This document shows positions 1 through 64,000 of a stretch of DNA of 64,000 nucleotides, in pieces (position 1 is the stretch's first letter; the number at the start of each line of letters is the position of its first letter). Below the pieces are notes generated by a model. That model was not told where the DNA came from and searched no databases. It was given only the letters and a program-made list of their open reading frames with translations. The position numbers and the translations under genes are program-made. Source of the stretch: a virus; IMG/VR virus record IMGVR_UViG_3300036792_000218, positions 28,370 to 92,369 of that record. One strand, 5' to 3'.

Positions 1-11
1 CGCAGAACATC

Positions 12-683
12 GTGAACATGGCGGAGTCCGACGGCGGGCTGCTGTTCGTCGACGGCCCCGGTTACGTGTTCTACATGGGCCGGGGCGCCGGGTACAACCT
101 GCCGGTCACGGGCACGTTCGGGGAGAACACGGCGGCCGGCGAGTACCCGTACCTCGACGACATCGGGTTCGACGACGACCCCGCCCAGGTTTACAACGAC
201 ATCACCCTGACCCAGTTGTCGGCGCCGCAGGTGATCGGCGCCGCGGACGTGTCCGCTGTCGTCACCCCGGTCAGCACCGCCGCGGTTGCCGCGAGCGTCG
301 AGCAGTACGGTGACCAGACGCTGCAGCAGACCAGCTACCTGTTCGACCTGCCGATCATCCAGGACAGCGCCAACTGGATTTTCTGGACCAACGGCACCCC
401 GCAGATCCGCGTGGCGCAGCTGACCCTCGACCCCGGCGCGAACCCCGCCCTGTGGCCGGTCGCGCTCGGCGTCGAGGTCGGGCAGGTGTACACCGTCAAC
501 CGGCGGCTAGGCGGAACCCAGGTCGTCATCACGGGCGAGTTCCAGGTCATGAGCGTCGCCCACACCGTTCAGGGGCGACGCTGGCAGACGAAACTGACGC
601 TGGTCACCTACCCCGGCGTCGTCCTGACCGCAGACGACAGCGTCCGCGGGCTGCTGAACGGGTCGAACCGGCTTTCCTGGTGA
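12..683 (+). CDS. Minor tail protein, C-terminal part (gene probably starts upstream of the window)
   Basis: GC3-rich ORF; YNDITLT and VMSVAHTV...WQTKLTL resemble actinophage minor tail C-termini; upstream of other tail genes. Confidence 0.6.
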   Translation: MNMAESDGGLLFVDGPGYVFYMGRGAGYNLPVTGTFGENTAAGEYPYLDDIGFDDDPAQVYNDITLTQLSAPQVIGAADVSAVVTPVSTAAVAASVEQYGDQTLQQTSYLFDLPIIQDSANWIFWTNGTPQIRVAQLTLDPGANPALWPVALGVEVGQVYTVNRRLGGTQVVITGEFQVMSVAHTVQGRRWQTKLTLVTYPGVVLTADDSVRGLLNGSNRLSW

Positions 684-703
684 ACGGCGGGGGGCGGTGA
701 AAG

Positions 704-1813
704 ATGGGTAACCCGACCGTCCCCAGCCCGTTTACGTGGGTGCCCGGGCCTGTCCCCGTGTGGGGGCTGCGCGACGTCTCCAACGCCGTCAGCTTCCTGT
801 CCGGGCCGCCGCTGTTCATGGGCTACAGCACGTCGTTCAGCGTGCCGACCGGCCCGACCACGCCCGTGACCCTGGACACCGAGGCGGTGGACACGTGGGG
901 CGGGCACACGCCGCCGGGAGCCCCCTACTTCTGCTGTGCGCCTGGCTGGCACCTGGTCACCGCCGCCGCCCAGTTCACCTACACGACCGCGACCGCGAAG
1001 GACTTCTCCGTGCTCCTCCAGGCGGGCAACGGGGTGACCGTGTCGCTCACCCTCCAGGGCGAGCAGGTCGCCGGCGGGTCCGGCCAGAACCCGTGCGCGA
1101 GCGCCGCCGACCTCGTGCAGCTCGTCAACGTCGGCGCGGACTTCGTTCAGATGGCAGGACGGCAGGACAGCGGCAGCGCGTCGGCGCTGGCCGGGAACCC
1201 GTACATGTCGGCCCGCTGGGTGTGCGCGAACTCGGGGACCGCCGGGCTGGCCGTCCCCGCGAACGCGGCGTGGCCGGTGCCGCCGGCGTACGTCACGAGC
1301 GCGTTCCTGAACGCGAACATCCGCGACGCGATCAGGTTCCTCACCTACCCGCCGATTTTCCGGGGCTACTACGCCGGGTCAGGCAACACCCTCCCGTCGC
1401 AGGCGTTCCCCGCCGGGACCGTGATCCCCCTCGACACCACCACGGGCAGCACCGTCGCCGGCGGCCCTGCGGTCGACAACTACAGCGGCTGGAATTCCGG
1501 CGGCAACTACTGGACCGCACCCGTCGCCGGCGTTTACGCCGTCTACGGGCAGGTCGCGGTGTCGACCTTCGCGGCGAACGGCACGCTAGCCGCCGGGTTC
1601 TCCGTCAACGGGACCGCCCAGTGGCTCAAGTCGTACTTCACCCAGACCGCCGCGGTTCCCCGTTCGGCGCTGGCCGCCCGGAAAATCAGGCTCAGCGCCG
1701 GCGACAGGGTGCAGCTCGTGGGATCGCAGAACTCCGGAAGCAGCCTGGCGCTGGAAGGATCGGGCACCGCCGCTGTCTTCAACAAGCTGATCATCGTGTG
1801 GGAGTCCGCGTGA
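704..1813 (+). CDS. Minor tail protein with two tandem beta-rich (C1q/TNF-like) modules
   Basis: Internal duplication (LRDVSNAVSFLSGPPLF vs IRDAIRFLTYPPIF; DTWGGH..CAPGWHLV vs DNYSGW..APVAGVYAV); tail-gene context. Confidence 0.6.
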   Translation: MGNPTVPSPFTWVPGPVPVWGLRDVSNAVSFLSGPPLFMGYSTSFSVPTGPTTPVTLDTEAVDTWGGHTPPGAPYFCCAPGWHLVTAAAQFTYTTATAKDFSVLLQAGNGVTVSLTLQGEQVAGGSGQNPCASAADLVQLVNVGADFVQMAGRQDSGSASALAGNPYMSARWVCANSGTAGLAVPANAAWPVPPAYVTSAFLNANIRDAIRFLTYPPIFRGYYAGSGNTLPSQAFPAGTVIPLDTTTGSTVAGGPAVDNYSGWNSGGNYWTAPVAGVYAVYGQVAVSTFAANGTLAAGFSVNGTAQWLKSYFTQTAAVPRSALAARKIRLSAGDRVQLVGSQNSGSSLALEGSGTAAVFNKLIIVWESA

Positions 1814-1838
1814 TGCCGGGCGGTCAGGGCGGCCGGCG

Positions 1839-2360
1839 ATGACGCTCTCAGCTCCTGTCGTCCCGTCATTCCCCGCCGGGTACGGGCCGCTGCCCGCCGA
1901 CTTCAACAACTGGGTTCAGGCGCCGCTCGCCGCGCTGACGTCACGGGTCGTGTTCCGTGCGGTGAAAACCAGCTCGCAGACCCTCGCCGCCGGCAACAAC
2001 ACGATCCAGTTCAACAGCATCCTGGAAGACCCCTACAGCGGCTGGAACCCCTCCACGTTCACGTGGACGCCGCCGGCGGCCTGGTCGGGAACCTACGTCG
2101 TCAGGGCCGGGATCGTCACCGGGGGCACCGCCGGGGGCCGCATAGGCGTCCTCGTCGGCCTCAACGGCAGCGCCCTCTACACGCTGGACACCATATGGAC
2201 TTCGACCAGCGTCGCGAACTCCGCGTGCGGGGAAGCGCCCGTGCAGCTCGTCGGGGGGCAGGACCAGGTATCCGTGATCGGTTACTCCACGGTAGCCGTC
2301 AACGTGGGCACCCTCGCCGGCGAGGAATGCACCTGCGAGATCACGTGGTACTCAAACTGA
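1839..2360 (+). CDS. Minor tail protein, paralog of the modules in 704..1813
   Basis: EDPYSGWNPSTFTWTPP..GTYVV motif matches the modules of the previous gene. Confidence 0.55.
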   Translation: MTLSAPVVPSFPAGYGPLPADFNNWVQAPLAALTSRVVFRAVKTSSQTLAAGNNTIQFNSILEDPYSGWNPSTFTWTPPAAWSGTYVVRAGIVTGGTAGGRIGVLVGLNGSALYTLDTIWTSTSVANSACGEAPVQLVGGQDQVSVIGYSTVAVNVGTLAGEECTCEITWYSN

Positions 2361-2376
2361 CCGGGGGTGACCGCGC

Positions 2377-3633
2377 GTGGCGCTGCTAACAGTCGAGGTG
2401 ACGGGCACGTTCACCGACGGGAGCGGCGAGCCGCTTGCGGGCACTGCCACGTTCACGCCGACGTCGACGGTCTACGCGGGCGGCGTGCCGGTCCTGCAGC
2501 CAGACGCTCCCGTTACCGCGCAGATCACGGACGGGCAGCTCAAGGCGCCGTCGGGTGACCCGCTGACGCTGACCGCGACCGACAACGACGGCCTGACGGT
2601 GGAGGGGCTGACGGGATGGTGGGCGTGGAACGCCCAGGTCACGGTGAGCGGGCAGGTACAGCCGCCCTGGTCGTTCTTCCTGCCTTACTCGTCCTCCCCG
2701 GTTGACCTGACGTCACTGGTGAACTCGCCGGCCAGCGGCGGCGGCTCCGGCACGGTCACCAGCGTCAACCACGTCGACCCCGACGGGTCGGGCAACGTCA
2801 CCCTCACGGCCGCCCAGGTCGGCGCGGACGCCTCCGGTGCGGCGGCGGCAGCGCTGTCGGCCGCCGAGACGTACGCGGCCGGCGTGGCGTCGGCGGCGCA
2901 GTCCAACGCGGAGACTTACGCGGCGGCGCAGGCCAGCGCCGCGCAGTCCGCGGCCGAAGCCGCATCGGACCCGGCCGGGGCCGCCGCGACAGCCCAGGCG
3001 AACGCGGAGACGTACGCGGCCGGGGCGGTCTCGGCCGAGACGACGCGCGCTGAGACGGCCGAGGGACTGCTGATCCCCCTGACGCAGCGAGGCGCTAACT
3101 CCGGTGTCGCCACGCTCGACACCGGCGGTCACGTTCCCACCGGGCAGCTTCCCGCCGCGACGACCGGCGCGCAGGGCGCGGTGCAGCTCGACGGGACCGC
3201 GGGCGACATCCAGCCGGTAGGCACCGCGGCCGCGGCCGGATCGGTCGGCAAGGTGGCCGACGCCGGGCACGTCCACGCGGGCCTGTCCAAGGTCACCGCG
3301 ACGCCCCTGGCCGGCTACACGCTGGTCAACGGCACCGGCACCGTGTCGGGCATGACGTGGACGTCGCCGAACGACGGCCAGATGCACATGATCCTGGTGA
3401 CCGCCAACATAGACGTCACCTCAAATGAGACGGGCGGCGCGATCGGTGTCTCGCTCACGTCACCGAACGGTGTAACGCACGTTCCCGGTGTCTACGCCGC
3501 CGGCCTCAGCGCAGGGTTCGCCTACTTCACCATGGCGTACTTCGTCGAGCCGAACACGACCGTGACGCTACAGCAGACGACCGCGCTCACCGCAGGCGCG
3601 GCGACGCTGTGGGCCGCGATCTGGGCACTCTAG
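2377..3633 (+). CDS. Tail fibre/receptor-binding-like protein 1
   Basis: N-terminal VTGTFTDGSGEPLAGTATFTP domain, VTSVN motif, Ala-rich coiled repeats, GVATLD..G.VP motif; paralog of the next gene. Confidence 0.65.
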   Translation: MALLTVEVTGTFTDGSGEPLAGTATFTPTSTVYAGGVPVLQPDAPVTAQITDGQLKAPSGDPLTLTATDNDGLTVEGLTGWWAWNAQVTVSGQVQPPWSFFLPYSSSPVDLTSLVNSPASGGGSGTVTSVNHVDPDGSGNVTLTAAQVGADASGAAAAALSAAETYAAGVASAAQSNAETYAAAQASAAQSAAEAASDPAGAAATAQANAETYAAGAVSAETTRAETAEGLLIPLTQRGANSGVATLDTGGHVPTGQLPAATTGAQGAVQLDGTAGDIQPVGTAAAAGSVGKVADAGHVHAGLSKVTATPLAGYTLVNGTGTVSGMTWTSPNDGQMHMILVTANIDVTSNETGGAIGVSLTSPNGVTHVPGVYAAGLSAGFAYFTMAYFVEPNTTVTLQQTTALTAGAATLWAAIWAL

Positions 3634-3649
3634 GCGGGAGGCGCCGCAC

Positions 3650-5551
3650 GTGCTTTCCTACACGGAGATAACCGGGACGTTCGCCGACGGCGGCGGCAAC
3701 CGGCTATCCGGTACCGCCGAGTTCACCGTGAACACGACGCTCTACTCCCCGGGCGGGCCGGTGTTCCAGCCGGACGTCCCGATTCAGGCGGTGATCACCG
3801 GCGGCGAGCTCCAGTCGCTGTCAGGGGGCCCGCTCCGGCTCCTTGACCTGGCCAGCGCGGGCCTGGAAATGGCCGGGCAAACCGGGTTCTGGTTCTGGAC
3901 CGCCTGCGTTACCGTCGCCGGGCAGGTGCTCCCGCCGTGGAGTTTCTTCCTCGAGCATTCCGCTACGCCCGTTGACCTGTACTCACTTGCCGATACCGGC
4001 TCCGGGGGCGGCGGCGGCGGATCGGGCACCGTCACCAGCGTCAACCACGTCGGCCCCGACGGGTCGGGCAACGTCACCCTCACGGCCGCCCAGGTCGGCG
4101 CGGACGCGTCGGGTGCCGCTGCCGCCGCGCAGTCAGCCGCGGAGACCTACGCGGCGGGCGCGGCATCGGCGGCGCAGTCGGCCGCCGAGGCGGCATCGGA
4201 CCCCGCCGGGTCTGCCGGCGCAGCGCAGGCGGCCAGCCTCCAGAAGTCGGCGAACCTGTCCGACCTGGCGAACGCCGCGACGGCACGCGGGAACCTCGGT
4301 CTCGGGTCGGCCGCCACGCAGCCGTCTAGCGCGTTCGACGCGGCGGGGGCCGCCGCAGCGGCACAGTCCGCAGCCGAGGCCGCATCGGACCCGGCGGGTT
4401 CCGCCTCGACGGCACAGGCCGCGAGCCTCCAGAAGCTGGCCAACCTGTCTGACCTGGCAAGCACGGCAACCTCCAGGACGAACCTCGGGCTCGGGTCAGC
4501 CGCTGTGCACCCGGCGACGGACTTCGACGTGGCCGGGGCTGCGGCGGCGGTGGCAAGCGCTATCGCGGCCGAGCTCGGTGCCGCCAGCGGCATCGCCACA
4601 CTGGACGTCTCCGGCCACCTGACCGCCTCGCAACTCACCGCGGCGATCGTGGCCGCCGTCGGCGCGCTGCTCGCCGGCAACAACCTCAGCGACCTCGCGA
4701 ACGCCGCCACGGCACGCGGGAACCTCGGTCTCGGGTCGGCGGCGACGCAGCCCAGCAGCGCGTTCGACACGGCCGGGGCGGCGGCAACGGCACAGGCCGC
4801 GAGCCTTCAGAAGTCGGCGAACCTTTCCGACCTGGCCAGCGCCGCGACCTCCAGGACGAACCTCGGGCTCGGCACCGCGGCGACGCAGAACAGCGGCGCT
4901 TTCGACGCGGCCGGGGCCGCCGCAGCGGCGCAGGCGGCGGCTGAGGCGGCATCACTGCCCTCAACCGATGACCTGTCCGCGATCGCGAACGCCAACCCTG
5001 CAGCCGCGAACGTGCCGATGAACAGCAAGAAGTTCACCGGCGTGGCCAACGGCTCCGCGGCTACCGACTCGGCCGCGTTCGGGCAGATCCCGGTGGTCGA
5101 CTCAACCGCTGGCGACATCCAGCCGGTAGGCACGGCGGCGGCGGCCGGGGCGGTCGGCAAGGTGGCCGACGCCGGCCACGTGCACAAGGGCTTCGCCAAG
5201 CTCGCCACGACGGGGACCGCAGGGTTCGCGCTGCAGAACGCCACCCCGAACGTCATCTCCTGGACGGCACCAAACGACGGCGCCGTGCACATGTTCGTCG
5301 CGGTCAGCGTGGTGCACGTGACCAGTGCTGAAACGGGCGGCACGATCCAGGTCATCTACCAGTCGCCGACCTCCGGGGCCGGCAACCACTTCTCGCAGCT
5401 CCTCGCCGGCGGCCTCGGTACCGACGTCAACGGGCAGACCGGCACCACGATCTTCGCGCTTGTCCAGCCGGGGACCACCGTCACTATCCAGCAGACCGCG
5501 GCGCTCACCGCGGGCGCCGCAACCTTGGTCGCGGAGCTGTGGGGCAACTGA
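3650..5551 (+). CDS. Tail fibre-like protein 2 with four NLSDL..A..R.NLGLG repeats
   Basis: Four NLSDLxxxATxRxNLGLG phage fibre repeats; N- and C-terminal domains paralogous to 2377..3633. Confidence 0.7.
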   Translation: MLSYTEITGTFADGGGNRLSGTAEFTVNTTLYSPGGPVFQPDVPIQAVITGGELQSLSGGPLRLLDLASAGLEMAGQTGFWFWTACVTVAGQVLPPWSFFLEHSATPVDLYSLADTGSGGGGGGSGTVTSVNHVGPDGSGNVTLTAAQVGADASGAAAAAQSAAETYAAGAASAAQSAAEAASDPAGSAGAAQAASLQKSANLSDLANAATARGNLGLGSAATQPSSAFDAAGAAAAAQSAAEAASDPAGSASTAQAASLQKLANLSDLASTATSRTNLGLGSAAVHPATDFDVAGAAAAVASAIAAELGAASGIATLDVSGHLTASQLTAAIVAAVGALLAGNNLSDLANAATARGNLGLGSAATQPSSAFDTAGAAATAQAASLQKSANLSDLASAATSRTNLGLGTAATQNSGAFDAAGAAAAAQAAAEAASLPSTDDLSAIANANPAAANVPMNSKKFTGVANGSAATDSAAFGQIPVVDSTAGDIQPVGTAAAAGAVGKVADAGHVHKGFAKLATTGTAGFALQNATPNVISWTAPNDGAVHMFVAVSVVHVTSAETGGTIQVIYQSPTSGAGNHFSQLLAGGLGTDVNGQTGTTIFALVQPGTTVTIQQTAALTAGAATLVAELWGN

Positions 5552-5615
5552 CGACCCGCCGCCGCTCACGGCACGTATCACCTGATGATCATCGCGTAAG
5601 GCGGGAGGCGCGCGT

Positions 5616-6005
5616 GTGCTGCTGTGGCTGGCCGTCACCGGCCCCGGAACGAGCGTCACCCCGATCGACACGGCATCCGACAGCATCACCGGGTACATCC
5701 TCGGTTTCGGGCCGCTCGGGATTATCGCCCTCGCCCTGGCATGGCTGCTGTTCCGCGGCTGGCGGCTCGTGTCACCCGAAGGGGCGGCCACGATCCGGGC
5801 GGAAGGCCGCGCGGACCTGATCGCCGAACGGGACCGCCTGCTAGACGAGAAGCACGCCGCCGAGCGGGAGCGTGACGAGGCGTCCAAGGTGGCCCGTGAC
5901 CTCGCCCCGCTGCTGTCGTCATTCATCGCGAGCACGGGCGCGCTGATCCCGATCCTCCAGGGCATCATCGCCACCGGGCGCGGACGGGGAGGCGGCACCC
6001 CTTGA
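5616..6005 (+). CDS. Membrane protein with coiled coil (holin/lysis accessory-like)
   Basis: TM segment ILGFGPLGIIALALAWLLF followed by a charged coil; lies between tail and endolysin genes. Confidence 0.5.
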   Translation: MLLWLAVTGPGTSVTPIDTASDSITGYILGFGPLGIIALALAWLLFRGWRLVSPEGAATIRAEGRADLIAERDRLLDEKHAAERERDEASKVARDLAPLLSSFIASTGALIPILQGIIATGRGRGGGTP

Positions 6006-6247
6006 CCGATCCCGAAGACCTCGAGAAAGCCGAACGGGTGCAGGCTCAAGCCGCCGGGTTGAACCTCGAAGGTGTCGCCGAGCTCGCCGCCCAGGCCGTG
6101 GCCCACGGCGGGACCCCGGACATGCCTATCGGTGAGGTCCGCGACCTCGCCAGGACCGCCGTTGAGCAGGCCAGGAGCGTGACGGCCCTGCTTGAGCGCC
6201 TGTCGGCCTTGCTCGCACCGCCCCAGCCGCCGGGGGGTGACCAGTGA
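6002..6247 (+). CDS. Hypothetical protein
   Basis: TTGA start/stop overlap with neighbours; GC3 bias. Confidence 0.55.
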   Translation: MTDPEDLEKAERVQAQAAGLNLEGVAELAAQAVAHGGTPDMPIGEVRDLARTAVEQARSVTALLERLSALLAPPQPPGGDQ

Positions 6248-6390
6248 GCGCAGCCGATGTCAAGGGCGGCGCCGAGCTCAAGGACGTCCTCGCCGAACTC
6301 GAAACGCTCATGGGCTCACTGCGGGTCAACGTCGACACGCTGCAGGCCATCCTGACCGAACCGGAGGTGCCCGATGACGCCAGAGCCTGA
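6244..6390 (+). CDS. Small hypothetical protein (48 aa, not in ORF track)
   Basis: GTGA overlap with the previous stop; MSAADVKGGAELKDVLAELETLMGSLRVNVDTLQAILTEPEVPDDARA. Confidence 0.55.
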   Translation: MSAADVKGGAELKDVLAELETLMGSLRVNVDTLQAILTEPEVPDDARA

Positions 6391-6937
6391 CCCGGACACC
6401 ACGGAAACCGAGCTGCTGCCACCGGACCCGTCGGACCCGCTGGCCACCGCCCGGTACCTCGGCGCGTCAATGATCCGCATGGCGGCGCAGCTGAAAGCGT
6501 CGACGACGGCGAGCGAGGACCGTGACGCGAAGCTTGACCGGTACGCGCGCCGCAGCCGCCTGTACATCTGCATCGACGTCTTCCTGACCCTCGCGCTCGC
6601 CGGGATGGGCTTCTGGGTGAGCAGCACGTCGGAGCGGGCCAGCTCGGCGAGCACCAGCGCGGCGGCGGCCAACGCGAGGGCCGCCGCGGTGACCGCCGTC
6701 GAGCAGGCGCAGCACGCCGAGGCGGTCAGCGGGTGCGTGAGCGGCAATCAGTACCGCGCCGGGGTGGTCGTCTCACTGGACCGGCTGGTGATGCTCCTTG
6801 AAGGCCCCCACCCCACCGCCGTGATACGGAAGGCAGCCGTCGGCTACGAGCGGTACGTGCTGTCGAAGAACGAGCCGAGGGACTGCGCGGCCTCCTACTC
6901 GCTACCCAAGCCGAAGGAGACCGCTAGTGCCAAGTGA
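6374..6937 (+). CDS. Single-TM membrane protein (lysis region)
   Basis: TM LYICIDVFLTLALAGMGFWV; two Cys in the C-terminal domain; RBS GGAGG. Confidence 0.55.
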   Translation: MTPEPDPDTTETELLPPDPSDPLATARYLGASMIRMAAQLKASTTASEDRDAKLDRYARRSRLYICIDVFLTLALAGMGFWVSSTSERASSASTSAAAANARAAAVTAVEQAQHAEAVSGCVSGNQYRAGVVVSLDRLVMLLEGPHPTAVIRKAAVGYERYVLSKNEPRDCAASYSLPKPKETASAK

Positions 6938-7409
6938 CGACGTCGCCGCGCACGACCAGGCCGAGGGGCATCACTACCTGATGCACTTCCCGCCGCACCC
7001 GGCGCGCGAGGACGACCCGCACTACGCCGACTTCGACCACTATCACCGCAAGACGCGGGCAGCCGCGCGGTGCTTCATCGGCGAGCGGATCGGGTTCGGT
7101 GACTGCAAGGACGCCCAGTGCAAGCCGTGCCCGCCACCCGCCGGCGGCGGCGAGCAGCCGGGTCTGGAACTCCATCACGCGCACGTCGAGTTCAGCCTTC
7201 AGAACGGCGTTGACCTCGCGGCACTGGAGAAGGACTACCCCGGCATCTCCGACCCGTCGCAGGTCGGGGCATGGGTCGAGTCGGATGCGAACTTCCGCTG
7301 GCTCTGCGCCTGGCATCATCGCGGCGCGGCCGGGGCCCACACCGCGTCGCACAGTGACTGGGAGGCCTCGCAGTACGTGCAGGGCCTGATCACGGCCGCG
7401 CCCAAGTGA
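6927..7409 (+). CDS. HNH-like nuclease fold protein
   Basis: LELHH...NFRWLCAWHH..H pattern. Confidence 0.5.
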   Translation: MPSDDVAAHDQAEGHHYLMHFPPHPAREDDPHYADFDHYHRKTRAAARCFIGERIGFGDCKDAQCKPCPPPAGGGEQPGLELHHAHVEFSLQNGVDLAALEKDYPGISDPSQVGAWVESDANFRWLCAWHHRGAAGAHTASHSDWEASQYVQGLITAAPK

Positions 7410-7504
7410 CCTGGCGCTGTTACCGCTGCGATCGCCCGTTCGCCCACGCCCGGTTCCTGGTCACGCACCTGATCGAGATCCACGGGGAAGGGGCGGCCAG
7501 GTGA
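7406..7504 (+). CDS. 32-aa classical C2H2 zinc-finger microprotein (not in ORF track)
   Basis: MTWRCYRCDRPFAHARFLVTHLIEIHGEGAAR = C-x2-C-x3-F-x5-L-x2-H-x4-H; GTGA overlaps at both ends. Confidence 0.6.
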   Translation: MTWRCYRCDRPFAHARFLVTHLIEIHGEGAAR

Positions 7505-7917
7505 ACCGGCTAGGCGACGTCGGGGAAGTCACCCAGACGATCCTCTACACGCCCGAGCTCAACGCGCGGGGTGTCTACGGGAATTGCCTCCAGGCGGCTG
7601 TAGCGAGCGCGCTCGGCGTGGACCTGGACGCGGTGCCGCACTTCGGGGCGTTCGCCTGGTGGGAGCCGGCGGCGCGGCTGTGGCTCCGTGGCCGGGGCCT
7701 TGACTGGCGCATGGTTAGCGGTATCCCGCCGGGCCGGTCGATCGTGGTCGGCCCGACCGTCCGGGAAACCGGAGAGCACGCGGTCGTCGGTGATGACGGG
7801 CGGATCGTCTGGGACCCTCACCCGTCACGCGCCGGGCTGACCGCCGTCAAGCGGTCGTACGTGCTCGAGGAATGGCCCGGCGCGGAGCCGAGCGGCTGCG
7901 TCTGCTGCGACGGCTAG
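7501..7917 (+). CDS. Papain-fold (C39-like) peptidase-like phage protein
   Basis: GNCLQAAVAS ... HAVV ... WDPHP gives a Cys/His/Asp triad. Confidence 0.5.
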   Translation: MNRLGDVGEVTQTILYTPELNARGVYGNCLQAAVASALGVDLDAVPHFGAFAWWEPAARLWLRGRGLDWRMVSGIPPGRSIVVGPTVRETGEHAVVGDDGRIVWDPHPSRAGLTAVKRSYVLEEWPGAEPSGCVCCDG

Positions 7918-7926
7918 GGGGCAGCC

Positions 7927-9069
7927 TTGCGCGGCATCTTGGACGACCTGTTCGGGCCGGGCACGTGGGGCACCGGCGGAAACATGGTCGCCTGGGTGCT
8001 GTGCGGGGCGATCGGCGGTGCCGCGGCGTTCCTGCTGCGGCACAAGATCGGGAAGCGGCTGGCCGCGTGGTGGGCGTTCCACCACGGGCCGCACGCCGTT
8101 GCCCAGCACCTGGAAGCGCTGCGCCTGCACGAGGCAGCGAAGGCGGCCCGGCAACCAGGCCGGGGTGACAAAGGGAACGGGGGAGTCATGACAGCAAGCG
8201 CGCAGGGCTTCGACATCAGTTCGTATCAGCCTCGGCTTGACGTGGCCGCGATCCGCGCGGCCGGGCACGACTTCGGGTGGGCCAAGGCGACGAACGGTCT
8301 CAGCGGCGAGGATCCGGAGTTCGCGGCGTCGTGGGAGACGCTGCTCACCGCCGGCGTGCACCGCGGCGCCTATCACGAGATGACCGGGGCTGACCCGGTC
8401 GCGCAGGCCCGTGACTTCGTCGCCGTGGTCGCGGGGCGCGGAATCCGGCCGGGTGACATGCTCGCGATCGTCGCCACCGACTACCAGGTCAGCGGCCGGA
8501 ACCTGAAAGCGTGCTGCGACGAGGTCGCGCGGCGCGTCGGGCCGCACTGCCCGGTGCTCGTGTACGCGTCCACGGGCAAGCTCCCGGCCCTCGGCGAGGC
8601 CTCCGCCTACCCGCTGTGGGCGGCCGAATGGCGGGCGAGCGCCCCCACCGACGTCGCCCCGTGGCACAAGTGGGTGTTCTGGCAGTACGCGCCCGGCGGC
8701 GGCGCGGACGGCGGCGACAAGGACGCGTTCAACGGCACCGCGGCCGACCTCAACGCGTGGATCGCTTCGTACACCAAGACCGCCCCGGCGCCCGTGCCGG
8801 TCCCGCCGAAGCCGGTTGTCAAGGAAGCCGTCTCGGTGTCCATCACGTCGGTACAGAAGGGCAGCACCGGCCAGGCGGTGAAGAACTGGCAGGGGCTCCT
8901 GATCGCCCGCGGGTACGACCTCGGGACCAGCGGCCTGCGGAAGGACGGGGTCGACGGCGTGTTCGGTGACGGGACCGACACCGCGACCCGCCACCTCCAG
9001 GCGTCGGCGCACCTCCCGGCTACCGGGGTCGTCGACAAGGCGACGTACACCGCCGCCCTGCACACCTGA
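7927..9069 (+). CDS. Endolysin: GH25 muramidase plus C-terminal peptidoglycan-binding domain; main start probably ATG 8188, with an in-frame N-terminal membrane extension from 7927
   Basis: GFDISSYQ, WAKATNG, RGAYH, LWAAEW, WVFWQY, DKDAFNG (GH25); GSTGQAVKNWQ..L..RGY..VDGVFG..T..LQ (PG_binding_1). Confidence 0.9.
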   Translation: MRGILDDLFGPGTWGTGGNMVAWVLCGAIGGAAAFLLRHKIGKRLAAWWAFHHGPHAVAQHLEALRLHEAAKAARQPGRGDKGNGGVMTASAQGFDISSYQPRLDVAAIRAAGHDFGWAKATNGLSGEDPEFAASWETLLTAGVHRGAYHEMTGADPVAQARDFVAVVAGRGIRPGDMLAIVATDYQVSGRNLKACCDEVARRVGPHCPVLVYASTGKLPALGEASAYPLWAAEWRASAPTDVAPWHKWVFWQYAPGGGADGGDKDAFNGTAADLNAWIASYTKTAPAPVPVPPKPVVKEAVSVSITSVQKGSTGQAVKNWQGLLIARGYDLGTSGLRKDGVDGVFGDGTDTATRHLQASAHLPATGVVDKATYTAALHT

Positions 9070-9148
9070 CCAAGGCTTTACCGATCGCCGCGCTTCTCGC
9101 GCGGCCCCAGGCAGACCGATTAAGCAGACCACCAGAAAGGCATCACAG

Positions 9149-9430
9149 ATGACCACCACGCCGGCCCCTGAGCCGACCCCAGTCACCCCCGCCGCCCCGG
9201 CAAGCCCGGCGCCCCCGGCCGGGGCCAACCCGGTTACCCGTGCCGTGCACTGGCTCGAATCCCATGTCGTCCCGGCGCTGAAGTCCGTGGACGCCGCCGC
9301 GGAGCGGGTCATCAGCGAGGCGCAGAAGCTTGAGGCGGTCGTCGAGGCCGCGGACCCGGCGCTGGCCTCCCAGCTGACCGCGAGCGCGGCGGCGCTGCGG
9401 GAGATCGCGGCGGACCTCGCCGCGCTGTAG
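9149..9430 (+). CDS. Hypothetical protein
   Basis: RBS AGAAAGG; GC3 bias; precedes a terminator. Confidence 0.6.
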   Translation: MTTTPAPEPTPVTPAAPASPAPPAGANPVTRAVHWLESHVVPALKSVDAAAERVISEAQKLEAVVEAADPALASQLTASAAALREIAADLAAL

Positions 9431-9450
9431 CGTCCGGCCTGGCCTGACAT

Positions 9451-9497
9451 AGCGGGGCCCCTGGCTGCCTTCACCGGCGGCCAGGGGCCCCGCTTTT
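9451..9497 (+). terminator. Intrinsic terminator ending the late/lysis operon (possibly bidirectional)
   Basis: AGCGGGGCCCCTGGCTGCC-ttcacc-GGCGGCCAGGGGCCCCGCT-TTT between convergent operons. Confidence 0.8.
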
Positions 9498-9605
9498 CGC
9501 GTGCCGTGACACTGCGGTCACAGAGTGCGGTAGCGTTCCTGTGGGGGTTGTGCAGCGGCCAGGCACCCTGAGTTGACGGGACCTGGCCGCGTCCCCTCCG
9601 GGGCG

Positions 9606-10127
9606 TTACGGGGCGTGCTCTTCACCTCTGATGTGTGCCAGCGACTTGACCATGCTGACCAGCCAGTCCTCACGGATACGCCGGGGCGCGTCGCCGGTCT
9701 CGGGCCACAGCATGCCGTGCACCACACCGACGGCGGCGAAGCTGGCCAGGAGCCGCGCTTCCTCGTCGGTCCCCTCGACCTGGTGCACGACGTTGACCGG
9801 CGTCAGGCACGGGATGCTCCCGCCGCCCGACCCGTAGGCCTGCATCTTCTCGACGGTGTACGGCCCGTGCTCGGGGTTGAGCGCGAAGACGAACAGTTCG
9901 TGGGTCGCGCCGATGAACTGGCGGGCCGGCGGCTTGAAGCCGGGGATGCCGTCGCGGAGCCGCACCATGCCGAGCAGGTACTGAGCCCACAACGGGTGGG
10001 CGTGCGGTGCGGTGAGCAGCCACGAGCACACCGTCTCGGCCGACTCTGGGACGTCGGGCAGCGGGATAAGCCGGGCGCGCCCGTAGTGCCCCTTGAACTC
10101 CGTCTCGTCGCCGGTGATCTCAGGCAC
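9606..10127 (-). CDS. Hypothetical phage protein
   Basis: GC3 bias; overlaps the GH26 stop. Confidence 0.6.
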   Translation of the reverse strand: MPEITGDETEFKGHYGRARLIPLPDVPESAETVCSWLLTAPHAHPLWAQYLLGMVRLRDGIPGFKPPARQFIGATHELFVFALNPEHGPYTVEKMQAYGSGGGSIPCLTPVNVVHQVEGTDEEARLLASFAAVGVVHGMLWPETGDAPRRIREDWLVSMVKSLAHIRGEEHAP

Positions 10128-10980
10128 TCCCTGCCGCCTTCCTGAACGCGGCGAGCGCCGCCGGGTTGCCGTCGATGCTCCACTGCTTGTTGCCGGGCAA
10201 GTCGAACAGGACCACCGCCGCGAGGTGGCCAGCTTTTGCGCCGGCGAACAGGCCCCTGATCTTGGCTGCCTGCCCTGCGGCAGGTGCGGCCGCGGTTTCC
10301 GACAGGATCACCGGGCCGCCCCAGAACTTGCGCACCGCGGCGACCGTGGGCGCTATCCGGTTGCCGTAGGTCATGGACGCGGTGTCGAAATACCCATCGA
10401 GGCCGACCATGCCGACGTAGGCCTGCCCGGGCCACCAGTCGGCGGGCGCGCTGACACCGGGGCTCGCCACGTTCACGGTCCACAGCCAGGCCACGTTCGC
10501 CGCCCCGGCCTGCCGGAACAGCGTCACGACGTGCTGCCAGGCGTCGACGTAGAGCGCCGGGGTGACGTGCTTGTATCCCCACGTGTACCAGGGGCCGTTC
10601 ATTTCCGGGGCGAACCCGAGGATCAGCGGCTTGCCGTAGGCCTTCGCGTCCGCGGCGAGGTTGCGGAGCCGGTCGTCGTACTTCCCGGCGGCGACGCCGG
10701 CGAGCGGGGTGCGGCGCGGAAGGACCTGCACCAGCGGCTCGGCGGGGCCCGCGAACGCGACGGGCAGCGGGTCCCAGAGGGGAATGTAGTGCTCGACGAT
10801 CGCGGGCCGTACCCCGGTCGCGGTCACGAACGCCTGGTAGCTGGAATCAGCGGCGCCGACCAGGAGGTGACCCGGCCGCAGGGTCGAGGCCACCGGGCGC
10901 GGCGCGGCGGTCACGGCCGAGCAGGCGGCCAGCAGCGCGCACAAGGTGAGCACCGCCAGCGGGCGGCTGATCCTAGGCAT
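10120..10980 (-). CDS. GH26 glycoside hydrolase (beta-mannanase-like), lipoprotein
   Basis: GFAPEMNGPWY (acid/base Glu), WWPG..YV.MVGLDGY, ILSETA (nucleophile Glu); signal peptide with lipobox LAAC. Confidence 0.85.
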   Translation of the reverse strand: MPRISRPLAVLTLCALLAACSAVTAAPRPVASTLRPGHLLVGAADSSYQAFVTATGVRPAIVEHYIPLWDPLPVAFAGPAEPLVQVLPRRTPLAGVAAGKYDDRLRNLAADAKAYGKPLILGFAPEMNGPWYTWGYKHVTPALYVDAWQHVVTLFRQAGAANVAWLWTVNVASPGVSAPADWWPGQAYVGMVGLDGYFDTASMTYGNRIAPTVAAVRKFWGGPVILSETAAAPAAGQAAKIRGLFAGAKAGHLAAVVLFDLPGNKQWSIDGNPAALAAFRKAAGSA

Positions 10981-12655
10981 CCGGTTCCTCCATCGTGACC
11001 TCGATGTTCTGCCGTGTTCCCCATCCGGTCGTCCTGCACGTCGCCGCCCCGTACCAGCGCCAGGCGCGCAGGACGGTCAGGGACCAGAGCACGGCCAGCG
11101 GGGCGAGCGACCACGTGAGCAGCCGGGACCGCCATGTCTCGTCGGACCGGCTCACCGTCAGGTAGGGCAGGCCGAGGCCGTACCCGGCGATCGCCGGGAC
11201 GAGCAGGACCGACCACGACCAGTCGCCCCGCACCACGGCGGACACGAGGACGTCGGCGAACGCCCACGCGGAGACGGCCGACAGGACCCACCCGGCCAGG
11301 TGCCACCAGAACGCGTAGGACGACAGCGGCAGGTACCGGAACCGCCACCAGGAACGGATGAACGACCCGCGCATCCACCGGAGGTACTGGCGCTTGTGGT
11401 GGCTGAACGTCTCGGGCATCGCGGCGAACGCGAACGCGGACGGCTGGTGCACCGCCCGGCCTTTCAGGTAGGCGAGCAGCGTCAGCATCGAGTCGTCGCT
11501 GAACCCGACCGGCACCCCGAAGAACGTCTCCCCGAGGTACACCGGCAGCGCCTCCCGCACCGCGCCGGCACGGTAGGCGGCGATCGCCCCGGAGTTCACC
11601 AGGACCGACCGCATGACGCTCATGCCGCCGCGGACCATCAGCTGCGACGGCAGGTAGATCAGGTCCGTGAGGCGGGCGAGCAGCGTCGTCGTGTTGTTCG
11701 CGGCGAGGAACACCCCGGCGACGCTCATGACCCGCGGGTCGGCGAACGGGGCGATCAGCTCGGCGGCCGCGTGCTCGTCGAGCTCACTGTCGGAGTCGAC
11801 GGTGACGTACACGTCGGCGTCGGGAGACGCCTCGACCGCGGCGGCCTGGGCGTGCCGCTTGCCGGCGTGCTCAATGCGTATCCAGGTGAACCGGGTGCCC
11901 GCCAGTTCGGCTAGCCGCCCGAATTCGTGGCGCAGCAGCGAGTAGTCCGCCTTCGGGTCGTCGGACCCGTCGTCGACGACGATGACGTGATCGACGCGCC
12001 GTGACTGCCTCAGCATCGACATCAGGGACCGCCGCGCGATCGCGACGTCCTCGTTGTACAGGGGAACCGCGATTGTCAGGTTCAGCGTGTCGAGCACCGC
12101 CTGCCCGAGCGGGGTGACGCGGAACGGGCGGTCGACCGCGTAGAGGGTGACCTGCCAGGCCAGCGCGAGGAACGTCAGCGCGTACAGCTCGCCGAGCGGC
12201 GTCCCGTGACCGTCGAGGACCGCGCGGGCCGCGGCTAGGTGACGGGCGCCCCATGCGGCGGAGCCGGCCAGCAGGACGGCTGAGGCGAGGGCCTGCCTGA
12301 GCGGGTGGCGGGACGCTGAGCGGGCTACGGCACCAGTGCCGTCTTGCCCTGCCGCCACCCGAGCCTCACTGACGCCGCCCACGCGGCTACCGTGGCGGCG
12401 GCGATGCCGGGTCCTTCCAGCATGGCCAGGCAGTGGGTTACCAGGTGCATCGGGGGTCCTTTCCATTACGGCTGTTCGGGGGTAGACGGTGGCGGGCGAG
12501 GTGCCCGCCACCTGTCTCATCGGGAGCGTCGGCACCTTCGGGATTGCCTCGGTGAGCGCTGCCGCTGCCTGCTTGGCCGCGATGCCGTTGAGGACGTCGA
12601 GCGCTGAGAACTGGGCGCCGGTGTCGGGGCCGGTGCGCGTGGCCGGGAGGGTCAC
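10973..12655 (-). CDS. Processive GT2 polysaccharide synthase (hyaluronan/chitin-oligomer/NodC-like)
   Basis: VPLYNED, VVDDGS, GKRHA, TVDSDS, NSGAIAAYR, FSDDSMLT, QYLRWMRGS (D,D,D,QxxRW); N- and C-terminal TMs; GTG overlaps the xis stop. Confidence 0.9.
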   Translation of the reverse strand: MTLPATRTGPDTGAQFSALDVLNGIAAKQAAAALTEAIPKVPTLPMRQVAGTSPATVYPRTAVMERTPDAPGNPLPGHAGRTRHRRRHGSRVGGVSEARVAAGQDGTGAVARSASRHPLRQALASAVLLAGSAAWGARHLAAARAVLDGHGTPLGELYALTFLALAWQVTLYAVDRPFRVTPLGQAVLDTLNLTIAVPLYNEDVAIARRSLMSMLRQSRRVDHVIVVDDGSDDPKADYSLLRHEFGRLAELAGTRFTWIRIEHAGKRHAQAAAVEASPDADVYVTVDSDSELDEHAAAELIAPFADPRVMSVAGVFLAANNTTTLLARLTDLIYLPSQLMVRGGMSVMRSVLVNSGAIAAYRAGAVREALPVYLGETFFGVPVGFSDDSMLTLLAYLKGRAVHQPSAFAFAAMPETFSHHKRQYLRWMRGSFIRSWWRFRYLPLSSYAFWWHLAGWVLSAVSAWAFADVLVSAVVRGDWSWSVLLVPAIAGYGLGLPYLTVSRSDETWRSRLLTWSLAPLAVLWSLTVLRAWRWYGAATCRTTGWGTRQNIEVTMEEPDA

Positions 12656-12876
12656 GCCGCGACCTCGTAGCCGAGGGACCGCATCAGGTCGGCCTTGGCG
12701 ACGGTCAGCCGCCCGCGTCCCACGCCGTCCCGGTGCACAGGGAAAGGGAACCCGTCCGACTTCGCCAGCTCGTACGACTTGCGCCGGCCGTGCCCCCACG
12801 CCTTACCCGCGGTCACTACATCGACCGTGACGGGCAGCGCCTGTAGCTCTTCCAGGGTGAGCCTCTGAACTGCCAT
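12652..12876 (-). CDS. xis: Excisionase/recombination directionality factor-like DNA-binding protein
   Basis: LPVTVDVVTAGKAWGHGRRKSYELAK..FPFPV winged HTH; divergent from the integrase. Confidence 0.7.
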   Translation of the reverse strand: MAVQRLTLEELQALPVTVDVVTAGKAWGHGRRKSYELAKSDGFPFPVHRDGVGRGRLTVAKADLMRSLGYEVAA

Positions 12877-12912
12877 GCACGTTCCCCTCCGTGATGCCGC
12901 TGAATGGTCACA

Positions 12913-12948
12913 CGTGATAACGCGTTTCTAGTGCGTGATGACGCGTTT
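12913..12948. promoter_or_regulatory. Tandem operator-like repeats CGTGAT(A/G)ACGCGTTT between xis and int
   Basis: Two 15-bp copies at 12913 and 12934 (21-bp period); similar motifs at 42440 and 42544. Confidence 0.55.
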
Positions 12949-13039
12949 TAACGTACACCAGAATCCCCGCTAGTTGCCGCCTGTCACCGCTAGTCCGCGT
13001 TCGTGTCCCCGCGTGCCCCGCTGCGGTTACCTTGGATTC

Positions 13040-14527
13040 ATGAAGGGCAGCGTTTACCGGCAGTGCTTCTGCCGTGACCCTCAGACGAAGCGGCGCTACA
13101 GGCGCGGCAAGTGCCCCGACTGGGGCAAGCGCAGCCACGGCAGGTGGTACTTCAAGTACGACGCCCCGGCCGCTCCGGGCGAGAGCCGGCGGCGTCCCGA
13201 GACCGGCCCGTTCGGCACCAAGAAGGAAGCCGATGAAAAGCTGGCCAAGGCGCTCGCCGAGGCGGGGACGGGCGTCGCCCTGGCCGACCGCTCGCTGAAG
13301 GTCGGCCCCTACCTGCTCGCCTACCAGGCGGGCAAGCGGAACCTGAAGGACAGCACCCGCGCGACCGACGACGAGGCGTTCCGCCTGTACTGGATTCCCG
13401 CGCTCGGGTCACTGCGGCTGGCCGAGCTGCGGGACCACCACGTCGGCCAGGTCCTCACCGCCATGAGCCAGGTGAACCGGCCGCTGCCCGACGGCGGGGA
13501 GCCGTCGGAGATGCTTCGCCGCATGACCGCCGCGCGTGCCGACGACGAGCGGCGCGAGCTGCCCGCCGGCGAGAAGCGGCACAAGAAGTCCGCCAAACCG
13601 CTGTCGCCGGCGCGGGTCGAGCGGATGTTCGCCCCGTTCCGGGCCGCGATGAACGCCGCGGTGAGGACGAAGAAGATCGGGCTCAGCCCGTGCACCGGTG
13701 TCGAGCTCGAACGGGCGCGCAAGGAGCTGGCGCTGGCCTGGACGCCCGCCCGTGAGGCGAAGTTCCGCGCCCAGCTGGCGAAGCGGGTCACGGCGGCTGA
13801 GAAGGCCGCCCCGGCGGGCCGGGTGGTGACGACGGTCCAGCGGCAGGCGCTGTGGGCGGCGAGGGACCTGCGGCCCGGCAAGGTCATGGTGTGGCTGCCG
13901 GCGCACGCCGGCACCTTCCTCGACTACGTCGACGTCGCGCGGGAACGGCTCGCGGCGCTGTTCGCGGTGGCGTGCTACTGCGGTCTGCGCCGCGACGAGA
14001 TCACCGGCCTGAGGTGGGCTGAGGTCGACGTCGGCGAGGGCGTGATCTGGGTGCGGGAAACCGGGTCGGGCAGCGGGCCGAAGTCGAACGCGGGCACGCG
14101 GCCCGTCCCGATGGCGGCGGTCGTCAGGGACGCGCTGGCGGCGTGGGCCGAGGTGCAGGACCTCGAGCGGAGCGTCCGCGCGTCGGAGTGGCCTGATACC
14201 GACCTGGTGTTCACGCACGAGACGGGGCTGCCGCTGAGCGGCCAGTGGGTGAGTACCCGGTTCGAGGTGCTGGCGTACCGGTCGGGTATGCCGCCGGTGC
14301 GGTTCCATGACCTGCGGCACGGCACCGCGTCGATCTTGAAGGCGTCGGGGGCTGATTCGAAGATGATCGCCGCGGTGCTCGGGCACGCCCGGTCGGACTT
14401 CACTGACCGGGTGTACGTGACGCTGTTCCCCGAGGTCCAGGCGGCGGCTGCGGAGGCCGCCGCCGCGGTGGTGCCGCGCAAGAGCCGCATGCCGGGCGAA
14501 AGCACGCCGGGCGGGTCTGCGGTCTGA
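13040..14527 (+). CDS. int: Tyrosine integrase
   Basis: GLRRDEITGLRW (R), FHDLRH (HxxR), LGH, VYV (Tyr); N-terminal arm-binding region GSVYRQCFC..GRWYF..FGTKKEA. Confidence 0.95.
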   Translation: MKGSVYRQCFCRDPQTKRRYRRGKCPDWGKRSHGRWYFKYDAPAAPGESRRRPETGPFGTKKEADEKLAKALAEAGTGVALADRSLKVGPYLLAYQAGKRNLKDSTRATDDEAFRLYWIPALGSLRLAELRDHHVGQVLTAMSQVNRPLPDGGEPSEMLRRMTAARADDERRELPAGEKRHKKSAKPLSPARVERMFAPFRAAMNAAVRTKKIGLSPCTGVELERARKELALAWTPAREAKFRAQLAKRVTAAEKAAPAGRVVTTVQRQALWAARDLRPGKVMVWLPAHAGTFLDYVDVARERLAALFAVACYCGLRRDEITGLRWAEVDVGEGVIWVRETGSGSGPKSNAGTRPVPMAAVVRDALAAWAEVQDLERSVRASEWPDTDLVFTHETGLPLSGQWVSTRFEVLAYRSGMPPVRFHDLRHGTASILKASGADSKMIAAVLGHARSDFTDRVYVTLFPEVQAAAAEAAAAVVPRKSRMPGESTPGGSAV

Positions 14528-14657
14528 CCAGAGTCTGACCGCACTCGCGAGCACCGGGGGGTCCGGGCGGATACTGGGGGACACGCGGTCAGGCCGCTGA
14601 CCTGGTATCGGGTCATCCGGGGTCACGCGCGGAAACACCGGATCACGGGCCGTATCA

Positions 14658-14716
14658 CACTGCTAATGCGGTTTGGGAGTGATCCCATCCGGGGTTCAAA
14701 TCCCCGATCCTCCGCC
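14658..14716 (+). other. attP core: 3' part of tRNA-Ser(GCT) (anticodon loop to acceptor strand), not a complete tRNA
   Basis: CACTGCTAATGCGG anticodon loop, long variable arm TGGGA-GTGA-TCCCA, T-arm CGGGG-TTCAAAT-CCCCG, ..TCCTCCG; no 5' half upstream. Confidence 0.85.
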
Positions 14717-14728
14717 CCCCGAACAGCA

Positions 14729-14771
14729 GAAACTCCCCGGCACCCGATTCATTGAGGTGCCAGGGAGTTCC
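14729..14771 (+). terminator. Hairpin downstream of the tRNA fragment (replacement terminator for the host tRNA after integration)
   Basis: GAAACTCCCCGGCACC...GGTGCCAGGGAGTTCC. Confidence 0.55.
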
Positions 14772-14829
14772 GTTTAGGGGCCAGGTCTGACCAAAGTCTG
14801 ACCGTCGGTGCAAACGGTCTGACGGATGG

Positions 14830-15153
14830 TCAGACCACCGGCACCGCGCCGGGGAACCGCAACAGCCGGCCCGTGCCAATGACCCGGACCACCGACGGGC
14901 ACCGGCCGCCGTCGTGCGCGCAGCGCCCGCAGGGCCACCACGTCGCCTCGGGGTCTTCGAGGTGGCCGTCACAGAACACGTTGCCGGTCCAATGCTCATG
15001 CACGCACATGTACTCGACCCGGCGGGGTTCGCCGCGGTGCGGCTTGCCGTTCTCGTAGAGGCAGTCACCCGGAGGCAAGGCGCGCCAGGCCGCCGGGTCT
15101 TCCCCCTCCTCGTCTTCGTCGCCGGGTCCGTGGCACGTCATCTCCGTAATCAC
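14830..15153 (-). CDS. Cys/His-rich hypothetical protein
   Basis: GTGA overlap with the resolvase stop; CVHEH, FCDGH, CGRC. Confidence 0.5.
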   Translation of the reverse strand: MITEMTCHGPGDEDEEGEDPAAWRALPPGDCLYENGKPHRGEPRRVEYMCVHEHWTGNVFCDGHLEDPEATWWPCGRCAHDGGRCPSVVRVIGTGRLLRFPGAVPVV

Positions 15154-15719
15154 TGGCCGCGCACCGCCTCGGGTTCGAGCGCCCGGTAGATGGTCTGACG
15201 GGAGACGCCTAGCAGCGCGGCGATCTCGGAGACCGGCGTCTTGGCGTCGTAGAGCTGGCGGGCGTGGGCCCGCTTCGCGTCGGTCATCTTCGACTTGCGT
15301 CCGCCGGTGCGGCCGCGGGCCCGCGCCGCGGCGAGGCCTTCGTGAGTGCCCTCCACGATCAGCTCGCGCAGCCACTCGTCGATCGCGGCGAGGATGTGGA
15401 AGACCAGGCGGCCGGTCGCGGTGGTCGTGTCGATGTCCTGCTTGAGTACCACCAGGCCGATTCCGCGCGCCTGGAGCTGCTTGGCGATCGCGAGCAGGTC
15501 GGCCAGCGACCGCATCGCGCGGGACAGCCTGGTAATCACCAGGGCGTCGCCTTCGCGGAGGTACGCCATGCAGGCGTCGAGCTCGGGCCGGCTGGCGTGC
15601 TTGCCGCTGACCCCGTGGTCGATGAAGATCCGTTCGCAGCCGTAGGCGTTCAGTTCGTCGACCTGGCTGTCGTCGCTCTGGCCGCGGGTGCTTACGCGCG
15701 CGTAGCCGATGTTGGCCAT
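15150..15719 (-). CDS. Small serine recombinase (resolvase/invertase) with C-terminal HTH
   Basis: IGYARVST catalytic Ser, SGKHASRPEL, RLSRAMRS, GRTGGRK, IAALLGVSRQTIYR. Confidence 0.95.
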   Translation of the reverse strand: MANIGYARVSTRGQSDDSQVDELNAYGCERIFIDHGVSGKHASRPELDACMAYLREGDALVITRLSRAMRSLADLLAIAKQLQARGIGLVVLKQDIDTTTATGRLVFHILAAIDEWLRELIVEGTHEGLAAARARGRTGGRKSKMTDAKRAHARQLYDAKTPVSEIAALLGVSRQTIYRALEPEAVRGQ

Positions 15720-15769
15720 AAAGGACTGCCCCCCGTTCGCGGCCTGCCCCGGTGGCACGGCCGCCACTT

Positions 15770-15890
15770 AACCGTAACGCAAACGGTGGTCGTGGAACGT
15801 AGATTCCGGACGCGAGTTTCGGACACTTGTTAACAGGCACGATGCCGACCGGGCGGGGTGCGTCCGTAAACGGTCGTTTGCGGTACACGG
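15770..15890. promoter_or_regulatory. Putative res site (three palindromic subsites) upstream of the resolvase
   Basis: ACCGTAACGCAAACGGT, TCCGGACGCGAGTTTCGGACA, GTCCGTAAACGGTCGTTTGCGGTAC; lower GC. Confidence 0.5.
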
Positions 15891-15926
15891 CTCACAGGCC
15901 GTCCGGTTCAGGTCTGCCCGGTACGG

Positions 15927-16298
15927 TCAGCGCACGACCACGGAAGGATCCTGCCCGCTCGCCGCCTGTGTCTCCCCGGTCAGGTCACTGGTCAGATGCC
16001 AGAAGCCGCAGCCGGGGCATTCATAGGGCCGGAGCTCGACGCCGCGCTGAGCCTTGATATGCCCGGCCATCTGCCGGGCCCGCTCGGACGTAGGGTAGCT
16101 GCCGCTTTTGTTGTTCCGGGCGCATACCGCCGCCGCAGCCGCCGCGTGCCGTGCCTCTCTCCTGTGACGGTTCTGCTGGCTTCGTTTCCGGCAGGTCTTT
16201 GAGCAGTAGAGCGCCGGCTTGTCGCATAGCCAGAAGGAATCATCCTCGGTGTCGACGCAGAACACGGTGCCGCAGCGCTTGCAGACCATGAGTTCCAA
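15927..16298 (-). CDS. Zn-finger hypothetical protein
   Basis: CKRC, YCSKTCRK, RPYECPGCGFWHLTS. Confidence 0.6.
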   Translation of the reverse strand: MELMVCKRCGTVFCVDTEDDSFWLCDKPALYCSKTCRKRSQQNRHRREARHAAAAAAVCARNNKSGSYPTSERARQMAGHIKAQRGVELRPYECPGCGFWHLTSDLTGETQAASGQDPSVVVR

Positions 16299-16487
16299 TC
16301 TAGGAGGTCGGGGCCGGTAACGTCAGCGACATGCGAGCTAGCGGCTAGTGAGCAAGCTAGCTGGCATGTGCGCGGGTATGGGGCGGCCCCGGCCCGCCTG
16401 GCACCAGCGAACAGGGCGTTTCACGCAGAGTCGCACGCATGATCACTTTCCGTGCCCGGCCGCCCGGCCGGGGCGTACGGTCAGCGC

Positions 16488-16742
16488 ATGAACTCTGGAA
16501 ACACTCCTGACCTGCCCGCATCCGGCACCGTGCTCAGGTCCCTGGGTGACGCGGCGGTCGCGATGCTGCTGGCCTGCCGTGGCGCCCTCGCCGCCGAGGC
16601 CGGCCTGTCCGAGGACCGGATCGCGTTCGTGATCCCGGCGACGGCGCTGCCCGGTGTCGCGTGGCTGTACGGGTCACGGGTCGTCCGCGCGGACATCACC
16701 GGGCCGATGGTCGCGCTGTCCATGCCCACGCTGCCCGGCTAG
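16488..16742 (+). CDS. Hypothetical protein
   Basis: Isolated + strand ORF convergent with 16749. Confidence 0.4.
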   Translation: MNSGNTPDLPASGTVLRSLGDAAVAMLLACRGALAAEAGLSEDRIAFVIPATALPGVAWLYGSRVVRADITGPMVALSMPTLPG

Positions 16743-16748
16743 GCGGGG

Positions 16749-16922
16749 TCACTCGTCGCCTGCAGCCAGCCGGATCGCCTTTTCGTCCCACGCCCCACGG
16801 GTAGCGCTACCGGGCTCGAAACGGGACGCGTACCGGGCCAGCCCGGCAGCCGCCTCCGCCTTCGGGACTTCCCGCATTACGCCGGCGTCGACGTCGTACA
16901 CCGTCACCAGGTCGCCGCTCAT
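16749..16922 (-). CDS. Hypothetical protein
   Basis: ATGA overlap. Confidence 0.5.
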   Translation of the reverse strand: MSGDLVTVYDVDAGVMREVPKAEAAAGLARYASRFEPGSATRGAWDEKAIRLAAGDE

Positions 16923-17389
16923 GACGTGGCACCGGGCAGGAGCGCGGGCATCACGCCGCGCCCGTAGACCGCGGCGAGCTGCGGTGCGGCCCACTCGCCG
17001 ACCGTGGAGCCGTCGGGGAGGACGACGGAGTCAAGGAACTCGCGCTCGACCGTGGAGATCCCGGCCTCAACCGCTTCGAGTTTGGCCTTGACGACCAGGG
17101 CGAGGGCGCGCCACCGCTGGCGGGTTCCCTGCTCGTAGGCGACTTGGGCGGATGCCGCCGAACGGGTCTTGCCGGTCGGGGTGCGGGTGAACTCCGGGTC
17201 GCCTGGGTTCGGCATGGGTAGCCGGAACCGGATGTGCCGGTCGGCGAGCTTGAACGCGATCGAGGCGGTCGCGTCGTCGTCGTCCCACGCGTAAGCGAAC
17301 GCCTTGGCGCCGTAGCGCCGTAGCGTCCGCTCGATCTCCGCGCGTGACTTCTCGCTGGACACTTCGGTGCCCTGGGCGTAGGTGCTCAT
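16919..17389 (-). CDS. Conserved phage hypothetical protein
   Basis: YA..T.VS.EKSRAEIE..L.RYGA...RQRWRAL.LV.KAKLEAVE.GI...E.EFL pattern recalled from many phages. Confidence 0.7.
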   Translation of the reverse strand: MSTYAQGTEVSSEKSRAEIERTLRRYGAKAFAYAWDDDDATASIAFKLADRHIRFRLPMPNPGDPEFTRTPTGKTRSAASAQVAYEQGTRQRWRALALVVKAKLEAVEAGISTVEREFLDSVVLPDGSTVGEWAAPQLAAVYGRGVMPALLPGATS

Positions 17390-17616
17390 TCGGCTTCCTC
17401 TTTCGGCTGCTCGGTTGAGGTCGTGCCCGCGCCGTCCTCGAGCGCGACGGTCAGGTACAGGCGGTCACCGTCGTAGGCGTCGGGCCCGGTGACTACGCGC
17501 ACGCCCGGCATGCTGGTCAACTGGCTGGCCAGGTCCCCGGCTGACCCGCCTTGGAGTCGTACGCGGACGACGCCGGGCGGTAGCGGGGCGAACGTCCGGC
17601 CGCGACGGTCAGCCAT
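17386..17616 (-). CDS. Hypothetical protein
   Basis: Coupled ORF. Confidence 0.5.
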   Translation of the reverse strand: MADRRGRTFAPLPPGVVRVRLQGGSAGDLASQLTSMPGVRVVTGPDAYDGDRLYLTVALEDGAGTTSTEQPKEEAE

Positions 17617-18049
17617 CGCCGTCATCCGCGCACTCCCAGCACAGTCCGTCCTCGCCCGTCGGCTCGGCATGGCAGTTCGGGCACAGAGGGGTGCGCTCGC
17701 CGGGGGTTCCGACCTGCCGCCAGTCAAGCGCGGGCTTGTGGCCGGCGCTGGCCGCGTTGACTGCGCGGCCGTCGCCGGTGAAGTGGGACCAGCCCGCCAT
17801 CAGGTCCAGGATCGGCTCACCGCAGACGGTGCAGTACGCTTCCGTCTTTTCCATGGCGGCCAGTGCTTCGAGCGCGGCGGCAAGGCTGACGGCTGCGGCT
17901 TCGAGGTCGGCCTTGGCGCCGTCCCAGCGGTCGGCGGGCGCGGTGGCCCGGACAGCGCCCCACATGCCCGCCCGCGCGAGGCCGACCTTGGAAGCGAGCT
18001 CGTCGAGGTGGGCCATCACGTCTTTGACGGACGGCTTGTCAGCGGTCAC
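17609..18049 (-). CDS. Hypothetical Zn-binding protein
   Basis: CTVC..H, CPNC..CWEC; coupled. Confidence 0.55.
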   Translation of the reverse strand: MTADKPSVKDVMAHLDELASKVGLARAGMWGAVRATAPADRWDGAKADLEAAAVSLAAALEALAAMEKTEAYCTVCGEPILDLMAGWSHFTGDGRAVNAASAGHKPALDWRQVGTPGERTPLCPNCHAEPTGEDGLCWECADDGDG

Positions 18050-18234
18050 CGCCGGCTCCTGCGGCGGTGGTTCCCGCCGACCGGGCCTGACTCGCGGAGC
18101 GACAGCGGGCCGAGGCGGACGGTGCCCGACTGCCAGGCGCGGCCCCGGCCGATCGGGACGGACTGGCGGAAGCGGAAGCGGAACGGGCCGATGCGGAATG
18201 ACTCCGACTCCGACAGGCGGAACCTGATCCTCAT
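18046..18234 (-). CDS. Small basic protein (DUF4236-like)
   Basis: RFR..SFRIGPFRF..S repeats. Confidence 0.45.
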   Translation of the reverse strand: MRIRFRLSESESFRIGPFRFRFRQSVPIGRGRAWQSGTVRLGPLSLRESGPVGGNHRRRSRR

Positions 18235-18473
18235 GACGGGTCCTTTCGTGCCGCCGTGGCGGCGTCTGTGCTGGCGTGCTGTTGCGCTTGCTCTACGAAC
18301 TCGGCGCGGTACTTGACGCCTGCCTTGCGGTACAGGTGGCCGATCGCCACCGTGACGGTTCTTGATGACAGGTGCAGGCGGTTGGCGATCTGGGTGTTTG
18401 ACAAGCCCTCCACGATCAGGGCCGTGATTTCCTGCTCGCGCGGGGTCAGCGGTGTGCCTGCGGTGCCGCTCAT
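18231..18473 (-). CDS. LuxR-family HTH protein
   Basis: LTPREQEITALIVEGLSNTQIANRLHLSSRTV..LYRKAGV. Confidence 0.85.
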   Translation of the reverse strand: MSGTAGTPLTPREQEITALIVEGLSNTQIANRLHLSSRTVTVAIGHLYRKAGVKYRAEFVEQAQQHASTDAATAARKDPS

Positions 18474-19210
18474 GTGACCGTCCACGTAGTGACCGGCCCT
18501 TTGGTGGTCGCCGTTTTCGGGGTGGTCTCCGGTACCGCCTCGCCGTCCTCGCGCATGGCCTTCAGGCGGTACTTGACGCTGGACTTCGCGACCCCGAGCG
18601 CGCGGGCGATCGAGCACTCGGTCAGGCCGGGGTACGTCGTCAGGTGCTCGCGGATACGGGCCCGGAGGTCGTCGGCGGGGGCCTCACCCATCGCGGCGCG
18701 GCTGCCGGTTGCGGTGCTCTCACCGGGGCCGTCCCAGCGGACGGTGACGATCGCGCTTACGTTCGTGTCGCCGCTGATCATGCCGAGGACCATGCCGGCC
18801 AGGTGCCCGGCGCAGGCTTCTTCGGCCCCGGCCTCGGCACCCCAGGACGGGTCCAGGTCGGACCGTTCCACGATGAAGCGGGACGGCGCCCCGCACGGCT
18901 CGGCGTAACGGCGGCCGTCCCCGTCCTCGACGTCGCCCTCGACGTCGGCCGTGCACACGGGCCGCTGGTCCGCGCGCCTGATGGCGAAGGCCCCGCCGTC
19001 GTCGCGCAGGTACAGGTCAAGCAGCGTCGGCAGGCACCCGCAGTCGTCGGCGCCCATGTGGTGAAAGCCGTTGGCACACCTATTGTCGGGGCACCCGCAG
19101 GAGTCCCCGGTCCAGGTGGTGCCGTTGCCCCAGTTGGCCCGGTCCCACTCGGCCGGGGTGACGCCGGCGCGGCGCAGAACCGCCCTCGCGGTCTCGTTCA
19201 GCTGGCTCAT
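18470..19210 (-). CDS. Cys-rich protein with C-terminal winged HTH
   Basis: CGCPD.RC..HH...CGC; PGLTECSIARALGVAKSSVKYRLKAM. Confidence 0.6.
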   Translation of the reverse strand: MSQLNETARAVLRRAGVTPAEWDRANWGNGTTWTGDSCGCPDNRCANGFHHMGADDCGCLPTLLDLYLRDDGGAFAIRRADQRPVCTADVEGDVEDGDGRRYAEPCGAPSRFIVERSDLDPSWGAEAGAEEACAGHLAGMVLGMISGDTNVSAIVTVRWDGPGESTATGSRAAMGEAPADDLRARIREHLTTYPGLTECSIARALGVAKSSVKYRLKAMREDGEAVPETTPKTATTKGPVTTWTVT

Positions 19211-19222
19211 GGTTGCTGTCCT

Positions 19223-19630
19223 TCAGCGCGCGACGTGGAACGCCGGGAAGTAGCCGCCTGCCGGGTTGAATGCGACCTGGCCGCCGGCCGTACCGCAGGG
19301 GCGGCCGAACACGTCGCCGACGACCCAGGTACCGGCCGGGTTACGGGTGGTGAAGGTGAACGCGAGGCTGAACGCCTTAGCGTCCTGCTTGGCCACGGTG
19401 CTCCGTATGACCGCGCCGGTCTGCTCGTTGACCGCTGTCGCCTGGATGTCGTCGGCGCAGGCGCTGACGCGGACGGCCAGGCCGAGCTTGACGGGCTCGC
19501 GGACGCTGGCGTGGGCGAGCTTGACCGACACGGTCAGGGTCTTGAAGGCCCCGGCGTGCGCTGTCGCGGGCGTGAGCGCCACGGCGGTTACGGCGGCCGC
19601 GGCCGCGATCAGGTGCCCGGTCTTAGGCAT
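19223..19630 (-). CDS. Secreted hypothetical protein
   Basis: Sec signal ending AHA. Confidence 0.55.
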   Translation of the reverse strand: MPKTGHLIAAAAAVTAVALTPATAHAGAFKTLTVSVKLAHASVREPVKLGLAVRVSACADDIQATAVNEQTGAVIRSTVAKQDAKAFSLAFTFTTRNPAGTWVVGDVFGRPCGTAGGQVAFNPAGGYFPAFHVAR

Positions 19631-19997
19631 CGTTGCCGTCCTTTCCGGGTGCCTCAGCATCCGGGTAGTTGCCGTTGGCGTACAGCCGCATCTCGTCGGT
19701 GGTGTTCACGATCGCGGTGCTGACACGCGCTACGCCGGCGTCGAACCCGGCCGCGTACGTGTCCGGGTCACCGGGGACCAGGAGGGTCAGGGTGCGGCCC
19801 TCCGCGCGGCGCTTGACGTCGTACCAGGTCGGGTGCCAGCGCTCGTCTATCCGGGCGTCGGTGGTGTACCAGTTGCCGATGTTCGACTTGTTCGACACCC
19901 AGACCTCCTGGTGTGACTCGCCCCAGTCGATCGCGACCACGGAGCCGGTCGGGGGTTCCTCGTCGAGCCCGGTGGGCAGCGGGTCGTTCACGGTCAC
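19623..19997 (-). CDS. Hypothetical protein
   Basis: GTGA overlap; EPP.GSVV motif. Confidence 0.55.
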   Translation of the reverse strand: MTVNDPLPTGLDEEPPTGSVVAIDWGESHQEVWVSNKSNIGNWYTTDARIDERWHPTWYDVKRRAEGRTLTLLVPGDPDTYAAGFDAGVARVSTAIVNTTDEMRLYANGNYPDAEAPGKDGNDA

Positions 19998-20551
19998 CGC
20001 TTGTCCTCTCCGGTCGCCGTGGCGACGTGGTCGGCCAGGCTGGCCGGCTTGAGCCCGGCGTCGTACGTGCCGGCCCCGAGGATCGTGCCGCTGACGGCGG
20101 CCTCGTCGCCGGTGCCCGGCAGGAGCCGCCAATGGCGCTTGCGGGTTCCGGTGGAGAACCCGGTCTCCGCGTCGAACCGCATCGGGACGTCCGCCTCCGC
20201 CGTGGCGAAGACATCGGACCCGTCCGCGCCGAGCGCGGTTACCGTCGCGGGCTGCACTATTACGCCCTGGAGCGGCTGGCCGGTGGTCTCGTCGCACCGC
20301 ACCAGGCGTGCGGCCATCCCGACCCGCCACTCGGTCGCGGTCGCGGCGTCGGGCGGGTCGAGGAAGAGGTGGAGGGTAACCACCCGCCCCGACTGGAGGG
20401 TCACGGTGAACGCCGCGTCCGCCGGGTCGCCGTCGAGCAGGTTGAGCGTTGACACCATGGGGGCGCCGTCGCGGAGCGCCACGTCGGGGGAGCGCACCAG
20501 CGCCCTCCTGATCGCGGCCAGGTCGGGGATGTCGAACGGGATGTCAGCCAT
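19994..20551 (-). CDS. Hypothetical protein
   Basis: RBS AAAGGA; GC3 bias. Confidence 0.55.
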   Translation of the reverse strand: MADIPFDIPDLAAIRRALVRSPDVALRDGAPMVSTLNLLDGDPADAAFTVTLQSGRVVTLHLFLDPPDAATATEWRVGMAARLVRCDETTGQPLQGVIVQPATVTALGADGSDVFATAEADVPMRFDAETGFSTGTRKRHWRLLPGTGDEAAVSGTILGAGTYDAGLKPASLADHVATATGEDKR

Positions 20552-20575
20552 CAGGTTTCCTTTGCTGTGGCGGGT

Positions 20576-20603
20576 GGCCCCGCAGGCGGTTGCCTGCGGG
20601 GCC
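20576..20603. repeat. Intergenic hairpin GGCCCCGCAGGC-N4-GCCTGCGGGGCC (copy 1; others at 22531, 23161, variant 23446)
   Basis: 12-bp perfect stem repeated between consecutive genes. Confidence 0.8.
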
Positions 20604-20609
20604 CGGTGG

Positions 20610-20915
20610 TCAGGCGAGGCGGCGGCGGACGGTGACGGTGAAGCTGGCGGGAATGGCGATCGTGGTGCCGGACAGGAACCAAACCCTCTTAGCCTCGATC
20701 GGCATGCGCGGCCCGCGCGGACGGCTGGTCTCGTACATGGCGTGCCAGTCGCTGACGATGGCCTTGATGCCGCTGTTGATGACGGCGCCGCGGATTCCCC
20801 GCTGCGCGGGGAACGAGACCACGAAGTCGCCGTGCCGCAGTTCGGTGAACGTGACGTCTTCCGGGTCGGCGAACTGCGGCTCGGCGGTGGCGGGTTGCGT
20901 CGTGGCGGTGGTCAT
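20610..20915 (-). CDS. Hypothetical protein (first gene after a conserved promoter)
   Basis: RBS GGGGGA; follows the motif at 20941-21000. Confidence 0.6.
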   Translation of the reverse strand: MTTATTQPATAEPQFADPEDVTFTELRHGDFVVSFPAQRGIRGAVINSGIKAIVSDWHAMYETSRPRGPRMPIEAKRVWFLSGTTIAIPASFTVTVRRRLA

Positions 20916-20940
20916 CGTGTCCCCCGGTGGTCTCGGTAGA

Positions 20941-21000
20941 TGCTTACGGAGACAACATTATCCGTTCATAATAATGTCGTCAACTTATTCAGGGCGTGTC
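20941..21000 (-). promoter_or_regulatory. Conserved early promoter/operator copy 1
   Basis: TTGACG-17-TAATGT then TGTCTCCGTAAGCA; GACAC 12 bp upstream of -35. Confidence 0.8.
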
Positions 21001-22494
21001 GGCGAACCCTTCCCCGTCCTCTCCGGTCCCGGCGGCGGCCTCGGCGGCGGTGCGGGCTGCGACCTCGGCGGCGTCCACGGCGGCGGCCTCGGCGACCGCT
21101 TCGGCCTTGGCCCGCACGGCGTCGACTACGGCCTGCTCGCACGGCGCCAGGTCGTATCCCCACCCGGCGAGCGCAGTCAGGTACTCAGCCGATGCGCGCT
21201 GCGGGGTGCGCCACGTCATGGTGTCGGCGGTCAGCCACTCGCACGCCCCTATCACCAGCGCGAAGGTGACCAGGTGGGCGCGCTGCTCGGACGCCCCGGT
21301 GAGGCTGTCGGCGAGCGGTGACTTGTAGTCGCCGTAGCCGCTGTAGCCGCTGTCGGCCTCGATGCCGCCGAGCAGGGCCCGCGCGGTCTTGTGCCTGCCG
21401 CCGCTCATGCTGGTGAACGACCGGATCAGGTAGCTGTCCGCCGCGGCGAGCGCCTTGACGGTGAACAGGGCGGCACCCGCGGGCAGGTCCTTGCCGTGCA
21501 GCAGCACGTCTGTCAGCCACCGCTGGCGGACGGTCGTCGCGGACCGCCAGGCGCTGTTACCCTCGCGTACCCGCCTCTTGTCCTCGGGTGACGTCTCGGG
21601 CTGCCCGCTGTCGTGGCGCTTCTTGTGGCCGTTGGCCTTCGGGTCGGTGCAGTACCACGACTCGTCGACGTACCTGTTGTCGCCGTGGCCCATCACGTAC
21701 AGGACAACTACGTTGCCCGGGCAGTCCTTGTGGCTTGCGGGGTCGAGCCGGTTCCCGTCAGTGTCCACCCAGTAATTCAGCCCGTTCTCGTAGTGGATTG
21801 CGTCGTCGCTGACCTTGATGCCCTGCCCGTCCAGCTCGGCGGCTCGGGCGGCCTTCATGGCCCGCTCGGTGCGCTTGTCGCGGCACTGCTGAACCTGGTG
21901 GTCGAACTGGCCGGGCTGGTCGACGGCGGTCACGGCGAGGTGCTTGGCGATCGCGGGCTCGTCGTCGAACTCGGCGATCGCCGCGGCCTGGAGCATGTCG
22001 AGCGGGTACTGGTGGGCCAGGGTGCGCGCGGTGTCGGAGGCGTGAGTCTTGCGGGCGGCGGCGATCTCGGTCCGCTCGTAGCCGGTCATTTTCTTGACCG
22101 TGACGGCGTTCGCGCCGAGGTCGAATAGCTGGGCGACGGCGGCGGCGCGGTCGGCCGTGGTCAGGCCCTCGCGGTTCTCGTTCTCGTCCCATTGCTCGAG
22201 GATCCGCGCGATCTCCGCTTCTGTGGTTCCGGCGGTGCCCTCGACGACGACGGCCGGGACCTGGCATCCGACCTCGATGCAGGCCAGCCGGCGGCGTGCC
22301 CCGAACCGCAAGACGAGTTCGCCGTCCGGGGTCCGGAGGACGCCGATCGGCTGCCGGACCCAGTTCGCGCGGATGGAGTCGATGAGTTCCTTGCTGGGCT
22401 GCGCGTCGCGGATGTTGCCCACGACGGTGATCGCCGCGGGGTCGAGCACTTCGAGCGTCATCGCGGGTGTCTTCACTGATGCGGTCTTCGGCAT
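20989..22494 (-). CDS. parB: ParB/Srx N-terminal domain protein (plasmid/ICE-type long ParB)
   Basis: NIR..ELIDSIR...QPI...GARRRLA (GxxR), ENENREGL, followed by an HTH. Confidence 0.8.
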   Translation of the reverse strand: MPKTASVKTPAMTLEVLDPAAITVVGNIRDAQPSKELIDSIRANWVRQPIGVLRTPDGELVLRFGARRRLACIEVGCQVPAVVVEGTAGTTEAEIARILEQWDENENREGLTTADRAAAVAQLFDLGANAVTVKKMTGYERTEIAAARKTHASDTARTLAHQYPLDMLQAAAIAEFDDEPAIAKHLAVTAVDQPGQFDHQVQQCRDKRTERAMKAARAAELDGQGIKVSDDAIHYENGLNYWVDTDGNRLDPASHKDCPGNVVVLYVMGHGDNRYVDESWYCTDPKANGHKKRHDSGQPETSPEDKRRVREGNSAWRSATTVRQRWLTDVLLHGKDLPAGAALFTVKALAAADSYLIRSFTSMSGGRHKTARALLGGIEADSGYSGYGDYKSPLADSLTGASEQRAHLVTFALVIGACEWLTADTMTWRTPQRASAEYLTALAGWGYDLAPCEQAVVDAVRAKAEAVAEAAAVDAAEVAARTAAEAAAGTGEDGEGFADTP

Positions 22495-22530
22495 TGAGTG
22501 TCCTGTCTGATCGGTGTGTGTTGTGGTGGT

Positions 22531-22558
22531 GGCCCCGCGGGCGGGTGCCTGCGGGGCC
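22531..22558. repeat. Intergenic hairpin copy 2
   Basis: GGCCCCGCGGGC-GGGT-GCCTGCGGGGCC. Confidence 0.8.
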
Positions 22559-22567
22559 GTGGGGTGG

Positions 22568-23101
22568 CTAGTCGAGCTGGACGTGGGCGGTGTTGCCGGT
22601 GATCGCGGCGACGTGCCCTACGTACGGGATTCCGGGCTCTGCGTCGGTGACCTCGATCTCGACGCGGTGACCGACGGCGACCGGCGCGGGGCCCTCGATC
22701 GGCATGTCGAGCCAGCCGGTCCCGCCGGCCTCGATGTCGGCCTGCTCGTGGCGCTCAAGCTCGACGCCGGTCATGTTCACGGCCAGGTGGTGCGGGACGG
22801 GCTGCTCGGACAGTTCAGTGATGATCAGGCTCTGGGGCTGCTCTGGGGTCTTCTCCTGGTCCCCTCCGGCCGCCAGGAGGAGCTTCGCCGGGTTGATCGT
22901 GACCGTCCGCACGGCGGCGGTGCGCTTCTTCGCGGTGGGCGCTCCGTTCATGCGCTGCAGGCGGCCGGTAACCGTCACCGCCCCGGTTGCCTTGCTCACG
23001 CTGGCGTGGGTGACCCGGAGCCGGTAGGGCAGCTTCCTGACCCAGTCCGCGCCGGCGGGAACGATGATCTCGACTCCCGGCTCGATGTCCTCGGGTGACA
23101 T
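22568..23101 (-). CDS. Hypothetical protein
   Basis: RBS AGGAGG. Confidence 0.6.
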   Translation of the reverse strand: MSPEDIEPGVEIIVPAGADWVRKLPYRLRVTHASVSKATGAVTVTGRLQRMNGAPTAKKRTAAVRTVTINPAKLLLAAGGDQEKTPEQPQSLIITELSEQPVPHHLAVNMTGVELERHEQADIEAGGTGWLDMPIEGPAPVAVGHRVEIEVTDAEPGIPYVGHVAAITGNTAHVQLD

Positions 23102-23160
23102 TTGGTCCTCCTGTCGCTTGGTGCTTACGGTGGCCGGGCCGCCCGGTCTGCTTGGGGACG

Positions 23161-23189
23161 GGCCCCGCAGGCAGGTCGCCTGCGGGGCC
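23161..23189. repeat. Intergenic hairpin copy 3
   Basis: GGCCCCGCAGGC-AGGTC-GCCTGCGGGGCC. Confidence 0.8.
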
Positions 23190-23195
23190 GGGTAG

Positions 23196-23417
23196 CTAGC
23201 GCTTGATGGTCACTTCGGCGCCACGGGTGCCGTTGCCGTCGCCGATCTCACCGAACGCGGGCGAGCCCTGGATGCTGGTCAGGACGTCGCTGCGGACGTT
23301 CTCGACTACCTCGCGGGCGTAGAGCTTGCCGCCGGCGGCGGGTAGCCCGTACTTGTTGGCGTACTGCTGGACTTGCTGCTCGGTCATTTCGATGACGATC
23401 GGGACCTGGATTCGCAC
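23196..23417 (-). CDS. Hypothetical protein
   Basis: RBS AAGGAG. Confidence 0.6.
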   Translation of the reverse strand: MRIQVPIVIEMTEQQVQQYANKYGLPAAGGKLYAREVVENVRSDVLTSIQGSPAFGEIGDGNGTRGAEVTIKR

Positions 23418-23480
23418 GGGGTTTCTCCTTCGGCGATCGGGGGCGGGCGCCGCCGGCGGGTGCCGGCGGCGCCGGGGTGG

Positions 23481-23972
23481 CTAGTAGGCGGCTAGCAGGG
23501 CGTCAAGGTCGGCTTCGGTCGGGACCGAGTTGCCGTACAGGCCGCCGTCGAAGACCACGGGGATTTCGAGCTTGCCGGCGTTCTTGCGGAATGAGCGGTA
23601 GCGCTTGAGCGCGGTTTCGTTGCGGGTCCCGGTCACGCCGTTGGAGGTGAGGTGGAAAGTGATACTCACGTGGCCGGTTGTCCAGCCGTGGTAGTAGCGG
23701 CCGCCGTCGAGGTGGGTGCGCGTGGTTTCGGGGGTGTAGCGGGGGTCGTCGCTTTCGTGGTCGAGGGCGTCGTGTCCGGTGAGGGTGTTCGCGCGGGCGC
23801 CGGTGCTCTTGGGGAACCGGGCGGCGGCTTCCCTGGCCTGCTCGATCGTCTCGGTGATCAGGGTCGCGTGGATGCTGAAGCCGCCGTCGCGGTAGGTGAC
23901 GGCGGTGATGTGGTACGCGGCGCTGTCGATCCAGTCCTGGTAGTAGCCGGTCCGCCTGTCGTTCGTGTCCAT
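23481..23972 (-). CDS. Hypothetical protein (first gene after a conserved promoter)
   Basis: RBS AGGGGGA. Confidence 0.6.
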   Translation of the reverse strand: MDTNDRRTGYYQDWIDSAAYHITAVTYRDGGFSIHATLITETIEQAREAAARFPKSTGARANTLTGHDALDHESDDPRYTPETTRTHLDGGRYYHGWTTGHVSITFHLTSNGVTGTRNETALKRYRSFRKNAGKLEIPVVFDGGLYGNSVPTEADLDALLAAY

Positions 23973-23993
23973 CGTGTTCCCCCTGTGGTCCCC

Positions 23994-24058
23994 GGTTGCT
24001 TACAGAGACAACATTATGTGTGACGGTTAAAGATGTCAACTTAATCAGGGCGTGTCGC
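23994..24058 (-). promoter_or_regulatory. Conserved early promoter/operator copy 2
   Basis: TTGACA-17-TAATGT-TGTCTCTGTAAGCAACC; GACAC 12 bp upstream. Confidence 0.85.
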
Positions 24059-24416
24059 CAAGCAAGTCCCCCTGCACCAGCGCCGCCCCGCCCCCGCCAG
24101 CGGCAGCCGGCGCCGGGTCGCGATCGGGAAACCAGCCAAGCCGGAGACCCCGCTCCCACCTCGACGCCAGCCGCGCGTCAAGCGCCCCGTCAAGGCACAG
24201 CGCGAGCTCGTAATCGAGCAGCTTCTCCCGGCCGACCGGAATGTCAGCCGCCACCAGGGAACAGCGCGCGCAGCCCGCCCGGTGCGCCCAGAACCGCGCC
24301 GCGGCCTGGTCGCGGGCCGCCACGGCGTGCGACAGGGACGGCTGGTAAGCCGGGTTCGGCACCGTCACCGGGGCGCGCACGGGAGCCGCGTCGAACAGCG
24401 CCCCGTCGTCAGCCAC
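24045..24416 (-). CDS. Hypothetical protein
   Basis: Overlaps the upstream stop; H..GCARC. Confidence 0.5.
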   Translation of the reverse strand: MADDGALFDAAPVRAPVTVPNPAYQPSLSHAVAARDQAAARFWAHRAGCARCSLVAADIPVGREKLLDYELALCLDGALDARLASRWERGLRLGWFPDRDPAPAAAGGGGAALVQGDLLGDTP

Positions 24417-25038
24417 GGCCAGCCGTGCCGTCCGCCAGCGCGGCCAGCTCGCCGGACACCTCGGCCTCATGCGCCTGGCCGATCCTGGTGGCGCTCCGGG
24501 TCGCCCTCGCGGCGTCAGCGAGGTCCGCGGTGATGTCGACGTGGCCGGCGCGGCCAAGCGGGACGCCGTCGAGCTGGTCCAGCACCTGCAGCGCCGTCCG
24601 CGCCTCGCGCAGCGCCGACTCGGCGTCCCCCAGGGCGGTCAGCAGCCGGCGTGTCAGTTCCTGCTGGCTGGTCACCGTGGCGAGCCACCCGCGCGCGTAG
24701 TCGCAGTCTTCGCAGGCGGCGCACAGCTCGCAGACCTCGTGAGCGCAGATCTTGCCCTCATGCTTGCCGGCGAAGTGGGCGGCCCGGATCGCGCACGCAC
24801 CGCAGGAGCAATCTCCGGGGTGGCCGGGTGCCTCGGTGCGGATGTGCTGGCGGGTGCCGCAGGACCACTCGGCCAGTAGCATCGACGGGTCGCTGACCCG
24901 GACGCCGTACCGGACGCAGGCGAGGGCGTCGGCGTGGGCCATCGCCGCCGGGTAACCGGGCGCGGGGTCCTGTGCTGTCTTCCACTCGCCGTCGGCGGTC
25001 ATGCGGAAGGTGACCGTGTACAGGGTCGCGTCAGGCAT
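24409..25038 (-). CDS. Hypothetical Cys-rich protein
   Basis: CSCGAC, CAHEVCELCAACEDC. Confidence 0.55.
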   Translation of the reverse strand: MPDATLYTVTFRMTADGEWKTAQDPAPGYPAAMAHADALACVRYGVRVSDPSMLLAEWSCGTRQHIRTEAPGHPGDCSCGACAIRAAHFAGKHEGKICAHEVCELCAACEDCDYARGWLATVTSQQELTRRLLTALGDAESALREARTALQVLDQLDGVPLGRAGHVDITADLADAARATRSATRIGQAHEAEVSGELAALADGTAGRG

Positions 25039-25840
25039 TGCCGGCGTCCTTCCGGTGCGTGTAGACGGAGATGAAGGAGCCCCGGTTGTCCGGGGTGTAG
25101 TAACGGCTGGCGATCTCGGTCAGCGCCTTGTCCATGGCGCGCCGCTCGGGACTGGCGATCGTCCACGTCGCCGGGGCGTTGTCGACGTGGATGTCGATCG
25201 AGGTCATCAGGGAGGCGTGCTCGCCCCGCACGCGGATCTTGATGCCGTCGGGGCAGTGGGGCAGCGTCTTGCCGGCGAGGGCCGCCTTGATGTCGGCGCG
25301 GACCGCCTTGGCGGCTTCGGCGAGGGTGATGTCCGGGTACTTGAGCACGGGGGCGGGGCTGTCAGGTACGGCCGGGCCCGGCTTCGGCGCGGTGCCCTCG
25401 ATCACGGCGCACGCCCGGCGTAGCTTGCGCAGGCCCGCCGCTGAGAGGGGAATGTCCAGGGCGGCGGCCAGCGCGTCCCGGTCCGCGGCGGTGAGGCCGC
25501 TGCCCTCGTCGTCGAGCAGCGGGTACAGCAGCGCGCGGGCCTCCGCGATCGCGCCGAGCGCCCTGCCGATGCGCCTGCCCGCGAGCCCGGCCAGCGCCTT
25601 CGCGGTCGCGGCGGGGTCGTCGCTCTCGCGTGCCTGGTACTCGGCGATGTCCAGTTCTGCCTTGTCGAGGACCGTGCGGGTCGCGTCGATGCCGTCGCGG
25701 TCGACCGTGACGGAAGGCAAGAGCAGCAAGTCATAGTCGCGGCGGGCCGCCCGGTTCGTCCGGGGGCGGTCCTCGGCGGACGGGTCGACGTCGGGCAGGT
25801 ACCCGGCGAACTGCATGCGGTCAGGGTCGGTGGTGGTCAT
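25031..25840 (-). CDS. Protein with C-terminal LPD29-like (large polyvalent protein-associated) domain
   Basis: EAAKAVRADIK...GIKIRVR.....SIDIHV resembles LPD29 as recalled; not verified by HMM. Confidence 0.45.
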   Translation of the reverse strand: MTTTDPDRMQFAGYLPDVDPSAEDRPRTNRAARRDYDLLLLPSVTVDRDGIDATRTVLDKAELDIAEYQARESDDPAATAKALAGLAGRRIGRALGAIAEARALLYPLLDDEGSGLTAADRDALAAALDIPLSAAGLRKLRRACAVIEGTAPKPGPAVPDSPAPVLKYPDITLAEAAKAVRADIKAALAGKTLPHCPDGIKIRVRGEHASLMTSIDIHVDNAPATWTIASPERRAMDKALTEIASRYYTPDNRGSFISVYTHRKDAGNA

Positions 25841-26163
25841 AGGTCGTACTCCTTCGACTGGGCGAGCATCTGGGCGAGGATCCGTTCGGTTTCGGCTTGG
25901 CGCCGCTGCGCTTCTGCGGCTTCAGCGGCGGCGTGGTCGGCGTCGGACAGTTCGCGGGACTCGACGGTGGCGAGGGCGTCAATGCGGAGCGTGGTCGACC
26001 CGCTCGCCCCGTCGGCGGCCCACACGAGGCGCACGTAGTCGCCGGGGGCGTGGAAGCCGTCCCACGGTTCATCTGTCAGCGACTCGACGCGGACGGGGCC
26101 GGTGTGCAGGCCGGGGACGGTGATCAGGTCACCCTTGCGGGCAAGCTCGATGGTCTCGTTCAC
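25837..26163 (-). CDS. Hypothetical protein
   Basis: GTGA/ATGA overlaps. Confidence 0.55.
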   Translation of the reverse strand: MNETIELARKGDLITVPGLHTGPVRVESLTDEPWDGFHAPGDYVRLVWAADGASGSTTLRIDALATVESRELSDADHAAAEAAEAQRRQAETERILAQMLAQSKEYDL

Positions 26164-26387
26164 AGGGCGCTCCCTAGCTGTGCGTCGATGCGGTGGTCGT
26201 CGAGGTCGCGTTGGACGCTCGCGCGGGTCGCGCCGCCGGTCTTGGATTCCCACTGGCCGCATGAGCAGGCGACGTCCCAGCCGGGCCAGGAGCCGGACAT
26301 GGTGCTGGCGTGCGGGATCTTCTCGCGCGGGTACGCGGCGCTGCCGTCGCCCACCCACACGAACCAGCGGCCACGGTGGGCCTTCAT
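26160..26387 (-). CDS. Hypothetical actinophage protein
   Basis: WFVW..KIP..STM.G.WPGWDVACSCG.WES.TGG. Confidence 0.55.
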   Translation of the reverse strand: MKAHRGRWFVWVGDGSAAYPREKIPHASTMSGSWPGWDVACSCGQWESKTGGATRASVQRDLDDHRIDAQLGSAL

Positions 26388-26417
26388 GGTTTCGGGGTCA
26401 CGAGCAGGTGCGGCATG

Positions 26418-26717
26418 TCAGGCCCCCGGCTTCCGGGCGGCCAGTTCAGCGGTCCGCGCCGCGTCGCACTCGGGGTGCATGTGGTCGTTCCGTGCGGTCT
26501 GAACGAGGGCTGACCGCTCGTCGCCGGGCTGGTAGCAGTAGGCGCAGACGGGGACCATCTGCCGGGCTTCCCTGGACGGCGGCCTGCTGTTGGGGTCGCT
26601 GGCGGCGGGGCTGGCTGCTACCTGGAGGCGGCGGAGGTGCGGCTTCGCGTTCAGTTCCGCCTCGGTGAAGAAACAGCCTGCGGCGATCTGCTGCTCTTCG
26701 GTGATGTCCCTGCGCAT
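26418..26717 (-). CDS. Hypothetical protein
   Basis: RBS AAGGAG; CAYC..H.EC. Confidence 0.55.
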   Translation of the reverse strand: MRRDITEEQQIAAGCFFTEAELNAKPHLRRLQVAASPAASDPNSRPPSREARQMVPVCAYCYQPGDERSALVQTARNDHMHPECDAARTAELAARKPGA

Positions 26718-26747
26718 CGGGGTTGCTCCTTTCTGGCGTCGGGCGGT

Positions 26748-27149
26748 TCAGGCGGCGAACGGGAGGGCGAGCGGGCGGGGGGTGATCGCGATCACGAGGC
26801 GCAGGGCGCCGGCGTGCTTGCAGGGCTGCTCGTCGGCGGTGAGGCGCCCGACGCCGTGGCGGCAGTTGCACATGCCGTCGGGGGTGACGCGGTATGTGGC
26901 GTCGAAGTCGGTGCTGTCGACGATCCAGATTCCGGGGCGGCTGCTCGGGCGGACCGCGCCGAGTTCGACGATCTCGATTGCCTCGTCGACCTGGTCGTCG
27001 GACAGGCCTGCGAGGGCGGCGGACATCTTGCGCCAGCAGGTGGGGCCGTATCCGCGGCGCTTGCTAAGGGGGCTGGTGAGCTTGCGGCCGCATCCGGGGC
27101 GCTGGCAGCGGTGCTCGTCGGTTTCGGTGATCGCGGTGGTGGTGGTCAT
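26748..27149 (-). CDS. DUF6011-like Zn domain plus SWIM Zn-finger protein
   Basis: C..CGRKLT.P.S..RGYGPTC; CNC....PCKH. Confidence 0.7.
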   Translation of the reverse strand: MTTTTAITETDEHRCQRPGCGRKLTSPLSKRRGYGPTCWRKMSAALAGLSDDQVDEAIEIVELGAVRPSSRPGIWIVDSTDFDATYRVTPDGMCNCRHGVGRLTADEQPCKHAGALRLVIAITPRPLALPFAA

Positions 27150-27448
27150 CGGTGGTTCCCCCTGTGAGCGCCGTTGCTTACAAGGACAACATTATAGCTA
27201 GCTAACAGTGTTGTCAATTTAAATGGGCGTGTCGCGCGCCCCACGAGCACCGACAGCCAGAACACCTCCGCAACCTCCGCAACCTTCGCGCCGACCACCC
27301 GCTCCGCCCGCGCCAACTGCCACGCCGCGTCACGCTCCCGCCACTCGACTACCGACCGCAGGTAAGCGCCCCACGCGGCCTGCTGCGCCCCCGCCACGCC
27401 CGCCTCCGCAGACCGGCACAAGCGCAGCAGCCCCTCGTCGCTGATCAC
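27146..27448 (-). CDS. Hypothetical protein; frame reads through the promoter (in-frame TTA at 27203-27205)
   Basis: GTGA overlap at the start. Confidence 0.45.
   Translation of the reverse strand: MISDEGLLRLCRSAEAGVAGAQQAAWGAYLRSVVEWRERDAAWQLARAERVVGAKVAEVAEVFWLSVLVGRATRPFKLTTLLASYNVVLVSNGAHRGNHR
27173..27234 (-). promoter_or_regulatory. Conserved early promoter/operator copy 3
   Basis: TTGACA-17-TAATGT-TGTCCTTGTAAGCAAC; GACAC 11 bp upstream. Confidence 0.85.
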
Positions 27449-27648
27449 GGCAGCCGCCGCACCGACCGGGCGAGCGCCCGCGGCCGGAACCGCTCCGCGC
27501 AGGCACCCGAATCACGGCAGCGGTCCAGGTCCGGCCGCGTCGGAACCACCTCAAGCGCCCCGAACGGGAGCACGACCCGGCATGCCGCGCAGGTGCCCTT
27601 GACATCCGGCAACGGCACCCACAAGACCGGCGCCGGCCTGGCCGCCAT
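27445..27648 (-). CDS. Hypothetical protein
   Basis: TGATG overlap; CAAC, C..C. Confidence 0.45.
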   Translation of the reverse strand: MAARPAPVLWVPLPDVKGTCAACRVVLPFGALEVVPTRPDLDRCRDSGACAERFRPRALARSVRRLP

Positions 27649-28028
27649 CAGAACGGGTCCTCGTCGTCCGGGTCGCCGGCGTCGTCCCCGGCCGCTTCGA
27701 GCTCGTACCGCCGCTGCTGTTCCTCCATGGCGACGCGTCGCGCGCGGGCCGCCTCCCACGCCGCGCGTACCGATTCCTCGGTGACCGGCCGCCTCGAGTA
27801 CAGGGCGGTGCCCGCGTACTCCTGCCACGCGTGCGGGTTGCCGCCCCAGATCTTTTCCGGCAGGTCGACGTGGAACGCGGCCTGCCCGGCCAGCGTGATC
27901 TCGGTGACGTAGCCGGTCAGCTCGACGTGACCGAGAAACGCGATGCGGAGCCACTGCCCCTCAGGCTGCTCTTCGACGGGCTCCACGCAGGTGCCGGCCG
28001 GCTCGCCCGCGAGCGGTTCGGTTGTCAT
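27648..28028 (-). CDS. Hypothetical phage protein
   Basis: W..I..LGH..L.GYV.E..LAG; acidic tail DEDPF. Confidence 0.6.
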   Translation of the reverse strand: MTTEPLAGEPAGTCVEPVEEQPEGQWLRIAFLGHVELTGYVTEITLAGQAAFHVDLPEKIWGGNPHAWQEYAGTALYSRRPVTEESVRAAWEAARARRVAMEEQQRRYELEAAGDDAGDPDDEDPF

Positions 28029-28207
28029 GACTGGCTGTCTCCCTTGAGTGCGGTCCTGATCCTGGCGGCGGCTTCGCGGAACGCCTCCGCGCGGGCCCTG
28101 GCGCAGGCCCTGGCCTTGCGGGTCACCGCCGGGTCGGCGCTGGCCGCGTGGATCGCCTTCGCCTCGGTGTCGAGGTCGACGGCAACCCAGAGAAGCGCGG
28201 CGGTCAC
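28025..28207 (-). CDS. Hypothetical protein
   Basis: Coupled ORF. Confidence 0.45.
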   Translation of the reverse strand: MTAALLWVAVDLDTEAKAIHAASADPAVTRKARACARARAEAFREAAARIRTALKGDSQS

Positions 28208-28785
28208 CGGGTGCCGTCTAGGGCTGCCGGGTCCGGGGTGCCGAGCGCTTCGGCGAGCACCACGGCACCGGCGCCGGCGCGCAGCTCGTCCGCCTCGGCG
28301 GCGATCGCGCGGCCGAGGTCGGTCAGGTCCATCGCCTTCGCGATGAAGTCGCTGACCGCAGCGCCCACCGCCTCACCGGAGTCGTCGAGCGCCTTCGCGA
28401 CCTTTTCCATGCGGGCGGTCAATGGCCCTGGTGCGGGCTGCGGCTGGCATATCTGGTGGATCGCGGCCGTGATCAGCGCGTCCGCCTCCGCCTTGGCCGC
28501 GGGGTCGGCCGGCCCGGTTGTGGGGCTGACCGCGCTGTACGGCGTGAGCCCGGCCGCGATCAGCGCATGGTAGATGTCGCTGCGCCAGGCGCCGTTCCCG
28601 AGCGGTGAACCCACGTCGAACCCGGTACCGTCGAACCACACCCCGGACAGGACGGCGGCGAGGAACGCGCCGACGGTCGACGCGCCCGCGTAGACCTGGG
28701 GCATCGGGGCGGCGAGCGCGGCGCGGACCCGCTCGGGAGTCAGGAACGCGGTGCTCGGGTCTTCGGTGACGGCGGTCTCGGTCAA
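28204..28785 (-). CDS. Hypothetical protein
   Basis: T.GAFL...L..VW....F...P.GN..W..DIY.AL..AG pattern; coupled. Confidence 0.55.
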   Translation of the reverse strand: MTETAVTEDPSTAFLTPERVRAALAAPMPQVYAGASTVGAFLAAVLSGVWFDGTGFDVGSPLGNGAWRSDIYHALIAAGLTPYSAVSPTTGPADPAAKAEADALITAAIHQICQPQPAPGPLTARMEKVAKALDDSGEAVGAAVSDFIAKAMDLTDLGRAIAAEADELRAGAGAVVLAEALGTPDPAALDGTR

Positions 28786-29012
28786 CTGTCGACTCCTTCG
28801 GGTTGCAGGGTGGCTAGTTGCTGTTCAAGCTCGGTAACGCGGGCAGTGAGGGCCGCGTTCGCGTCACGCAGGGGCGCCAGCAGGGCGTCCTCGATCGCCC
28901 CGAACGTCTCCTTGTCTTCGGGCCTGATCTCTTCCCACGGCACCAGGCCGAGGCCGAGCCACGCCTTGCCGCTCAGCTCGTACAGGGTGCGGCCCTTCGC
29001 TGCGGCGGTCAC
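28782..29012 (-). CDS. Hypothetical protein
   Basis: Coupled ORF. Confidence 0.5.
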   Translation of the reverse strand: MTAAAKGRTLYELSGKAWLGLGLVPWEEIRPEDKETFGAIEDALLAPLRDANAALTARVTELEQQLATLQPEGVDS

Positions 29013-29383
29013 TGGTCCCGCTCCTCGATCGCGTCGCTGAGGGACGCGCCGATGGGGTCGCCGTCCCAGCCCTTCACGCCGAGCGCCTGGGCGCGCTCGA
29101 TCCGCCCGTCAAGCGCGGGGGACGCGATGGCGTCGTTCAGCAGCTCGGCGGCCAGCTCGCGGAGGTCGTCGCGCTGCTGCGTGACTTCGGCCAGGGTGCG
29201 CGACTGCGCCTCGCCGGGCAGTGGCAGCGGCGCGACGGCGGCCAGTTTGTCGCGGGCGAAGTCCACCCGGCGCTCAAGCTCGTTCCCGCTGTAACCCTCG
29301 GTGCCGAGCCATTCTTCGGACGCGAGCCGCCGTAGCGCGGCAGCGAGCCAGTCCCGCTCGGCCTGCACGCGGTCCGCGCTCAC
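29009..29383 (-). CDS. Hypothetical protein
   Basis: GTGA overlaps. Confidence 0.5.
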   Translation of the reverse strand: MSADRVQAERDWLAAALRRLASEEWLGTEGYSGNELERRVDFARDKLAAVAPLPLPGEAQSRTLAEVTQQRDDLRELAAELLNDAIASPALDGRIERAQALGVKGWDGDPIGASLSDAIEERDQ

Positions 29384-30306
29384 AGGTCGGCCTCGGTGCA
29401 CGCGGCGTACGGCTGCCCGTCGGGGTCGCGCACGTCGAGCGCCCCGGCGCGGTCGCGCCACTCCTGCTCGTCGGCGGTATCGGGGAACGACTGGAGCATG
29501 TCGCGGACAAGGCCGTTCAGCCCGTCAACGTTGCGGAGCATCGCGTTTTCCAGGTCGGTCGCCGGCCGCCCCGCTGGCGTCTCGCCCGCGCCGGAAACGA
29601 CCGTCAGCAGCGCGGCCGCGTTTTCCTCGGGTGAGCGCCTGAGCATTTCCTCGAACGGCATCATGCGCTCGGTCTGGCTCACGGTCATCGCGTGGTAGTC
29701 GATGGCGAGCTGGCGGATTCGCTCGCGCTCAGCGTCGCGGGCTGCCTGTACCGCGGCGGCCAGGTCGGGGCCGGGCTGCGGGCCGGCGGGCGCGAGCTGG
29801 TGCACGTGGGCGAGTTGCGCGACGATCAGGGCGGCGGTCCCGCTGGTCCATGACTCACGCAGCACCATCCCTCCCGCGCCGCCCCTGAGTAGCCGGTCGA
29901 CGTCCTCGACGAGACCGCGGAACACGGGAGACGCGTTCGAGCGCCCCGTCTCAGGGTCCGCTGTCCAGTCGGCCGCCTGTCCCTGCTGCGGCTCCTGCTC
30001 GGCCTCGTACGCCTCGCGGAACAGGTCGTCGGCAAGCCGGAAGAACTCGCCCCTGATGCCCTTGATGACCCACTGGCCGGTGTAGACGAGGGTCCAGGTC
30101 GAGTGGAGCTTGCCGAAGACGGTCGCGGTGGCCTCGGGGTCGTCGCAGTTCGCGCGGTCCTGCTCGTCGAGGACGTCGAAGTTCTCGCAGCCGGTCAGCT
30201 CGTAAACCTCGTCGAGGTTGTCGCCGGTCCAGCGGACCGCCTCGACGGTAACGGGCTTCATGCGGAAGCGCGCCGGCGGCCCCGGCGCCGGTGCCGGGCC
30301 GTTCAC
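29380..30306 (-). CDS. Multi-domain hypothetical protein with N-terminal PGDYG-like phage domain
   Basis: RFR.KPV.VEAVRWTG.N...G.WVIKG..GEF......F...YE. Confidence 0.6.
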   Translation of the reverse strand: MNGPAPAPGPPARFRMKPVTVEAVRWTGDNLDEVYELTGCENFDVLDEQDRANCDDPEATATVFGKLHSTWTLVYTGQWVIKGIRGEFFRLADDLFREAYEAEQEPQQGQAADWTADPETGRSNASPVFRGLVEDVDRLLRGGAGGMVLRESWTSGTAALIVAQLAHVHQLAPAGPQPGPDLAAAVQAARDAERERIRQLAIDYHAMTVSQTERMMPFEEMLRRSPEENAAALLTVVSGAGETPAGRPATDLENAMLRNVDGLNGLVRDMLQSFPDTADEQEWRDRAGALDVRDPDGQPYAACTEADL

Positions 30307-30752
30307 CGGGCGCCCATCAGGGCGGAGAGCGTCAGGACGGTGTCGGCGACGGCCCGCCAGCCGTCACGCGTGCGGTCGGTGGACAGCCCCCACCGGGCGT
30401 AGGCCTTGGCGGGGTCGGTGATGCCCTCGTCCGCGGCGAACGCTGCGATGGCGAGCCAGTCGCCGTCATGGGCCGGGCCGTGTGCGAGGGGGTAGAAGCC
30501 GGTGAGCGCTTCGCCGGGCGGCGGGGCGTCGCGGTTCCCGGTGAGCCACCCGTGCCACAGTTCCCTGCCGTTGTCGCCGGTGACGATCGCGTAGTCGTCG
30601 CAGGTGATGCCCGACCGCTCGGTTTCGGTGTAGTCGACGATGACGCCGGCGACGTCGCCGCGCTGGTCGATCGCCTCGCGGATCATCGGGTCCTGGTACT
30701 CGGTGTCGGCGTCGATCTGCGTCTTGCCGCGTGAGTAGACGGTGATCTTCAT
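30303..30752 (-). CDS. Hypothetical protein
   Basis: Adjacent to neighbours; GC3 bias. Confidence 0.55.
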   Translation of the reverse strand: MKITVYSRGKTQIDADTEYQDPMIREAIDQRGDVAGVIVDYTETERSGITCDDYAIVTGDNGRELWHGWLTGNRDAPPPGEALTGFYPLAHGPAHDGDWLAIAAFAADEGITDPAKAYARWGLSTDRTRDGWRAVADTVLTLSALMGAR

Positions 30753-31538
30753 TTAGTTCGCCTCCGTGGTTTCGGTCTCTGCCAGTTCCCGCTGCAGGCG
30801 GGACGCGCGGGTGAGGCTGGCCAGGATGCGGGCCCGGCCGAGGTAGTCGAGCCGGCCCATTTCCCGGCGGATCCTCGCCTCGACCGCGGCCTCGTAGGCG
30901 GCGGCGCGCAGTCCCGCGCCGACCAGGTGCTCCGCGTCACGGAGCGTCCCGACGGCGACCCCGACGCCGTCCTCCGGGCGGACCAGGCCGGACACGGCGA
31001 CCTTGCGGCTGGTGAGTGCCCTGGCGATGATCTCGGTGAGGTGGCCGATGTCCATCGCGGGCAGTTCGGCGGGCGGCTCGGTGTCGTGACCGGGGATCTC
31101 CGGGGCGTCGCGGAGTGCGCCGACGTCGTCGGTGCCGATCCAGTCGAGGCAGGCGGCTGCGACCCGGTCAGGGTGGGCCATGTGCCCGGATGCGGCCCGG
31201 CTGCCGTCTTCGGGGTGGACGGTGACCCAGCAGCCGCGCAGCGCGGCGGTGAGCGTCGCCGGGGACACGCCGGGGTGCGGGTCGTCCCACCCGCCGGGCT
31301 TGACGGGGCGGCGGACGGCGGTGAGCGCCGCGGCGTTCGGTGACATGCCGGTGCCCGCGTCGGTGACGGTGCCGTCGTCGTCGACGTGCAGGCCGCTGAC
31401 GTAGGCGATCAGGAATTCCGGGTGCCCTTCCTGCGGCAGGACGCGGTTCTCGGTGACGTACACGAGGCCGTGGTCGTAGAGCGCGACGTCGTCGGCCTGG
31501 ACGTCGGCCCACGGCAGGATCAGGGTTGTGGTTGTCAT
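30753..31538 (-). CDS. Hypothetical protein
   Basis: ATGA overlap; RBS GGGGGA. Confidence 0.55.
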   Translation of the reverse strand: MTTTTLILPWADVQADDVALYDHGLVYVTENRVLPQEGHPEFLIAYVSGLHVDDDGTVTDAGTGMSPNAAALTAVRRPVKPGGWDDPHPGVSPATLTAALRGCWVTVHPEDGSRAASGHMAHPDRVAAACLDWIGTDDVGALRDAPEIPGHDTEPPAELPAMDIGHLTEIIARALTSRKVAVSGLVRPEDGVGVAVGTLRDAEHLVGAGLRAAAYEAAVEARIRREMGRLDYLGRARILASLTRASRLQRELAETETTEAN

Positions 31539-31990
31539 TCGGTTCCCCCGTTGGTACTGGTTTCGGTTTCGGTTACATGCGCCTCCGCCTGGCCGGCGGA
31601 GGTGGTCGGGTGGGTGGCCGCGTACGCGGCCGCGAAGTTCCCCGCGATCCCCGCGGCGATCGCGGGCGGCGGGGCCGACGCGACTTTCGGCCGGCGCCGG
31701 CGGGTGAGCTCGCGCAGCTCGGCGAAGTCCCGGTGACCTTCCCTCGCGTGGGCGAGGCGCCACAGGGTCAGCTCGACCTCGTCGTAGGTGACGCCGGCGT
31801 TGCGGCAGCCGCCCAGGACGCCGAGCAGGACGACCGCGTCCCAGGGCTCACGGTCGGCGGGCGCGGCCGGGTCCGCTGCGGCGCGGGCAGCCGCCCACCT
31901 GGCGCGGGCAACAGCCCAGTCGTAGACGGCCCGCCACAGGGCACGGTCAAGCTCGTCGACGACGTCGGCGGGCGGCGGGGTTTCGGTCAT
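31535..31990 (-). CDS. Hypothetical protein
   Basis: Coupled ORF. Confidence 0.5.
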   Translation of the reverse strand: MTETPPPADVVDELDRALWRAVYDWAVARARWAAARAAADPAAPADREPWDAVVLLGVLGGCRNAGVTYDEVELTLWRLAHAREGHRDFAELRELTRRRRPKVASAPPPAIAAGIAGNFAAAYAATHPTTSAGQAEAHVTETETSTNGGTE

Positions 31991-32070
31991 GCCATCCCCA
32001 TGAACCAGCCGAGCGCGGCCATCACGATGACCGCGAGGGCGACGAGGGCCCACTGCCGGGCGGTGGTCAC
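31987..32070 (-). CDS. 27-aa single-TM microprotein (not in ORF track)
   Basis: MTTARQWALVALAVIVMAALGWFMGMA; GTGA/ATGA overlaps on both sides. Confidence 0.5.
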   Translation of the reverse strand: MTTARQWALVALAVIVMAALGWFMGMA

Positions 32071-32375
32071 CGGGTCACCGCCGGGCCCGCCGTCCCGCAC
32101 TCCTGGCAGGTGAAACCGCGGCCTGGTGCGTCGTGGCAGTTGGCGCACGTCTCCGGGCTCAGCATCACGGCCAGGGGCACCCAGTAGGCGGCGGCGATCC
32201 TCTCAGCGGTGCTGAGCGTGGTGTCCATGCCCTGCTCGATCCGGCACAGGGTCGAGGGGGCGAGCTGGGTACGGCTGGCCCCCTTGTTCAGGGTCCATTC
32301 CCGTTCCTGGCGGAGTTCCCTGGCGCGGCGGCCGAACGCGATGGTGACGGGTGTCGGGGGGTTGCGGACGGTCAC
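32067..32375 (-). CDS. XRE HTH protein with C-terminal Zn knuckle
   Basis: FGRRARELRQ..WTL...STLCRIEQG..IAAAYWVPL; CANC..CQEC. Confidence 0.75.
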   Translation of the reverse strand: MTVRNPPTPVTIAFGRRARELRQEREWTLNKGASRTQLAPSTLCRIEQGMDTTLSTAERIAAAYWVPLAVMLSPETCANCHDAPGRGFTCQECGTAGPAVTR

Positions 32376-32668
32376 GGTGCCTCACCTGTCCCGCCGGCCG
32401 GGGGCTTCGGCCGGGTGCGGGTCGCCAGGTAGTACAGGTCGGTAGCTGCCTGCTTCTGCTCGTCGGTCTGGGTGTAGACGACCTGGAGGCAGCCTTTGAG
32501 GGTCGGGTGGTCGGATACGCGGAGCATGTGAGCCCACCGGCGGCAGTCCGCGAGGTAGCGGAGCACGTGCGTTTTGAGGGCGGCGACGTCGACCACGGGC
32601 TCGACCCGCGTGCCGGTCTGCCACTCGTAGTTCATCCGGCCGCCGGTGCGGCGGAGGTCGCGGGTCAC
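32372..32668 (-). CDS. Hypothetical protein
   Basis: Coupled ORF (alternative start 32635). Confidence 0.45.
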   Translation of the reverse strand: MTRDLRRTGGRMNYEWQTGTRVEPVVDVAALKTHVLRYLADCRRWAHMLRVSDHPTLKGCLQVVYTQTDEQKQAATDLYYLATRTRPKPPAGGTGEAP

Positions 32669-32892
32669 CCGGTCACCTGCGTAGCGCCGGCGCCGTCGAT
32701 GAACTCGTTGAGGGCGTCGCGGAGCTTGACGGCCTGGTCGGTGTCGCGGGTCAGGCACGGGTGCCCGGGCGCGATCCACTTGGGCGTCTTCGTGGCGACC
32801 GGCTGCGTGACGATCGTCAGCAGGTCGCCGTCCTCGGTGGCGGTGACGCGGTGCCCCTGCGCGTCGATCAGGTCCGCGAGTACCCGGCTCAC
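32665..32892 (-). CDS. Hypothetical protein
   Basis: Coupled ORF. Confidence 0.5.
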   Translation of the reverse strand: MSRVLADLIDAQGHRVTATEDGDLLTIVTQPVATKTPKWIAPGHPCLTRDTDQAVKLRDALNEFIDGAGATQVTG

Positions 32893-33407
32893 TGGCCCGG
32901 CTCCCGCTTCCAGCCGCCGCGCAGGACCAGGCGGGCAACCTCACGGCACCTGTCGCACGGGTCCGGGACCACGCTCGTGTTGCACTGGGCACCGTGGATC
33001 GCAGCGGCCAGCCGGTCAACCTCGTCCTGGTCAGGCTCGACGGCGGCCTCCGCGTGCACGGCGATCGCGGCGGCCAGCAGCCAGGCGTCGCCCGGTTCGA
33101 TGCCCTGTTCTAGCTCGCGCTCGTCGGTGCAGACGCGTCCGTTCTCAAGCCACAGGTAGTAGCCCGCTACGGCGGTGTTGTGCTCGCTGGTGCCGATCGG
33201 CAGGTCCAGCGGCCGGGGCAGGATCAGCGGCGCGGGTAGCCCGGTGGCCTCGTACAGCGCTGCGGCGGCACCGGGCACGGCGGACTTCTCAAGCTCGACG
33301 CCTCGGGTACTGCCGTGGTCGTCGATCGTGAGCCATGCGGTGGTTCCCCGGCCGCGCGTGATCTTGAGGCGCCTGCCGGCGGTGTCGGGGTAATCGAAAG
33401 GCTCCAT
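32889..33407 (-). CDS. Hypothetical protein
   Basis: RBS GAGGA. Confidence 0.55.
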   Translation of the reverse strand: MEPFDYPDTAGRRLKITRGRGTTAWLTIDDHGSTRGVELEKSAVPGAAAALYEATGLPAPLILPRPLDLPIGTSEHNTAVAGYYLWLENGRVCTDERELEQGIEPGDAWLLAAAIAVHAEAAVEPDQDEVDRLAAAIHGAQCNTSVVPDPCDRCREVARLVLRGGWKREPGQ

Positions 33408-33512
33408 ATGGTCCTCGCTTTAATCGGGGCTTGGGGGCTGGTGTTCGTCCTCCCGCCGCGCCCCGGAAACAGGGGTGGTGCTTCCGGGTCACGGCCGCAG
33501 GACGGGCGGGGT

Positions 33513-34334
33513 TTAGTGCAGCGGGGCGGTGCCGGACAGGAGCCGCAGGTCGAGCGCGATCTCCCGGAAGCTGGACACGCCGGTCAGCGCGGCGTAGGTG
33601 AAGAACTCGTTCTTCCTGCTGATGTCCCCGAGGTGCTCGACGAACTCGTCGTGGGCGTCGCCGTAGCCGATCGCGGCGAACGCGACGACCCTGCGCTCAC
33701 TGCAGGTCAGCATGAACTCGTCGAACGCGCGCGGGTCGTTGAACCGGCCGTCGCCGGCGCCGAGGATCACCTGTGCCGGGCACTCGTCGTCGGGGAGGTA
33801 GTTCGGGCTCTTGGGGTTGCGGAACTCGTTGTCGAACGCGGTGCTGACCGCGACCAGCGCCGGGGCGACGAACGTCTGAAGGCCCCGGTACACCAGGCCC
33901 CTGTAGATCTCGACCTTCTCCAGGACGTTGAGGGTGTTCAGGTCGTGCAGGTCCCGCTCGTCGTCGGACTCGTCTTCCGGCACGCCGTCCTCGTCGAGAC
34001 CGAACTTGATCTCGCCGGGGTAGCAGAACGCGAAGCCGCGCACGCCGCCCCGTCCGGTGCCCTCTTCCTTCTTGGCCATCGCGTCGTCACCCTCGAACGC
34101 GGTGACGAACTCCGGCAGGGCACTGGCGACCAGCTCGACCTTCGTGATCGTCTCCTCGGGGTCGGCGTACTCCTGGTTGGACCCGGACGCGTCGAGGACC
34201 ACGCCCGGCTCCTTCTTGCGGTCGGTGTTGGGCAGCTCGAACCGCTCGCGCTCGGTGCGCTTGCCGGGGATGCCCGTGACGGGCTGCTCCAGGATTTCCC
34301 CGACCGTCATGCTGGCGATGCTTCTTCCTGACAT
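33513..34334 (-). CDS. vWA (von Willebrand A/MIDAS) domain protein
   Basis: VVLDASGSN (DxSxS), later T, ILGAGDG, AAIGYG. Confidence 0.7.
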   Translation of the reverse strand: MSGRSIASMTVGEILEQPVTGIPGKRTERERFELPNTDRKKEPGVVLDASGSNQEYADPEETITKVELVASALPEFVTAFEGDDAMAKKEEGTGRGGVRGFAFCYPGEIKFGLDEDGVPEDESDDERDLHDLNTLNVLEKVEIYRGLVYRGLQTFVAPALVAVSTAFDNEFRNPKSPNYLPDDECPAQVILGAGDGRFNDPRAFDEFMLTCSERRVVAFAAIGYGDAHDEFVEHLGDISRKNEFFTYAALTGVSSFREIALDLRLLSGTAPLH

Positions 34335-34395
34335 GGGCTGTTCCTTTCGTGGCCACGGGCGGCCCTTGTGCCGCCCGTGGGGCTTTGGGGGTTGC

Positions 34396-34719
34396 TCACC
34401 TGCGGCCCCGCGCGCGGAGCCTGGCGAGGAACGTGCTGTGCGGGACGACGTTCTCCGGGGCGGGCTGCCTGGCTTCCTTGGCCCGCTCGCGGCGTTCCTT
34501 CTCAAGCGGGCAGGTCGCCACGTGCGGCATCAGGCGGCGCTCGTAGCCGTACGGTTCCTCACCGTCCTTCAACTGGCGGCTGAGCCACGTGCCGGTCCCG
34601 TCGCGGTACACGGCCTGGTTACCGTCCGGGTCCGGCTTCGGGTTGAGCGCGATCGACCGGTTGTTGACCGTCCGCGCCCACAGGAGCCGCGCGCCGCAGT
34701 CGCAGTTGAAGCGCCTCAC
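34396..34719 (-). CDS. Zn-binding phage protein
   Basis: CDCGARLLWART...PDPDGN...PHVATCP. Confidence 0.6.
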   Translation of the reverse strand: MRRFNCDCGARLLWARTVNNRSIALNPKPDPDGNQAVYRDGTGTWLSRQLKDGEEPYGYERRLMPHVATCPLEKERRERAKEARQPAPENVVPHSTFLARLRARGRR

Positions 34720-35099
34720 GGGGTCGGCTCCCCGGCGTCGTCCGTGAGCGGGCGGCACGCTCCGGGGTGACCCCGGAAGAGGATGCAGCCGGGCACCCGG
34801 CAGTCAACAAGCCAGTCGACGCGGCGGCGCGGGCAATCCGGCTCGATGTCGGGGTCCTGGGGTGCCGGCCCGTTGATGTTCCAGCGGAGCCATGCCGTCG
34901 TGGTGGTGCCGTCGTCGTCAAGGCTGGCGATCCACGAGCCGCAGTCGGGGGAGTGGCCCGCCTCGAGCATGCAGGCGGCACCGGCGACGGACACCTTGAC
35001 GGGACCGCTCATGCCGTCCCCGTCGGCGGCGCTGCGAATGACTGCGGCTAGGTCGGTGTCGGTCAGGCTGGTTTCGACGTGGCAGGGGTTGAAGCTCAC
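34716..35099 (-). CDS. Cys/His-rich hypothetical protein
   Basis: CMLEAGH, CILFRGHPGAC. Confidence 0.55.
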   Translation of the reverse strand: MSFNPCHVETSLTDTDLAAVIRSAADGDGMSGPVKVSVAGAACMLEAGHSPDCGSWIASLDDDGTTTTAWLRWNINGPAPQDPDIEPDCPRRRVDWLVDCRVPGCILFRGHPGACRPLTDDAGEPTP

Positions 35100-36094
35100 G
35101 CGGTTCTCCTTCGAGTGTGGCGCTTGTCGACTTCCGTCCCCCGGCAGTGCCGGCAGAGGCGCGTTTCGGGGTCCTCGTCGTACTGGTGGCCTGCGTCCCG
35201 CTGCGCGGCGGGTGCTGCGCTGGCGCGGGCAGCGGCGGCGGCATCGGCCCACCACGGGCCGTCGTGCTCAAGTCGTCCGGGGTACTTCGTGCCTGGGTCT
35301 GCGGCCACGAGGCGCATCGCTGCGACGACGAGCGGCCACGGCCGGGCAGCGATGCCGGGGCGTTCGAGCACGCGGCGGACTGACCGGGCCGACCATTCGG
35401 GGCGCGCCCGGCCGACCTCGGCGGCGAGGGCAAGCAGTTCGGGGTTTCCCTGTGCCGGGAATTCCCTCCCTCCCTCCCCTGGGTTCGCGACGGCTGCGAG
35501 CAGCGGCGGCTGATAGGGGGCGGGGGGGGTAGGGGGGGTAGGGGGGTTGGTTTTAAGATCTTTAAAACCCAAAGACCCTGAACGCGCGCGCGAGGCGTCC
35601 GTGGAACCCGGACCCTTCACGACGTGAAACCCGGACCCTTCAGCGGCCAAGGGTCCGGAAACCCCGGACGCTTGAGTCGTGAAACCCGGACCCTTCAACG
35701 CTGTAGCGTCCGTGAAACCCGGACCCTTCGCGCCGGTTGTAGCGTCCGTGAAACCCGGACCCTTCACGGTGACAGGCGGAGCGTCTGGATACCCGGGCCG
35801 CTCCGGACCGCCTGGGGCAAACGGGGCGATCGCGTAAACCGCGTCAACCCCGTTACGTCCCCTCTCAACATGGACAAGCGCCGCCTTCTCGCACAGTGCC
35901 GACAGCACCTCGTACCGGGCTGACCTGCTCAGGCGAAGCCGGGCGACGATCTCCGGGGCGCTCTCGATGCCAGGTGGGCAGAGCCGCGTCGCGTCGCAGG
36001 CCTCGCGGGCCAGGACGAGCAGCGCGAACCGTTCCCGCCAGGTCAGGTCATCGGACGGGGTACCCATGCACTCGGTGACCAGCTCGAAGCCCAA
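35096..36094 (-). CDS. Phage replication initiator (lambda O-like architecture: N-terminal wHTH, internal iterons)
   Basis: LTWRERFALLVLA..wHTH; repeated KGPGFTDA encoded by iterons; PPTPP linker; C-terminal helical domain. Confidence 0.65.
   Translation of the reverse strand: MGFELVTECMGTPSDDLTWRERFALLVLAREACDATRLCPPGIESAPEIVARLRLSRSARYEVLSALCEKAALVHVERGRNGVDAVYAIAPFAPGGPERPGYPDAPPVTVKGPGFTDATTGAKGPGFTDATALKGPGFTTQASGVSGPLAAEGSGFHVVKGPGSTDASRARSGSLGFKDLKTNPPTPPTPPAPYQPPLLAAVANPGEGGREFPAQGNPELLALAAEVGRARPEWSARSVRRVLERPGIAARPWPLVVAAMRLVAADPGTKYPGRLEHDGPWWADAAAAARASAAPAAQRDAGHQYDEDPETRLCRHCRGTEVDKRHTRRRTA
35516..35765. repeat. Putative replication origin: five 19-bp iterons CGTG(A/G)AACCCGGACCCTTC, an AT-rich palindrome and a G-tract
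   Basis: Copies at 35600, 35623, 35678, 35711, 35747; inverted partial copy at 35649; GGTTTTAAGATCTTTAAAACC at 35549; G-runs 35516-35546. Confidence 0.75.
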
Positions 36095-36134
36095 CCTGTC
36101 CTCCCTCCGGTCCACCTGGATACCTCTGTGACTC

Positions 36135-36245
36135 AACGTCATGACGGTACAACATGATCTCACGTCATGTCTACTAGTCATGGCGACGTGTTAGGGTGAT
36201 AGCGACGCATGACTTGGCAACATGACTTCGGATCGCACATGATGG
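36135..36245. promoter_or_regulatory. Divergent intergenic region with about 8 CATGA/TCATG operator-like motifs
   Basis: CGTCATGACG, AACATGAT, CGTCATGT, AGTCATGG, GCATGACT, ACATGACT, ACATGAT. Confidence 0.6.
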
Positions 36246-36249
36246 GGGG

Positions 36250-36501
36250 ATGGACGTGATCGACGAGCTGAAGGAAGCGGTACGGACGGCGCGCGCGAGC
36301 CGCGAAACCGCCGACCGCGACCACGAGCACGTCAAGGAACTGATCGTCCGCGTCCGCCAGGAACGCGGAGACGACTACGGGCCCGCCGACATCGAGCGGG
36401 AGACCGACCGTTACTTCGACCGGGGGACGATCAGCCGCATGACCGTGCCCGAGCTCGGCGGCAAGCCGCCCCGGAAGAGGACGCGCAAGCGCCCTAGCTG
36501 A
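36250..36501 (+). CDS. Small HTH-like regulator divergent from rep
   Basis: GPADIERET..FDRGTISRM; basic tail. Confidence 0.55.
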   Translation: MDVIDELKEAVRTARASRETADRDHEHVKELIVRVRQERGDDYGPADIERETDRYFDRGTISRMTVPELGGKPPRKRTRKRPS

Positions 36502-36569
36502 CCCCGGACATGCCGCAGCGGCGGCGGGTAGCTGATGCTCCCGCCGCCGCCCGGCTAGTTCCCGCCTGC

Positions 36570-37025
36570 TCACCCGCTGCTGCCCCACCGTGGCGAGTCC
36601 GGGTCGGGCAGGTCGATGTCTTCCGGCTGCTGCCAACACGCCTCACCGTTGGTTACGGACAGCATCGCGGCCCGCTCGGCGACGTCACCGAGGTTGATCC
36701 CGATCAGGGTGGTGTCGTCCTCGCTGTCCTTCCACCGGACCTGAATGGTCAGGTTCTCGGCGCGCTCACCTGGCCGTGCCTCCGCGTAGACGGCGGCCAG
36801 CGCGTCGTACAGCCACCCGTCGGGCCCGAGACGGTCACGGAGGTAGTCAGCGGCCAGCGACGCGTCTAGCCGGTCCTGCAGCTCACGCACGCGCGCCCGC
36901 CACCGCTCCCGGCTAGCGTCCCTGGCCCTCCGCTCCGCTCCCCGGTCGATCGCCGCGAACACCGACCGCGCCAGGTACCCGACGGCGCCGAACGCCACGC
37001 ACAACGCGACCACCACGGCCGTCAT
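36570..37025 (-). CDS. Membrane-anchored hypothetical protein
   Basis: N-terminal TM. Confidence 0.5.
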   Translation of the reverse strand: MTAVVVALCVAFGAVGYLARSVFAAIDRGAERRARDASRERWRARVRELQDRLDASLAADYLRDRLGPDGWLYDALAAVYAEARPGERAENLTIQVRWKDSEDDTTLIGINLGDVAERAAMLSVTNGEACWQQPEDIDLPDPDSPRWGSSG

Positions 37026-37567
37026 CACAGGGCACCCCTGCGATCGTGGGGCAGGATCACCAGGACGCCCCCGGCGAGCCGCACCGTGCGCCTCCGCTGC
37101 CGGGCGATCCCGGCCGCGGCCTCCGGGGTGAACCCGGACACCACGAGCGCCGCCATCCGCCGGGCGACCACGAGCTCGGCCGGCGGCCACCAGAACACCG
37201 AGCCGCGCCCGAGCCCGCGCCCCTCGCTCACGGGATGCAGCCAGCCGCGCGCCGCCCAGTGCCGCAGCCGCCACTGATTGACCCCGAACTCGGCGGCCAG
37301 CTCGGCGAGGCTGATCCGGTCCGGCCCGTCACCGCCGCATTCAAGCGGTGACGGGCCGGCGGTCCCGGCTGCCTGTGTGGCCGGGACCCGGCGCACGGGA
37401 ACCCCAAGGGGTGAAGGGTCCGCTGGTGCGCCGCCGCTGCCCGCGCCTGGGTTCGCGGGCAGGTTGGATGCCCGGCCGGCCCCCGTTGACCGGCCGGGCG
37501 GCCCCGCTGGCGAGCGGTCATCGCCGCCAGCGGGGAGAACAGGGAACTCAGGGACGTCGTCAGCCAC
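37025..37567 (-). CDS. MerR-like HTH protein
   Basis: SLAELAAEFGVNQWRLRHWAARGWLHP...ALVVSGFT. Confidence 0.6.
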   Translation of the reverse strand: MADDVPEFPVLPAGGDDRSPAGPPGRSTGAGRASNLPANPGAGSGGAPADPSPLGVPVRRVPATQAAGTAGPSPLECGGDGPDRISLAELAAEFGVNQWRLRHWAARGWLHPVSEGRGLGRGSVFWWPPAELVVARRMAALVVSGFTPEAAAGIARQRRRTVRLAGGVLVILPHDRRGAL

Positions 37568-37808
37568 CGGACACCACCACGGGCAGCAGGTCACCCGGTT
37601 GCACGCCGAGCACCGCGGCGACCGCCACGAGGCGCACAGCGGACAGTCCCCGGCTCCCGGCCTCCGCGAGCGAGACCCATGCCCTCGACACGCCGAGACG
37701 GGCGGCAAGCTCGCCTTGCCTCATGCCCCGCCGCTTGCGGGCCTTGCGGACCTGCTCGCCGACGTACCTGTTCACGTCCGCGGCGGTCATCGCCACGGCC
37801 GCCGTCAT
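37560..37808 (-). CDS. XRE HTH protein
   Basis: VGEQVRKARKRRGMRQGELAARLGVSRAWVSLAEAG. Confidence 0.85.
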   Translation of the reverse strand: MTAAVAMTAADVNRYVGEQVRKARKRRGMRQGELAARLGVSRAWVSLAEAGSRGLSAVRLVAVAAVLGVQPGDLLPVVVSGG

Positions 37809-38419
37809 GCCGCCACCGCCGGGTCAGTGACGCTGACCTCACCGTCGGCGAGCAGCCACAGCGACTGGTACGAGCCGAACGGGCCCGGAACACGAACCGG
37901 GACCACACCGGGCGTCTCCGTCGTCCACCGCCAGAAACCCCGCTCGTACATACCGGGGTCCTTCGCGTGACACAGGTCATGGTCGGCGCGGCAGAGCGCT
38001 ACTAGATTGACGGTCCCGAACGCCACCACCGGGTCCGCCGTGCCCCCGATGCCCCGGCGGATGATGTGGTGCACGTCCACGGCCAGCTCACCGCAGGCCC
38101 GGCACGTCCGCCCGTCGCGCTCGAGGACGACCAGCTTGGCCCCGTCCCACGCCGCGTCGTCGAGGCGGCCGGGGTCGACCTGGTGCTCCCGTGCCGCCTG
38201 CGTGACGGTGCACTCCGCGGCGAGCACCATGGCGACCGCGGCCGCCATGCTGCCAGGGGCGGCGCGGGGCGCCGCCGGCTTGGGCAGGTGCCAGCCGCCG
38301 CACTTCGGGTCACTGCACTGCTCGGGCGTTGTCCCGTCGTTACGGCCGGCCTTCGACCTCGTGGCCGCGTCGGCGGTCGCGTACCGCCTGCCGCAGCGGC
38401 GCATCTCCGAACGGTTCAC
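37805..38419 (-). CDS. HNH endonuclease
   Basis: ERDGRTCRACG...DVHHI...NLVALCRADHDLCH. Confidence 0.8.
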   Translation of the reverse strand: MNRSEMRRCGRRYATADAATRSKAGRNDGTTPEQCSDPKCGGWHLPKPAAPRAAPGSMAAAVAMVLAAECTVTQAAREHQVDPGRLDDAAWDGAKLVVLERDGRTCRACGELAVDVHHIIRRGIGGTADPVVAFGTVNLVALCRADHDLCHAKDPGMYERGFWRWTTETPGVVPVRVPGPFGSYQSLWLLADGEVSVTDPAVAA

Positions 38420-39087
38420 GACGCGGCACCGCCCTCGATCACGTCGAGCATCGCGGCGAGCAGCTTGCAGTCACCGAGCGCGGTGTGCCGCACGAAGGCG
38501 TCCGGGTCGACGCCGAGCGCGATCGCCAGGTCGTCGGTGCCGGCGTCGATCGGCGGCACGGTGAAACCGGGGTTGTCGCTGCTGCGCAGGTAGCCGTACG
38601 CCATCGACCCGATGTCCCGCAGCCGGTAGTGCCACGGTTGCGGGTCCTGCCCGTCGTGCTGCAGGAGCGCGGACAGGAACCCCGCGTCGAACACGGGGTT
38701 GGCCGCGAGCAGGATCACGTCATGAAGGAAGCCGGCCAGGTGCGCGGCGAGGTCAGACGGGTCAGACCAGAGGTACTTGCCGCCGCGGGTCAGGTTCCAG
38801 ATGTTCCGGGGCGCGGTCTCCCAGGTGTACATCACGGCCCGGCGGGCGGCGACCTCACCCGGCGTCGGGTGCCGCATCCCGGCAGTCCGTTCCTCGAACC
38901 GGCCGACCCTCAGCGCCTCCGGGTCGGCCAGGGCCTCGACGGGCCCGACGCGGTACAGCCATTCCTGGCCGGTGTCGCGCCGGATCATGCCCAGTTCCCA
39001 GATGACCCCGCTGCCGCCCTCGTAGTCGGGTGTAAGCGACGTGGTCTCGCAGTCGACGATCACGACTGGCCGGTGCGGCGCGGTCAC
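38416..39087 (-). CDS. DEDDh 3'-5' exonuclease (DnaQ-like)
   Basis: IVDCETT, ANPVFDAGFL, HTALGD. Confidence 0.85.
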   Translation of the reverse strand: MTAPHRPVVIVDCETTSLTPDYEGGSGVIWELGMIRRDTGQEWLYRVGPVEALADPEALRVGRFEERTAGMRHPTPGEVAARRAVMYTWETAPRNIWNLTRGGKYLWSDPSDLAAHLAGFLHDVILLAANPVFDAGFLSALLQHDGQDPQPWHYRLRDIGSMAYGYLRSSDNPGFTVPPIDAGTDDLAIALGVDPDAFVRHTALGDCKLLAAMLDVIEGGAAS

Positions 39088-40085
39088 TTGGCCGCCTCCT
39101 TGTCCTTGATTCGGGTGACGCTCAGCCGGGGCGAGCTTCCCGGCGTCTTGCGCATGGGCAGTTCGATGCCGAAGTCGGCCAGGATCTCCCGGACGGCGTC
39201 CATGTCTGGTTCCTCGCCCGGCTCCCCCGGCCGTGACGTGGTGACCTTCCAGCCGTCGGCCGTCCTGCCGCGCAGCCCGCGGACCATCGGCGCGAGTGCC
39301 TTCTTCTCCGCCTCGGCAGGCGACCAGACCGCGAGCAGTTCCCCGTACCGGCGCACAGCGGTGGCTAGTTCCGGGTCGGTGATCTCGGGGAAGTCTTCGC
39401 CGGCAAGCTCGGCGTCGAGGTCGGGGCGGCAGAGCGGCGCGAACTCGCAGAACTTCGCGCACCACTGCGGCGGCTTCTCCTTCGGGAGCTGGTCAAGGCG
39501 CCCGGCTGCGACCTCAGCGCGTACCCGGTCGACCCTGTCCGCTCCCTGGTCGGCGAGGTCCCGGTCGAACGGTTCCTCGAACGCCCACCAGCCGTCAGTG
39601 TTCAGCTCACCCTCGAAATCGGGTGTGTCGACCGGGGCGACGAGGATCCGCACCGTCGCGTCCTCGCGGAGCCGCCCGGCGTCGACCAGGCCGGCGGCGT
39701 AACCGTGGGCCTGGACACGCGGCTGCCACATCGCCCGGACGTTCGCCCGCCACGTCGCCGCGGCGTCGAGCGTCTTGGTTTTCAGGTCGGTGACGTCGTT
39801 CGGGCCGACCAGGTCCGCGTGGCCGGGGATGCCCCGGTACACGGTTTCGACTTCCCACGCGATGCCGAGCGCCTGGCCGATGACCGGCAGGAGGTAGTCG
39901 TGGAGCGCGGTTCCGCGCACCGCTGCCCACCCTGGTTGCCTGGCCGGCCACGCCCCGTCGACGCGGTACCCGATCGCTGACTGGCAGCCGCCCGCCTCCG
40001 ACCAGCCGACCTCGGCCTGCTGCGCGCGGGGGCGCGCCCGGTCATGGGCGCGCACCCCCTCGATCGCCTTGTCAAGCCACGTCAT
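39084..40085 (-). CDS. Cas4/RecB-like PD-(D/E)xK exonuclease
   Basis: GGC, GTALH, GHADL..DLKT, QAHGY, C..FC.F..LC (Fe-S Cys). Confidence 0.8.
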   Translation of the reverse strand: MTWLDKAIEGVRAHDRARPRAQQAEVGWSEAGGCQSAIGYRVDGAWPARQPGWAAVRGTALHDYLLPVIGQALGIAWEVETVYRGIPGHADLVGPNDVTDLKTKTLDAAATWRANVRAMWQPRVQAHGYAAGLVDAGRLREDATVRILVAPVDTPDFEGELNTDGWWAFEEPFDRDLADQGADRVDRVRAEVAAGRLDQLPKEKPPQWCAKFCEFAPLCRPDLDAELAGEDFPEITDPELATAVRRYGELLAVWSPAEAEKKALAPMVRGLRGRTADGWKVTTSRPGEPGEEPDMDAVREILADFGIELPMRKTPGSSPRLSVTRIKDKEAAK

Positions 40086-40972
40086 CCCGTGGCCGCCTTG
40101 TCACTGCTGGCGAGCTTGCCGCGCTTGGCGGCGATCGCCTTGCGGAGCGCGTTGGCCGTGACGGGCTTGAGCCGCCCCGCGTCGTGCGCGGCTTTGATCT
40201 CGCCCTCGACCCGGTCGGCGTCCTCGTCGGTGACGATCCCCGCCAGGGCGACACCCCAGTCGGTGTCACCCGCCGCCGCGTCCGCCGGGGTCGCCTCCTT
40301 CGGGGTCGCCTCCTTCGGCTGCTCAGCCCTCGTCACCTTCCCGCGCCGTCCCTGCTCGGGGCTCGGCACGTGCCGTTCGGCGTGACCGTCCGCCCCTGCG
40401 CTGTTCTCGGCGGTCGGGTCCTCCCGGTCACCCTTGGCCCACTGGTCGAGCGCGACCCCGAACCGCATGGCGGCGTTGCGGAGCGCGTCACCGATCAGCA
40501 CCTTCTCGGGTTCGAACTGGTTGGTCGGGACCGTCCCGTACCCGGCGCGCTTCTTCCCGCAGACCGTGAGCCAGATCCACAGGCCGACCGGGGTGCCGGT
40601 CGCGGTCCGCTCGAACTTCGGCGGCGCGTTCGCGACCACCTGCTCGACGATGGCCGCGTTTCCCGTAGCCATCGCGGCTCTGAGAAGCTCCGGGTCCGGG
40701 TCGGTCGCCTGCGGGTCCCAGCCCCACAGCGGGTCGACGCTGAGCAGCCTGGCGGTGACGTCCGCGTGTCCGACGAAGTCGATGTGTATGTGCGCGGTCG
40801 TCATGTACGACTTGCAGCCGTCGCACTTCTTTTTGGAGTGGTTGCCGCACTGGCCGATCTTGCTGTTGCGGCAGTCGTTGCAGTTGACGCGCGGTAGCTT
40901 GCCGATCTCTTCCGGCTTGAACTGGGCGCGGAGTTCCAGCAGCTTCGCGGCCATGTCGATCGCGTCGCTCAC
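40082..40972 (-). CDS. Rad52/Sak-family single-strand annealing protein with Zn insert
   Basis: DFVGHADVTARLLSVDP.W.W, LTVCG, IGDALRNAAMRFGVALD.W. Confidence 0.8.
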   Translation of the reverse strand: MSDAIDMAAKLLELRAQFKPEEIGKLPRVNCNDCRNSKIGQCGNHSKKKCDGCKSYMTTAHIHIDFVGHADVTARLLSVDPLWGWDPQATDPDPELLRAAMATGNAAIVEQVVANAPPKFERTATGTPVGLWIWLTVCGKKRAGYGTVPTNQFEPEKVLIGDALRNAAMRFGVALDQWAKGDREDPTAENSAGADGHAERHVPSPEQGRRGKVTRAEQPKEATPKEATPADAAAGDTDWGVALAGIVTDEDADRVEGEIKAAHDAGRLKPVTANALRKAIAAKRGKLASSDKAATG

Positions 40973-41262
40973 CGTGCCACCATCCCCGTCACCACAAGCA
41001 CGGGCGTGACCTCGTTAAGGCCTGTCGCGCGGGATACCGCCCTGGTGAAGATCCCCACGGCCTCGACGTCGCTGGCCGACCGGGTAAGGGCGTTGAACGC
41101 GCAGCTAAGCGCGTCGCGCTGATCGTCGAGCCGCCCGCACTCGGGGCAGAACCCGGCGGACGCCTTGCAGTCGCGGCAGTCCTCCCGGCCGGTGAGCTTC
41201 GCGTCGACGCCGGCTAGCGCGGAGTCGAGGAAGTCCGCGAGGACCACGGTCAGGGCGCTCAC
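40969..41262 (-). CDS. Hypothetical protein
   Basis: CRDC..CPEC; coupled. Confidence 0.5.
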   Translation of the reverse strand: MSALTVVLADFLDSALAGVDAKLTGREDCRDCKASAGFCPECGRLDDQRDALSCAFNALTRSASDVEAVGIFTRAVSRATGLNEVTPVLVVTGMVAR

Positions 41263-41627
41263 AGCTCAGCCCCCGTGGCGATCGGCGCGCCGGGCTTCCA
41301 CTGCGAATGGGTGCCGGTGAGCTTGTCGGCCTCGGCCATCAGCGCGGCGTACTCGGCCTCGTGCGGCGAGAACCCGTCGGCGGCCGGGTACAGCCCGCCA
41401 AGCGCTGCGACCACGTCGGCCGCCGCGCTGCGCGGCGTGAACCGGGGGCCGCGCAGCGCGCCCTCTGCCGCGTCGTGGACGGGGACCTTCCGCACCGTGT
41501 CGGCGTAGGTCACCCCGGCCTGCTGCTTGGCCTCGTCAACGGCCTTGAAGTCGAGCTTCCTCAGGCTGGACAGGAGGTATTCCATCGCGTCGCGGCCGGT
41601 CGAGCAGGCGGTCACGGGGGCGTTCAC
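41259..41627 (-). CDS. Hypothetical protein
   Basis: Coupled ORF. Confidence 0.5.
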   Translation of the reverse strand: MNAPVTACSTGRDAMEYLLSSLRKLDFKAVDEAKQQAGVTYADTVRKVPVHDAAEGALRGPRFTPRSAAADVVAALGGLYPAADGFSPHEAEYAALMAEADKLTGTHSQWKPGAPIATGAEL

Positions 41628-41998
41628 AGGGCACCTGCCCCAGTCCCGGTGGCAGCGGTAGCCCGCTCAAGGTCGGCCCGTGCTTCCCCGTTACCCACGT
41701 AGGCGCGGCAGGCGCGCAGCGACGGGAGCCTTGTCTTCAGGGCGGTGCGTGTCGGGTAGTGCCCGGCCGACCATGTGCGCCCGTGGCGCTCGAACAGCCA
41801 CTCCCCGTCCCTGGTGATTGCCTGTACGGCCTCCCAGGTGCCTGGCCGGATCTGCTTCCTCCAGATCTTCCCCAGCGCCGGGAGCTGGCTCGCGGGGGAC
41901 TTGAGCGGGGCGCCCTGTCCGCGCGGGACTACGGAGAATCCGGCGGGACGCGGCTGCGCTGCCCGCGTTCCGGACTCTTGGGTGGTTGCTGTTGTCAT
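41624..41998 (-). CDS. Hypothetical protein
   Basis: RBS GGAGGA. Confidence 0.55.
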   Translation of the reverse strand: MTTATTQESGTRAAQPRPAGFSVVPRGQGAPLKSPASQLPALGKIWRKQIRPGTWEAVQAITRDGEWLFERHGRTWSAGHYPTRTALKTRLPSLRACRAYVGNGEARADLERATAATGTGAGAL

Positions 41999-42093
41999 CG
42001 GTGCTGTCCTCCGATTCGAGTACCTTTGTGGGTGCCGGTCGCTGTGCCGGCTGGGAGCCTCTGGCGTCGTTACCGCCAGGGGCTTCCGTCGTG

Positions 42094-42393
42094 TCATGCC
42101 GCTTTGAGAGCGGCGGCGAGCTTTCCGAACGCCTCGCGTCCCTCGTCGTGCATCAGGTCCGCGGGTGCCCGCTTGAGCGCGAGGGCGAGCAGGACGGTCA
42201 TTTCGAGGTCGGGCCCCCAGCCGTCGTCCTCGGCCTCGTAGTGGCCGATCGTCTGCTGCGTGGTGCCGACCAGGTCGCCTAGCCGCCCCTGGGAGAGGCC
42301 GGCGTCCTCGCGGGCGCTGCGGAGCTTGGCGCCTGCGACCCACTTGCCGCCCCGCCTTGGCGGGGCCGTGGCCGGCGCGGTGTTGTGTGTCAT
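42094..42393 (-). CDS. Cro-like XRE HTH protein
   Basis: KLRSAREDAGLSQGRLGDLVGTTQQTIGHYE; first gene of the leftward early operon. Confidence 0.8.
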   Translation of the reverse strand: MTHNTAPATAPPRRGGKWVAGAKLRSAREDAGLSQGRLGDLVGTTQQTIGHYEAEDDGWGPDLEMTVLLALALKRAPADLMHDEGREAFGKLAAALKAA

Positions 42394-42560
42394 GCGTGTG
42401 AAGGTACACGCGATCATGCGTGATGGCAACGCGAACACGCGTGAAAACGTGTTACTCGCGGGGAGGAAACGCGTCTCAGAGGCGAACCGCCGGGATTCGC
42501 ATACGTAACCCGAAGGTTTGCCCCAAAGGAACACGCGATCCCGCGTGATAACGTGCGGGA
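42394..42560. promoter_or_regulatory. Immunity switch region with repeated ACGCG/CGTGA(T/A)AACG operators
   Basis: CGTGAAAACGTG (42440), CGTGATAACGTG (42544), ACACGCGATC twice, AAACGCGT. Confidence 0.6.
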
Positions 42561-43067
42561 GTGACCGCACCACCGGCGCCCACCACCGGCGCCCTCATCC
42601 GCGCACTACGCCTCAGCGCCACCCCGAAGCTGAGCATGGAAGCCGCCGCCGCCCGCGCCGGCATGAGCGCGAGCCACTGGGGCGCGATCGAGCGCGACAA
42701 GGCCACAGGCCCCGAGGGGCAGCCCCTCCGCGCACCCGCCGCCACCATCGCCCGCATGCTCGCCGTCCTGCCGCCCCTCACGAGCGACCAGCAGGGCGCA
42801 CTCGAACAGGCCCGCCCCGACGACGCCGCCGAGATCCTGGCCGCGACCGCAAGCCAGCCCGGCGCGCCCGTCGGCACGGGCGGCGACGACCGGCTGATCG
42901 AGGCGCTGATCGCCAGCCGCCCCGACAGCGAGTTCCTGGGGTTCCTGTGGGGCGAGCTGGGCAACGACATGAAGCTCGCCCCGCGCGAGCGGCGCGTGCG
43001 CCGTGTCCTCGAATGGGTGGAAAGCCACCCGGTGAACGAGGACGGCCGGGAAAGCAAGACAGGCTGA
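42561..43067 (+). CDS. CI-like XRE repressor
   Basis: GALIRALR...LSMEAAAARAGMSASHWGAIE; divergent from the Cro-like gene. Confidence 0.7.
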   Translation: MTAPPAPTTGALIRALRLSATPKLSMEAAAARAGMSASHWGAIERDKATGPEGQPLRAPAATIARMLAVLPPLTSDQQGALEQARPDDAAEILAATASQPGAPVGTGGDDRLIEALIASRPDSEFLGFLWGELGNDMKLAPRERRVRRVLEWVESHPVNEDGRESKTG

Positions 43068-43171
43068 CCAGCGGACATTCACCACTGTTGATGCGATGCG
43101 CTTAAATCTTGTAACTTACAGTGATTCCCGGTAACCTTTCGTGACCCAATTAGGCCGGCGGAGGTAACCGA

Positions 43172-43999
43172 ATGGACGACGCAGCAGAACAGGTACAGCA
43201 CCTAATCGGGCTCATCCAGGAAACCCGCAGCCTGTACTTCCAGCTAGCCACGGCAATCGCCGACGACACCGCCCCCGAAGTCGTCTACGCGGCCAGGGCC
43301 GTCCACGAGATGCGGGGCGCCCTCGCCAAGAAAGAGGTCGGCCTGGAGACCTACGCCGCCGCGCACCGCAACGGCCGCCGCGAGAGAGTCATGGCCGACC
43401 TGAAAAAGGCATGGGACGCCGGCCGACAGTCGGGCATCGCCGAGGGCATCCGCCGCGCCAACCTCCGCGAGCAGGCCCGCAGCATCGGCTTCCCCCGCCT
43501 GGCCCTCGTCCGCACCCTCCCCTGGCTGAATAAGGGCTTAACCGCGACCAGCCCGGACACCCGGCCGGCCGGCCAGTCCCGCCGCAGGACATCCCCCCAG
43601 CCGCCGCGGTCCCACGCCCGCACGTCCGGCACCTCGAGCACGACGTCAAGCCCCGCCCCCGCCGCCCACCCCGCCAGCACCTCCGGGGAGTGCCCGAACA
43701 TCTCGTCCCCGGCCAGGACCCCCACCTCCCCGGCGCGCTCCGCGGCCGACATCGCCACCTGCGACCCCGCCGGCAGCGCCTCCGCGTGCGCCGCCGCGAG
43801 CGCCGCCCCGTCCTCCGCGCCCAGCCGCCACGACCCGATGCCCCACTGCACCTGCAGCGGGCCCGCCAGGCCGGCCATCGCCGCCCGCCTGACCATCTGC
43901 GCGGGGTTCGCGATCGTCGCCCGGAACGCGACGGCGCGCGGGTCGCCGTCAAGCGCGAGCTGGCGCAGCGCGGCCACGACCGGCGACGTGCTCGGGTAA
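43172..43999 (+). CDS. Hypothetical protein; coding signal appears to end near codon 123 (TTA 43538-43540) although the formal stop is at 43999
   Basis: RBS GGAGG; sequence after 43540 is antisense to the methyltransferase-like gene. Confidence 0.5.
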   Translation: MDDAAEQVQHLIGLIQETRSLYFQLATAIADDTAPEVVYAARAVHEMRGALAKKEVGLETYAAAHRNGRRERVMADLKKAWDAGRQSGIAEGIRRANLREQARSIGFPRLALVRTLPWLNKGLTATSPDTRPAGQSRRRTSPQPPRSHARTSGTSSTTSSPAPAAHPASTSGECPNISSPARTPTSPARSAADIATCDPAGSASACAAASAAPSSAPSRHDPMPHCTCSGPARPAIAARLTICAGFAIVARNATARGSPSSASWRSAATTGDVLG

Positions 44000-44262
44000 C
44001 CGAACCGTGCCGCCGGCGACGCGGCCGCCGCCAGCCGGTGCGGCGCGTCGCCGCGCACGGGGAACCCCGTCCCGCAGATCAGGACCGACCCGATACCGCC
44101 GAGCACGGCCAGTTCCGCCGCCCGCGCGCTGAACCTGTCGGCCCACGTCACCATGCGCCGCACCCCCGGCAGCGCCGCCGCCAGTTCCCTCTCAACGTCG
44201 AATGCGATGTTCCCCCCTCTTAGCGCGTCGACCACCAGGGCAATCTTCGTTGAATCCCCCAC
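43351..44262 (-). CDS. Divergent actinomycete SAM-dependent methyltransferase (Methyltransf_19-like); domain ends near TTA at 43531-43533
   Basis: VDALRGG....DVERE, GIGSVLICGTGFP...PH..A...P.ARFGY, LPAGSQVAMS, GLVAVKP terminus. Confidence 0.55.
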   Translation of the reverse strand: MGDSTKIALVVDALRGGNIAFDVERELAAALPGVRRMVTWADRFSARAAELAVLGGIGSVLICGTGFPVRGDAPHRLAAAASPAARFGYPSTSPVVAALRQLALDGDPRAVAFRATIANPAQMVRRAAMAGLAGPLQVQWGIGSWRLGAEDGAALAAAHAEALPAGSQVAMSAAERAGEVGVLAGDEMFGHSPEVLAGWAAGAGLDVVLEVPDVRAWDRGGWGDVLRRDWPAGRVSGLVAVKPLFSQGRVRTRARRGKPMLRACSRRLARRMPSAMPDCRPASHAFFRSAMTLSRRPLRCAAA

Positions 44263-44558
44263 GCGTCTCCCCACCCCCGCCAAAACCGGCTCCCTTTCAT
44301 AATTACAGCAAATAACGGCCGGGCGGTGACCCCCGAATGGGTGACACCGCCCGGCCGGGGAAAGCACCATCGGAGCCCGCGCCTGGGACAATGCCCGGTG
44401 CTTCCCTTCCCCGCACCCATTGGGTGGGAGTGCGGGAATCATCAAATTACCGCCGCCACGGCAAATAGCAGAAGATTGCACAGTGCACCTGAACGTGCAC
44501 GCGCAATTTCACCCCCGCCTGTTCCCGGCCCGGCCTTAACCGGGCCCCGGCCCTGATT

Positions 44559-45314
44559 TCACCGCCCGCCGGCGGCCGCCGCCTGCGGCTCCTGCCGCCG
44601 CATCCACGCCGCCAGCCGCAGCCGCGCGCCTTCCCTGACGCCCCCGGTGCCCGCCTTCGCGTGAACGCGGGCCAGGTGACCGCGCACCGTCCCCTCGGCG
44701 ATCCCCAGCTCCCCGGCGATCTCCGCCGCCGTCATCCGCCGCCGCGCGTACAGCACCGCGACCTCCCGCTCACGCGGCGTCAGCGCGGTACCGAGCAGCC
44801 CGGCCGACCTCGACGGCGCGCACGCCTTCGCCAGCAGGTACGCGTGATGCAGCCTCAGCAGCCCGCCGCCCGCCCCGAGGGCACTGTCAGCCCGCTCCCA
44901 GAAGTCAGGCGCCTGCCACAGCAGCCCCGTCTCCGCGTGCCTGACCGCCGTGAGGGAAACACAGGTCAGGCCCGCCAGGTCCGGCTGGCTCATCCCCGCC
45001 GCCCGCCGCCTCGCGGCGAGCCCCGCCGACAGCGCGTCACCCGCCGCCACCAGGACCCGCACCGCAGGGTCAGCCGCGACCAGCGGAACACGGAACTGCC
45101 CCTGCCCGCCCGCACGCCGGGTAAGCGCCCCGGCGCCGGCCAGGTACCGCAGGCCCCGCAGGCAGGTCAGCGTCGAGTACCCCGTGGCCCGGCTCAGCTC
45201 CTCGCCGCCCGGCGCGGCATCCCCCGGCCGCAGGGAGCCGTCACGGATGCGGGCCCGGACCATGTCCGCGACGACCAGGTACTTCCTCGTCCCCGGCGCA
45301 GCCGCCTCCCCCAT
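44559..45314 (-). CDS. Triple-HTH regulator: GntR + XRE + LuxR DNA-binding domains
   Basis: YLVVADMVRARIRDGSLRPGD (GntR); LAARRRAAGMSQPDLA..VRHAETG (XRE); LTPREREVA..IAGELGIAEGTVRGHL (LuxR). Confidence 0.75.
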   Translation of the reverse strand: MGEAAAPGTRKYLVVADMVRARIRDGSLRPGDAAPGGEELSRATGYSTLTCLRGLRYLAGAGALTRRAGGQGQFRVPLVAADPAVRVLVAAGDALSAGLAARRRAAGMSQPDLAGLTCVSLTAVRHAETGLLWQAPDFWERADSALGAGGGLLRLHHAYLLAKACAPSRSAGLLGTALTPREREVAVLYARRRMTAAEIAGELGIAEGTVRGHLARVHAKAGTGGVREGARLRLAAWMRRQEPQAAAAGGR

Positions 45315-45544
45315 CAGCCGGCGTCCCACACCAGCGCCTGCCCGCTGACGTCGCTGAGCACCCGCCGTAGCCGCGCCTCGGTCCTGGCGTCGACCGTGAT
45401 CGGCCGCGGGTCGTCCCGCCGCCACGTCGCCCCGACGCGGACCGCGTACAGGCGCCCCTGGTCCGACTCCCACACGTGCCAGCCGGGGAACTCCGCCTCG
45501 ATCGCGGTGAGCCGCGCGTCCCTCGCCACCGCCGCGCCGGTCAC
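45314..45544 (-). CDS. Small actinomycete protein (FPGWHVW.SD.GR.YA.R family)
   Basis: Recognisable motif; coupled. Confidence 0.6.
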   Translation of the reverse strand: MTGAAVARDARLTAIEAEFPGWHVWESDQGRLYAVRVGATWRRDDPRPITVDARTEARLRRVLSDVSGQALVWDAG

Positions 45545-45735
45545 TGCGCCAGCTCCCCGGCGGGCAGCCTCATGCCGAGGCTGAACAGGGTGAACGCGGA
45601 CTCGAACGGCGTCCCCTTCGGCAGCGCCAGCCACGCGCCGGGCAGCCGGTGAAAGTCCAGGTGCGGGTAACTCGCGCGCAGGCTGGCCAGCAGGTCGCTT
45701 TCCTGTTCCGCCCGCTCCGGGCCCGTCTCGATCAC
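45541..45735 (-). CDS. Small hypothetical protein
   Basis: Coupled ORF. Confidence 0.5.
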   Translation of the reverse strand: MIETGPERAEQESDLLASLRASYPHLDFHRLPGAWLALPKGTPFESAFTLFSLGMRLPAGELAQ

Positions 45736-46001
45736 GCGGGCCACTGGCTGTCCGCCCAGTCGCACAGGCCGCCGAGCAGCTTCTCCGTGTGGTCACGCGG
45801 CGCGCCGTCCTCGGTCCACGTCAGCACGTGCCCGGTCACGCCCGACGGCTGCTTCCACGCCAGGTCAGGCACGCGGCCCTTCAGCCGTTCCAGCAGCGCC
45901 TCCATGCGGGCGACGTCGTCGCACCAGGTGCCCGTGTCGACGAACGGCACCGGCCCCGGCGCGCCGAAGCCCGCCAGCAGGGCAACGCGCGACCGGATCA
46001 T
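45732..46001 (-). CDS. Small hypothetical protein
   Basis: Coupled ORF. Confidence 0.5.
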   Translation of the reverse strand: MIRSRVALLAGFGAPGPVPFVDTGTWCDDVARMEALLERLKGRVPDLAWKQPSGVTGHVLTWTEDGAPRDHTEKLLGGLCDWADSQWPA

Positions 46002-46270
46002 GACGCGACCGCCCGGGCGCTGTCGACCAGGCCGCCGAGAGCCTGCGGCGTCGGCGCGGTCAGCAGCGTCACGATCCTGCCGTCCCACACCGACCAGAAC
46101 TCGCCGCGGCCCGGATCGAACCCGAACGTGTACCGGCCGCCGTACAGCAGCCGGAGACGGCTGAGTGCCTGCCTGGTGTCCCCGCCGGCCAGCGTCGCCA
46201 GCTCAGCCCAGTCAACGACGCCTGAAATGCCAGCAGCACGTGGCACCGCCTCTGCGTCCATTCCCGTCAC
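45998..46270 (-). CDS. Small hypothetical protein
   Basis: RBS GGGAG; first gene of an operon. Confidence 0.5.
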   Translation of the reverse strand: MTGMDAEAVPRAAGISGVVDWAELATLAGGDTRQALSRLRLLYGGRYTFGFDPGRGEFWSVWDGRIVTLLTAPTPQALGGLVDSARAVAS

Positions 46271-46329
46271 TCCCAGGTACGTAGTCCTCGGTCAGAGTGA
46301 CGCAAACGTAAAGCAGGAACTCGCCCGTA

Positions 46330-46347
46330 ACTTTCCTACAGGAAAGT
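46330..46347. promoter_or_regulatory. Perfect palindrome ACTTTCCT-AC-AGGAAAGT (operator candidate)
   Basis: Lies upstream of the 46270 operon, immediately after the XRE regulator gene. Confidence 0.55.
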
Positions 46348-46369
46348 CTCGGGGAATTGATCGAAAAAT

Positions 46370-47575
46370 TTAGATCAAGCCCATCCGCCAGGCCAGGCCG
46401 CGCAGGTCCCGGCCGCCGGCCTTTCTCCGCGCCTCGTCGAGCATGCTCCGCACCAGCTCCCGCAGCAGGGGACTGTTCAGCACCTGCGCCGGGGAAAGGT
46501 GCTCGGCCCGCTTCAGCGCCGCGGCGGCGCGCCCGTCTTTCCCCTGCATGGCGAACGCCCGCCCCTGCTCCATCAGCAGCGCGCCCCGCCGGTTGTTCGA
46601 CGCGAGCGCACGCGGCTCGACCTGGGACGCGTGCTCAAGCGCCCGCTCCGCGTTCCCGGCCTCAACCGACAGCGACGTGCGCCACACCCCGACGTTGCTC
46701 GCGCCGAACAGCTCCCACGCGTCGGGCTCGTCGCCGAGCGGTGCGGCGATCCTCGCGGCCTCCGCCCCGTGGTCATCGGCCCCCGCGTGGTCGCCGCTGA
46801 CCGCGCAGGCCAGCGCCGCGCTCAGCCTGAGCATCCCGTAGACCTCCATGGCCATGCGGGACTGCCCGGCCAGCGGCTCGAACCTGTCGGCCGCGTCCGG
46901 CATCGTCATCAGGGCACGGGGCTTGTTCGTCGAGCTCCGGGCGTGCGCCATGCCGTACGCGGCCGCCGCCTCCCAAACCGGGTCACCGAGCAGCGCCGCG
47001 GCCTGCCTGCCCCGCTCCGCGGCAACCCACGCCAGGTCCGGCTGTGCCGCGTACCGCAGCGTGATCACGGCGGTGGCGGTGGCGGGGACGAGCAGCCGTA
47101 GTGCTTCCTCCCGGTCGTGGCCGTTCGCCGTGCCCGCCTGCACCTCAAGCTCGCCGATCAGCGTGGGGAGGATCGGCAGGAGCGCGGCATAGTCCGACCA
47201 GCGCAGCGCCCGGTCCGCCTGGTCGTTCAGGTCCCGCAGAAAGGGGACCGGCCGCGCGGCGATGTCCGGCGGGTCGTCGGGGGACGCGTCGAGCAGCGCG
47301 GCGCGGAGCGGGTTCAGGGGCCACGCGTCGCGGCCGGCCTGCACTTCAGGGGCGGGCTCGCCGAGCAGCGTGTCCGCGCTGACGTCCAGCACCCCGGCCA
47401 GGGCGGCGATGTCGGCGCGCTTGTCAAGCGGTATGCGCCCGTTCTCGACCTTCGACAGCCAGCCTTCGGAATGCCCGACAAGGCCCGAGGCCTGCGCCAG
47501 CGTCAGGCCTTTCGCGCGGCGTGCCATCCTGACGGCCAGCCCTATGCTGACGCGATCCGTGCTAATCTCGTTCAT
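46370..47575 (-). CDS. XRE-family regulator with helical/TPR-like C-terminus (Streptomyces type)
   Basis: IGLAVRMARRAKGLTLAQ..GWLSKVENG; FGASNVGVW; AEHLSPAQV..P. Confidence 0.85.
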   Translation of the reverse strand: MNEISTDRVSIGLAVRMARRAKGLTLAQASGLVGHSEGWLSKVENGRIPLDKRADIAALAGVLDVSADTLLGEPAPEVQAGRDAWPLNPLRAALLDASPDDPPDIAARPVPFLRDLNDQADRALRWSDYAALLPILPTLIGELEVQAGTANGHDREEALRLLVPATATAVITLRYAAQPDLAWVAAERGRQAAALLGDPVWEAAAAYGMAHARSSTNKPRALMTMPDAADRFEPLAGQSRMAMEVYGMLRLSAALACAVSGDHAGADDHGAEAARIAAPLGDEPDAWELFGASNVGVWRTSLSVEAGNAERALEHASQVEPRALASNNRRGALLMEQGRAFAMQGKDGRAAAALKRAEHLSPAQVLNSPLLRELVRSMLDEARRKAGGRDLRGLAWRMGLI

Positions 47576-47668
47576 CGAAAGACCCCGACGTTTTGAGTGA
47601 AAGCTTCGCAACTCTCACGATAACCGCCGGGGTCTAGTCATGTGTAATTCGTGATGATCTCGTCACAC

Positions 47669-47708
47669 CGAAACGGCCCCGCCCCTGACCTGGGGCGGGG
47701 CCGTTTCG
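47669..47708 (-). terminator. Intrinsic terminator after the GntR gene
   Basis: CGAAACGGCCCCGCCCC-tgacct-GGGGCGGGGCCGTTTCG. Confidence 0.75.
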
Positions 47709-47732
47709 CGTTTCCAGGCCGGTCGGCCGTGG

Positions 47733-48221
47733 TCACGCCCCGCGTACCACGGCGGCGTCCACGGGCAGCCCGAGCGCCTTGCGGACCCGCAGCGCGACGG
47801 TAACCGCGCCGTCAAGGGTCCCCGACGTGACTGCCAGCAGGAGCGTGACCGCGCCGCCCTCGCCGTCCTCCACGGTCCCGCTCGGAACCGCCGGCTCGTC
47901 CCTCGTCGCCGCGGCCAGGCCGGCGTGCAGCGACGTGAGCGTGATGCCCTCAGGCGCGGGGTAGCTGGCGAACTCGACGCGCCACGCCCGCCGGGCAAGC
48001 ACGTACGTTCCCCGTTTAGGCACCAGGCGGACTAGTCCCTCGTCGGCCAGCAGCCGCACGCCTTCCTGAACGGTCCCGAGCGCGACCGACGCGTACGTGC
48101 GCCGGAATTCCTTCACCAGTTCCGTACCGGGCGGCAGCATGCCGTCTTCGTCGAAATCACCGGCGATCACCTTCCGCCGCAGCTCCCGCGCTATCAGTTC
48201 ATGCAGGGCGGGACCTGACAC
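47733..48221 (-). CDS. GntR-family regulator (KorA/TraR/KorSA-like)
   Basis: IARELRRKVIAG..LP....L...TVQEGVRLLADEGLV..PKRGTYV; divergent from the tra operon. Confidence 0.8.
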   Translation of the reverse strand: MSGPALHELIARELRRKVIAGDFDEDGMLPPGTELVKEFRRTYASVALGTVQEGVRLLADEGLVRLVPKRGTYVLARRAWRVEFASYPAPEGITLTSLHAGLAAATRDEPAVPSGTVEDGEGGAVTLLLAVTSGTLDGAVTVALRVRKALGLPVDAAVVRGA

Positions 48222-48333
48222 GCGGCTCTTTCCCCGTTTCGCTCGCACAGTGTTCCGCCAATCGTAGGGCCGCCTTCTCCGGATCAGAAGCACGGGTTGA
48301 CAACGCGCCGCGCCTATCCCAGTATGGTCTCAT

Positions 48334-48347
48334 ACCTGTTAACAGGT
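48334..48347. promoter_or_regulatory. Perfect 14-bp palindrome ACCTGTTAACAGGT (GntR operator candidate) in the tra promoter
   Basis: Downstream of TTGACA (48297) and TATGGT; between the GntR gene and the rightward operon. Confidence 0.65.
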
Positions 48348-48409
48348 CAGAGCAACCCGAACGAGGAACGGAGACCACCGGCCATGCGAGACAACCCGAG
48401 GCGGTCACG

Positions 48410-49042
48410 GTGACCGCCGTCGCCGCGCTGCGGCACTACGCCCGCACCAGGCGCGCCCTCACCGTCCTCGCCGAGGGGACGCAAGAGCACGCGTACGCCG
48501 TGAACGACCTCATCGACGCCTGGGAGGCAATCCCCGTGCAGCTGCTCTGGGTCGCCAGGCACGTCGACCGGCACACCTACCGGCAGACCGGGGCAGTCAT
48601 GTACGCCCCGGTCTACCGCACCCGCCTCGCCGGCATCCCCGCCGCGCTGCGCCGTTACGCAGCCGCCGAACGGGCACTGTGCGAGAACTCCATCACCGAG
48701 TACGCCGCAGGTACCGACGAGGAAACCCCCGAGTACCTGCACGCCAACAACGAGGCCGCCGCCGCTCACGCGTCCGTCCCGTGGTGCCTGCTCTGGCTTA
48801 CCGAGCTGATCAGCCGCCGCATCGTCCGCGAGCTCGACTACTTCAACCGGACCGGGCAGCCGCGCGAGGCCGGGTCCCCGGTCGCCTGCTGGCTCGGCTG
48901 GCTGCTGGTTACCGCCGCTGTCGCGGCAGGCGCCTGCCTCATCACGAGCGCCGTCACCCAGCCCGCAACCTGCACTGCCCCGTCCCCGGTGCCGTCCGTG
49001 TTCACCCCGGCGCCTGTCGCGGCCCCGCAGGTGACGCCGTGA
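48410..49042 (+). CDS. Membrane-anchored hypothetical protein (first gene of the tra operon)
   Basis: RBS GAGG; C-terminal TM. Confidence 0.55.
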   Translation: MTAVAALRHYARTRRALTVLAEGTQEHAYAVNDLIDAWEAIPVQLLWVARHVDRHTYRQTGAVMYAPVYRTRLAGIPAALRRYAAAERALCENSITEYAAGTDEETPEYLHANNEAAAAHASVPWCLLWLTELISRRIVRELDYFNRTGQPREAGSPVACWLGWLLVTAAVAAGACLITSAVTQPATCTAPSPVPSVFTPAPVAAPQVTP

Positions 49043-49329
49043 CCACGCTGACCCCTGCCGGCTGGCGCGCCCGCGCGGCCTGCCGCGGCAAGGACCCCGA
49101 GCAGTTCTTCGGCCCCGACGGCGAGACACCCGCACAGCAGGCAGTCCGCGAGGCGCAGGCCATCGTGATCTGCGCCCAGTGCCCCGTACGCGCCACCTGC
49201 CTGCAATGGGCCATGGACACCAACACGAAGCAAGGCGTCTGGGGCGGCACGGGCGAGGCCGAGCGCGCCCGCACCCGCCGCCAGAGGACCCGCCACGCCG
49301 CGAAGGCACGCCGGAGGGCAGCCGCATGA
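49039..49329 (+). CDS. whiB: WhiB-family Fe-S transcription factor
   Basis: WRARAAC..DPEQFF, ICAQCPVRATC, GVWGG. Confidence 0.95.
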   Translation: MTTLTPAGWRARAACRGKDPEQFFGPDGETPAQQAVREAQAIVICAQCPVRATCLQWAMDTNTKQGVWGGTGEAERARTRRQRTRHAAKARRRAAA

Positions 49330-49568
49330 TCGTCAAGGTCGCCGCCGTCGTCCTCCTGACCGCCCTCTGCATGGTCAGCGTTCACCTGCTCGCCGTCCTG
49401 CTGCTCGCCGTGGTGGCGCTCGCGGCCCTGCTGATCGTCCACCTGCTGATCGTCGCCGTCGTCACCGTCGGCACGGTCCTGCTGGCCCTGGCGTGGGCGA
49501 TCAGCCAGGCCGCGACCGAAACCGGCTGGCGGGTCGTCCCCTGCGTACTGAACGGGGCCACGGCATGA
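49326..49568 (+). CDS. Small hydrophobic membrane protein
   Basis: About 60 consecutive hydrophobic residues. Confidence 0.55.
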   Translation: MIVKVAAVVLLTALCMVSVHLLAVLLLAVVALAALLIVHLLIVAVVTVGTVLLALAWAISQAATETGWRVVPCVLNGATA

Positions 49569-50182
49569 GCACCGAACCGGAGTACATGAGCCGCACCGAC
49601 CGGGAACGCTGGCAGGCCGCCCGCACCTTGACCGACGTCGGCAACCTCATGGCCGACTGGATACAGGGCAAGATCACCACCCGGCCCGGCTACTACGGCC
49701 CCACCGACCTCGACCAGCCGGACACCCTCGTCCCGCTGCTCGCCAGCCTGTGCCGGGACGGGTTCGTCACGCACCAGTCGCAGGAAGGCTTTTCCGGGTG
49801 GGGCTACGACGGCGCGTGGTGGGTCCAGCACGCTTTCGTGGAGGCGTTCACCACCGAGGACGTCGTTGACCGCCTCTACGAGACCGCGTCGTCCCGCCTG
49901 ATCGTCATCAGCCACGACCCGGCCACACTGCCCGCCTGGCGCTACCGGCGAGACAGCGACTTCACCGCCACCTACCGCATAGGCCGCCCCTACACCGGCG
50001 CCGGCAGCTCACTGCCCCGCCGTCACATCCGCGACCCCCACATCGGGTTCGGGGCGTGCGGCAAGGAGGCCACCGACGCGCTGTGCTCCGCATGGCAGGT
50101 CACGGTCGCCGACCTCGCGCCAGGACCCGAGACGTTCCTGTGGGACTTCCTGTCCGGCCTCGACCTGGAGCCAGGCGAATGA
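49565..50182 (+). CDS. Conserved actinomycete hypothetical protein (DUF6919-like)
   Basis: LMADWIQG..RPGYYG, GFVTHQSQ.G, QHAFVEAF, WQVTVAD. Confidence 0.5.
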   Translation: MSTEPEYMSRTDRERWQAARTLTDVGNLMADWIQGKITTRPGYYGPTDLDQPDTLVPLLASLCRDGFVTHQSQEGFSGWGYDGAWWVQHAFVEAFTTEDVVDRLYETASSRLIVISHDPATLPAWRYRRDSDFTATYRIGRPYTGAGSSLPRRHIRDPHIGFGACGKEATDALCSAWQVTVADLAPGPETFLWDFLSGLDLEPGE

Positions 50183-52632
50183 GCGTGATCCCCGCGCCGC
50201 GCCGTGGCCGCCGGCCCCGTCCCGCCGGTGACGACGACACGCCGCCGCTGAGCGACGCGATCGAGCGACTGCTGCCCGGTGACCCCGAGCCCCCGGCCGA
50301 CCCGCCCGCAGAGCCCGCCGACGCCGAGCCCAGCCCCGGCACAGGGCAGGAGGAGCCAGCCGCGCCCGCCGCGGACGACGACGACCCGCCCGAGCCGAAA
50401 CCCGGCCGCCCCGGACTCGAAGAAGCGCAGCGCGCCGCGATCATCCCCGGTATCCCCGGCCAGCGCTGGCAGGCCGTCAAGGACAGCCTCGAACTCGCCG
50501 GCTACCGGACGGCGTTCCACGGCATACGCGCCGTGCCCGTGTACGCGCCCGGCTCGCTCGTCTACGCGGTCCGCGGCGGCGCCCGCCTCGGCCTCCGCTA
50601 CGCGCTGTGGATGGACGTCACGCACCTGCGGGTCGTCATCTCGCAGTCCCTGGCCCGCGGCGACGCCGGAAACGGCGACGTGCTCCGCGCCCACAACGAC
50701 AGGGAACGCACCAAGAAGGGAAACCGGAAACTCGCCGCCGGGACCGCCGCCACCGCCGCCCTCACGTCCTACGTGCTGGCGGAGGGAACCCCGCCGGCAG
50801 TCCAGATCGGCGCGGCCGCCGCCGCGTTCCTCACCCTGGTCGCGTTCGGGAAGCCGGACGGCAGCCCGTTCCTGCCGAGGGCGATCCTGCCCCCGAACTA
50901 CCAGCCCCCGAGCTTCGAGCTGATCCGCGAGGCGCTGGTAGCGATCATCCCGGCCATCAAGACGCACGTCGCCGCGAAGGGTGACCTTGACTGGGTCAGC
51001 GACGTGCACCGCGACGGCGACGGTTGGGCCGTCGAGCTCGACCTGCCCAAGGGCGTCACGGCTGAGCTGATCATTAAGAAGCGCAAGGAACTGTCCTCCG
51101 CGCTCCGCCGGCCACTCAGCGCCGTGTGGCCCGAGGGCGTGCCCGGCGAGCACGAGGGGCGCCTGTTCATCTGGATCGGCCGGCATGACTGGGCGAAAAA
51201 AAAGCTCGTCCCGCACCCGCTGCTCAAGGCCGGCACCCCCGACTTCTTCGACCTGGTCCCGTTCGGCACGATGCCACGCGGCAACGCGATCACCGTCCCG
51301 CTTTTCCAGACGAACTGGCTGTTCGGCGGGGCCATGGGCTCCGGCAAGACCAGCGCCATCCGGACCCTGCTCGCCGCCGCCGCGCTCGACACCGTCGTCG
51401 ACCTGTGGACCCACGAGTTCAGCGGCAAGGGCGACCTTGAGCCGTACGCCCAGGTCAGCTACCGCTACGTGTCCGGCCTGGATGACGAGGCGATCGCCTA
51501 CGCCGCCGAGTCCGTCAAGATGCTCAAGGCCGAGCTGCAGCGCCGCCAGGCGATATGGAAGAAGATCCCGCGCGAGAAGCGAACCGAAGCGCACCTGACC
51601 CGCGAGATCGCGATGGCCGACAAGCGGCTGCGGCCCATCGTCGCGTCGTTTGACGAGTGCCATAACGCGTTCCAGCACCCGACGTACGGCAAGCAGATCC
51701 AGACCGACCTTGAGTGGGTCATGCGGATCGGCCGGGCGTACGGCATCGTCGTCATCCTCGGCACCCAGCGGCCCGGCGCGGACTCGATCCCGGTCATCAT
51801 CACCGCCGTCACCGTGGCCCGCTGCTGCCTGAAGGTCAGCGACCACACGACCAACGACATGATCCTCGGCAGCGGCTCGTACAACAAGGGCCACGACGCC
51901 ACCGTGTTCCGCCTGCCGTACACGGACGCGGGCTGCTGCTGGCTCAAGGGCGTCGGCGACACGATCGCCCCGAAGATTTATTATCTCAACGATCCCGCGA
52001 CGCTGAAGATCGCGAACCGGGCCCGCGCGCTGCGGGAGAAGGCCGGGGTCCTGTCCGGGTACGCGCTCGGTGAGGAAGAGGACCAGGGCGAGCGGAACCT
52101 GCTCGGCGACGTCCACGCGGTGTTCGGGCCCGGTGAGCGGTTCCTGTACTGGCCGACGATCGCCGAGCGGCTCGCGGAGGGCTACCGGGGGACGTACACG
52201 GGCGTCACCGGTGACGGCGTGTCGGCCGACGTCCGCGAGCTCGCAGACATCGACTCCGACAACGGCCGGGAACCGGGCGGCAAGGTCCTCACCGGCCTGA
52301 AGCGCACCACGATCTCGCTCGCCGTCAACGGCGGCCCGGACGACCCCGACCAGGAAGCCGGCGACGACCCGCCCGCGCCCCCGCGGCCCGAGGCGGACAC
52401 CGAGCTGCTGACCGCCGCGGCGGAGATGGTCATCAGGGAGCAGTGGGCGTCAACGTCGACCCTCGGGCGCAAGCTCCGCCTCGGCCACGACCGCGCCGGC
52501 ACGCTCATGGACGAGCTCGCGGGCCACGGCGTCGTCGGCGAGCCGGGCGACGACCCGAAGGTGCGCGCCGTGCTGAAGACCGAAGACGACCTCGATGCCG
52601 TACTCGAGGCGATCAGGGGCGCGGACTCATGA
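50179..52632 (+). CDS. traB: TraB-like FtsK/SpoIIIE DNA translocase (actinomycete conjugation)
   Basis: N-terminal TMs; RDGDGWAVELDLP.G; Walker A GAMGSGKT; Walker B SFDECH; GRAYGI..ILGTQRP; MILG; TraB-type wHTH plus a terminal FtsK-gamma domain. Confidence 0.9.
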   Translation: MSVIPAPRRGRRPRPAGDDDTPPLSDAIERLLPGDPEPPADPPAEPADAEPSPGTGQEEPAAPAADDDDPPEPKPGRPGLEEAQRAAIIPGIPGQRWQAVKDSLELAGYRTAFHGIRAVPVYAPGSLVYAVRGGARLGLRYALWMDVTHLRVVISQSLARGDAGNGDVLRAHNDRERTKKGNRKLAAGTAATAALTSYVLAEGTPPAVQIGAAAAAFLTLVAFGKPDGSPFLPRAILPPNYQPPSFELIREALVAIIPAIKTHVAAKGDLDWVSDVHRDGDGWAVELDLPKGVTAELIIKKRKELSSALRRPLSAVWPEGVPGEHEGRLFIWIGRHDWAKKKLVPHPLLKAGTPDFFDLVPFGTMPRGNAITVPLFQTNWLFGGAMGSGKTSAIRTLLAAAALDTVVDLWTHEFSGKGDLEPYAQVSYRYVSGLDDEAIAYAAESVKMLKAELQRRQAIWKKIPREKRTEAHLTREIAMADKRLRPIVASFDECHNAFQHPTYGKQIQTDLEWVMRIGRAYGIVVILGTQRPGADSIPVIITAVTVARCCLKVSDHTTNDMILGSGSYNKGHDATVFRLPYTDAGCCWLKGVGDTIAPKIYYLNDPATLKIANRARALREKAGVLSGYALGEEEDQGERNLLGDVHAVFGPGERFLYWPTIAERLAEGYRGTYTGVTGDGVSADVRELADIDSDNGREPGGKVLTGLKRTTISLAVNGGPDDPDQEAGDDPPAPPRPEADTELLTAAAEMVIREQWASTSTLGRKLRLGHDRAGTLMDELAGHGVVGEPGDDPKVRAVLKTEDDLDAVLEAIRGADS

Positions 52633-52799
52633 TGTTGCGCACCCGCCGCGAGCCACGCAACAGCCCAACAACGTGTTGGGCTAGCACAACACGCGCTGAC
52701 CTGCGGAAACGTCAGATTGTCCGATTCAGCGCAACACGGCCGAGGGCCGCACAACACCAGCACAACACGCTGACCTGCGGAAACACGGTTCGCGCAACA
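52633..52799 (+). repeat. clt-like locus: cluster of 8-mers GC(A/G)CAACA directly downstream of traB
   Basis: Exact copies at 52684, 52729, 52749, 52760, 52792; variants at 52655 and 52663; inverted copies at 52633 and 52674; two GCTGACCTGCGGAAAC (52695, 52769). Confidence 0.7.
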
Positions 52800-52857
52800 A
52801 ACCGGCGGAACGGGCCCCCACGGGCCGCCCTAGGGACAACCACGATGGGACAGGGGC

Positions 52858-53433
52858 TTGAGCCGGATCACAGTCAGCGTCTGGCGCTGTGGCGGGTGCG
52901 GGAAGAAACGCGGGCTGCGCCACACCTGCCCGGGCGGCCGCGGCCGCAGGACACGCGACCGCATCGCGCTCGGCGTAGAGGTCCGCTGCCCGCACTGCCG
53001 CAAGCGGTCACTGAACCCGCTCACCCACACCTGCTCACCGAAGTCCGACTTCCGCAAGCGCCAGGCCGCCCACAAGCGCCGGGTCGCAGCCGAGAAACGC
53101 AAGCAGAAACGGAAGCTGTCCGCCGCACGGAAACGGGCCCGCGTCAAGGAACGCAGGCGCCTGGCAGCGGAGAAGCGCAAGCAGGCAGCGGCTGCGGCCG
53201 CAGCGAAGCGGAAGGCCGGGGCCCGCGCCCGGTCACACGACAAGACCCGGCACGACCCCGAGACCTGCACGGACCCCTACTGCACGAGCTTCCGCTGCCG
53301 CACCTACAAGGGCGGCAAGGAAGCCGGCAAGGCCGAGGGCCGCGCCGAGGGCTATGCGGCGGGCTACGCCGAGGGCTACGACAAGGGCTTCGCCGACGGG
53401 TTCGCCGCCGGGCAGGCCTCCGCGGCCAAGTTA
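52858..53433 (+). CDS. Basic Zn-finger protein; no in-frame stop at the apparent end (TTA 53431-53433), formal ORF runs to 54237
   Basis: CGGC..HTC and CPHC..HTC, Lys/Arg coil, G..EG..EGY repeats; the next gene's RBS follows the TTA. Confidence 0.55.
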
Positions 53434-53443
53434 GGAGATCCCA

Positions 53444-53785
53444 GTGAGCGTGATCATCACGATCCTGATCACCGTCCTGATCGCGGTGCCCGCGCACGTG
53501 GCGCTGTTCCTGCTGACGCACCGGCTCATCGCCGCCGCGCTCGCGGTGCCCGCGTACGTGGTGCTGTGCCTGGCGCACCCGGTCCACAAGTGCCCCCGCT
53601 GCCGCGGGGCCAGGGTGGTCAAGAAGGGCAACAGTCACCCCATGTGCCGCTGGTGCAAGGGCCAGGGCAAAACCAAGCGGCTCGGCGGCCACCTGGTCCA
53701 CCGCGTGTTCTGGGACCACGTCGGCCCCTGGATCAGGGACAAGTACCTGGATGCCGCTCACCGGCTGCGGGACGGCCAGTCATGA
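53444..53785 (+). CDS. Membrane protein with DnaJ-type Zn finger
   Basis: Two TMs, CPRCRG..CRWCKG.G; typical of AICE/plasmid transfer regions. Confidence 0.65.
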   Translation: MSVIITILITVLIAVPAHVALFLLTHRLIAAALAVPAYVVLCLAHPVHKCPRCRGARVVKKGNSHPMCRWCKGQGKTKRLGGHLVHRVFWDHVGPWIRDKYLDAAHRLRDGQS

Positions 53786-54237
53786 GCGGCGGCAAGTTCG
53801 AGGGCGTCGTCTCGGGCACCTGGTCGACCACGAGCAGCGGGTGGTGGGTAAAGGCCGTGGCCGCCGTCGCCGTCGTGGGCGCGCTGGACGGGTACCTGTG
53901 GACCCTCCTGCGGTTCCTCGCCGTGCTGCTCACCGTGGTCCTCGTCCTGTTCACCGCGCTGGCGGTACCCGCGGCCGTCTGGATGCGCCGGTGGACCAGC
54001 CGCCAGCACCAGCAGTTCAACCGGCAGCTCGCCGCGCTCCCCGACGAGCCGCGCCAGGCCGTCAAGGCAGCCGCGCCGCCCGTGATCCAGAACTTCTACG
54101 GCGGAACCAACGTGTTCATGCTGCCCGGATCACAGCTCCCGGCCGGAATCAGCGAGAACAGCCAGGTCATCCGGGCTTACCCGCTCCGCGACGCCGTCAC
54201 CGACACCACGGAGGGAGGTCCACGCCATGAGAACTGA
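53782..54237 (+). CDS. Membrane protein (Spd-like)
   Basis: Two TMs; ATGA overlap. Confidence 0.55.
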   Translation: MSGGKFEGVVSGTWSTTSSGWWVKAVAAVAVVGALDGYLWTLLRFLAVLLTVVLVLFTALAVPAAVWMRRWTSRQHQQFNRQLAALPDEPRQAVKAAAPPVIQNFYGGTNVFMLPGSQLPAGISENSQVIRAYPLRDAVTDTTEGGPRHEN

Positions 54238-54337
54238 CGACTGCGGCGCCTGCGGAGGATCGGGCACCGAACCGAACCCGTACTTCCCGCAGAAGACACG
54301 CCCGTGCGGCACCTGCCACGGCAGCGGCTGCAAGTAG
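54227..54337 (+). CDS. 36-aa DnaJ-type Zn-knuckle microprotein (not in ORF track)
   Basis: MRTDDCGACGGSGTEPNPYFPQKTRPCGTCHGSGCK; RBS GGAGG. Confidence 0.65.
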   Translation: MRTDDCGACGGSGTEPNPYFPQKTRPCGTCHGSGCK

Positions 54338-54340
54338 GAA

Positions 54341-54745
54341 CTGACGGCCCCGAGGGCGGCCAGCGCACGCACTGGCCGCCCGACCGGGCAATCAGCACCA
54401 GGGGCAAGCCCGGCCCCACCGAACAGGAGGAAACGAGAAATGGGATTTTTCAAACGCAGCGCGCCGGAACCGGCCCCCACCGAGACGCGCGGCCAGCGCG
54501 AGCAGCGCGACGCCCGCGAGGCGATCGTCAAGGACCTGACCAAGAACATCCATGACCGCAACCGCGCGGCACAGGTCCGGGCCCTGCCCGGCGGCGAGGA
54601 GATGGTCGCCGAAGCGGTCAGGCGCTCGGCCAACTGGTGTTCCTGACGGCCCCGAGGGCGGCCAGCACCACACCGGGACTGGCCGCCTGACCGGGCAATC
54701 AGCACAGGGGCACGCCCGGCCCCAGCCAACAGGAGGAACCACATG
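54341..54745 (+). repeat. Two ~100-bp intergenic direct repeats (54341-54442, 54643-54745) with hairpin and RBS
   Basis: CTGACGGCCCCGAGGGCGGCCAG..CTGGCCGCC.GACCGGGCAATCAGCA..AGGGGCA.GCCCGGCCCCA..AACAGGAGGAA..ATG. Confidence 0.85.
54440..54646 (+). CDS. Small hypothetical protein
   Basis: RBS AGGAGG; lies between the repeats. Confidence 0.6.
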   Translation: MGFFKRSAPEPAPTETRGQREQRDAREAIVKDLTKNIHDRNRAAQVRALPGGEEMVAEAVRRSANWCS

Positions 54746-55057
54746 GCACTACCACCGATGACACCCGAGCAGCGCGCCGACGCCCGGCTGAAGGCCGCCG
54801 CTACGCGCGGGGAACGCGCCGAGGTCAGGCGGCGCCTCAAGCGCGGGGAACTGACCCTGGCCCAGGTCCTCGCCGACGCCGCCACCAGCGACGTCATCGG
54901 CAAGATGAAGGCCTCCGCGCTGCTGGAAGCGCTCCCCGGTATCGGGAAGGTCCGCGCGCGGCAGCTCATGGGCCAGATCGGCATCGCGGAGAACCGTCGC
55001 GTCCGCGGCCTGGGCGCCGGCCAGCGCAACGCGCTCGAGGCCGCGGTCACCGCCTGA
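54743..55057 (+). CDS. mihF: Actinobacterial integration host factor (mIHF/sIHF) homolog
   Basis: MALPP.TPEQR...KAA..R..RAEV...LK.G..VIGKMK.SALLE.LPG.GKVRA..M..IGIAE.RRVRGLG..Q. Confidence 0.92.
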   Translation: MALPPMTPEQRADARLKAAATRGERAEVRRRLKRGELTLAQVLADAATSDVIGKMKASALLEALPGIGKVRARQLMGQIGIAENRRVRGLGAGQRNALEAAVTA

Positions 55058-55133
55058 CGGCACCAGTTGGCCGCCCGGCACTTCCCCGCCGGGCGGCCAG
55101 GACCCCGCACGACACCCCATGAAAGGAACGGCG

Positions 55134-56327
55134 TTGACCGACACCGAAGCCGTACCGCGCCGCTCGTACCGCGACGAGCGCCGCGAGGACCAGCGCGTCG
55201 CGGCGCAGATCAGGCGCGACGACCAGGCGGCACGCGCGCAGGCTGCCCGCGATGACGCTGTCGCACGGGTGAAGACCCGCGCCGCCGCGAACAAGGCCCG
55301 GCAGGACCGGCGTTCCGCAGCGCGCAAGGCCCGTGCCGCCGCCGTCGCCGCCGCATGGTCGTGGGTGGCCCGGCACCTGATGGACCTGATGTTCGTACCG
55401 GTCATCACCGTCCCCGGCGCGCTCGCATGGGAAGCGATGGCCGCCTACGGTCACTCGCTCTGGGGGCCGCTCGGCGTCATCCTGCCCGCCTTCAGCGAGG
55501 GTGCCATGTGGGCATTCGACATCGCCGTCGAAGTCCGCCGCCACCGTGAGCCCGACAAGCCTGTCCGGCTCCTGCTGGCCGGCATGGCCGTCTTCGCCGC
55601 GTACGGGGCCGTCCTGAACTTCCTCCACGGCATGGCACGCACAACGGCGCACCACGGGATCACCACCGCGATAGCGATGGCGCTCGTGAGCGTCGCCGGG
55701 GTGACCGCCCGACAGATGATCACGGCACGGAGAATGACCCGCATCGAGCGGCGTACTGCCCGCAAGATCCGCAAGGCCCAGAGGGACGCGGTCGACAGGG
55801 CGACAGTCGACCTCCACGCACCCGGCGGGCCCCGGCTCGTGATGACCGCCGAACCGTCACCGGAGCCAGTCGCGGAGCCGTCAGAACCGGCCGTCCCCGA
55901 GCCGTCAGATGACGGCCCCCGACCCGTCACGGTGTCCGTCACCAAGAGCGCTTTCGGAACCCTCGCGCTGACCTTCACCCCGGCCGTCAAAATCCCGTCG
56001 GTCGATCCGTCACCGGAACCCGTCAAACCGCAGGCCACGCCACCCGTCGAGCCGTCACCGGAGGCACCCGGAACAGACCAGGGAACGACGCCCCCGGACC
56101 CGTCACGCAGGCCTCGCCGGCGACCCGGCCCGCAGGGGGCAGGCACGCCGCGCGGGAGGCATTCCAAGCTCGACGCCCTGATCGGCAAGGGCGGCCTGCC
56201 CAACAAGGAGATCGCCAAGCAGGCGCGCGTCTCCGTGTCCACCGTCGAACGCCGGCGCCGGGAACTGCGCGAGGCGGCAGAAGCGGCAACCAAGGTGACG
56301 GTGCTCGACGAGCGCCGCCACGCGTAA
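55134..56327 (+). CDS. Spd-like (SpdA/SpdB2, DUF2637-like) multi-TM protein with Pro-rich linker and C-terminal HTH
   Basis: N-terminal coil, about 4 TMs with LP..SEG..W and LNFLHG; NKEIAKQARVSVSTVERRRR. Confidence 0.65.
   Translation: MTDTEAVPRRSYRDERREDQRVAAQIRRDDQAARAQAARDDAVARVKTRAAANKARQDRRSAARKARAAAVAAAWSWVARHLMDLMFVPVITVPGALAWEAMAAYGHSLWGPLGVILPAFSEGAMWAFDIAVEVRRHREPDKPVRLLLAGMAVFAAYGAVLNFLHGMARTTAHHGITTAIAMALVSVAGVTARQMITARRMTRIERRTARKIRKAQRDAVDRATVDLHAPGGPRLVMTAEPSPEPVAEPSEPAVPEPSDDGPRPVTVSVTKSAFGTLALTFTPAVKIPSVDPSPEPVKPQATPPVEPSPEAPGTDQGTTPPDPSRRPRRRPGPQGAGTPRGRHSKLDALIGKGGLPNKEIAKQARVSVSTVERRRRELREAAEAATKVTVLDERRHA
55854..56105 (+). repeat. Intragenic array of CCGTCA hexamers
   Basis: 10 exact copies plus 1 inverted in about 250 bp, falling in two different reading frames. 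Confidence 0.75.
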
Positions 56328-56376
56328 CCAGGCCACAACCACGACACCCGAGAAAACCAGGAAGAGGGAACAACAC

Positions 56377-56898
56377 ATGGCAAACGAAGCGCAGCAGGCC
56401 GGCGCAGCCCTCGCGGCAGCGCAGCTGGCCAGGGTACGCAAGGTACTCACCGTGCTCGACACGGAAACCGGAAGCCGCCAGTACGCGCTCGAGGACATCG
56501 CGCGCATCGTCGGGGAACCGGACGACACGCCGGGCACCGCGGACGGCCAGCTAACCGACTACGAGCAGGAGTACGCCGGCTTCTGGCGCCGGCTCGTCGA
56601 GAACCCGGACGGCACGCTCAACGCCGACCAGGTGAAGCGCGAGCTCCACGACTACAGCATGCTTATCCGCCAGGTACCCGAGGCGTACGACGGGGTCACT
56701 AACGGCCGGATCAGCAAGCCGAACACGATGCCGGGCCCCGTCATCGACGCGGTAGAGGAACGCATCAGCGACGCCGAAGACGACGCGATCAACGACCTGA
56801 TCACGAACCTGGAGGCGTACCCCGACCAGGCGTTTACCTCGATCGCCGAGGTCGTCGCCGTGATCCGCGGGATAACGGGAGTGACCGGTGGCAACTGA
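56377..56898 (+). CDS. Hypothetical phage protein
   Basis: FW..LVEN.DGTLN.DQVKRELHDY...V..AY..VT.GRISKPNT. Confidence 0.65.
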   Translation: MANEAQQAGAALAAAQLARVRKVLTVLDTETGSRQYALEDIARIVGEPDDTPGTADGQLTDYEQEYAGFWRRLVENPDGTLNADQVKRELHDYSMLIRQVPEAYDGVTNGRISKPNTMPGPVIDAVEERISDAEDDAINDLITNLEAYPDQAFTSIAEVVAVIRGITGVTGGN

Positions 56899-57373
56899 CC
56901 AGGGCCCGCACGGTCCGTTCAACACCGAGGCGCAGGTCCTCGCGCTGCCCGACGTCGAGGCCGTGTACGAGGCGGCGCACGAGTCGAACCGTCACGGGGT
57001 GCTCCGCGAGGGCTCCGAGGCGATCCTGCTGGCCGCGTGCGCCGACACGGGCGCCGACCCCGGTGAGTACGGGGCCAGGATGATCCGCTGGCTGGCAGAC
57101 TTCGGCCCGCAGGCCTGCCAGGTGTTCGCGGACCTGATCCGCCAGGCCGCGCACGGCAAGCCGGGACCGCACAGCGTCACGTTCGACCTGGCCGACGGTA
57201 ACAACACGCCGTTCGTGCTGACCGAGGCGCTCCAGTTGTTCGCGGACACGCAACGGCTCTTCGCCCACAAGAAGGACAGCAACAGCGCGTCGTGCAACGT
57301 GTGGGCGGAGCGCGCCGACGAGATGCGCGCCCAGGCCGTCGAAGTCATGCGAGAGGACCACCCGTCAACCTGA
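56888..57373 (+). CDS. Hypothetical protein
   Basis: GPF.TE; G.Y..R.I.WLA pattern; coupled. Confidence 0.55.
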   Translation: MATDQGPHGPFNTEAQVLALPDVEAVYEAAHESNRHGVLREGSEAILLAACADTGADPGEYGARMIRWLADFGPQACQVFADLIRQAAHGKPGPHSVTFDLADGNNTPFVLTEALQLFADTQRLFAHKKDSNSASCNVWAERADEMRAQAVEVMREDHPST

Positions 57374-57402
57374 CACATGGAACGCCTGACACCCGCCACC
57401 GC

Positions 57403-57442
57403 CGAAGGGCCGGCATCCCGAGAGGGGGACGCCGGCCTTTCG
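57403..57442 (+). terminator. Intrinsic terminator ending the tra operon
   Basis: CGAAGGGCCGGCATCCC-gaga-GGGGGACGCCGGCCTTTCG. Confidence 0.7.
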
Positions 57443-57482
57443 CATGTTTGCGCTGCTAGTCGCGCCGGGTGATCATCGAGGC

Positions 57483-58334
57483 ATGACGGGGGCAAACAAC
57501 TTCAGCGGGGACTGGGACGACACGGGGAGCGGCGGCCAGGGGTGCGCGAGGGGACGCCACTGCGCGGAGGCGGATTACCAGGGCAATGCTGCGCGGGGGC
57601 CGCGGGCGTTCTGCGAGACGGACCGGGCGCACGTCGGCAGCGTGATCCGCGACCTGCCGCAGGTGTACGTCGAGCTCCATTACAAGCTCGCCAAGGGACA
57701 GCAGCCCGACGGGCAACGGGTCAGCGGCGGCGGGAAGGAGGCACCGACCCCGCTCGACCTGGATATCGAGGCGTTCCTGCGGCACGTCATCCTGGTCGCG
57801 GTGTCGTGGGAGGAAGCGGTCCGGGTGGCGGCCCGGCTCTCACCGCTGCCCGACGGGCTGGTCCGCGACGGGACCGCGCTGCAGCGGGCCTGTGTGCTGC
57901 TGGCCGGCCGTGACCGTGACCGCTGCGGCCACCTGGACGTCCTGCTCGCGCTCGCCCCGGAGACGGTGAACCGCCCCGTAACGGGGTCGACGCGGCTGGC
58001 GGACCTTGAACCGGGCACGCTGATCCGGGTCGACTCGTCGGGGGACGCCTGGCAGAAACGCGACATGGACGGGACCGCTGCGGCCCTGGAGTTCCTGACG
58101 CTGAGCAGCCGGGCCCGCGCGGTCCTCGGGCTGAACCTCCAGTCGCGGCGCGTCGCCGTCCGCTGCGACGGGTGCGAGTCGATCGGGACGCTCAAGCAGC
58201 GGGAAGCGCTCGGAGGCGGCTGGGAGGCGGTCGTCCGCTGCTCGGCGTGCCCGCAGGTGTACATCGGGCAGCCGTTCGAGCTGCTGATGGGCCGGGAGTA
58301 CGCCGAGACGGTGAAGGCCGGGCACGCGCCCTAG
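57483..58334 (+). CDS. Conserved actinophage Zn-binding protein
   Basis: CARG.HC, FCE.D, DLP..Y..L, P.PLDL, CDGC..CSAC. Confidence 0.6.
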   Translation: MTGANNFSGDWDDTGSGGQGCARGRHCAEADYQGNAARGPRAFCETDRAHVGSVIRDLPQVYVELHYKLAKGQQPDGQRVSGGGKEAPTPLDLDIEAFLRHVILVAVSWEEAVRVAARLSPLPDGLVRDGTALQRACVLLAGRDRDRCGHLDVLLALAPETVNRPVTGSTRLADLEPGTLIRVDSSGDAWQKRDMDGTAAALEFLTLSSRARAVLGLNLQSRRVAVRCDGCESIGTLKQREALGGGWEAVVRCSACPQVYIGQPFELLMGREYAETVKAGHAP

Positions 58335-58354
58335 CGCGCCCGGCCCCCGGTCGG

Positions 58355-59647
58355 TTATGCCGCCTTGGCGGTCACCACCGTGGCCCGCGTGATGACGGTC
58401 TGCTTCGTGCCCTGCCACTCGTCGTGGCCCTTGATCGTGGCCTTGATGCGGAACGACTTCTCGGCCTCGTGCCCCAGCGCCGCGTTCGAGCTGAACCACT
58501 TGAGCACGTGCCCGTCCGCGGTGATCAGCGTGTAAATCGTGGTCGTCTTGGGCGTGTACCCGAAGTAGCTCTCGCTGTAGGCGATCGACTTGACCCGGAC
58601 GTCGACCTCGATCTTGTCTTTCGCCTGCCCGATGTGCTCGTTCGTGATCGAGTCCTGCTCGGCCTGGCGGCGGAGGTCCGCGCCGACGGCCCGCGCCCAC
58701 GCGGCCGGCGCGGAGCACAGGAGCCCGAAGTGCTTGGGGGTGACCCGCTCGGCGCGCAGGACGGTCTTGAGGTTGATCTCGTACTCGGACCCGGCCGGCC
58801 ACCGCTCGTCGTCGAGCAGGTAGTCGCGGATCAGGACCGCCTGGCCCGGTGCCTCCTCGGCGGTGCGGCGGGTGATCTTCACGCCGTGCGCCTGCTTGAC
58901 CTCGGCGAGCTTCGCCGTGCCCCGCTCGTGGTCGTACTGCTTCTGCAGCGCGGACCTGCTCGCCGGCCTCAGCGCCTGCTCGACAACGTGCTTGGTCGGG
59001 GTCCGGCAAAGCGCGCCGCCGTCTGACGGGACGTAACCGCCCTGCATCTGGATGACGGCCCACGCGCACCGCAGCACCGTCAGCGGGTCATACGCCGGCA
59101 TCCCGCCGCCGCCCCACCCGAACCCGCCCTCGTCGTCGTCGAGCAGGTCCGCGCCGTCGTCCATCCACCGGAACCGCACGTCGTGGCCGAGGAAGTCCTT
59201 CAGGCAGGTTGACCCGACCTGGATCCTCGTGCCGTCCTCGCCCTCGACGAGGTATGTGCGGGTGCGGTGCCGGGCGGTCTTGCAGTGGTCGCAGCCGCCG
59301 GGCTTGAGCGCCGTCCGGTCGATCGTGCCCTCGAAGCCGGGGGCGCAGCGGGTGACCAGCGTCGGCTCGCCGGTGGCGCTCAGGTCCCAGTCCCAGTCAA
59401 GCGCGGCGAGGAACGTCCACCCGGCGTAGCAGGCGGGCTGGCCGGTGACCGTGGTCTCCCACAGGTCGGCGTCGGCGGTGAGCCCGCCCGCGGTTTCCCA
59501 GGTGCGGCGGACCCGCGTGTAAGTGACCTCGTAGCGGCCGGTCCAGCCTTGCCGTGCGGCGCGGGCGTTGACCTTGTCGGTCTTGGCGAGCAGGTCGGCT
59601 AGCTCGGCGTCGTTCAGGTCCGCTGTCCGCGTCCTGGTGGTCTCCAT
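58355..59647 (-). CDS. Conserved phage protein with Zn site and C-terminal OB-fold-like domain
   Basis: CDHC..R.R..TYLV..QVGSTCLKDFLG; HIG..KDK..W.SS..IKATIKGH.EW.G.KQTVITR. Confidence 0.7.
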   Translation of the reverse strand: METTRTRTADLNDAELADLLAKTDKVNARAARQGWTGRYEVTYTRVRRTWETAGGLTADADLWETTVTGQPACYAGWTFLAALDWDWDLSATGEPTLVTRCAPGFEGTIDRTALKPGGCDHCKTARHRTRTYLVEGEDGTRIQVGSTCLKDFLGHDVRFRWMDDGADLLDDDEGGFGWGGGGMPAYDPLTVLRCAWAVIQMQGGYVPSDGGALCRTPTKHVVEQALRPASRSALQKQYDHERGTAKLAEVKQAHGVKITRRTAEEAPGQAVLIRDYLLDDERWPAGSEYEINLKTVLRAERVTPKHFGLLCSAPAAWARAVGADLRRQAEQDSITNEHIGQAKDKIEVDVRVKSIAYSESYFGYTPKTTTIYTLITADGHVLKWFSSNAALGHEAEKSFRIKATIKGHDEWQGTKQTVITRATVVTAKAA

Positions 59648-59786
59648 CGGTGCCCCCTCGCATCGGTTGCTTACAGAGACAACATTATCACGCCGCTTTA
59701 ACGTTGTCACATTGAACGGGCCGACACGCCGGCACCGCCGCCAGGAAACAGAAAGGCCGGGCACGCGCCCCAGCGCTGCCCGGCCC
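59644..59786 (-). promoter_or_regulatory. Terminator + promoter/operator (copy 4) + RBS cassette; direct repeat of 60633-60778
   Basis: GGCCGGGCA..TGCCCGGCC-TTTC hairpin; GTGACA-17-TAATGT-TGTCTCTGTAAGCAACC. Confidence 0.85.
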
Positions 59787-59801
59787 CCGCCGGCTGCTCG
59801 A

Positions 59802-60209
59802 TCAGGCCGCGTGGTGCATCTCGTAGAAGAACCGCTCACCCTGCCCCGTGTTCTCGACCCCGGCGTCGACCATCTGACCGAGCAGGGCCGCAAACTGCCA
59901 CGGGGTCATGGCGTTGATCCGCTGAGCCAGGGTGCCGGGGACCCGGTACCCCTTCACGTGCTTCTCGTAGGCGAGGGCCGCGCCGTAGCCGGGGCGCAGG
60001 GCGCGCTCGACGCGCTCGCTGTGAGCGCCGGGAAGCTGGGCGGCCTCCGTGATCGCGTCGATCATCCGGCTGTGCAGGTCGGCGGTGTGGCCGTAGCCGT
60101 CCCTGCGGTGGCGGCGGGTGCGGGTGCCGACCGACAGGTAATAGCGGAGCGCGGCGGCCAGTTCCTGGCCTGGCGTCCGGCCGGGCGGCGCCCCGGTCGC
60201 GGCCATCAC
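59802..60209 (-). CDS. Hypothetical protein
   Basis: Coupled ORF. Confidence 0.55.
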   Translation of the reverse strand: MMAATGAPPGRTPGQELAAALRYYLSVGTRTRRHRRDGYGHTADLHSRMIDAITEAAQLPGAHSERVERALRPGYGAALAYEKHVKGYRVPGTLAQRINAMTPWQFAALLGQMVDAGVENTGQGERFFYEMHHAA

Positions 60210-60421
60210 TGCGCCTTCCGGTAGCAGGGCCCCATGCGCTTCGCCGCGGCGAGGATCTCCTTCGCGGAGATCGGCGCCCCGGTGTAGCCCTCGGGGGTCG
60301 ACACGGCCAGGGCGTCCCAGGCGGTCTGCGGCACGACGGGCGCGCCGTTGGCGATCATCACGCGGAACCGGAGCGCCGTGTTTTCCAGCCGCTCCTTTTT
60401 CGTCATCCGGCCGGCGGTCAC
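60206..60421 (-). CDS. Hypothetical protein
   Basis: GTGA overlaps (alternative ATG 60406). Confidence 0.5.
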   Translation of the reverse strand: MTAGRMTKKERLENTALRFRVMIANGAPVVPQTAWDALAVSTPEGYTGAPISAKEILAAAKRMGPCYRKAQ

Positions 60422-60636
60422 TTCGCGGCCGCCTCGACGAGCGTGACCGACTTGACGTCCACGAAGCGGTACGAGCCCGGTGCCCGGCCGTCCTGCTGCA
60501 TCGTGATCCGGCCGGTGGTCCAGTCGGTCAGGGTTGCCCTGGTGACCGTGCGGCTGCCCTGCCAGCGGACGTCCACGGTGTCTCCGGGCTGGGCGGTCTG
60601 GCGGCTGAGCTTCTGGCCGGTCTCGCGCGTGTCCAT
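60418..60636 (-). CDS. Small SH3-like hypothetical protein
   Basis: RBS GAGGGG; follows a conserved promoter. Confidence 0.55.
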   Translation of the reverse strand: MDTRETGQKLSRQTAQPGDTVDVRWQGSRTVTRATLTDWTTGRITMQQDGRAPGSYRFVDVKSVTLVEAAAK

Positions 60637-60778
60637 CGGTGTCCCCCTCACATCGGTAACTTACAAAGACAACACTATCATCAATCCTTAACGTTGTCAC
60701 GTTGAATGCGAGGACACGCCGGCACCACCGCCAGGAAACAGCGAAGGCCGGGCAGGCGCCCCCGGCGCTGCCCGGCCC
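60633..60778 (-). promoter_or_regulatory. Terminator + promoter/operator (copy 5) + RBS cassette
   Basis: GTGACA-17-TAGTGT-TGTCTTTGTAAG; near-identical to 59644-59786. Confidence 0.85.
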
Positions 60779-60793
60779 TCAGGCCGTCCCCGC

Positions 60794-60970
60794 TCAGGCT
60801 GGCTCGATTTCCGTCTGGCTGTAGCACCACTCGGTGACGCCGTCATCCGCGCCGCCGTCGACGCGGACCTTGGTGTCCGGCCGGTCGGACAGCGGCACCG
60901 TCGCCACGACGGTCCCGGCCCACGGGTAGATGGTGCTCTGGACCTTGTCGCCGGCTGCTGGCTGCTGCAT
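60794..60970 (-). CDS. 58-aa hypothetical protein (not in ORF track)
   Basis: MQQPAAGDKVQSTIYPWAGTVVATV...; RBS GGAGGGGG; lies between a promoter and a terminator. Confidence 0.6.
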   Translation of the reverse strand: MQQPAAGDKVQSTIYPWAGTVVATVPLSDRPDTKVRVDGGADDGVTEWCYSQTEIEPA

Positions 60971-60991
60971 TTCGGTGTCCCCCTCCGTAGC

Positions 60992-61059
60992 GGTTGCTTA
61001 CAGAGACAACACTATACGGGCGTGAAAGTGATGTCAATTTGAACGCGCGGCGACACGCC
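60992..61059 (-). promoter_or_regulatory. Conserved early promoter/operator copy 6
   Basis: TTGACA-17-TAGTGT-TGTCTCTGTAAGCAACC; GACAC box. Confidence 0.85.
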
Positions 61060-61155
61060 GACCCGCGCAGTCAATCCACCAGAACCACCCGGCCCCGTTG
61101 TCATAATGACCACGTCGGGACCCGTGTATCCCGCGCAAGGCAAAACGGGGGTGAC

Positions 61156-61398
61156 ATGACCCCCCGCCCCGGACTAGAGGCAGGCGACCTAGTCACCCCC
61201 GCGCAGTTCGCCGGCCACGTCCCCGGCCTGAACCCCAACACCGTCTCCCAGTGGATACGACGCGCCGAGCGGATCATCGGCCGCAAAGTCGAACCCCTCG
61301 GCCGCATCGGCACCTACCCCGCCTACGACTTCAACGACCTCGCCGCCCTCGAACGGGCCATGCGACAGCGCAGGCTAACCCGCGCTGTCGCCGCCTGA
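61156..61398 (+). CDS. Small MerR-like HTH protein
   Basis: LVTPAQFA...PNTVSQWIRR..G...YDFNDL. Confidence 0.6.
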   Translation: MTPRPGLEAGDLVTPAQFAGHVPGLNPNTVSQWIRRAERIIGRKVEPLGRIGTYPAYDFNDLAALERAMRQRRLTRAVAA

Positions 61399-62013
61399 CC
61401 GCTCGAACACCAGCCCCGGCACCGCCGCCGCCGCGGCGTCCGCGTCGGCCTGGTCACGGGCGTGAACCACCCGGCCGCCCCCGGTACCGGTGACGAGCAG
61501 CCGCCCCCCGGCCGCGTCCTCCGCCGCCCGCGTGTCCCGCCCGGCCTCGACCGGCGCACGGTACGGGAACGCCGACAGCACCTCGCCGACCACCTCAGCG
61601 CCGACCTGTACCTTGACGGTCGGCCCGGACTTCATGCGGCGCCCTGACCCCGGCTTCGGCTTGCCCTTCGCGCCCTGGCCGGGCAGCGTGCCGCGCCACT
61701 CGCGGAACGCCCCCTGCGAACTGGCGGCCCACGCGAGACGCGGAATCCCGCCGCTTCCCTCCAGGCCGAGTTCCGCGGCGGCCTGCGGGCAGGTCTCGTA
61801 GCGGGTGTGCCACTTCTTGACCGTCGCCTCCTTGACCGGCTTATCCGGAGTGCTGCACCAGGCGGCGACGACGTCAGCGAACACGTACCGGACTGGCTCG
61901 GCCGGCCTGGCCTCGCCCGGTCCCAGCCATCCCTCGGTGACCTCGCCGTTGGCGTCGACGAACAGGGCGTCCGGGGGGCCTACCCCTGTGCGCCAGTACA
62001 GTTGCCTGCTCAT
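61375..62013 (-). CDS. Putative DNA-binding protein (AlpA-like actinophage type)
   Basis: ADVVAAW...EATVKKWHTRY..P...W.......W...PGQG. Confidence 0.45.
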   Translation of the reverse strand: MSRQLYWRTGVGPPDALFVDANGEVTEGWLGPGEARPAEPVRYVFADVVAAWCSTPDKPVKEATVKKWHTRYETCPQAAAELGLEGSGGIPRLAWAASSQGAFREWRGTLPGQGAKGKPKPGSGRRMKSGPTVKVQVGAEVVGEVLSAFPYRAPVEAGRDTRAAEDAAGGRLLVTGTGGGRVVHARDQADADAAAAAVPGLVFERSGGDSAG

Positions 62014-62036
62014 GTTCCCTCCGTGCTAGTTAAATG

Positions 62037-62066
62037 GACAACACTATGAGGCTAGCACTGTGTCAA
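62037..62066 (-). promoter_or_regulatory. Variant promoter/operator (shorter spacer) upstream of 62013
   Basis: TTGACA-14-TAGTGTTGTC. Confidence 0.55.
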
Positions 62067-62081
62067 GGTGCCCGCGTCCCG

Positions 62082-62684
62082 TCAGCCGCCCGCCGGGCCG
62101 GCCAGGAGCGCGGCAGTTTCCAGCATCCGCAGCGCAACCCCGGCAGGAACACGGAACCTCTCGAACTCGACTTCCCCCCCGTCGAGGGAGATCTTGACGT
62201 AACCGCCGAGGTGACCCGGCAGGTAGACGATCACCTCGGCACGGCTGCCGGTCTGGCAGTGGGCGGGCATCGAGGTCTTCCCGGCGGGGAACAGGCCGGT
62301 GACGTACGCGGCGAGCTGTTCCCGTGCCCGCTGCGCGGCCCGGTCGGCTTCATCGGCTTCCCCGACCTTGACCATGGTCGCCCGGTAGGCGGGCAGCAGC
62401 CGCCGCTCGATCTCCGCGGCGATGACGCGGTAACCCCGGCCGGCGCGGACAGCAGCGGAGGGGCGATCGCCCTTGCGGTAGCCGTACGCCGTGCGCGCGG
62501 GGTACCAGCCGGTGGCCTCGACGTACCCCGGCCGGCCACGGGGCTCCGCCAGGTGGACGCCGTTTCCCTCGGTGCCGATCCGGACGCCCGGCCCCCACCA
62601 GGTGAGATCCAGGGTCATGCCGAGCAGCCCGCCGACCTTGATCGCAAGTTCGGCGAGCTGCCACTGCGCCATGCCGTCGTTCAC
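62082..62684 (-). CDS. Hypothetical protein
   Basis: IAAEIERRLLPAY motif; coupled. Confidence 0.6.
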   Translation of the reverse strand: MNDGMAQWQLAELAIKVGGLLGMTLDLTWWGPGVRIGTEGNGVHLAEPRGRPGYVEATGWYPARTAYGYRKGDRPSAAVRAGRGYRVIAAEIERRLLPAYRATMVKVGEADEADRAAQRAREQLAAYVTGLFPAGKTSMPAHCQTGSRAEVIVYLPGHLGGYVKISLDGGEVEFERFRVPAGVALRMLETAALLAGPAGG

Positions 62685-63277
62685 GACGGGCTGACTCCGT
62701 CAAGCCGTGCCTTCGCCGCCTCGTACAGGGCCCAAGCCGCCGTGAACTTCTCCACTGTCCCGCCCCGGTCCGGGTGGAGTTCCGCGGCGGCCAGGCGCAG
62801 CCGCTTCACCTCGGCGGCGAGCGCCGGGTCAGCGTCCGCGCGGGCCTTCTCGGTGAACTCGCCGATCGGCTCGGTCTGGGCGAAGTCGAACAGTCCCATC
62901 CACGAGGCCCCGTGGAACACCTCGCCGTTGGGGTTCTCGGGAGTCACCCGGTCGGGGTCGCTGCTGGTCCTCGGGTGCTTCAGCATGATCGCGGTCTCGC
63001 CGCGGCGGACCTGGCGGCCCATGGCCTGCCAGGTGCCGTACTTGTGCAGGATGGTCGCGCGCGGGGCCTGTACCCACAGGCGGCACAGGTTGTTGACGCC
63101 GTAACGGTTGCCCCAGCGGGCGAGGAACGCGGAGAAGTCCGGGGCTTCCTGGTCGACCTTCTCGGCCGCTAGCTCGATCTCGTTCCTGCGGGCCTCAAGT
63201 TCCTCGCGGCGCGCGTCTGACATCTTGCGCCGGGGCTTGCGGGCGATGGCCTTGCTGGTGCTGGTCTTGGTGGTCAC
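62681..63277 (-). CDS. ArdC N-terminal (ssDNA-binding/anti-restriction) domain fused to a C-terminal J-domain-like HPD helix pair
   Basis: RYGVNN...I..Q.P.AT....Y..W...GRQVRRGE.AI...FD..QT (ArdC-N); LHPDRGG..EKF. Confidence 0.7.
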   Translation of the reverse strand: MTTKTSTSKAIARKPRRKMSDARREELEARRNEIELAAEKVDQEAPDFSAFLARWGNRYGVNNLCRLWVQAPRATILHKYGTWQAMGRQVRRGETAIMLKHPRTSSDPDRVTPENPNGEVFHGASWMGLFDFAQTEPIGEFTEKARADADPALAAEVKRLRLAAAELHPDRGGTVEKFTAAWALYEAAKARLDGVSPS

Positions 63278-63301
63278 TGCGGTCCCCCTTGTGTGCAACC
63301 C

Positions 63302-63360
63302 TTGCTTACAAAGACAACACTATCAACATGAGTTAGTGTTGTCAAAGTTAAACGTGTGTC
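63302..63360 (-). promoter_or_regulatory. Conserved early promoter/operator copy 7 (perfect 10-bp inverted repeat)
   Basis: GACAACACTA-N11-TAGTGTTGTC; TTGACA-17-TAGTGT. Confidence 0.85.
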
Positions 63361-63369
63361 TGACCGTGA

Positions 63370-63648
63370 TCACCCGCGCCCCTTCCGCAGCGCGCGGACC
63401 GCGCTGACGATCGCCGCCGACCCGTTCCGGATGTTCACGTCGTCGCTCTCGGCCCACGCCTGGAACGCCGCGTCGGCCTCCGGGCAGCGCTCGACGATCA
63501 CGTCAATGAGGACCGCCCGCGTGAGCCGGTGCGCGTCATCCCACTTCGGCATCGCGTCCAGTACGGCCAGCGAGTCCGCGAGCGTGCGCAGCGGCCGGGC
63601 GGCTACCGCCGCCTTCATCCGCTCCACGCCTTCCTCGTAGGTGCTCAC
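63370..63648 (-). CDS. Hypothetical protein
   Basis: GTGA overlap. Confidence 0.55.
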   Translation of the reverse strand: MSTYEEGVERMKAAVAARPLRTLADSLAVLDAMPKWDDAHRLTRAVLIDVIVERCPEADAAFQAWAESDDVNIRNGSAAIVSAVRALRKGRG

Positions 63649-63992
63649 ATCGCCCCCGTGACCACGTCGGCCGCGTCGCCCTCGCGCAGGACGTGCAGGG
63701 TGAGGATCCGGGGCATCCACGCCACGTCACGCGGCGGCATCGTGCCCGCACGGTCGCGGTGCGGGTCACGACGGACTAGCAGCAGGTCACCGGGCTCCGC
63801 TATCACCTGGCCGGTGCCGTACTCGATCCGCCTGCAGGCGACCGCGAGGACCGACCCGTCGGCCCACCCGTCGCACTCGGGGACGTCACTGGTCTCGGCG
63901 GTGAACTCCGCGCGGAGCGCTATGAGCATCGCCGCCGCCCCGTGGACGCTGATGTCGGCCGTGGTGGGCGCGGCGCTTACAAGGCTGGTCAT
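63645..63992 (-). CDS. Hypothetical protein
   Basis: RBS GGGA; coupled. Confidence 0.5.
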   Translation of the reverse strand: MTSLVSAAPTTADISVHGAAAMLIALRAEFTAETSDVPECDGWADGSVLAVACRRIEYGTGQVIAEPGDLLLVRRDPHRDRAGTMPPRDVAWMPRILTLHVLREGDAADVVTGAM

Positions 63993-64000
63993 GCGTTCCC

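What the first reader, a model, noticed from the sequence alone, without database searches (positions are those of the whole stretch)
43531..53433. In-frame TTA codons mark apparent gene ends where stop codons are missing (UUA as a conditional stop or stall?)
Seen: two convergent genes (43172+ and the methyltransferase-like minus gene) have no stop where they meet. Each hits an in-frame TTA inside the 10-bp palindrome TAAGGGCTTA (43531-43540) and then runs on as antisense of the other. Gene 52858+ likewise has no stop; its coding signal ends at TTA 53431, directly followed by the next gene's RBS, and the frame continues into the 53782 membrane gene. ORF 27448- also meets a TTA (27203) inside the downstream promoter. 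In a manual scan I found no mid-gene in-frame TTA in the other genes, though I may have missed some. Established: UUA is the rarest codon in these hosts and depends on the developmentally regulated bldA tRNA in Streptomyces. Inference: UUA may work here as a terminator, stall or +1-frameshift signal (TTAG and TTAA give immediate +1 stops in two cases), with read-through or fusion products only when tRNA-Leu(UAA) is abundant.
Basis: partly seen in the sequence, partly recalled or inferred. Interest (0 to 1): 0.7.

Follow-up and report, generated by a model that had tools for sequence, protein, structure and literature searches.

The report
Rare TTA codons replace stop codons
In this complete high-GC soil phage, three genes have no stop codon where they end and carry the very rare leucine codon TTA there instead; in the two that could be checked, relatives have an ordinary stop at that exact spot, so TTA probably ends (or nearly ends) translation here, though the mechanism was not shown.

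Summary
The window lies in a complete 92-kb tailed phage with terminal repeats, 71% GC, from a soil metagenome. A six-frame coding map finds only three ORFs that run far past their coding signal into other genes (154, 61 and 267 codons). In each, the switch falls exactly on an in-frame TTA (43538+, 43533-, 53431+).

Homologs of the methyltransferase end at ...AVKP, and the closest homolog of gene 52858+ ends at ...SAAK. In both cases TTA stands exactly where they have a stop. An unrelated metagenome contig (L002) repeats TTA-GGAGG-GTG at the same junction where five sister loci have TAA, TAG or TGA. Related phages add three more orthologous stop/TTA swaps.

A separate assembly of the run, at about 100x depth, gives identical sequence, so this is not an assembly slip.

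The fourth case (27205-) is weak: that TTA belongs to a repeated promoter element. A +1 shift onto a stop is not general, because the base after TTA is A, T, G, G, G, C or C.

The likely host family carries a tRNA gene with a UAA anticodon, and one relative phage has TTAs that look internal to genes. I therefore favour a slowly decoded, leaky end signal over a full code change.

This scan has noted the same pattern in other high-GC phages, often more strongly than here.

The parts
43172..43537 (+). Gene A: orphan 122-aa ORF, coding part up to the codon before TTA
   Evidence: GC3 frame plot and Viterbi map end coding at 43535. No homologs were found.
43538..43540 (+). In-frame TTA at the end of gene A. 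The frame then runs 152 codons antisense through the methyltransferase gene, to 43999.
   Evidence: TTAA gives TAA in the +1 frame. No homolog is available to fix the true C-terminus.
43534..44262 (-). Gene B: SAM-dependent methyltransferase (PF04672), 243 aa up to ...GLVAVKP
   Evidence: Pfam hit 7.5e-11. The database's own call, P0004, is 303 aa including the 60-aa tail. Homologs P0005 and P0007 end at AVKP.
43531..43533 (-). In-frame TTA (CCC TTA TTC) exactly where homologs of gene B have their stop. The frame runs on 59 codons antisense through gene A, to 43351.
52858..53430 (+). Gene C: 191-aa Cys-rich, basic protein just after the traB-like translocase (first gene of a conserved three-gene Spd-like set)
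   Evidence: 27 homologs, mostly 177-191 aa. The closest, P0009 (75% identity, 191 aa), ends ...ASAAK like the window.
53431..53433 (+). In-frame TTA at the stop position of gene C. It directly abuts the GGAG ribosome-binding site, and its first base lies 13 nt before that of the next gene's GTG. The frame stays open for 267 more codons, to 54237.
   Evidence: In sister loci the same 13-nt spacing holds, with TAG, TAA or TTA directly before GGAGG.
53444..53785 (+). Gene 2 of the set (membrane plus CxxC protein). It is read in a wrong frame by any read-through from gene C.
53782..54237 (+). Gene 3 of the set (membrane protein). It shares gene C's frame, so read-through would fuse the two.
27203..27205 (-). 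TTA in the tail of ORF 27448-. Weak case: it lies in the spacer of a repeated TTGACA...TATAAT promoter/operator element, 11 codons past the end of the coding signal, with TGA 18 codons later.

Best explanation
What I propose: point changes (TAA to TTA, or TGA to TTA) have put the rarest leucine codon where the stop codon of several phage genes used to be, and the genes still work. UUA is read so slowly in the host that most ribosomes finish there. The completed protein would be freed by a rescue or drop-off route, and only a minority of ribosomes would read through into a junk tail. UUA would then act as a leaky end signal that depends on tRNA supply. If the host's UAA-anticodon tRNA is regulated like bldA in Streptomyces, the balance between ending and read-through would follow the host's growth stage.

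Shown here:
- TTA sits exactly at homologs' stop positions.
- This recurs independently in other DNA.
- The downstream frame is not coding.
- No backup stop lies nearby.
- No +1 stop is required.

Inferred, not shown:
- Slow decoding of UUA.
- Release of the peptide at UUA.
- Dependence on the tRNA.
For: 1. Only three ORFs in the genome overshoot into other genes, and each switches exactly at TTA.
2. Methyltransferase homologs P0005 (72% identity) and P0007 (65%) end ...AVKP, the residue before the window's TTA.
3. Gene C's closest homolog P0009 ends ...SAAK, the residue before TTA.
4. The independent metagenome locus L002 has CGG TTA GGAGGT..GTG where L003-L008 have TGA, TAG or TAA at the same junction. 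Spacing to the next start is 13 nt in the window, L002, L005, L006 and L008.
5. Swaps in related phages found through the capsid gene:
   - Gene X ends KKLGL-TAA in G002 but KKLGL-TTA plus 137 codons in G001.
   - Gene Y ends HQP-TAA in G001 but WPR-TTA-CAG-GCC-TAG in G002.
   - A small gene ends ...PKIVG-TTA in G002 against TGA, TGA, TAA and TGA in G000, C12, G001 and G003.
6. The tails after TTA are antisense or wrong-frame readings of other genes.
7. An identical contig at about 100x depth argues against an assembly slip.
8. Stop usage in G000 is TGA 107, TAG 21, TAA 12, and 3-4 genes end at TTA. That is the same order as TAA, as expected if TAA/TTA changes are nearly neutral.
9. Published background: stalling at UUA, speculation about a UUA-G end signal in the adpA upstream ORF, and UUA-led bypassing in phage terminases (PMC10732093). 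tmRNA tagging at UUA has also been discussed (PMC2635970).
Against: - No direct evidence of termination or stalling. There are no protein or RNA data, and the host is unknown.
- The usual fate of ribosomes stalled on a rare codon is tmRNA tagging and degradation (PMC2635970, PMC10732093), which would destroy the protein rather than release it.
- Gene A has no homolog, so its true end is not fixed. A single T-to-A change at 43532 could have removed a TAG of gene A and the TAA of gene B together.
- Only 3-4 of about 145 genes are affected here, and they are accessory genes, so mild damage might simply be tolerated.
- The absence of internal TTAs is not statistically meaningful.
Confidence: 0.5

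Rival explanations
1. True sense-to-stop reassignment: in these phages or their hosts UUA is recognised as a stop codon (by a release factor, or as an unassigned codon) and is never leucine.
For: - TTA aligns exactly with stop codons in homologs in at least six cases.
- No nearby backup stops.
- No internal TTA in 27,567 codons of this genome.
- A relative phage contig carries 31 tRNA genes, including many for A-ending codons, but none for UUA.
- Unchecked notes of this scan report the same pattern, more strongly, in other high-GC phages.
Against: - A tRNA gene with anticodon UAA is present in 20 of 61 genomes of the likely host family, and in 60 of 81 genomes of the class. Seven of the class genomes are flagged unpublished.
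- Relative G003 has TTAs with coding signal on both sides: a tail-fibre-like ORF at 39403, and two TTAs in a two-helix membrane ORF at 61106 and 61115.
- The phage has no RF-1 domain protein and no tRNA.
- Zero internal TTAs is within expectation.
Confidence: 0.2
2. Ordinary stop-loss mutations in dispensable accessory genes. TTA is read as leucine, and the genes make long aberrant proteins or are decaying. TTA has no special role.
For: - The affected genes are accessory: an orphan, a methyltransferase and a spread-like gene.
- High-GC DNA keeps alternative frames open by chance. In L005 the frame is open for 228 codons after a normal TAG.
- One A/T change at 43532 could explain both convergent losses.
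Against: - Every clear stop-less end found is TTA, although only 2 of 23 single-base stop-to-sense changes give TTA.
- The same swap arose repeatedly in different lineages.
- Coding sequence upstream is intact and conserved up to the last residue.
- The variant is fixed at about 100x depth.
Confidence: 0.15
3. Programmed +1 frameshift at the hungry UUA onto an overlapping TAA or TAG (U-UAA, U-UAG). This resembles what was speculated for the adpA upstream ORF.
For: TTAA follows at gene A. TTAG follows at gene C, at 27205 and at L002. At gene C and L002 the TTA abuts the ribosome-binding site. For the published analogy see PMC10732093.
Against: - The methyltransferase (TTAT), G001 gene X (TTAC) and G002 gene Y (TTAC) have no +1 stop. 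Reading on from TTAT by eye, the +1 frame stays open for about 56 codons.
- A purine after TTA in 4 of 7 sites is what chance gives.
- No stimulatory RNA fold is present.
Confidence: 0.08
4. Sequencing or assembly error at the stop codons.
For: The genome comes from a metagenome assembly. The only run found may be its own source.
Against: - A second assembler's 57.6-kb contig at depth about 103 is identical, with no variants listed.
- The same feature occurs in unrelated assemblies: L002, G001 and G002.
- The changes are substitutions at stops, not homopolymer indels.
Confidence: 0.02

Closest known systems
UUA in the upstream ORF of Streptomyces adpA (Antonov et al. 2023, PMC10732093)
   Same: A rare UUA sits at the end of an ORF, a few nucleotides before the next start codon and next to its ribosome-binding site, followed by G so that UAG lies in the +1 frame. 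The authors report ribosome pausing there and speculate that it ends translation. Gene C and L002 match this layout (TTA-GGAG-N-GTG).
   Different: There an ordinary in-frame stop follows two codons later, overlapping the start. Here none follows for 216-267 codons. These are full-size protein genes rather than a leader ORF, and other sites (TTAT, TTAC) lack the +1 stop.
UUA-led coding gaps (translational bypassing) in the large terminase of Streptomyces phage phiHau3 and prophages (Smith et al. 2013, as cited in PMC10732093)
   Same: A high-GC actinophage uses the near-unused codon UUA as a non-standard decoding signal tied to scarcity of its tRNA.
   Different: There the same protein resumes 7-10 nt downstream. 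Here homologs end at the TTA and nothing of the protein follows, so this is an end, not a hop.
bldA (tRNA-Leu UAA) control of TTA-containing genes in Streptomyces
   Same: It rests on the same rare codon and the same idea of tRNA-limited decoding. The likely host family has a tRNA gene with a UAA anticodon.
   Different: Classical bldA targets carry TTA inside the coding body and need the tRNA to make the protein. Here TTA replaces the stop, so the tRNA would spoil the product rather than enable it. The host and its tRNA regulation are unknown.
Organelle codes with UUA as stop (NCBI table 23, Thraustochytrium mitochondria; from my own knowledge and the tool's table list)
   Same: TTA stands where stop codons belong.
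   Different: That is a full reassignment in a tiny organelle genome. Here only about 2-3% of genes end in TTA, a matching tRNA gene exists in the likely host family, and a relative phage seems to use TTA internally.

Membership tests
Sense-to-stop genetic code (UUA = stop) | TTA occupies positions where homologs have TAA/TAG/TGA | tested here: met
Sense-to-stop genetic code (UUA = stop) | TTA never occurs inside gene bodies | tested here: inconclusive
   0 of 27,567 codons in this genome, but only 1.6-4 expected. Relative G003 has three apparently internal TTAs.
Sense-to-stop genetic code (UUA = stop) | No tRNA that reads UUA in the system | tested here: not met
   The phage has no tRNAs. However, 20 of 61 genomes of the likely host family hold a 74-77-nt tRNA gene with anticodon UAA. 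The actual host is unknown.
Sense-to-stop genetic code (UUA = stop) | Release factor able to read UUA | not testable with these tools
   No RF-1 domain in the phage. Host unknown.
UUA-led translational bypass (phiHau3 terminase type) | Short frame-breaking insert starting with TTA, after which the same protein continues | tested here: not met
   Homologs end at the TTA. The downstream frames belong to other genes.
adpA-uORF-type UUA-G end signal | UUA followed by G (a +1 UAG) just upstream of the next start, with an in-frame stop within two codons | tested here: inconclusive
   UUA-G next to the ribosome-binding site is met at gene C and L002. The nearby in-frame stop is not met. The methyltransferase site is TTAT.
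bldA-dependent gene (classical) | TTA inside the coding body, so that full-length product needs tRNA-Leu(UAA) | tested here: not met
   TTA lies at the C-terminal end, not in the body.
bldA-dependent gene (classical) | Host tRNA-Leu(UAA) scarce or developmentally regulated | not testable with these tools
   Host uncultured. Only the presence of the gene in the family was shown.
Programmed +1 frameshift (prfB type) | Slippery P-site codon, slow A-site codon, Shine-Dalgarno-like stimulator upstream, productive +1 frame | tested here: not met
   The ribosome-binding sequence lies downstream, not upstream. There is no +1 stop at 3 of 7 sites and no structure.

The most novel reading that the evidence does not exclude
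UUA is a genuine fourth termination signal in a lineage of high-GC soil actinophages or their hosts. This would be a sense-to-stop change of the genetic code outside organelles. TAA and TTA would then be interchangeable, and one triplet could close two convergent genes, as in the G001/G002 pair.
Probability: 0.2. Interest if true: 0.9.

Novelty: new variant of a known kind. Interest (0 to 1): 0.62.

Why it matters
If UUA ends translation in these phages, three things follow:

- Standard gene callers mis-annotate their genes. The public call for the methyltransferase is 303 aa instead of 243, and gene C is called as a 459-aa fusion.
- The rare-codon biology of actinomycetes would gain a new role: a stop that depends on the supply of one tRNA.
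- The question of what happens to a ribosome at a hungry UUA would become testable with natural, compact sequences such as TTA-GGAG-N6-GTG.

It would also give phages and conjugative elements a simple way to sense the host's growth stage. If instead it is only tolerated stop loss, it still shows a striking codon-specific bias.

Tried and rejected
P0010 (266 aa) has Leu at the junction followed by a wrong-frame tail, but its codon is unknown.
- The plasmid and phage collections gave no useful matches.
- Gene A has no homologs. Gene D has none in the related phages.
- No RNA holder was listed for the stretch.
- RNA folding around the sites gave z-scores from -1.1 to +1.1, so no structure was found. 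The terminator scan showed nothing convincing at the junction.
- The phage has no RF-1 domain and no tRNA.
- A covariance-model search first suggested that the Streptosporangiaceae lack tRNA-Leu(UAA). Candidates were capped in that search, and pattern searches then overturned it by finding a short UAA-anticodon tRNA. I dropped the 'unassigned codon' idea.
- The MAG that holds the relative phage shows no such tRNA, but it also lacks Leu(CAA), so it is incomplete.
- An ortholog-end survey among five related genomes gave 57 stop/stop pairs, 2 TTA and 15 other sense codons. The 15 others appeared, on inspection, to be short natural extensions or real added domains, not junk run-ons. The test is small, and some of my offsets were imprecise.
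- Read-through from gene C stays open into gene 3 in both TTA loci, against one of six loci with normal stops. This is too few to mean anything.
Full report
**What the DNA is.** The window is bases 28370-92369 of a single 92,369-bp record. The source classes it as a virus with direct terminal repeats and 100% estimated completeness. It is 70-74% GC throughout. PHROG matches identify a large terminase, portal, major head protein, head-tail adaptor and a 1,204-aa tape measure. The window also holds an FtsK/TraB-like translocase at 50056-52632. This is therefore a complete tailed actinophage that carries a conjugation-like module, assembled from a soil metagenome. It encodes no tRNA and no RF-1 domain protein.

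- Gene 43172+ reads ...CTG AAT AAG GGC TTA ACC.
- The minus-strand gene reads ...GTT AAG CCC TTA TTC AGC.
- Gene 52858+ reads ...GCG GCC AAG TTA GGA GAT CCC A GTG.

Third-position GC confirms the reading frames and shows the coding signal stopping at these points.

I trained a codon model on the long ORFs of the genome and ran a seven-state Viterbi segmentation (non-coding plus six frames). The results:

- About 145 ORF ends were mapped.
- Only three ORFs continue far beyond the end of their coding segment into other genes, by 154, 61 and 267 codons.
- In all three the switch lies within 1-3 nt of an in-frame TTA (43538+, 43533-, 53431+).
- Other tails of 13-40 codons stay in intergenic DNA, end in normal stops, and look like real C-termini.

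No in-frame TTA occurs in 27,567 coding codons. Only 1.6-4 would be expected from the usage of TTG, CTA and CTG, so that absence alone proves nothing. Stop usage is TGA 107, TAG 21 and TAA 12.

The fourth example (ORF 27448-, TTA at 27205) is weak:

- Its coding signal ends about 11 codons before the TTA.
- A TGA follows 18 codons later, overlapping the next start.
- The TTA is part of a repeated TTGACA...TATAAT promoter/operator element that contains a TTA in several copies.

**Is it an error?** The only public run that holds the stretch is a soil metagenome that may be the source. Logan's separate assembly of it gives one 57.6-kb contig at depth about 103, covering 43000-54300 with 0 differences, 0 gaps and no listed variants. 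The same feature also appears in unrelated assemblies (see below). Assembly error is therefore very unlikely.

**Homologs end where the TTA is.**

- The minus-strand gene is a PF04672 methyltransferase.
- Its own database entry is 303 aa, that is 243 aa plus a 60-aa tail. Homologs at 60-72% identity are 247-274 aa long. Two of these (P0005, P0007) end at ...GRVSGLVAVKP, the residue encoded just before the window's TTA.
- Gene 52858+ belongs to a family of mostly 177-191-aa proteins. The closest member, P0009 (75% identity, 191 aa), ends ...GFAAGAASAAK, again the residue just before the TTA.
- Gene 43172+ has no detectable homolog, so its end cannot be fixed this way.
- For that convergent pair, a single T-to-A change at 43532 would have destroyed a TAG of the plus gene and the TAA of the minus gene at once. 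That remains possible for the plus gene. For the minus gene it is simply the TAA-to-TTA change.

**Recurrence elsewhere.**

- A scan of JGI metagenome contigs with the gene C family returned seven loci with the same three-gene arrangement.
- Six of them carry an ordinary stop at the end of gene C (L003-L008). In L005, L006 and L008 the stop (TAG or TAA) stands directly before GGAGG. The first base of the stop lies 13 nt before that of the next start in L005, L006 and L008, and 16-19 nt in the others.
- L002 (59% protein identity, a different sample) has ...GCC CGG TTA GGA GGT CCT G GTG, with the same 13-nt spacing as the window. Its frame then runs on for 216 codons.
- Protein P0010 also reads Leu at this junction, followed by a wrong-frame tail.

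Relatives of the phage itself were found through the major head protein at 70-83% identity and their records were fetched. They lack genes B and C but add more swaps:

1. A convergent pair shares one triplet. Gene X ends KKLGL-TAA in G002 but KKLGL-TTA in G001, with 137 further open codons. Gene Y ends HQP-TAA in G001 but WPR-TTA-CAG-GCC-TAG in G002. An A/T flip of the middle base decides which gene gets the stop and which gets the TTA.
2. A small gene ends ...LIPKIVG-TTA in G002. The same column is TGA in G000, TGA in C12, TAA in G001 and TGA in G003.
3. In G001 a gene ends ...KRRRR-TTA with the next gene's ATG overlapping it (TTATG), where TAATG or TGATG would be usual.

**What argues against the simple alternatives.**

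- *+1 shift onto a stop.* The base after TTA is A, T, G, G (window sites), G (L002), C and C (G001, G002). Three sites have no +1 stop.
- *RNA structure.* No RNA fold stands out at any site.
- *Open frames.* Long open frames after the TTA are not in themselves meaningful. After the normal TAG of L005 the frame is open for 228 codons.
- *Random stop loss.* Only 2 of the 23 single-base stop-to-sense changes give TTA, yet every junk run-on found begins at TTA.

**Is UUA unreadable in the host?**

- A relative of the phage (66% head-protein identity) lies on a 102.6-kb contig of a Streptosporangiaceae MAG.
- That contig carries 31 tRNA genes, many for A-ending codons, but none for UUA.
- A covariance model built from two host Leu tRNAs found CAG, GAG, UAG and CAA species but no long Leu(UAA) tRNA in family genomes.
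- Pattern searches then found a short, 74-77-nt tRNA with anticodon UAA in 20 of 61 family genomes. A control pattern for Leu(CAA) hit 35 of 61; by eye about 27 of those are canonical tRNA-Leu(CAA).
- Long or short UAA-anticodon tRNAs were found in 60 of 81 genomes of the class. Seven of those class genomes (G071, G079, G088, G094, G096, G100, G107) are flagged unpublished, and the class count rests partly on them.

UUA is therefore probably decodable in the likely host family. In addition, relative G003 has TTAs with coding signal on both sides: one in a linker of a tail-fibre-like ORF, and two that lie three codons apart in a small membrane ORF with two predicted helices. These points weigh against a complete reassignment.

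**Interpretation.** The best-supported reading is that UUA, being very slowly decoded, works as a leaky end signal that depends on tRNA supply. TAA or TGA stops can then drift to TTA without killing the gene. This is inference: nothing here shows stalling, release or read-through.

The closest published cases come from Antonov et al. 2023 (PMC10732093):

- The UUA-G at the end of the adpA upstream ORF, where pausing was seen and termination was speculated.
- UUA-led bypassing in phiHau3-type terminases.

Neither describes TTA replacing the stop codon of full-size genes. Two full-text searches found no paper that does.

Earlier unchecked notes of this scan report the same pattern, often much more frequent, in other high-GC phages. 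My tests on this DNA agree with them on the observation. They are more cautious on the claim that TTA is never read as leucine.

Noticed in passing
window 49870-54237: A complete tailed phage with terminal repeats carries an FtsK/TraB-like translocase followed by a conserved three-gene Spd-like set. The same set occurs on non-phage-looking metagenome contigs (L002-L008). This looks like a phage/conjugative-element hybrid.
   Followed up: partly
window about 20944, 24000, 27178, 60661, 60998, 63306 (minus strand); also genome 2706 and 3828: A repeated AT-rich promoter-like element (TTGACA..TATAAT followed by GTTGTCyyTGTAAGC) sits within an inverted repeat GACAAC/GTTGTC. It is probably a shared operator for one regulator.
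   Followed up: no
L053 (G005:C12:63000-69500): A related phage contig inside a Streptosporangiaceae MAG has an array of 31 tRNA genes. These include unusually short 'Leu' tRNAs (GAG, CAA), but none with anticodon UAA.
   Followed up: partly
L083, L089-L097 (actinomycete genomes): Many Actinomycetes genomes hold a short (74-77 nt, no long variable arm) tRNA with anticodon UAA and discriminator A, while others hold the long Leu-type form. Whether the short form is a leucine tRNA is unclear. The class-level count includes genomes flagged unpublished.
   Followed up: partly
G003 (L017/L018): 61106 and 61115, and 39403: There are two in-frame TTAs three codons apart in a small ORF with two predicted membrane helices. 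Another TTA lies in the Gly-rich linker of a tail-fibre-like ORF. These may be tRNA-gated genes or further end signals.
   Followed up: partly
G001 10842-10844 / G002 8572-8574: Two convergent genes in the same codon register share one triplet that is TAA for one gene and TTA for the other. The orientation is flipped between the two phages.
   Followed up: yes
window 43351-44262 and 52858-54237: Public protein calls for these genes include the junk tails: 303 aa for the methyltransferase, and a 459-aa fused ORF for gene C. Databases therefore hold wrong products.
   Followed up: partly

Follow-up and report, generated by a model that had tools for sequence, protein, structure and literature searches.

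The tra-spd locus of plasmid pSVH1 comprises TraR, SpdB3, Spd79, SpdB2, Orf108, TraB, and clt, and SpdB2 homologues on the actinophages phiC31 and VWB have been proposed to aid the spread of phage DNA (Thoma et al. 2015, PMC4447253). AICEs, the integrating elements considered below, are understood as defined by Ghinet et al. 2011 (PMC3218068). Virions and a tra locus come together in pZL12/phage ZL12 (GQ919031; Zhong et al. 2010, J Bacteriol 192:3747), which PMC3583192 and PMC4487206 summarize as a plasmid-phage whose conjugal transfer is reported to require tra and two adjacent genes. A phage-conjugation hybrid with virions and tra therefore has a published precedent and, as SpdB2 was noted on actinophages in 2015, such a hybrid is less novel than the original prediction for the present locus had assumed.

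Here, we analyzed 64,000 nucleotides of viral DNA (the window), the final 64 kb of the 92,369-bp virus record IMGVR_UViG_3300036792_000218, and compared a rightward operon at 47.7 to 57.4 kb with these systems. We confirm the predicted tailed temperate phage with a TraB/clt/Spd/Kor module, its genes lying where they had been placed. The interpretation of the module is supported, and transfer itself we infer from its genes.

A complete temperate phage

The carrier is a genuine and complete siphovirus, temperate and integrating, that belongs to actinomycetes of the Streptosporangiales type. A 127-bp direct terminal repeat closes the record, for which CheckV gives 100% completeness; TerL, portal, MCP, and TMP are all encoded on it, outside the window, and the phage also encodes an endolysin and a ParB-like protein. 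The genomic match of the attP core (Table 1) falls within tRNA-Ser(gct), and similar matches occur in 394 of 401 Streptosporangiales genomes. The hosts are filamentous soil actinomycetes and the integration site is a tRNA gene; the host order is likely Streptosporangiales, not Streptomyces.

TABLE 1 Transfer module and integration features, with positions in the window
Feature	Position	Strand	Basis
Phage tyrosine integrase, not part of the module	12974..14527	+	PF00589, E 1.8e-23
attP core, 59 bp, equal to 3' part of tRNA-Ser(GCU) gene	14658..14716	+	100% match in G388
Small serine resolvase, ~32 kb from module	15150-15767		
Perfect 16-bp-stem hairpin between XRE gene and GntR stop; likely terminator, left edge	47671..47707	.	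Sequence read
GntR-family regulator, divergent from transfer operon	47733..48293	-	PF00392, 31.5 bits, above cutoff
Promoter-like TTGACA-17-TATGGT, then perfect 14-bp palindrome ACCTGTTAACAGGT (48334-48347)	48297..48347	+	Sequence read
210-aa protein, one TM helix, opens operon	48410..49042	+	GC3 frame plot, hydropathy
WhiB-like transcription factor	49039..49329	+	PF02467, E 2.2e-22
80-aa very hydrophobic membrane protein	49326..49568	+	Translation; hydropathy 3.17
DUF6919 protein; stop overlaps traB start	49565..50182	+	PF21897, E 4.7e-27
TraB-type FtsK/SpoIIIE-like dsDNA translocase, 817 aa	50179..52632	+	Motifs, FtsK_gamma, tblastn
clt-like array, directly 3' of traB stop	52633..52799	.	GC(A/G)CAACA count
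ZnA, zinc-ribbon and basic coiled protein	52858..53436	+	Translation, DNA
ZnB, membrane zinc-ribbon, 2-3 TM helices and CxxC...CxxC	53444..53785	+	GC3 0.95, hydropathy
152-aa protein, 2 TM helices; only its position is Spd-like	53779..54237	+	Frame plot, hydropathy
Two ~62-nt leader copies (54371-54432, 54678-54738), 91-96% alike	54371..54738	+	Direct repeats D7, D15, D16
mIHF/sIHF-type nucleoid protein	54743..55057	+	PF22525, E 5.4e-28
SpdB2 homologue	55119..56327	+	Profile of homologues, HTH_24
Two acidic proteins, 173 and 161 aa, operon end	56377..57373	+	Translation
Hairpin then TTTC; likely terminator, right edge	57401..57438	+	Sequence read

Organization of the transfer module

Profile matches and motif counts bear out the predicted arrangement of a divergent GntR and, in one rightward operon, WhiB, TraB, the 8-mer array, and mIHF, and the proposed operator and terminator bounds agree with the promoter-like site, its palindrome, and the hairpins at both module ends. 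The palindrome ACCTGTTAACAGGT, present as a perfect copy only here within the window, lies between GntR and the operon and is, by its sequence, a candidate operator; GntR is a candidate TraR/Kor repressor, and its homologues adjoin TraB in loci L007, L009, and L012. The product of the first gene has no Pfam match. WhiB stands upstream of TraB also in L005 to L007, L014, L016, L017, L020, and L021.

TraB retains its motifs (Walker A GGAMGSGKT, Walker B FDEC, and GTQRP) and carries an FtsK_gamma wHTH at 740-799 (51.5 bits), and it matches plasmid TraBs, among them that of pSVH1 at 32% identity over the motor (tblastn, 4e-26); Pfam FtsK_SpoIIIE reaches 20 bits, under the 24-bit cutoff. The prediction of a TraB-type FtsK with TM helices thus holds for the motor motifs and FtsK_gamma, while the helices are weakly predicted, by a single hydropathy peak of 1.69. 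TraB clusters with plasmid and AICE TraB proteins, not with phage FtsK-like proteins, and a search of 50,697 phage records with TraB returned a match to the gamma domain only. The array directly after traB holds five direct copies and one inverted copy of GC(A/G)CAACA, one 9+9 palindrome, and two 20-nt repeats. These 167 bp contain six of the eight GCRCAACA copies in the window (~0.01 expected, a ~500-fold enrichment), and related repeated 8-mers occupy the same post-traB position in at least 10 relatives, phage-borne and AICE.

The order TraB-ZnA-ZnB is kept in ~25 loci. The predicted membrane zinc-finger genes correspond to two zinc-ribbon genes, of which only the second, ZnB, has TM helices. 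ZnA ends at an in-frame TTA (53431-53433) without a stop codon, and expression of part of the operon may be unusual as a result; its relatives terminate in TGA except L007, which likewise has TTA. Each leader copy ends in a ribosome-binding site, one before a 68-aa gene (54440-54646) and the other before mIHF. The mIHF gene follows ZnB in the phage-borne relatives L005 to L007 too and was not found among the AICE loci compared.

The predicted Spd-like TM/HTH protein proved to be an SpdB2 homologue by profile: an HMM built from 91 homologues matches pSVH1 SpdB2 (62.7 bits, E 5.5e-20). Its N terminus is basic, its membrane core contains the invariant residues E127, W131, N167, H170, and G171, and its C terminus holds an HTH (HTH_24 at 351-385). 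Pfam DUF2637 itself has no match on it; 2 of 25 homologues reach that family. The acidic proteins at the operon end, with no Pfam family and no homologue in the relatives, are variable cargo.

The module is native to the phage

The module is a native part of the non-structural arm of the phage and neither an AICE insertion nor a chimera. Phage genes flank it, SSAP and exonuclease on the left and phrog_1568 and phrog_2319 on the right, and the leftward promoter motif, predicted as an early promoter on both sides of the module, occurs there in seven copies, with 0 expected. We consider it very unlikely that an independent AICE or plasmid entered the phage genome or is carried along on it. GntR, TraB, clt, and Spd do make up the transfer half of an AICE, and the sister clade of this TraB is AICE-borne, yet the phage-borne TraBs form a clade of their own (SH-aLRT 100), the AICE-type Rep families Prim-Pol, DUF3631, and RepAM are absent from the element, and neither a second integrase nor direct or att-like repeats were found beside the module. 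The predicted lack of a second integrase or att site thus stands for the flanks, with the correction that a serine resolvase lies elsewhere on the phage (Table 1). Furthermore, the syntenic 106-kb relative G003, with 21 genes in common, has the module in the same position, with a left-flank XRE gene that is 69% identical.

The record derives from a soil metagenome, but an assembly chimera joining a phage to a conjugative element is extremely unlikely. One 57.6-kb contig from a different assembler covers 44000-61999, and with it both module edges, at ~103x without differences; the reads used (run X1) are probably the record's own source, which makes this a different assembly of a sample that is not independent. 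In a second soil study, ~90%-identical fragments cover the module, and a 458-nt piece bridges the right edge at 57113-57565. GC content across the window is even (0.70-0.74), and the same combination recurs in other DTR contigs and in the replicon of a cultured isolate.

The search for other viruses with TraB recovered viral contigs that also carry head genes: the DTR contigs G002 to G005 have TraB plus TerL and/or an HK97 capsid gene, and TerL and TraB share a single contig in G169 and in G130. The cultured isolate's replicon, pPaSha2, combines DUF2637 and TraB with genes for terminase, portal, MCP, and holin. The closest relatives by head genes, pAmyja1 (MCP 58% and TerL ~51-52% identical) and G366:C2 (a 50%-identical TerL homologue), lack TraB. 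Since the closest head-gene relatives are without TraB, the module is dispensable for the virion cycle.

Proposed function

We favor, with moderate confidence, the reading that a complete temperate phage natively bears a Streptomyces-type dsDNA transfer module and has two spread routes. On the mechanism drawn from work on pSVH1 (Thoma et al. 2015, PMC4447253), GntR bound to the palindrome would keep the operon, with its toxic TraB, off in the lysogen. After derepression and excision from tRNA-Ser by the tyrosine integrase, TraB hexamers would dock on GC(A/G)CAACA through the C-terminal wHTH and pump the circular genome of the phage, in double-stranded form, into a neighboring hypha; SpdB2, ZnA/ZnB, and the small membrane proteins would move it onward across septal cross-walls. 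Because a DNA pump, docking repeats, a membrane partner, and a repressor are all present, the components with which actinomycete plasmids move dsDNA from hypha to hypha, the phage can probably also spread without virus particles. If so, it would travel both as virions and by capsid-free mating or spreading. Phages could also put a TraB pump to other use.

It is somewhat unlikely that the module serves only spread or maintenance within one mycelium (across septa, compartments, or spores, during infection or as prophage) without mating, since the nearest non-phage TraBs are carried by classical AICEs, and AICEs do mate. Such a role would fit the ParB-like protein, the restriction of mIHF to phage-borne versions, the Spd-type genes, which outnumber TraB in the module, and the spreading role proposed for actinophage SpdB2 homologues (PMC4447253). 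In the same study, however, TraB and clt are what pSVH1 needs for intermycelial transfer, whereas the Spd proteins are by themselves enough to define spreading (PMC4447253).

A cassette that does not transfer the phage genome, for example one that excludes incoming plasmids, AICEs, or phages, or a decaying remnant, is unlikely. The missing ZnA stop codon, the two operon-end genes without relatives, and the absence of the module from close head-gene relatives point that way, but every family-invariant TraB residue is intact, the position of the repeat array is kept across relatives ~50% identical, the TTA ending of ZnA is itself kept in G003, and GC3 is 0.85-0.95 in all the genes by frame plot. 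These features argue for selection, not decay.

Comparison with known systems

As in pSVH1, a GntR regulator, TraB, 8-bp direct repeats by traB, SpdB2, and several small membrane proteins occur together. SpdB2 lies downstream of TraB in the phage and upstream in pSVH1, the phage 8-mer is GC(A/G)CAACA, and the phage module adds WhiB, DUF6919, two zinc-ribbon genes, and mIHF; rolling-circle Rep is absent, and the module resides on a 92-kb phage. With Prim-Pol/DUF3631-type AICEs of Streptosporangiales and Streptomyces (loci in Spirillospora sp. NBC_00431 and Actinomadura gamaensis, and the 18-kb plasmid of Streptomyces sp. NBC_00562), the phage shares the WhiB...TraB-ZnA-ZnB core (TraB 42-47% identical), the repeat array after traB, and the tyrosine integrase, and with AICEs in general tRNA-gene integration. 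In AICEs, DUF2637 is encoded upstream of TraB, the replication gene is of the Prim-Pol or RepAM type, and virion genes are missing, whereas the phage lacks those Rep families and has a full virion set and mIHF.

Like pZL12 (and its relative pSLE1), the phage combines tailed-virion genes with an FtsK/SpoIIIE-type tra that has membrane genes beside it and GntR close by. The backbones are unrelated, with 1 of 119 proteins in common, and pZL12 Tra aligns with the phage TraB at only 27% over 159 aa; the latter is of the pSVH1/AICE kind, with the gamma wHTH, 8-mer array, and SpdB2. pZL12 is a 90-kb circular element of Streptomyces that is maintained in plasmid form with ParAB, whereas the 92-kb phage encodes an integrase, has an attP for tRNA-Ser, and has a likely Streptosporangiales host.

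pPaSha2 (Pseudonocardia alni strain Shahu, CP052773.1), a 41.9-kb circular replicon deposited as a plasmid that no paper we found calls phage or conjugative, likewise has terminase, portal, HK97 protease, major capsid, holin, Bet, integrase, DUF2637, and TraB. It is smaller, its head genes are different, and its TraB (36% identity; profile E 3.7e-158) sits in a different tree branch. Finally, phiC31 and VWB share with the present phage a plasmid-type spreading protein, SpdB2, on a temperate actinophage; as described in PMC4447253 they have SpdB2 only, to which the present phage adds TraB, a clt-like array, and GntR.

Phage genome and attachment site

The 92,369-bp virus record, of which the window covers bases 28370 to 92369, ends in an exact 127-bp repeat, is classed in IMG/VR under direct terminal repeats (DTR), and has a CheckV completeness of 100%, with DTR; GC content is even across the stretch (0.69 to 0.74). 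The original prediction had looked to the rest of the record for capsid, terminase, and portal genes and for closure of the genome. The terminal repeat and the CheckV value bear out the closure, and the 28 kb outside the window encode the large terminase (TerL), the portal, the major head protein (MCP), and a 1,202-amino-acid tape measure protein (TMP). The attP core has a 100% match in one Streptosporangiales genome (G388) and matches in 394 of 401 genomes of the order, a tally that includes one unpublished genome (G011). Because this core is the 3′ portion of a tRNA-Ser(GCU) gene and has matches across the order, we place the host in the Streptosporangiales. Given the closed DTR record, the head genes, the integrase, and an attP matching tRNA-Ser, the element is, judged by its gene content, a complete, integrating, tailed temperate phage (Caudoviricetes) of a Streptosporangiales-type host. 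Adjoining the integrase region, at 9606 to 12876, are genes for a GT2 glycosyltransferase and a GH26 hydrolase, both families being confirmed by Pfam.

Putative transfer operon

Module genes were placed by third-position GC and translation. The rightward operon that the original prediction had drawn from GntR to a terminator was recovered in full, with the GntR gene, the promoter and palindrome, the ordered genes, and the end hairpin all found. As in TraR/Kor systems, a GntR wHTH protein is encoded beside the tra operon; its gene here is divergent, and the promoter-like site and perfect palindrome in between form a candidate operator.

Two further repeats were observed. ACTTGTTAACAGGC, at 15825 to 15838, is a two-mismatch copy of the GntR-operator palindrome; it lies a short way upstream of the gene for the serine resolvase, in the neighborhood of the integrase and attP. 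Such a copy could connect recombination with the transfer regulator, or it could be due to chance. A leader of ~62 nt ending in AACAGGAGGAA is duplicated at 54371 to 54432 and 54678 to 54738 (91 to 96% identity), preceding the 68-amino-acid gene and the mIHF gene, and could act either as a promoter inside the operon or as regulatory RNA.

Features of the phage within the window, in window positions
Feature	Position	Strand	Remarks
GH25 endolysin	in window		
Tyrosine integrase	12974-14527		tRNA-type attachment site adjoins
attP core	14658-14716		59 bp just after integrase gene; identical to 3′ part of tRNA-Ser(GCU)
Small serine resolvase	15150-15767		
ParB-like protein	in window		
Single-strand annealing protein	in window		
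Exonuclease	in window		
GntR	47733-48293	-	PF00392; then perfect 16-bp hairpin
Promoter-like site and palindrome	divergent GntR/operon gap		TTGACA-17-TATGGT; perfect 14-bp palindrome ACCTGTTAACAGGT
210-aa protein	first after divergent gap		one TM
WhiB	after 210-aa gene		PF02467, 2e-22
80-aa membrane protein	after WhiB		
DUF6919 protein	after 80-aa gene, before traB		
TraB	50179-52632		
Repeat array	directly after traB		non-coding, 167 bp
ZnA	52858-53436		zinc-ribbon/basic protein; after array
ZnB	53444-53785		membrane zinc-ribbon protein; after ZnA
2-TM protein, then 68-aa protein	after ZnB		
mIHF	after 68-aa gene		PF22525, 5e-28
402-aa protein	55119-56327		membrane and HTH; after mIHF
Two orphan acidic proteins	after 402-aa gene		
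Hairpin	57401-57438		module right end

TraB motor, clt-like array, and SpdB2 homologue

In TraB, the Walker A and B motifs and a GTQRP motif are present, all invariant columns of 23 homologues are intact, and there is a C-terminal FtsK-gamma winged helix (PF09397, residues 740 to 799, 51.5 bits against a cutoff of 30.6); its score against PF01580 is 20 bits, under the cutoff of 24. Membrane association of the N-terminal part is weakly predicted: a Kyte-Doolittle hydropathy scan gave one segment at residues 206 to 224 (1.69) and a weaker one at residues 248 to 266 (1.35). Searched by tblastn against a plasmid collection, TraB matched 34 actinomycete plasmids, including the TraB of the Streptomyces plasmid pSVH1 (32% identity, 4e-26). 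Among 50,697 phage records, the single match was the gamma domain of a 345-amino-acid Gordonia phage protein, and megablast of positions 45 to 60 kb against the same number of phage records gave no match. Among the candidates scored, 251 were TraB homologues at an E value of ≤1e-10, the closest being P0002 and P0003 (77 to 78% identity). P0003, the second closest (78% identity, 1,108 amino acids), carries the Hint/intein domains PF07591 and PF14890 and appears from these domains to be an intein-interrupted TraB.

Six of the eight copies of GC(A/G)CAACA in the window fall within the 167 bp after the traB stop codon, where ~0.01 would be expected. These 8-bp repeats adjoin traB on the same element, and, as far as sequence can tell, the array is a candidate TraB recognition site. 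Within 260 bp after the traB stop, CGCNACA-type motifs occur in 10 of 16 loci, both phage borne and AICE, at 3 to 7 copies against 0.1 to 0.3 expected; in other loci of the 16, another 8-mer recurs 4 to 6 times, for instance CCGCTACC, GCCGTAAC, or CCTAGACC. As described for clt and its TraB recognition sequences, a short motif recurs at a constant position beside traB while the motif itself drifts (Thoma et al. 2015, PMC4447253), and the array fits this picture as a candidate clt.

The identity of the 402-amino-acid protein was settled by profile comparison: an HMM of 91 of its homologues matches pSVH1 SpdB2 across the membrane core (62.7 bits, E value of 5.5e-20), the two proteins have matching EG..WA and NF.HGL motifs, and on this sequence evidence the protein is an SpdB2 homologue. 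Pfam DUF2637 gave no match to the protein itself and matched 2 of 25 homologues; BLASTP and HMM comparison with the DUF2637 protein of locus L017 returned low-complexity matches alone. The small membrane proteins of the module may be candidates for further Spd proteins of the SpdB3 or Spd79 kind.

The ending of ZnA is unusual in that the gene lacks a stop codon: an in-frame TTA (53431 to 53433) stands directly before the SD/RBS and GTG of ZnB, and the reading frame is open on to 54237. TTA is found at the homologous spot in the 106-kb DTR viral genome G003 (L007:13138) and TGA in five other relatives; in both TTA-ending cases, there is a TAG in the +1 frame. In-frame TTA codons number only four across the 119 remaining called genes; one lies close to where a methyltransferase-like gene apparently ends (43531 to 43533). 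No tRNA gene was found within the 64-kb window, which therefore carries no bldA-like tRNA.

Position of the module within the phage

Three lines of evidence, from the flanks, the assembly, and relatives, argue that the module is native to the phage rather than an insertion or an artefact. Phage genes flank it on both sides, and the leftward promoter motif that the original prediction had placed on either side recurs as a 19-nt core at 20.9, 24.0, 27.2, 59.7, 60.7, 61.0, and 63.3 kb, where none would be expected. Also in line with that prediction, no direct repeats bracket the module and no integrase adjoins it. Neither PF09250 (Prim-Pol) nor PF12307 (DUF3631) was found in the whole 92-kb record, one such search being silent in controls too; tblastn with the DUF3631 protein of L017 found homologues in the viral genomes G002 and G004.

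Continuity across the module edges holds as well. In a re-assembly of the probable source run by another assembler, one 57,641-nt contig covers 44000 to 61999 with zero differences at ~103× coverage. A soil metagenome of another study contains ~90%-identical fragments from traB, the membrane genes, and both flanks, one of which bridges the right edge (57113 to 57565). Joints in this probable source run that skip parts of the module, considered as deletion variants, had sides of 20 to 22 letters and low depth and were taken as stray matches. As to relatives, G003 shares 21 genes with the phage, among them XRE (left flank, 69% identical), GntR, WhiB, TraB, ZnB, mIHF, SpdB2, and a right-flank gene; their order is conserved, and they precede the G003 terminase. 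We conclude from these sequence comparisons that the module is native to the phage.

Distribution among phages, plasmids, and chromosomes

The original prediction had raised the prospect of other viruses with TraB, and nine viral contigs carry it; a single TraB protein query found none of these loci, and an alignment query found all nine. G002 (135 kb), G003 (106 kb), G004 (69 kb), and G005 (55 kb) have terminal repeats together with a terminase and/or HK97 capsid gene, and others have tail genes within a few kilobases of TraB. In two sampled Streptosporangiales genomes, TerL and TraB lie 25 to 27 kb apart on one contig; TerL was not found in five AICE-bearing genomes searched. From cultured Pseudonocardia alni, pPaSha2 (CP052773.1) was deposited as a plasmid and is labeled non-mobilizable in PLSDB; alongside DUF2637 and TraB, it has genes for terminase, portal, protease, major capsid, holin, Bet, and integrase. 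Textbook AICEs, by gene content, are found in chromosomal loci of Spirillospora and of Actinomadura, and the 18-kb NBC_00562 plasmid is another; they carry DUF2637-TraB-ZnA-ZnB with Prim-Pol, joined in Spirillospora by DUF3631. The 69-kb DTR genome G004 (L010 and L049 to L052) encodes TraB together with an HK97 capsid protein and a DUF3631 (RepAM-like) protein; on these genes, it would be a hybrid of phage and AICE in which replication of the AICE type is retained as well.

In a quick maximum likelihood tree (IQ-TREE; midpoint rooted, with pZL12, pSVH1, L066, L067, and L070 on long branches, and built without the fragments or stop-containing sequences L015, L018, L028, L029, and L031 to L034), the TraB of the phage falls in one clade with those of four viral contigs (SH-aLRT of 100), and the sister of this clade is the AICE group. 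Other phage-borne TraBs fall elsewhere, so that at least three carrier switches are needed.

The closest relatives by head genes are without TraB: pAmyja1 (MCP 58% and TerL ~51 to 52% identical) and the TerL homologue on contig G366:C2 (50%). The module is thus part of a variable, non-structural arm. The 92.5-kb Amycolatopsis japonica “plasmid” pAmyja1 (NZ_CP008954.1, L076 to L081) has the whole head and tail module in common with the phage (portal 57% identical), has none of the non-structural arm in common with it, and has no TraB; its gene content suggests that it is probably an unrecognised phage-plasmid.

Predicted mechanism and meaning

With the parts present and conserved, each functional step can be proposed by analogy with pSVH1 (PMC4447253). 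GntR would repress the operon at the palindrome ACCTGTTAACAGGT; after derepression and excision, TraB would dock on the 8-mers and pump the circular genome as double-stranded DNA (dsDNA) into a neighboring hypha, from which SpdB2 and the small membrane and zinc-ribbon proteins would carry it across septa. The main alternative is a narrower role, in spreading or segregation inside one mycelium, which is what Thoma et al. proposed for the SpdB2 homologues of phages (PMC4447253).

A broader reading is tentative, and we hold it to be possible rather than probable: integrating tailed phages of mycelial actinomycetes would be a widespread, unrecognised class with two modes of spread, in capsids and as naked dsDNA between hyphae via TraB, clt, and SpdB2. 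The module would have been repeatedly exchanged with AICEs, given the tree switches; AICEs would perhaps descend from such phages by loss of the capsid, or the phages from AICEs that gained virions; and the conserved TTA of ZnA would perhaps tie the module to bldA-type tRNA supply and so to the host developmental state.

Phages and conjugative elements are usually regarded as two separate routes of gene flow, and one integrating genome here carries, by sequence, parts of both machines. If the module works, lysogeny could spread through the mycelium and to phage-resistant neighbors without lysis or receptors, and software that must label a mobile element either “phage” or “ICE” would put such hybrids in the wrong class. 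Since mobilisation of chromosomal DNA by TraB is known, a working module could also let the phage drive chromosome transfer in antibiotic-producing actinomycetes. The cultured Pseudonocardia replicon pPaSha2 makes the transfer question testable at the bench.

Comparison with known systems

No account of TraB in integrating prophages emerged from full-text literature searches. By definition, an AICE has Int, Rep, and Tra flanked by att sites, lacks virion genes, and moves by conjugation alone (Ghinet et al. 2011, PMC3218068). The phage resembles one in its FtsK/SpoIIIE-domain Tra and its tyrosine integrase with a tRNA-type att site but differs in that no Prim-Pol/DUF3631 Rep was found and virion genes (TerL, portal, MCP, TMP, and endolysin) are present; the virion genes make it a hybrid, not an AICE. 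The Streptomyces plasmid-phage pZL12, according to its sequence record and two citing papers (PMC3583192, PMC4487206), combines virions with an FtsK-like tra locus on which conjugal transfer depends, and to that extent already establishes the joining of virions and tra on one actinomycete element. In both elements, a single replicon holds virion genes together with an FtsK-like tra locus. They share only one protein; among plasmid-maintenance genes (repA/iterons, ParA, and ParB), a ParB-like one was seen in the phage, whose integrase and attP point to integration instead. Because its backbone is unrelated, its Tra is only remotely similar, and it integrates, the phage is distinct from the pZL12 type of plasmid-phage.
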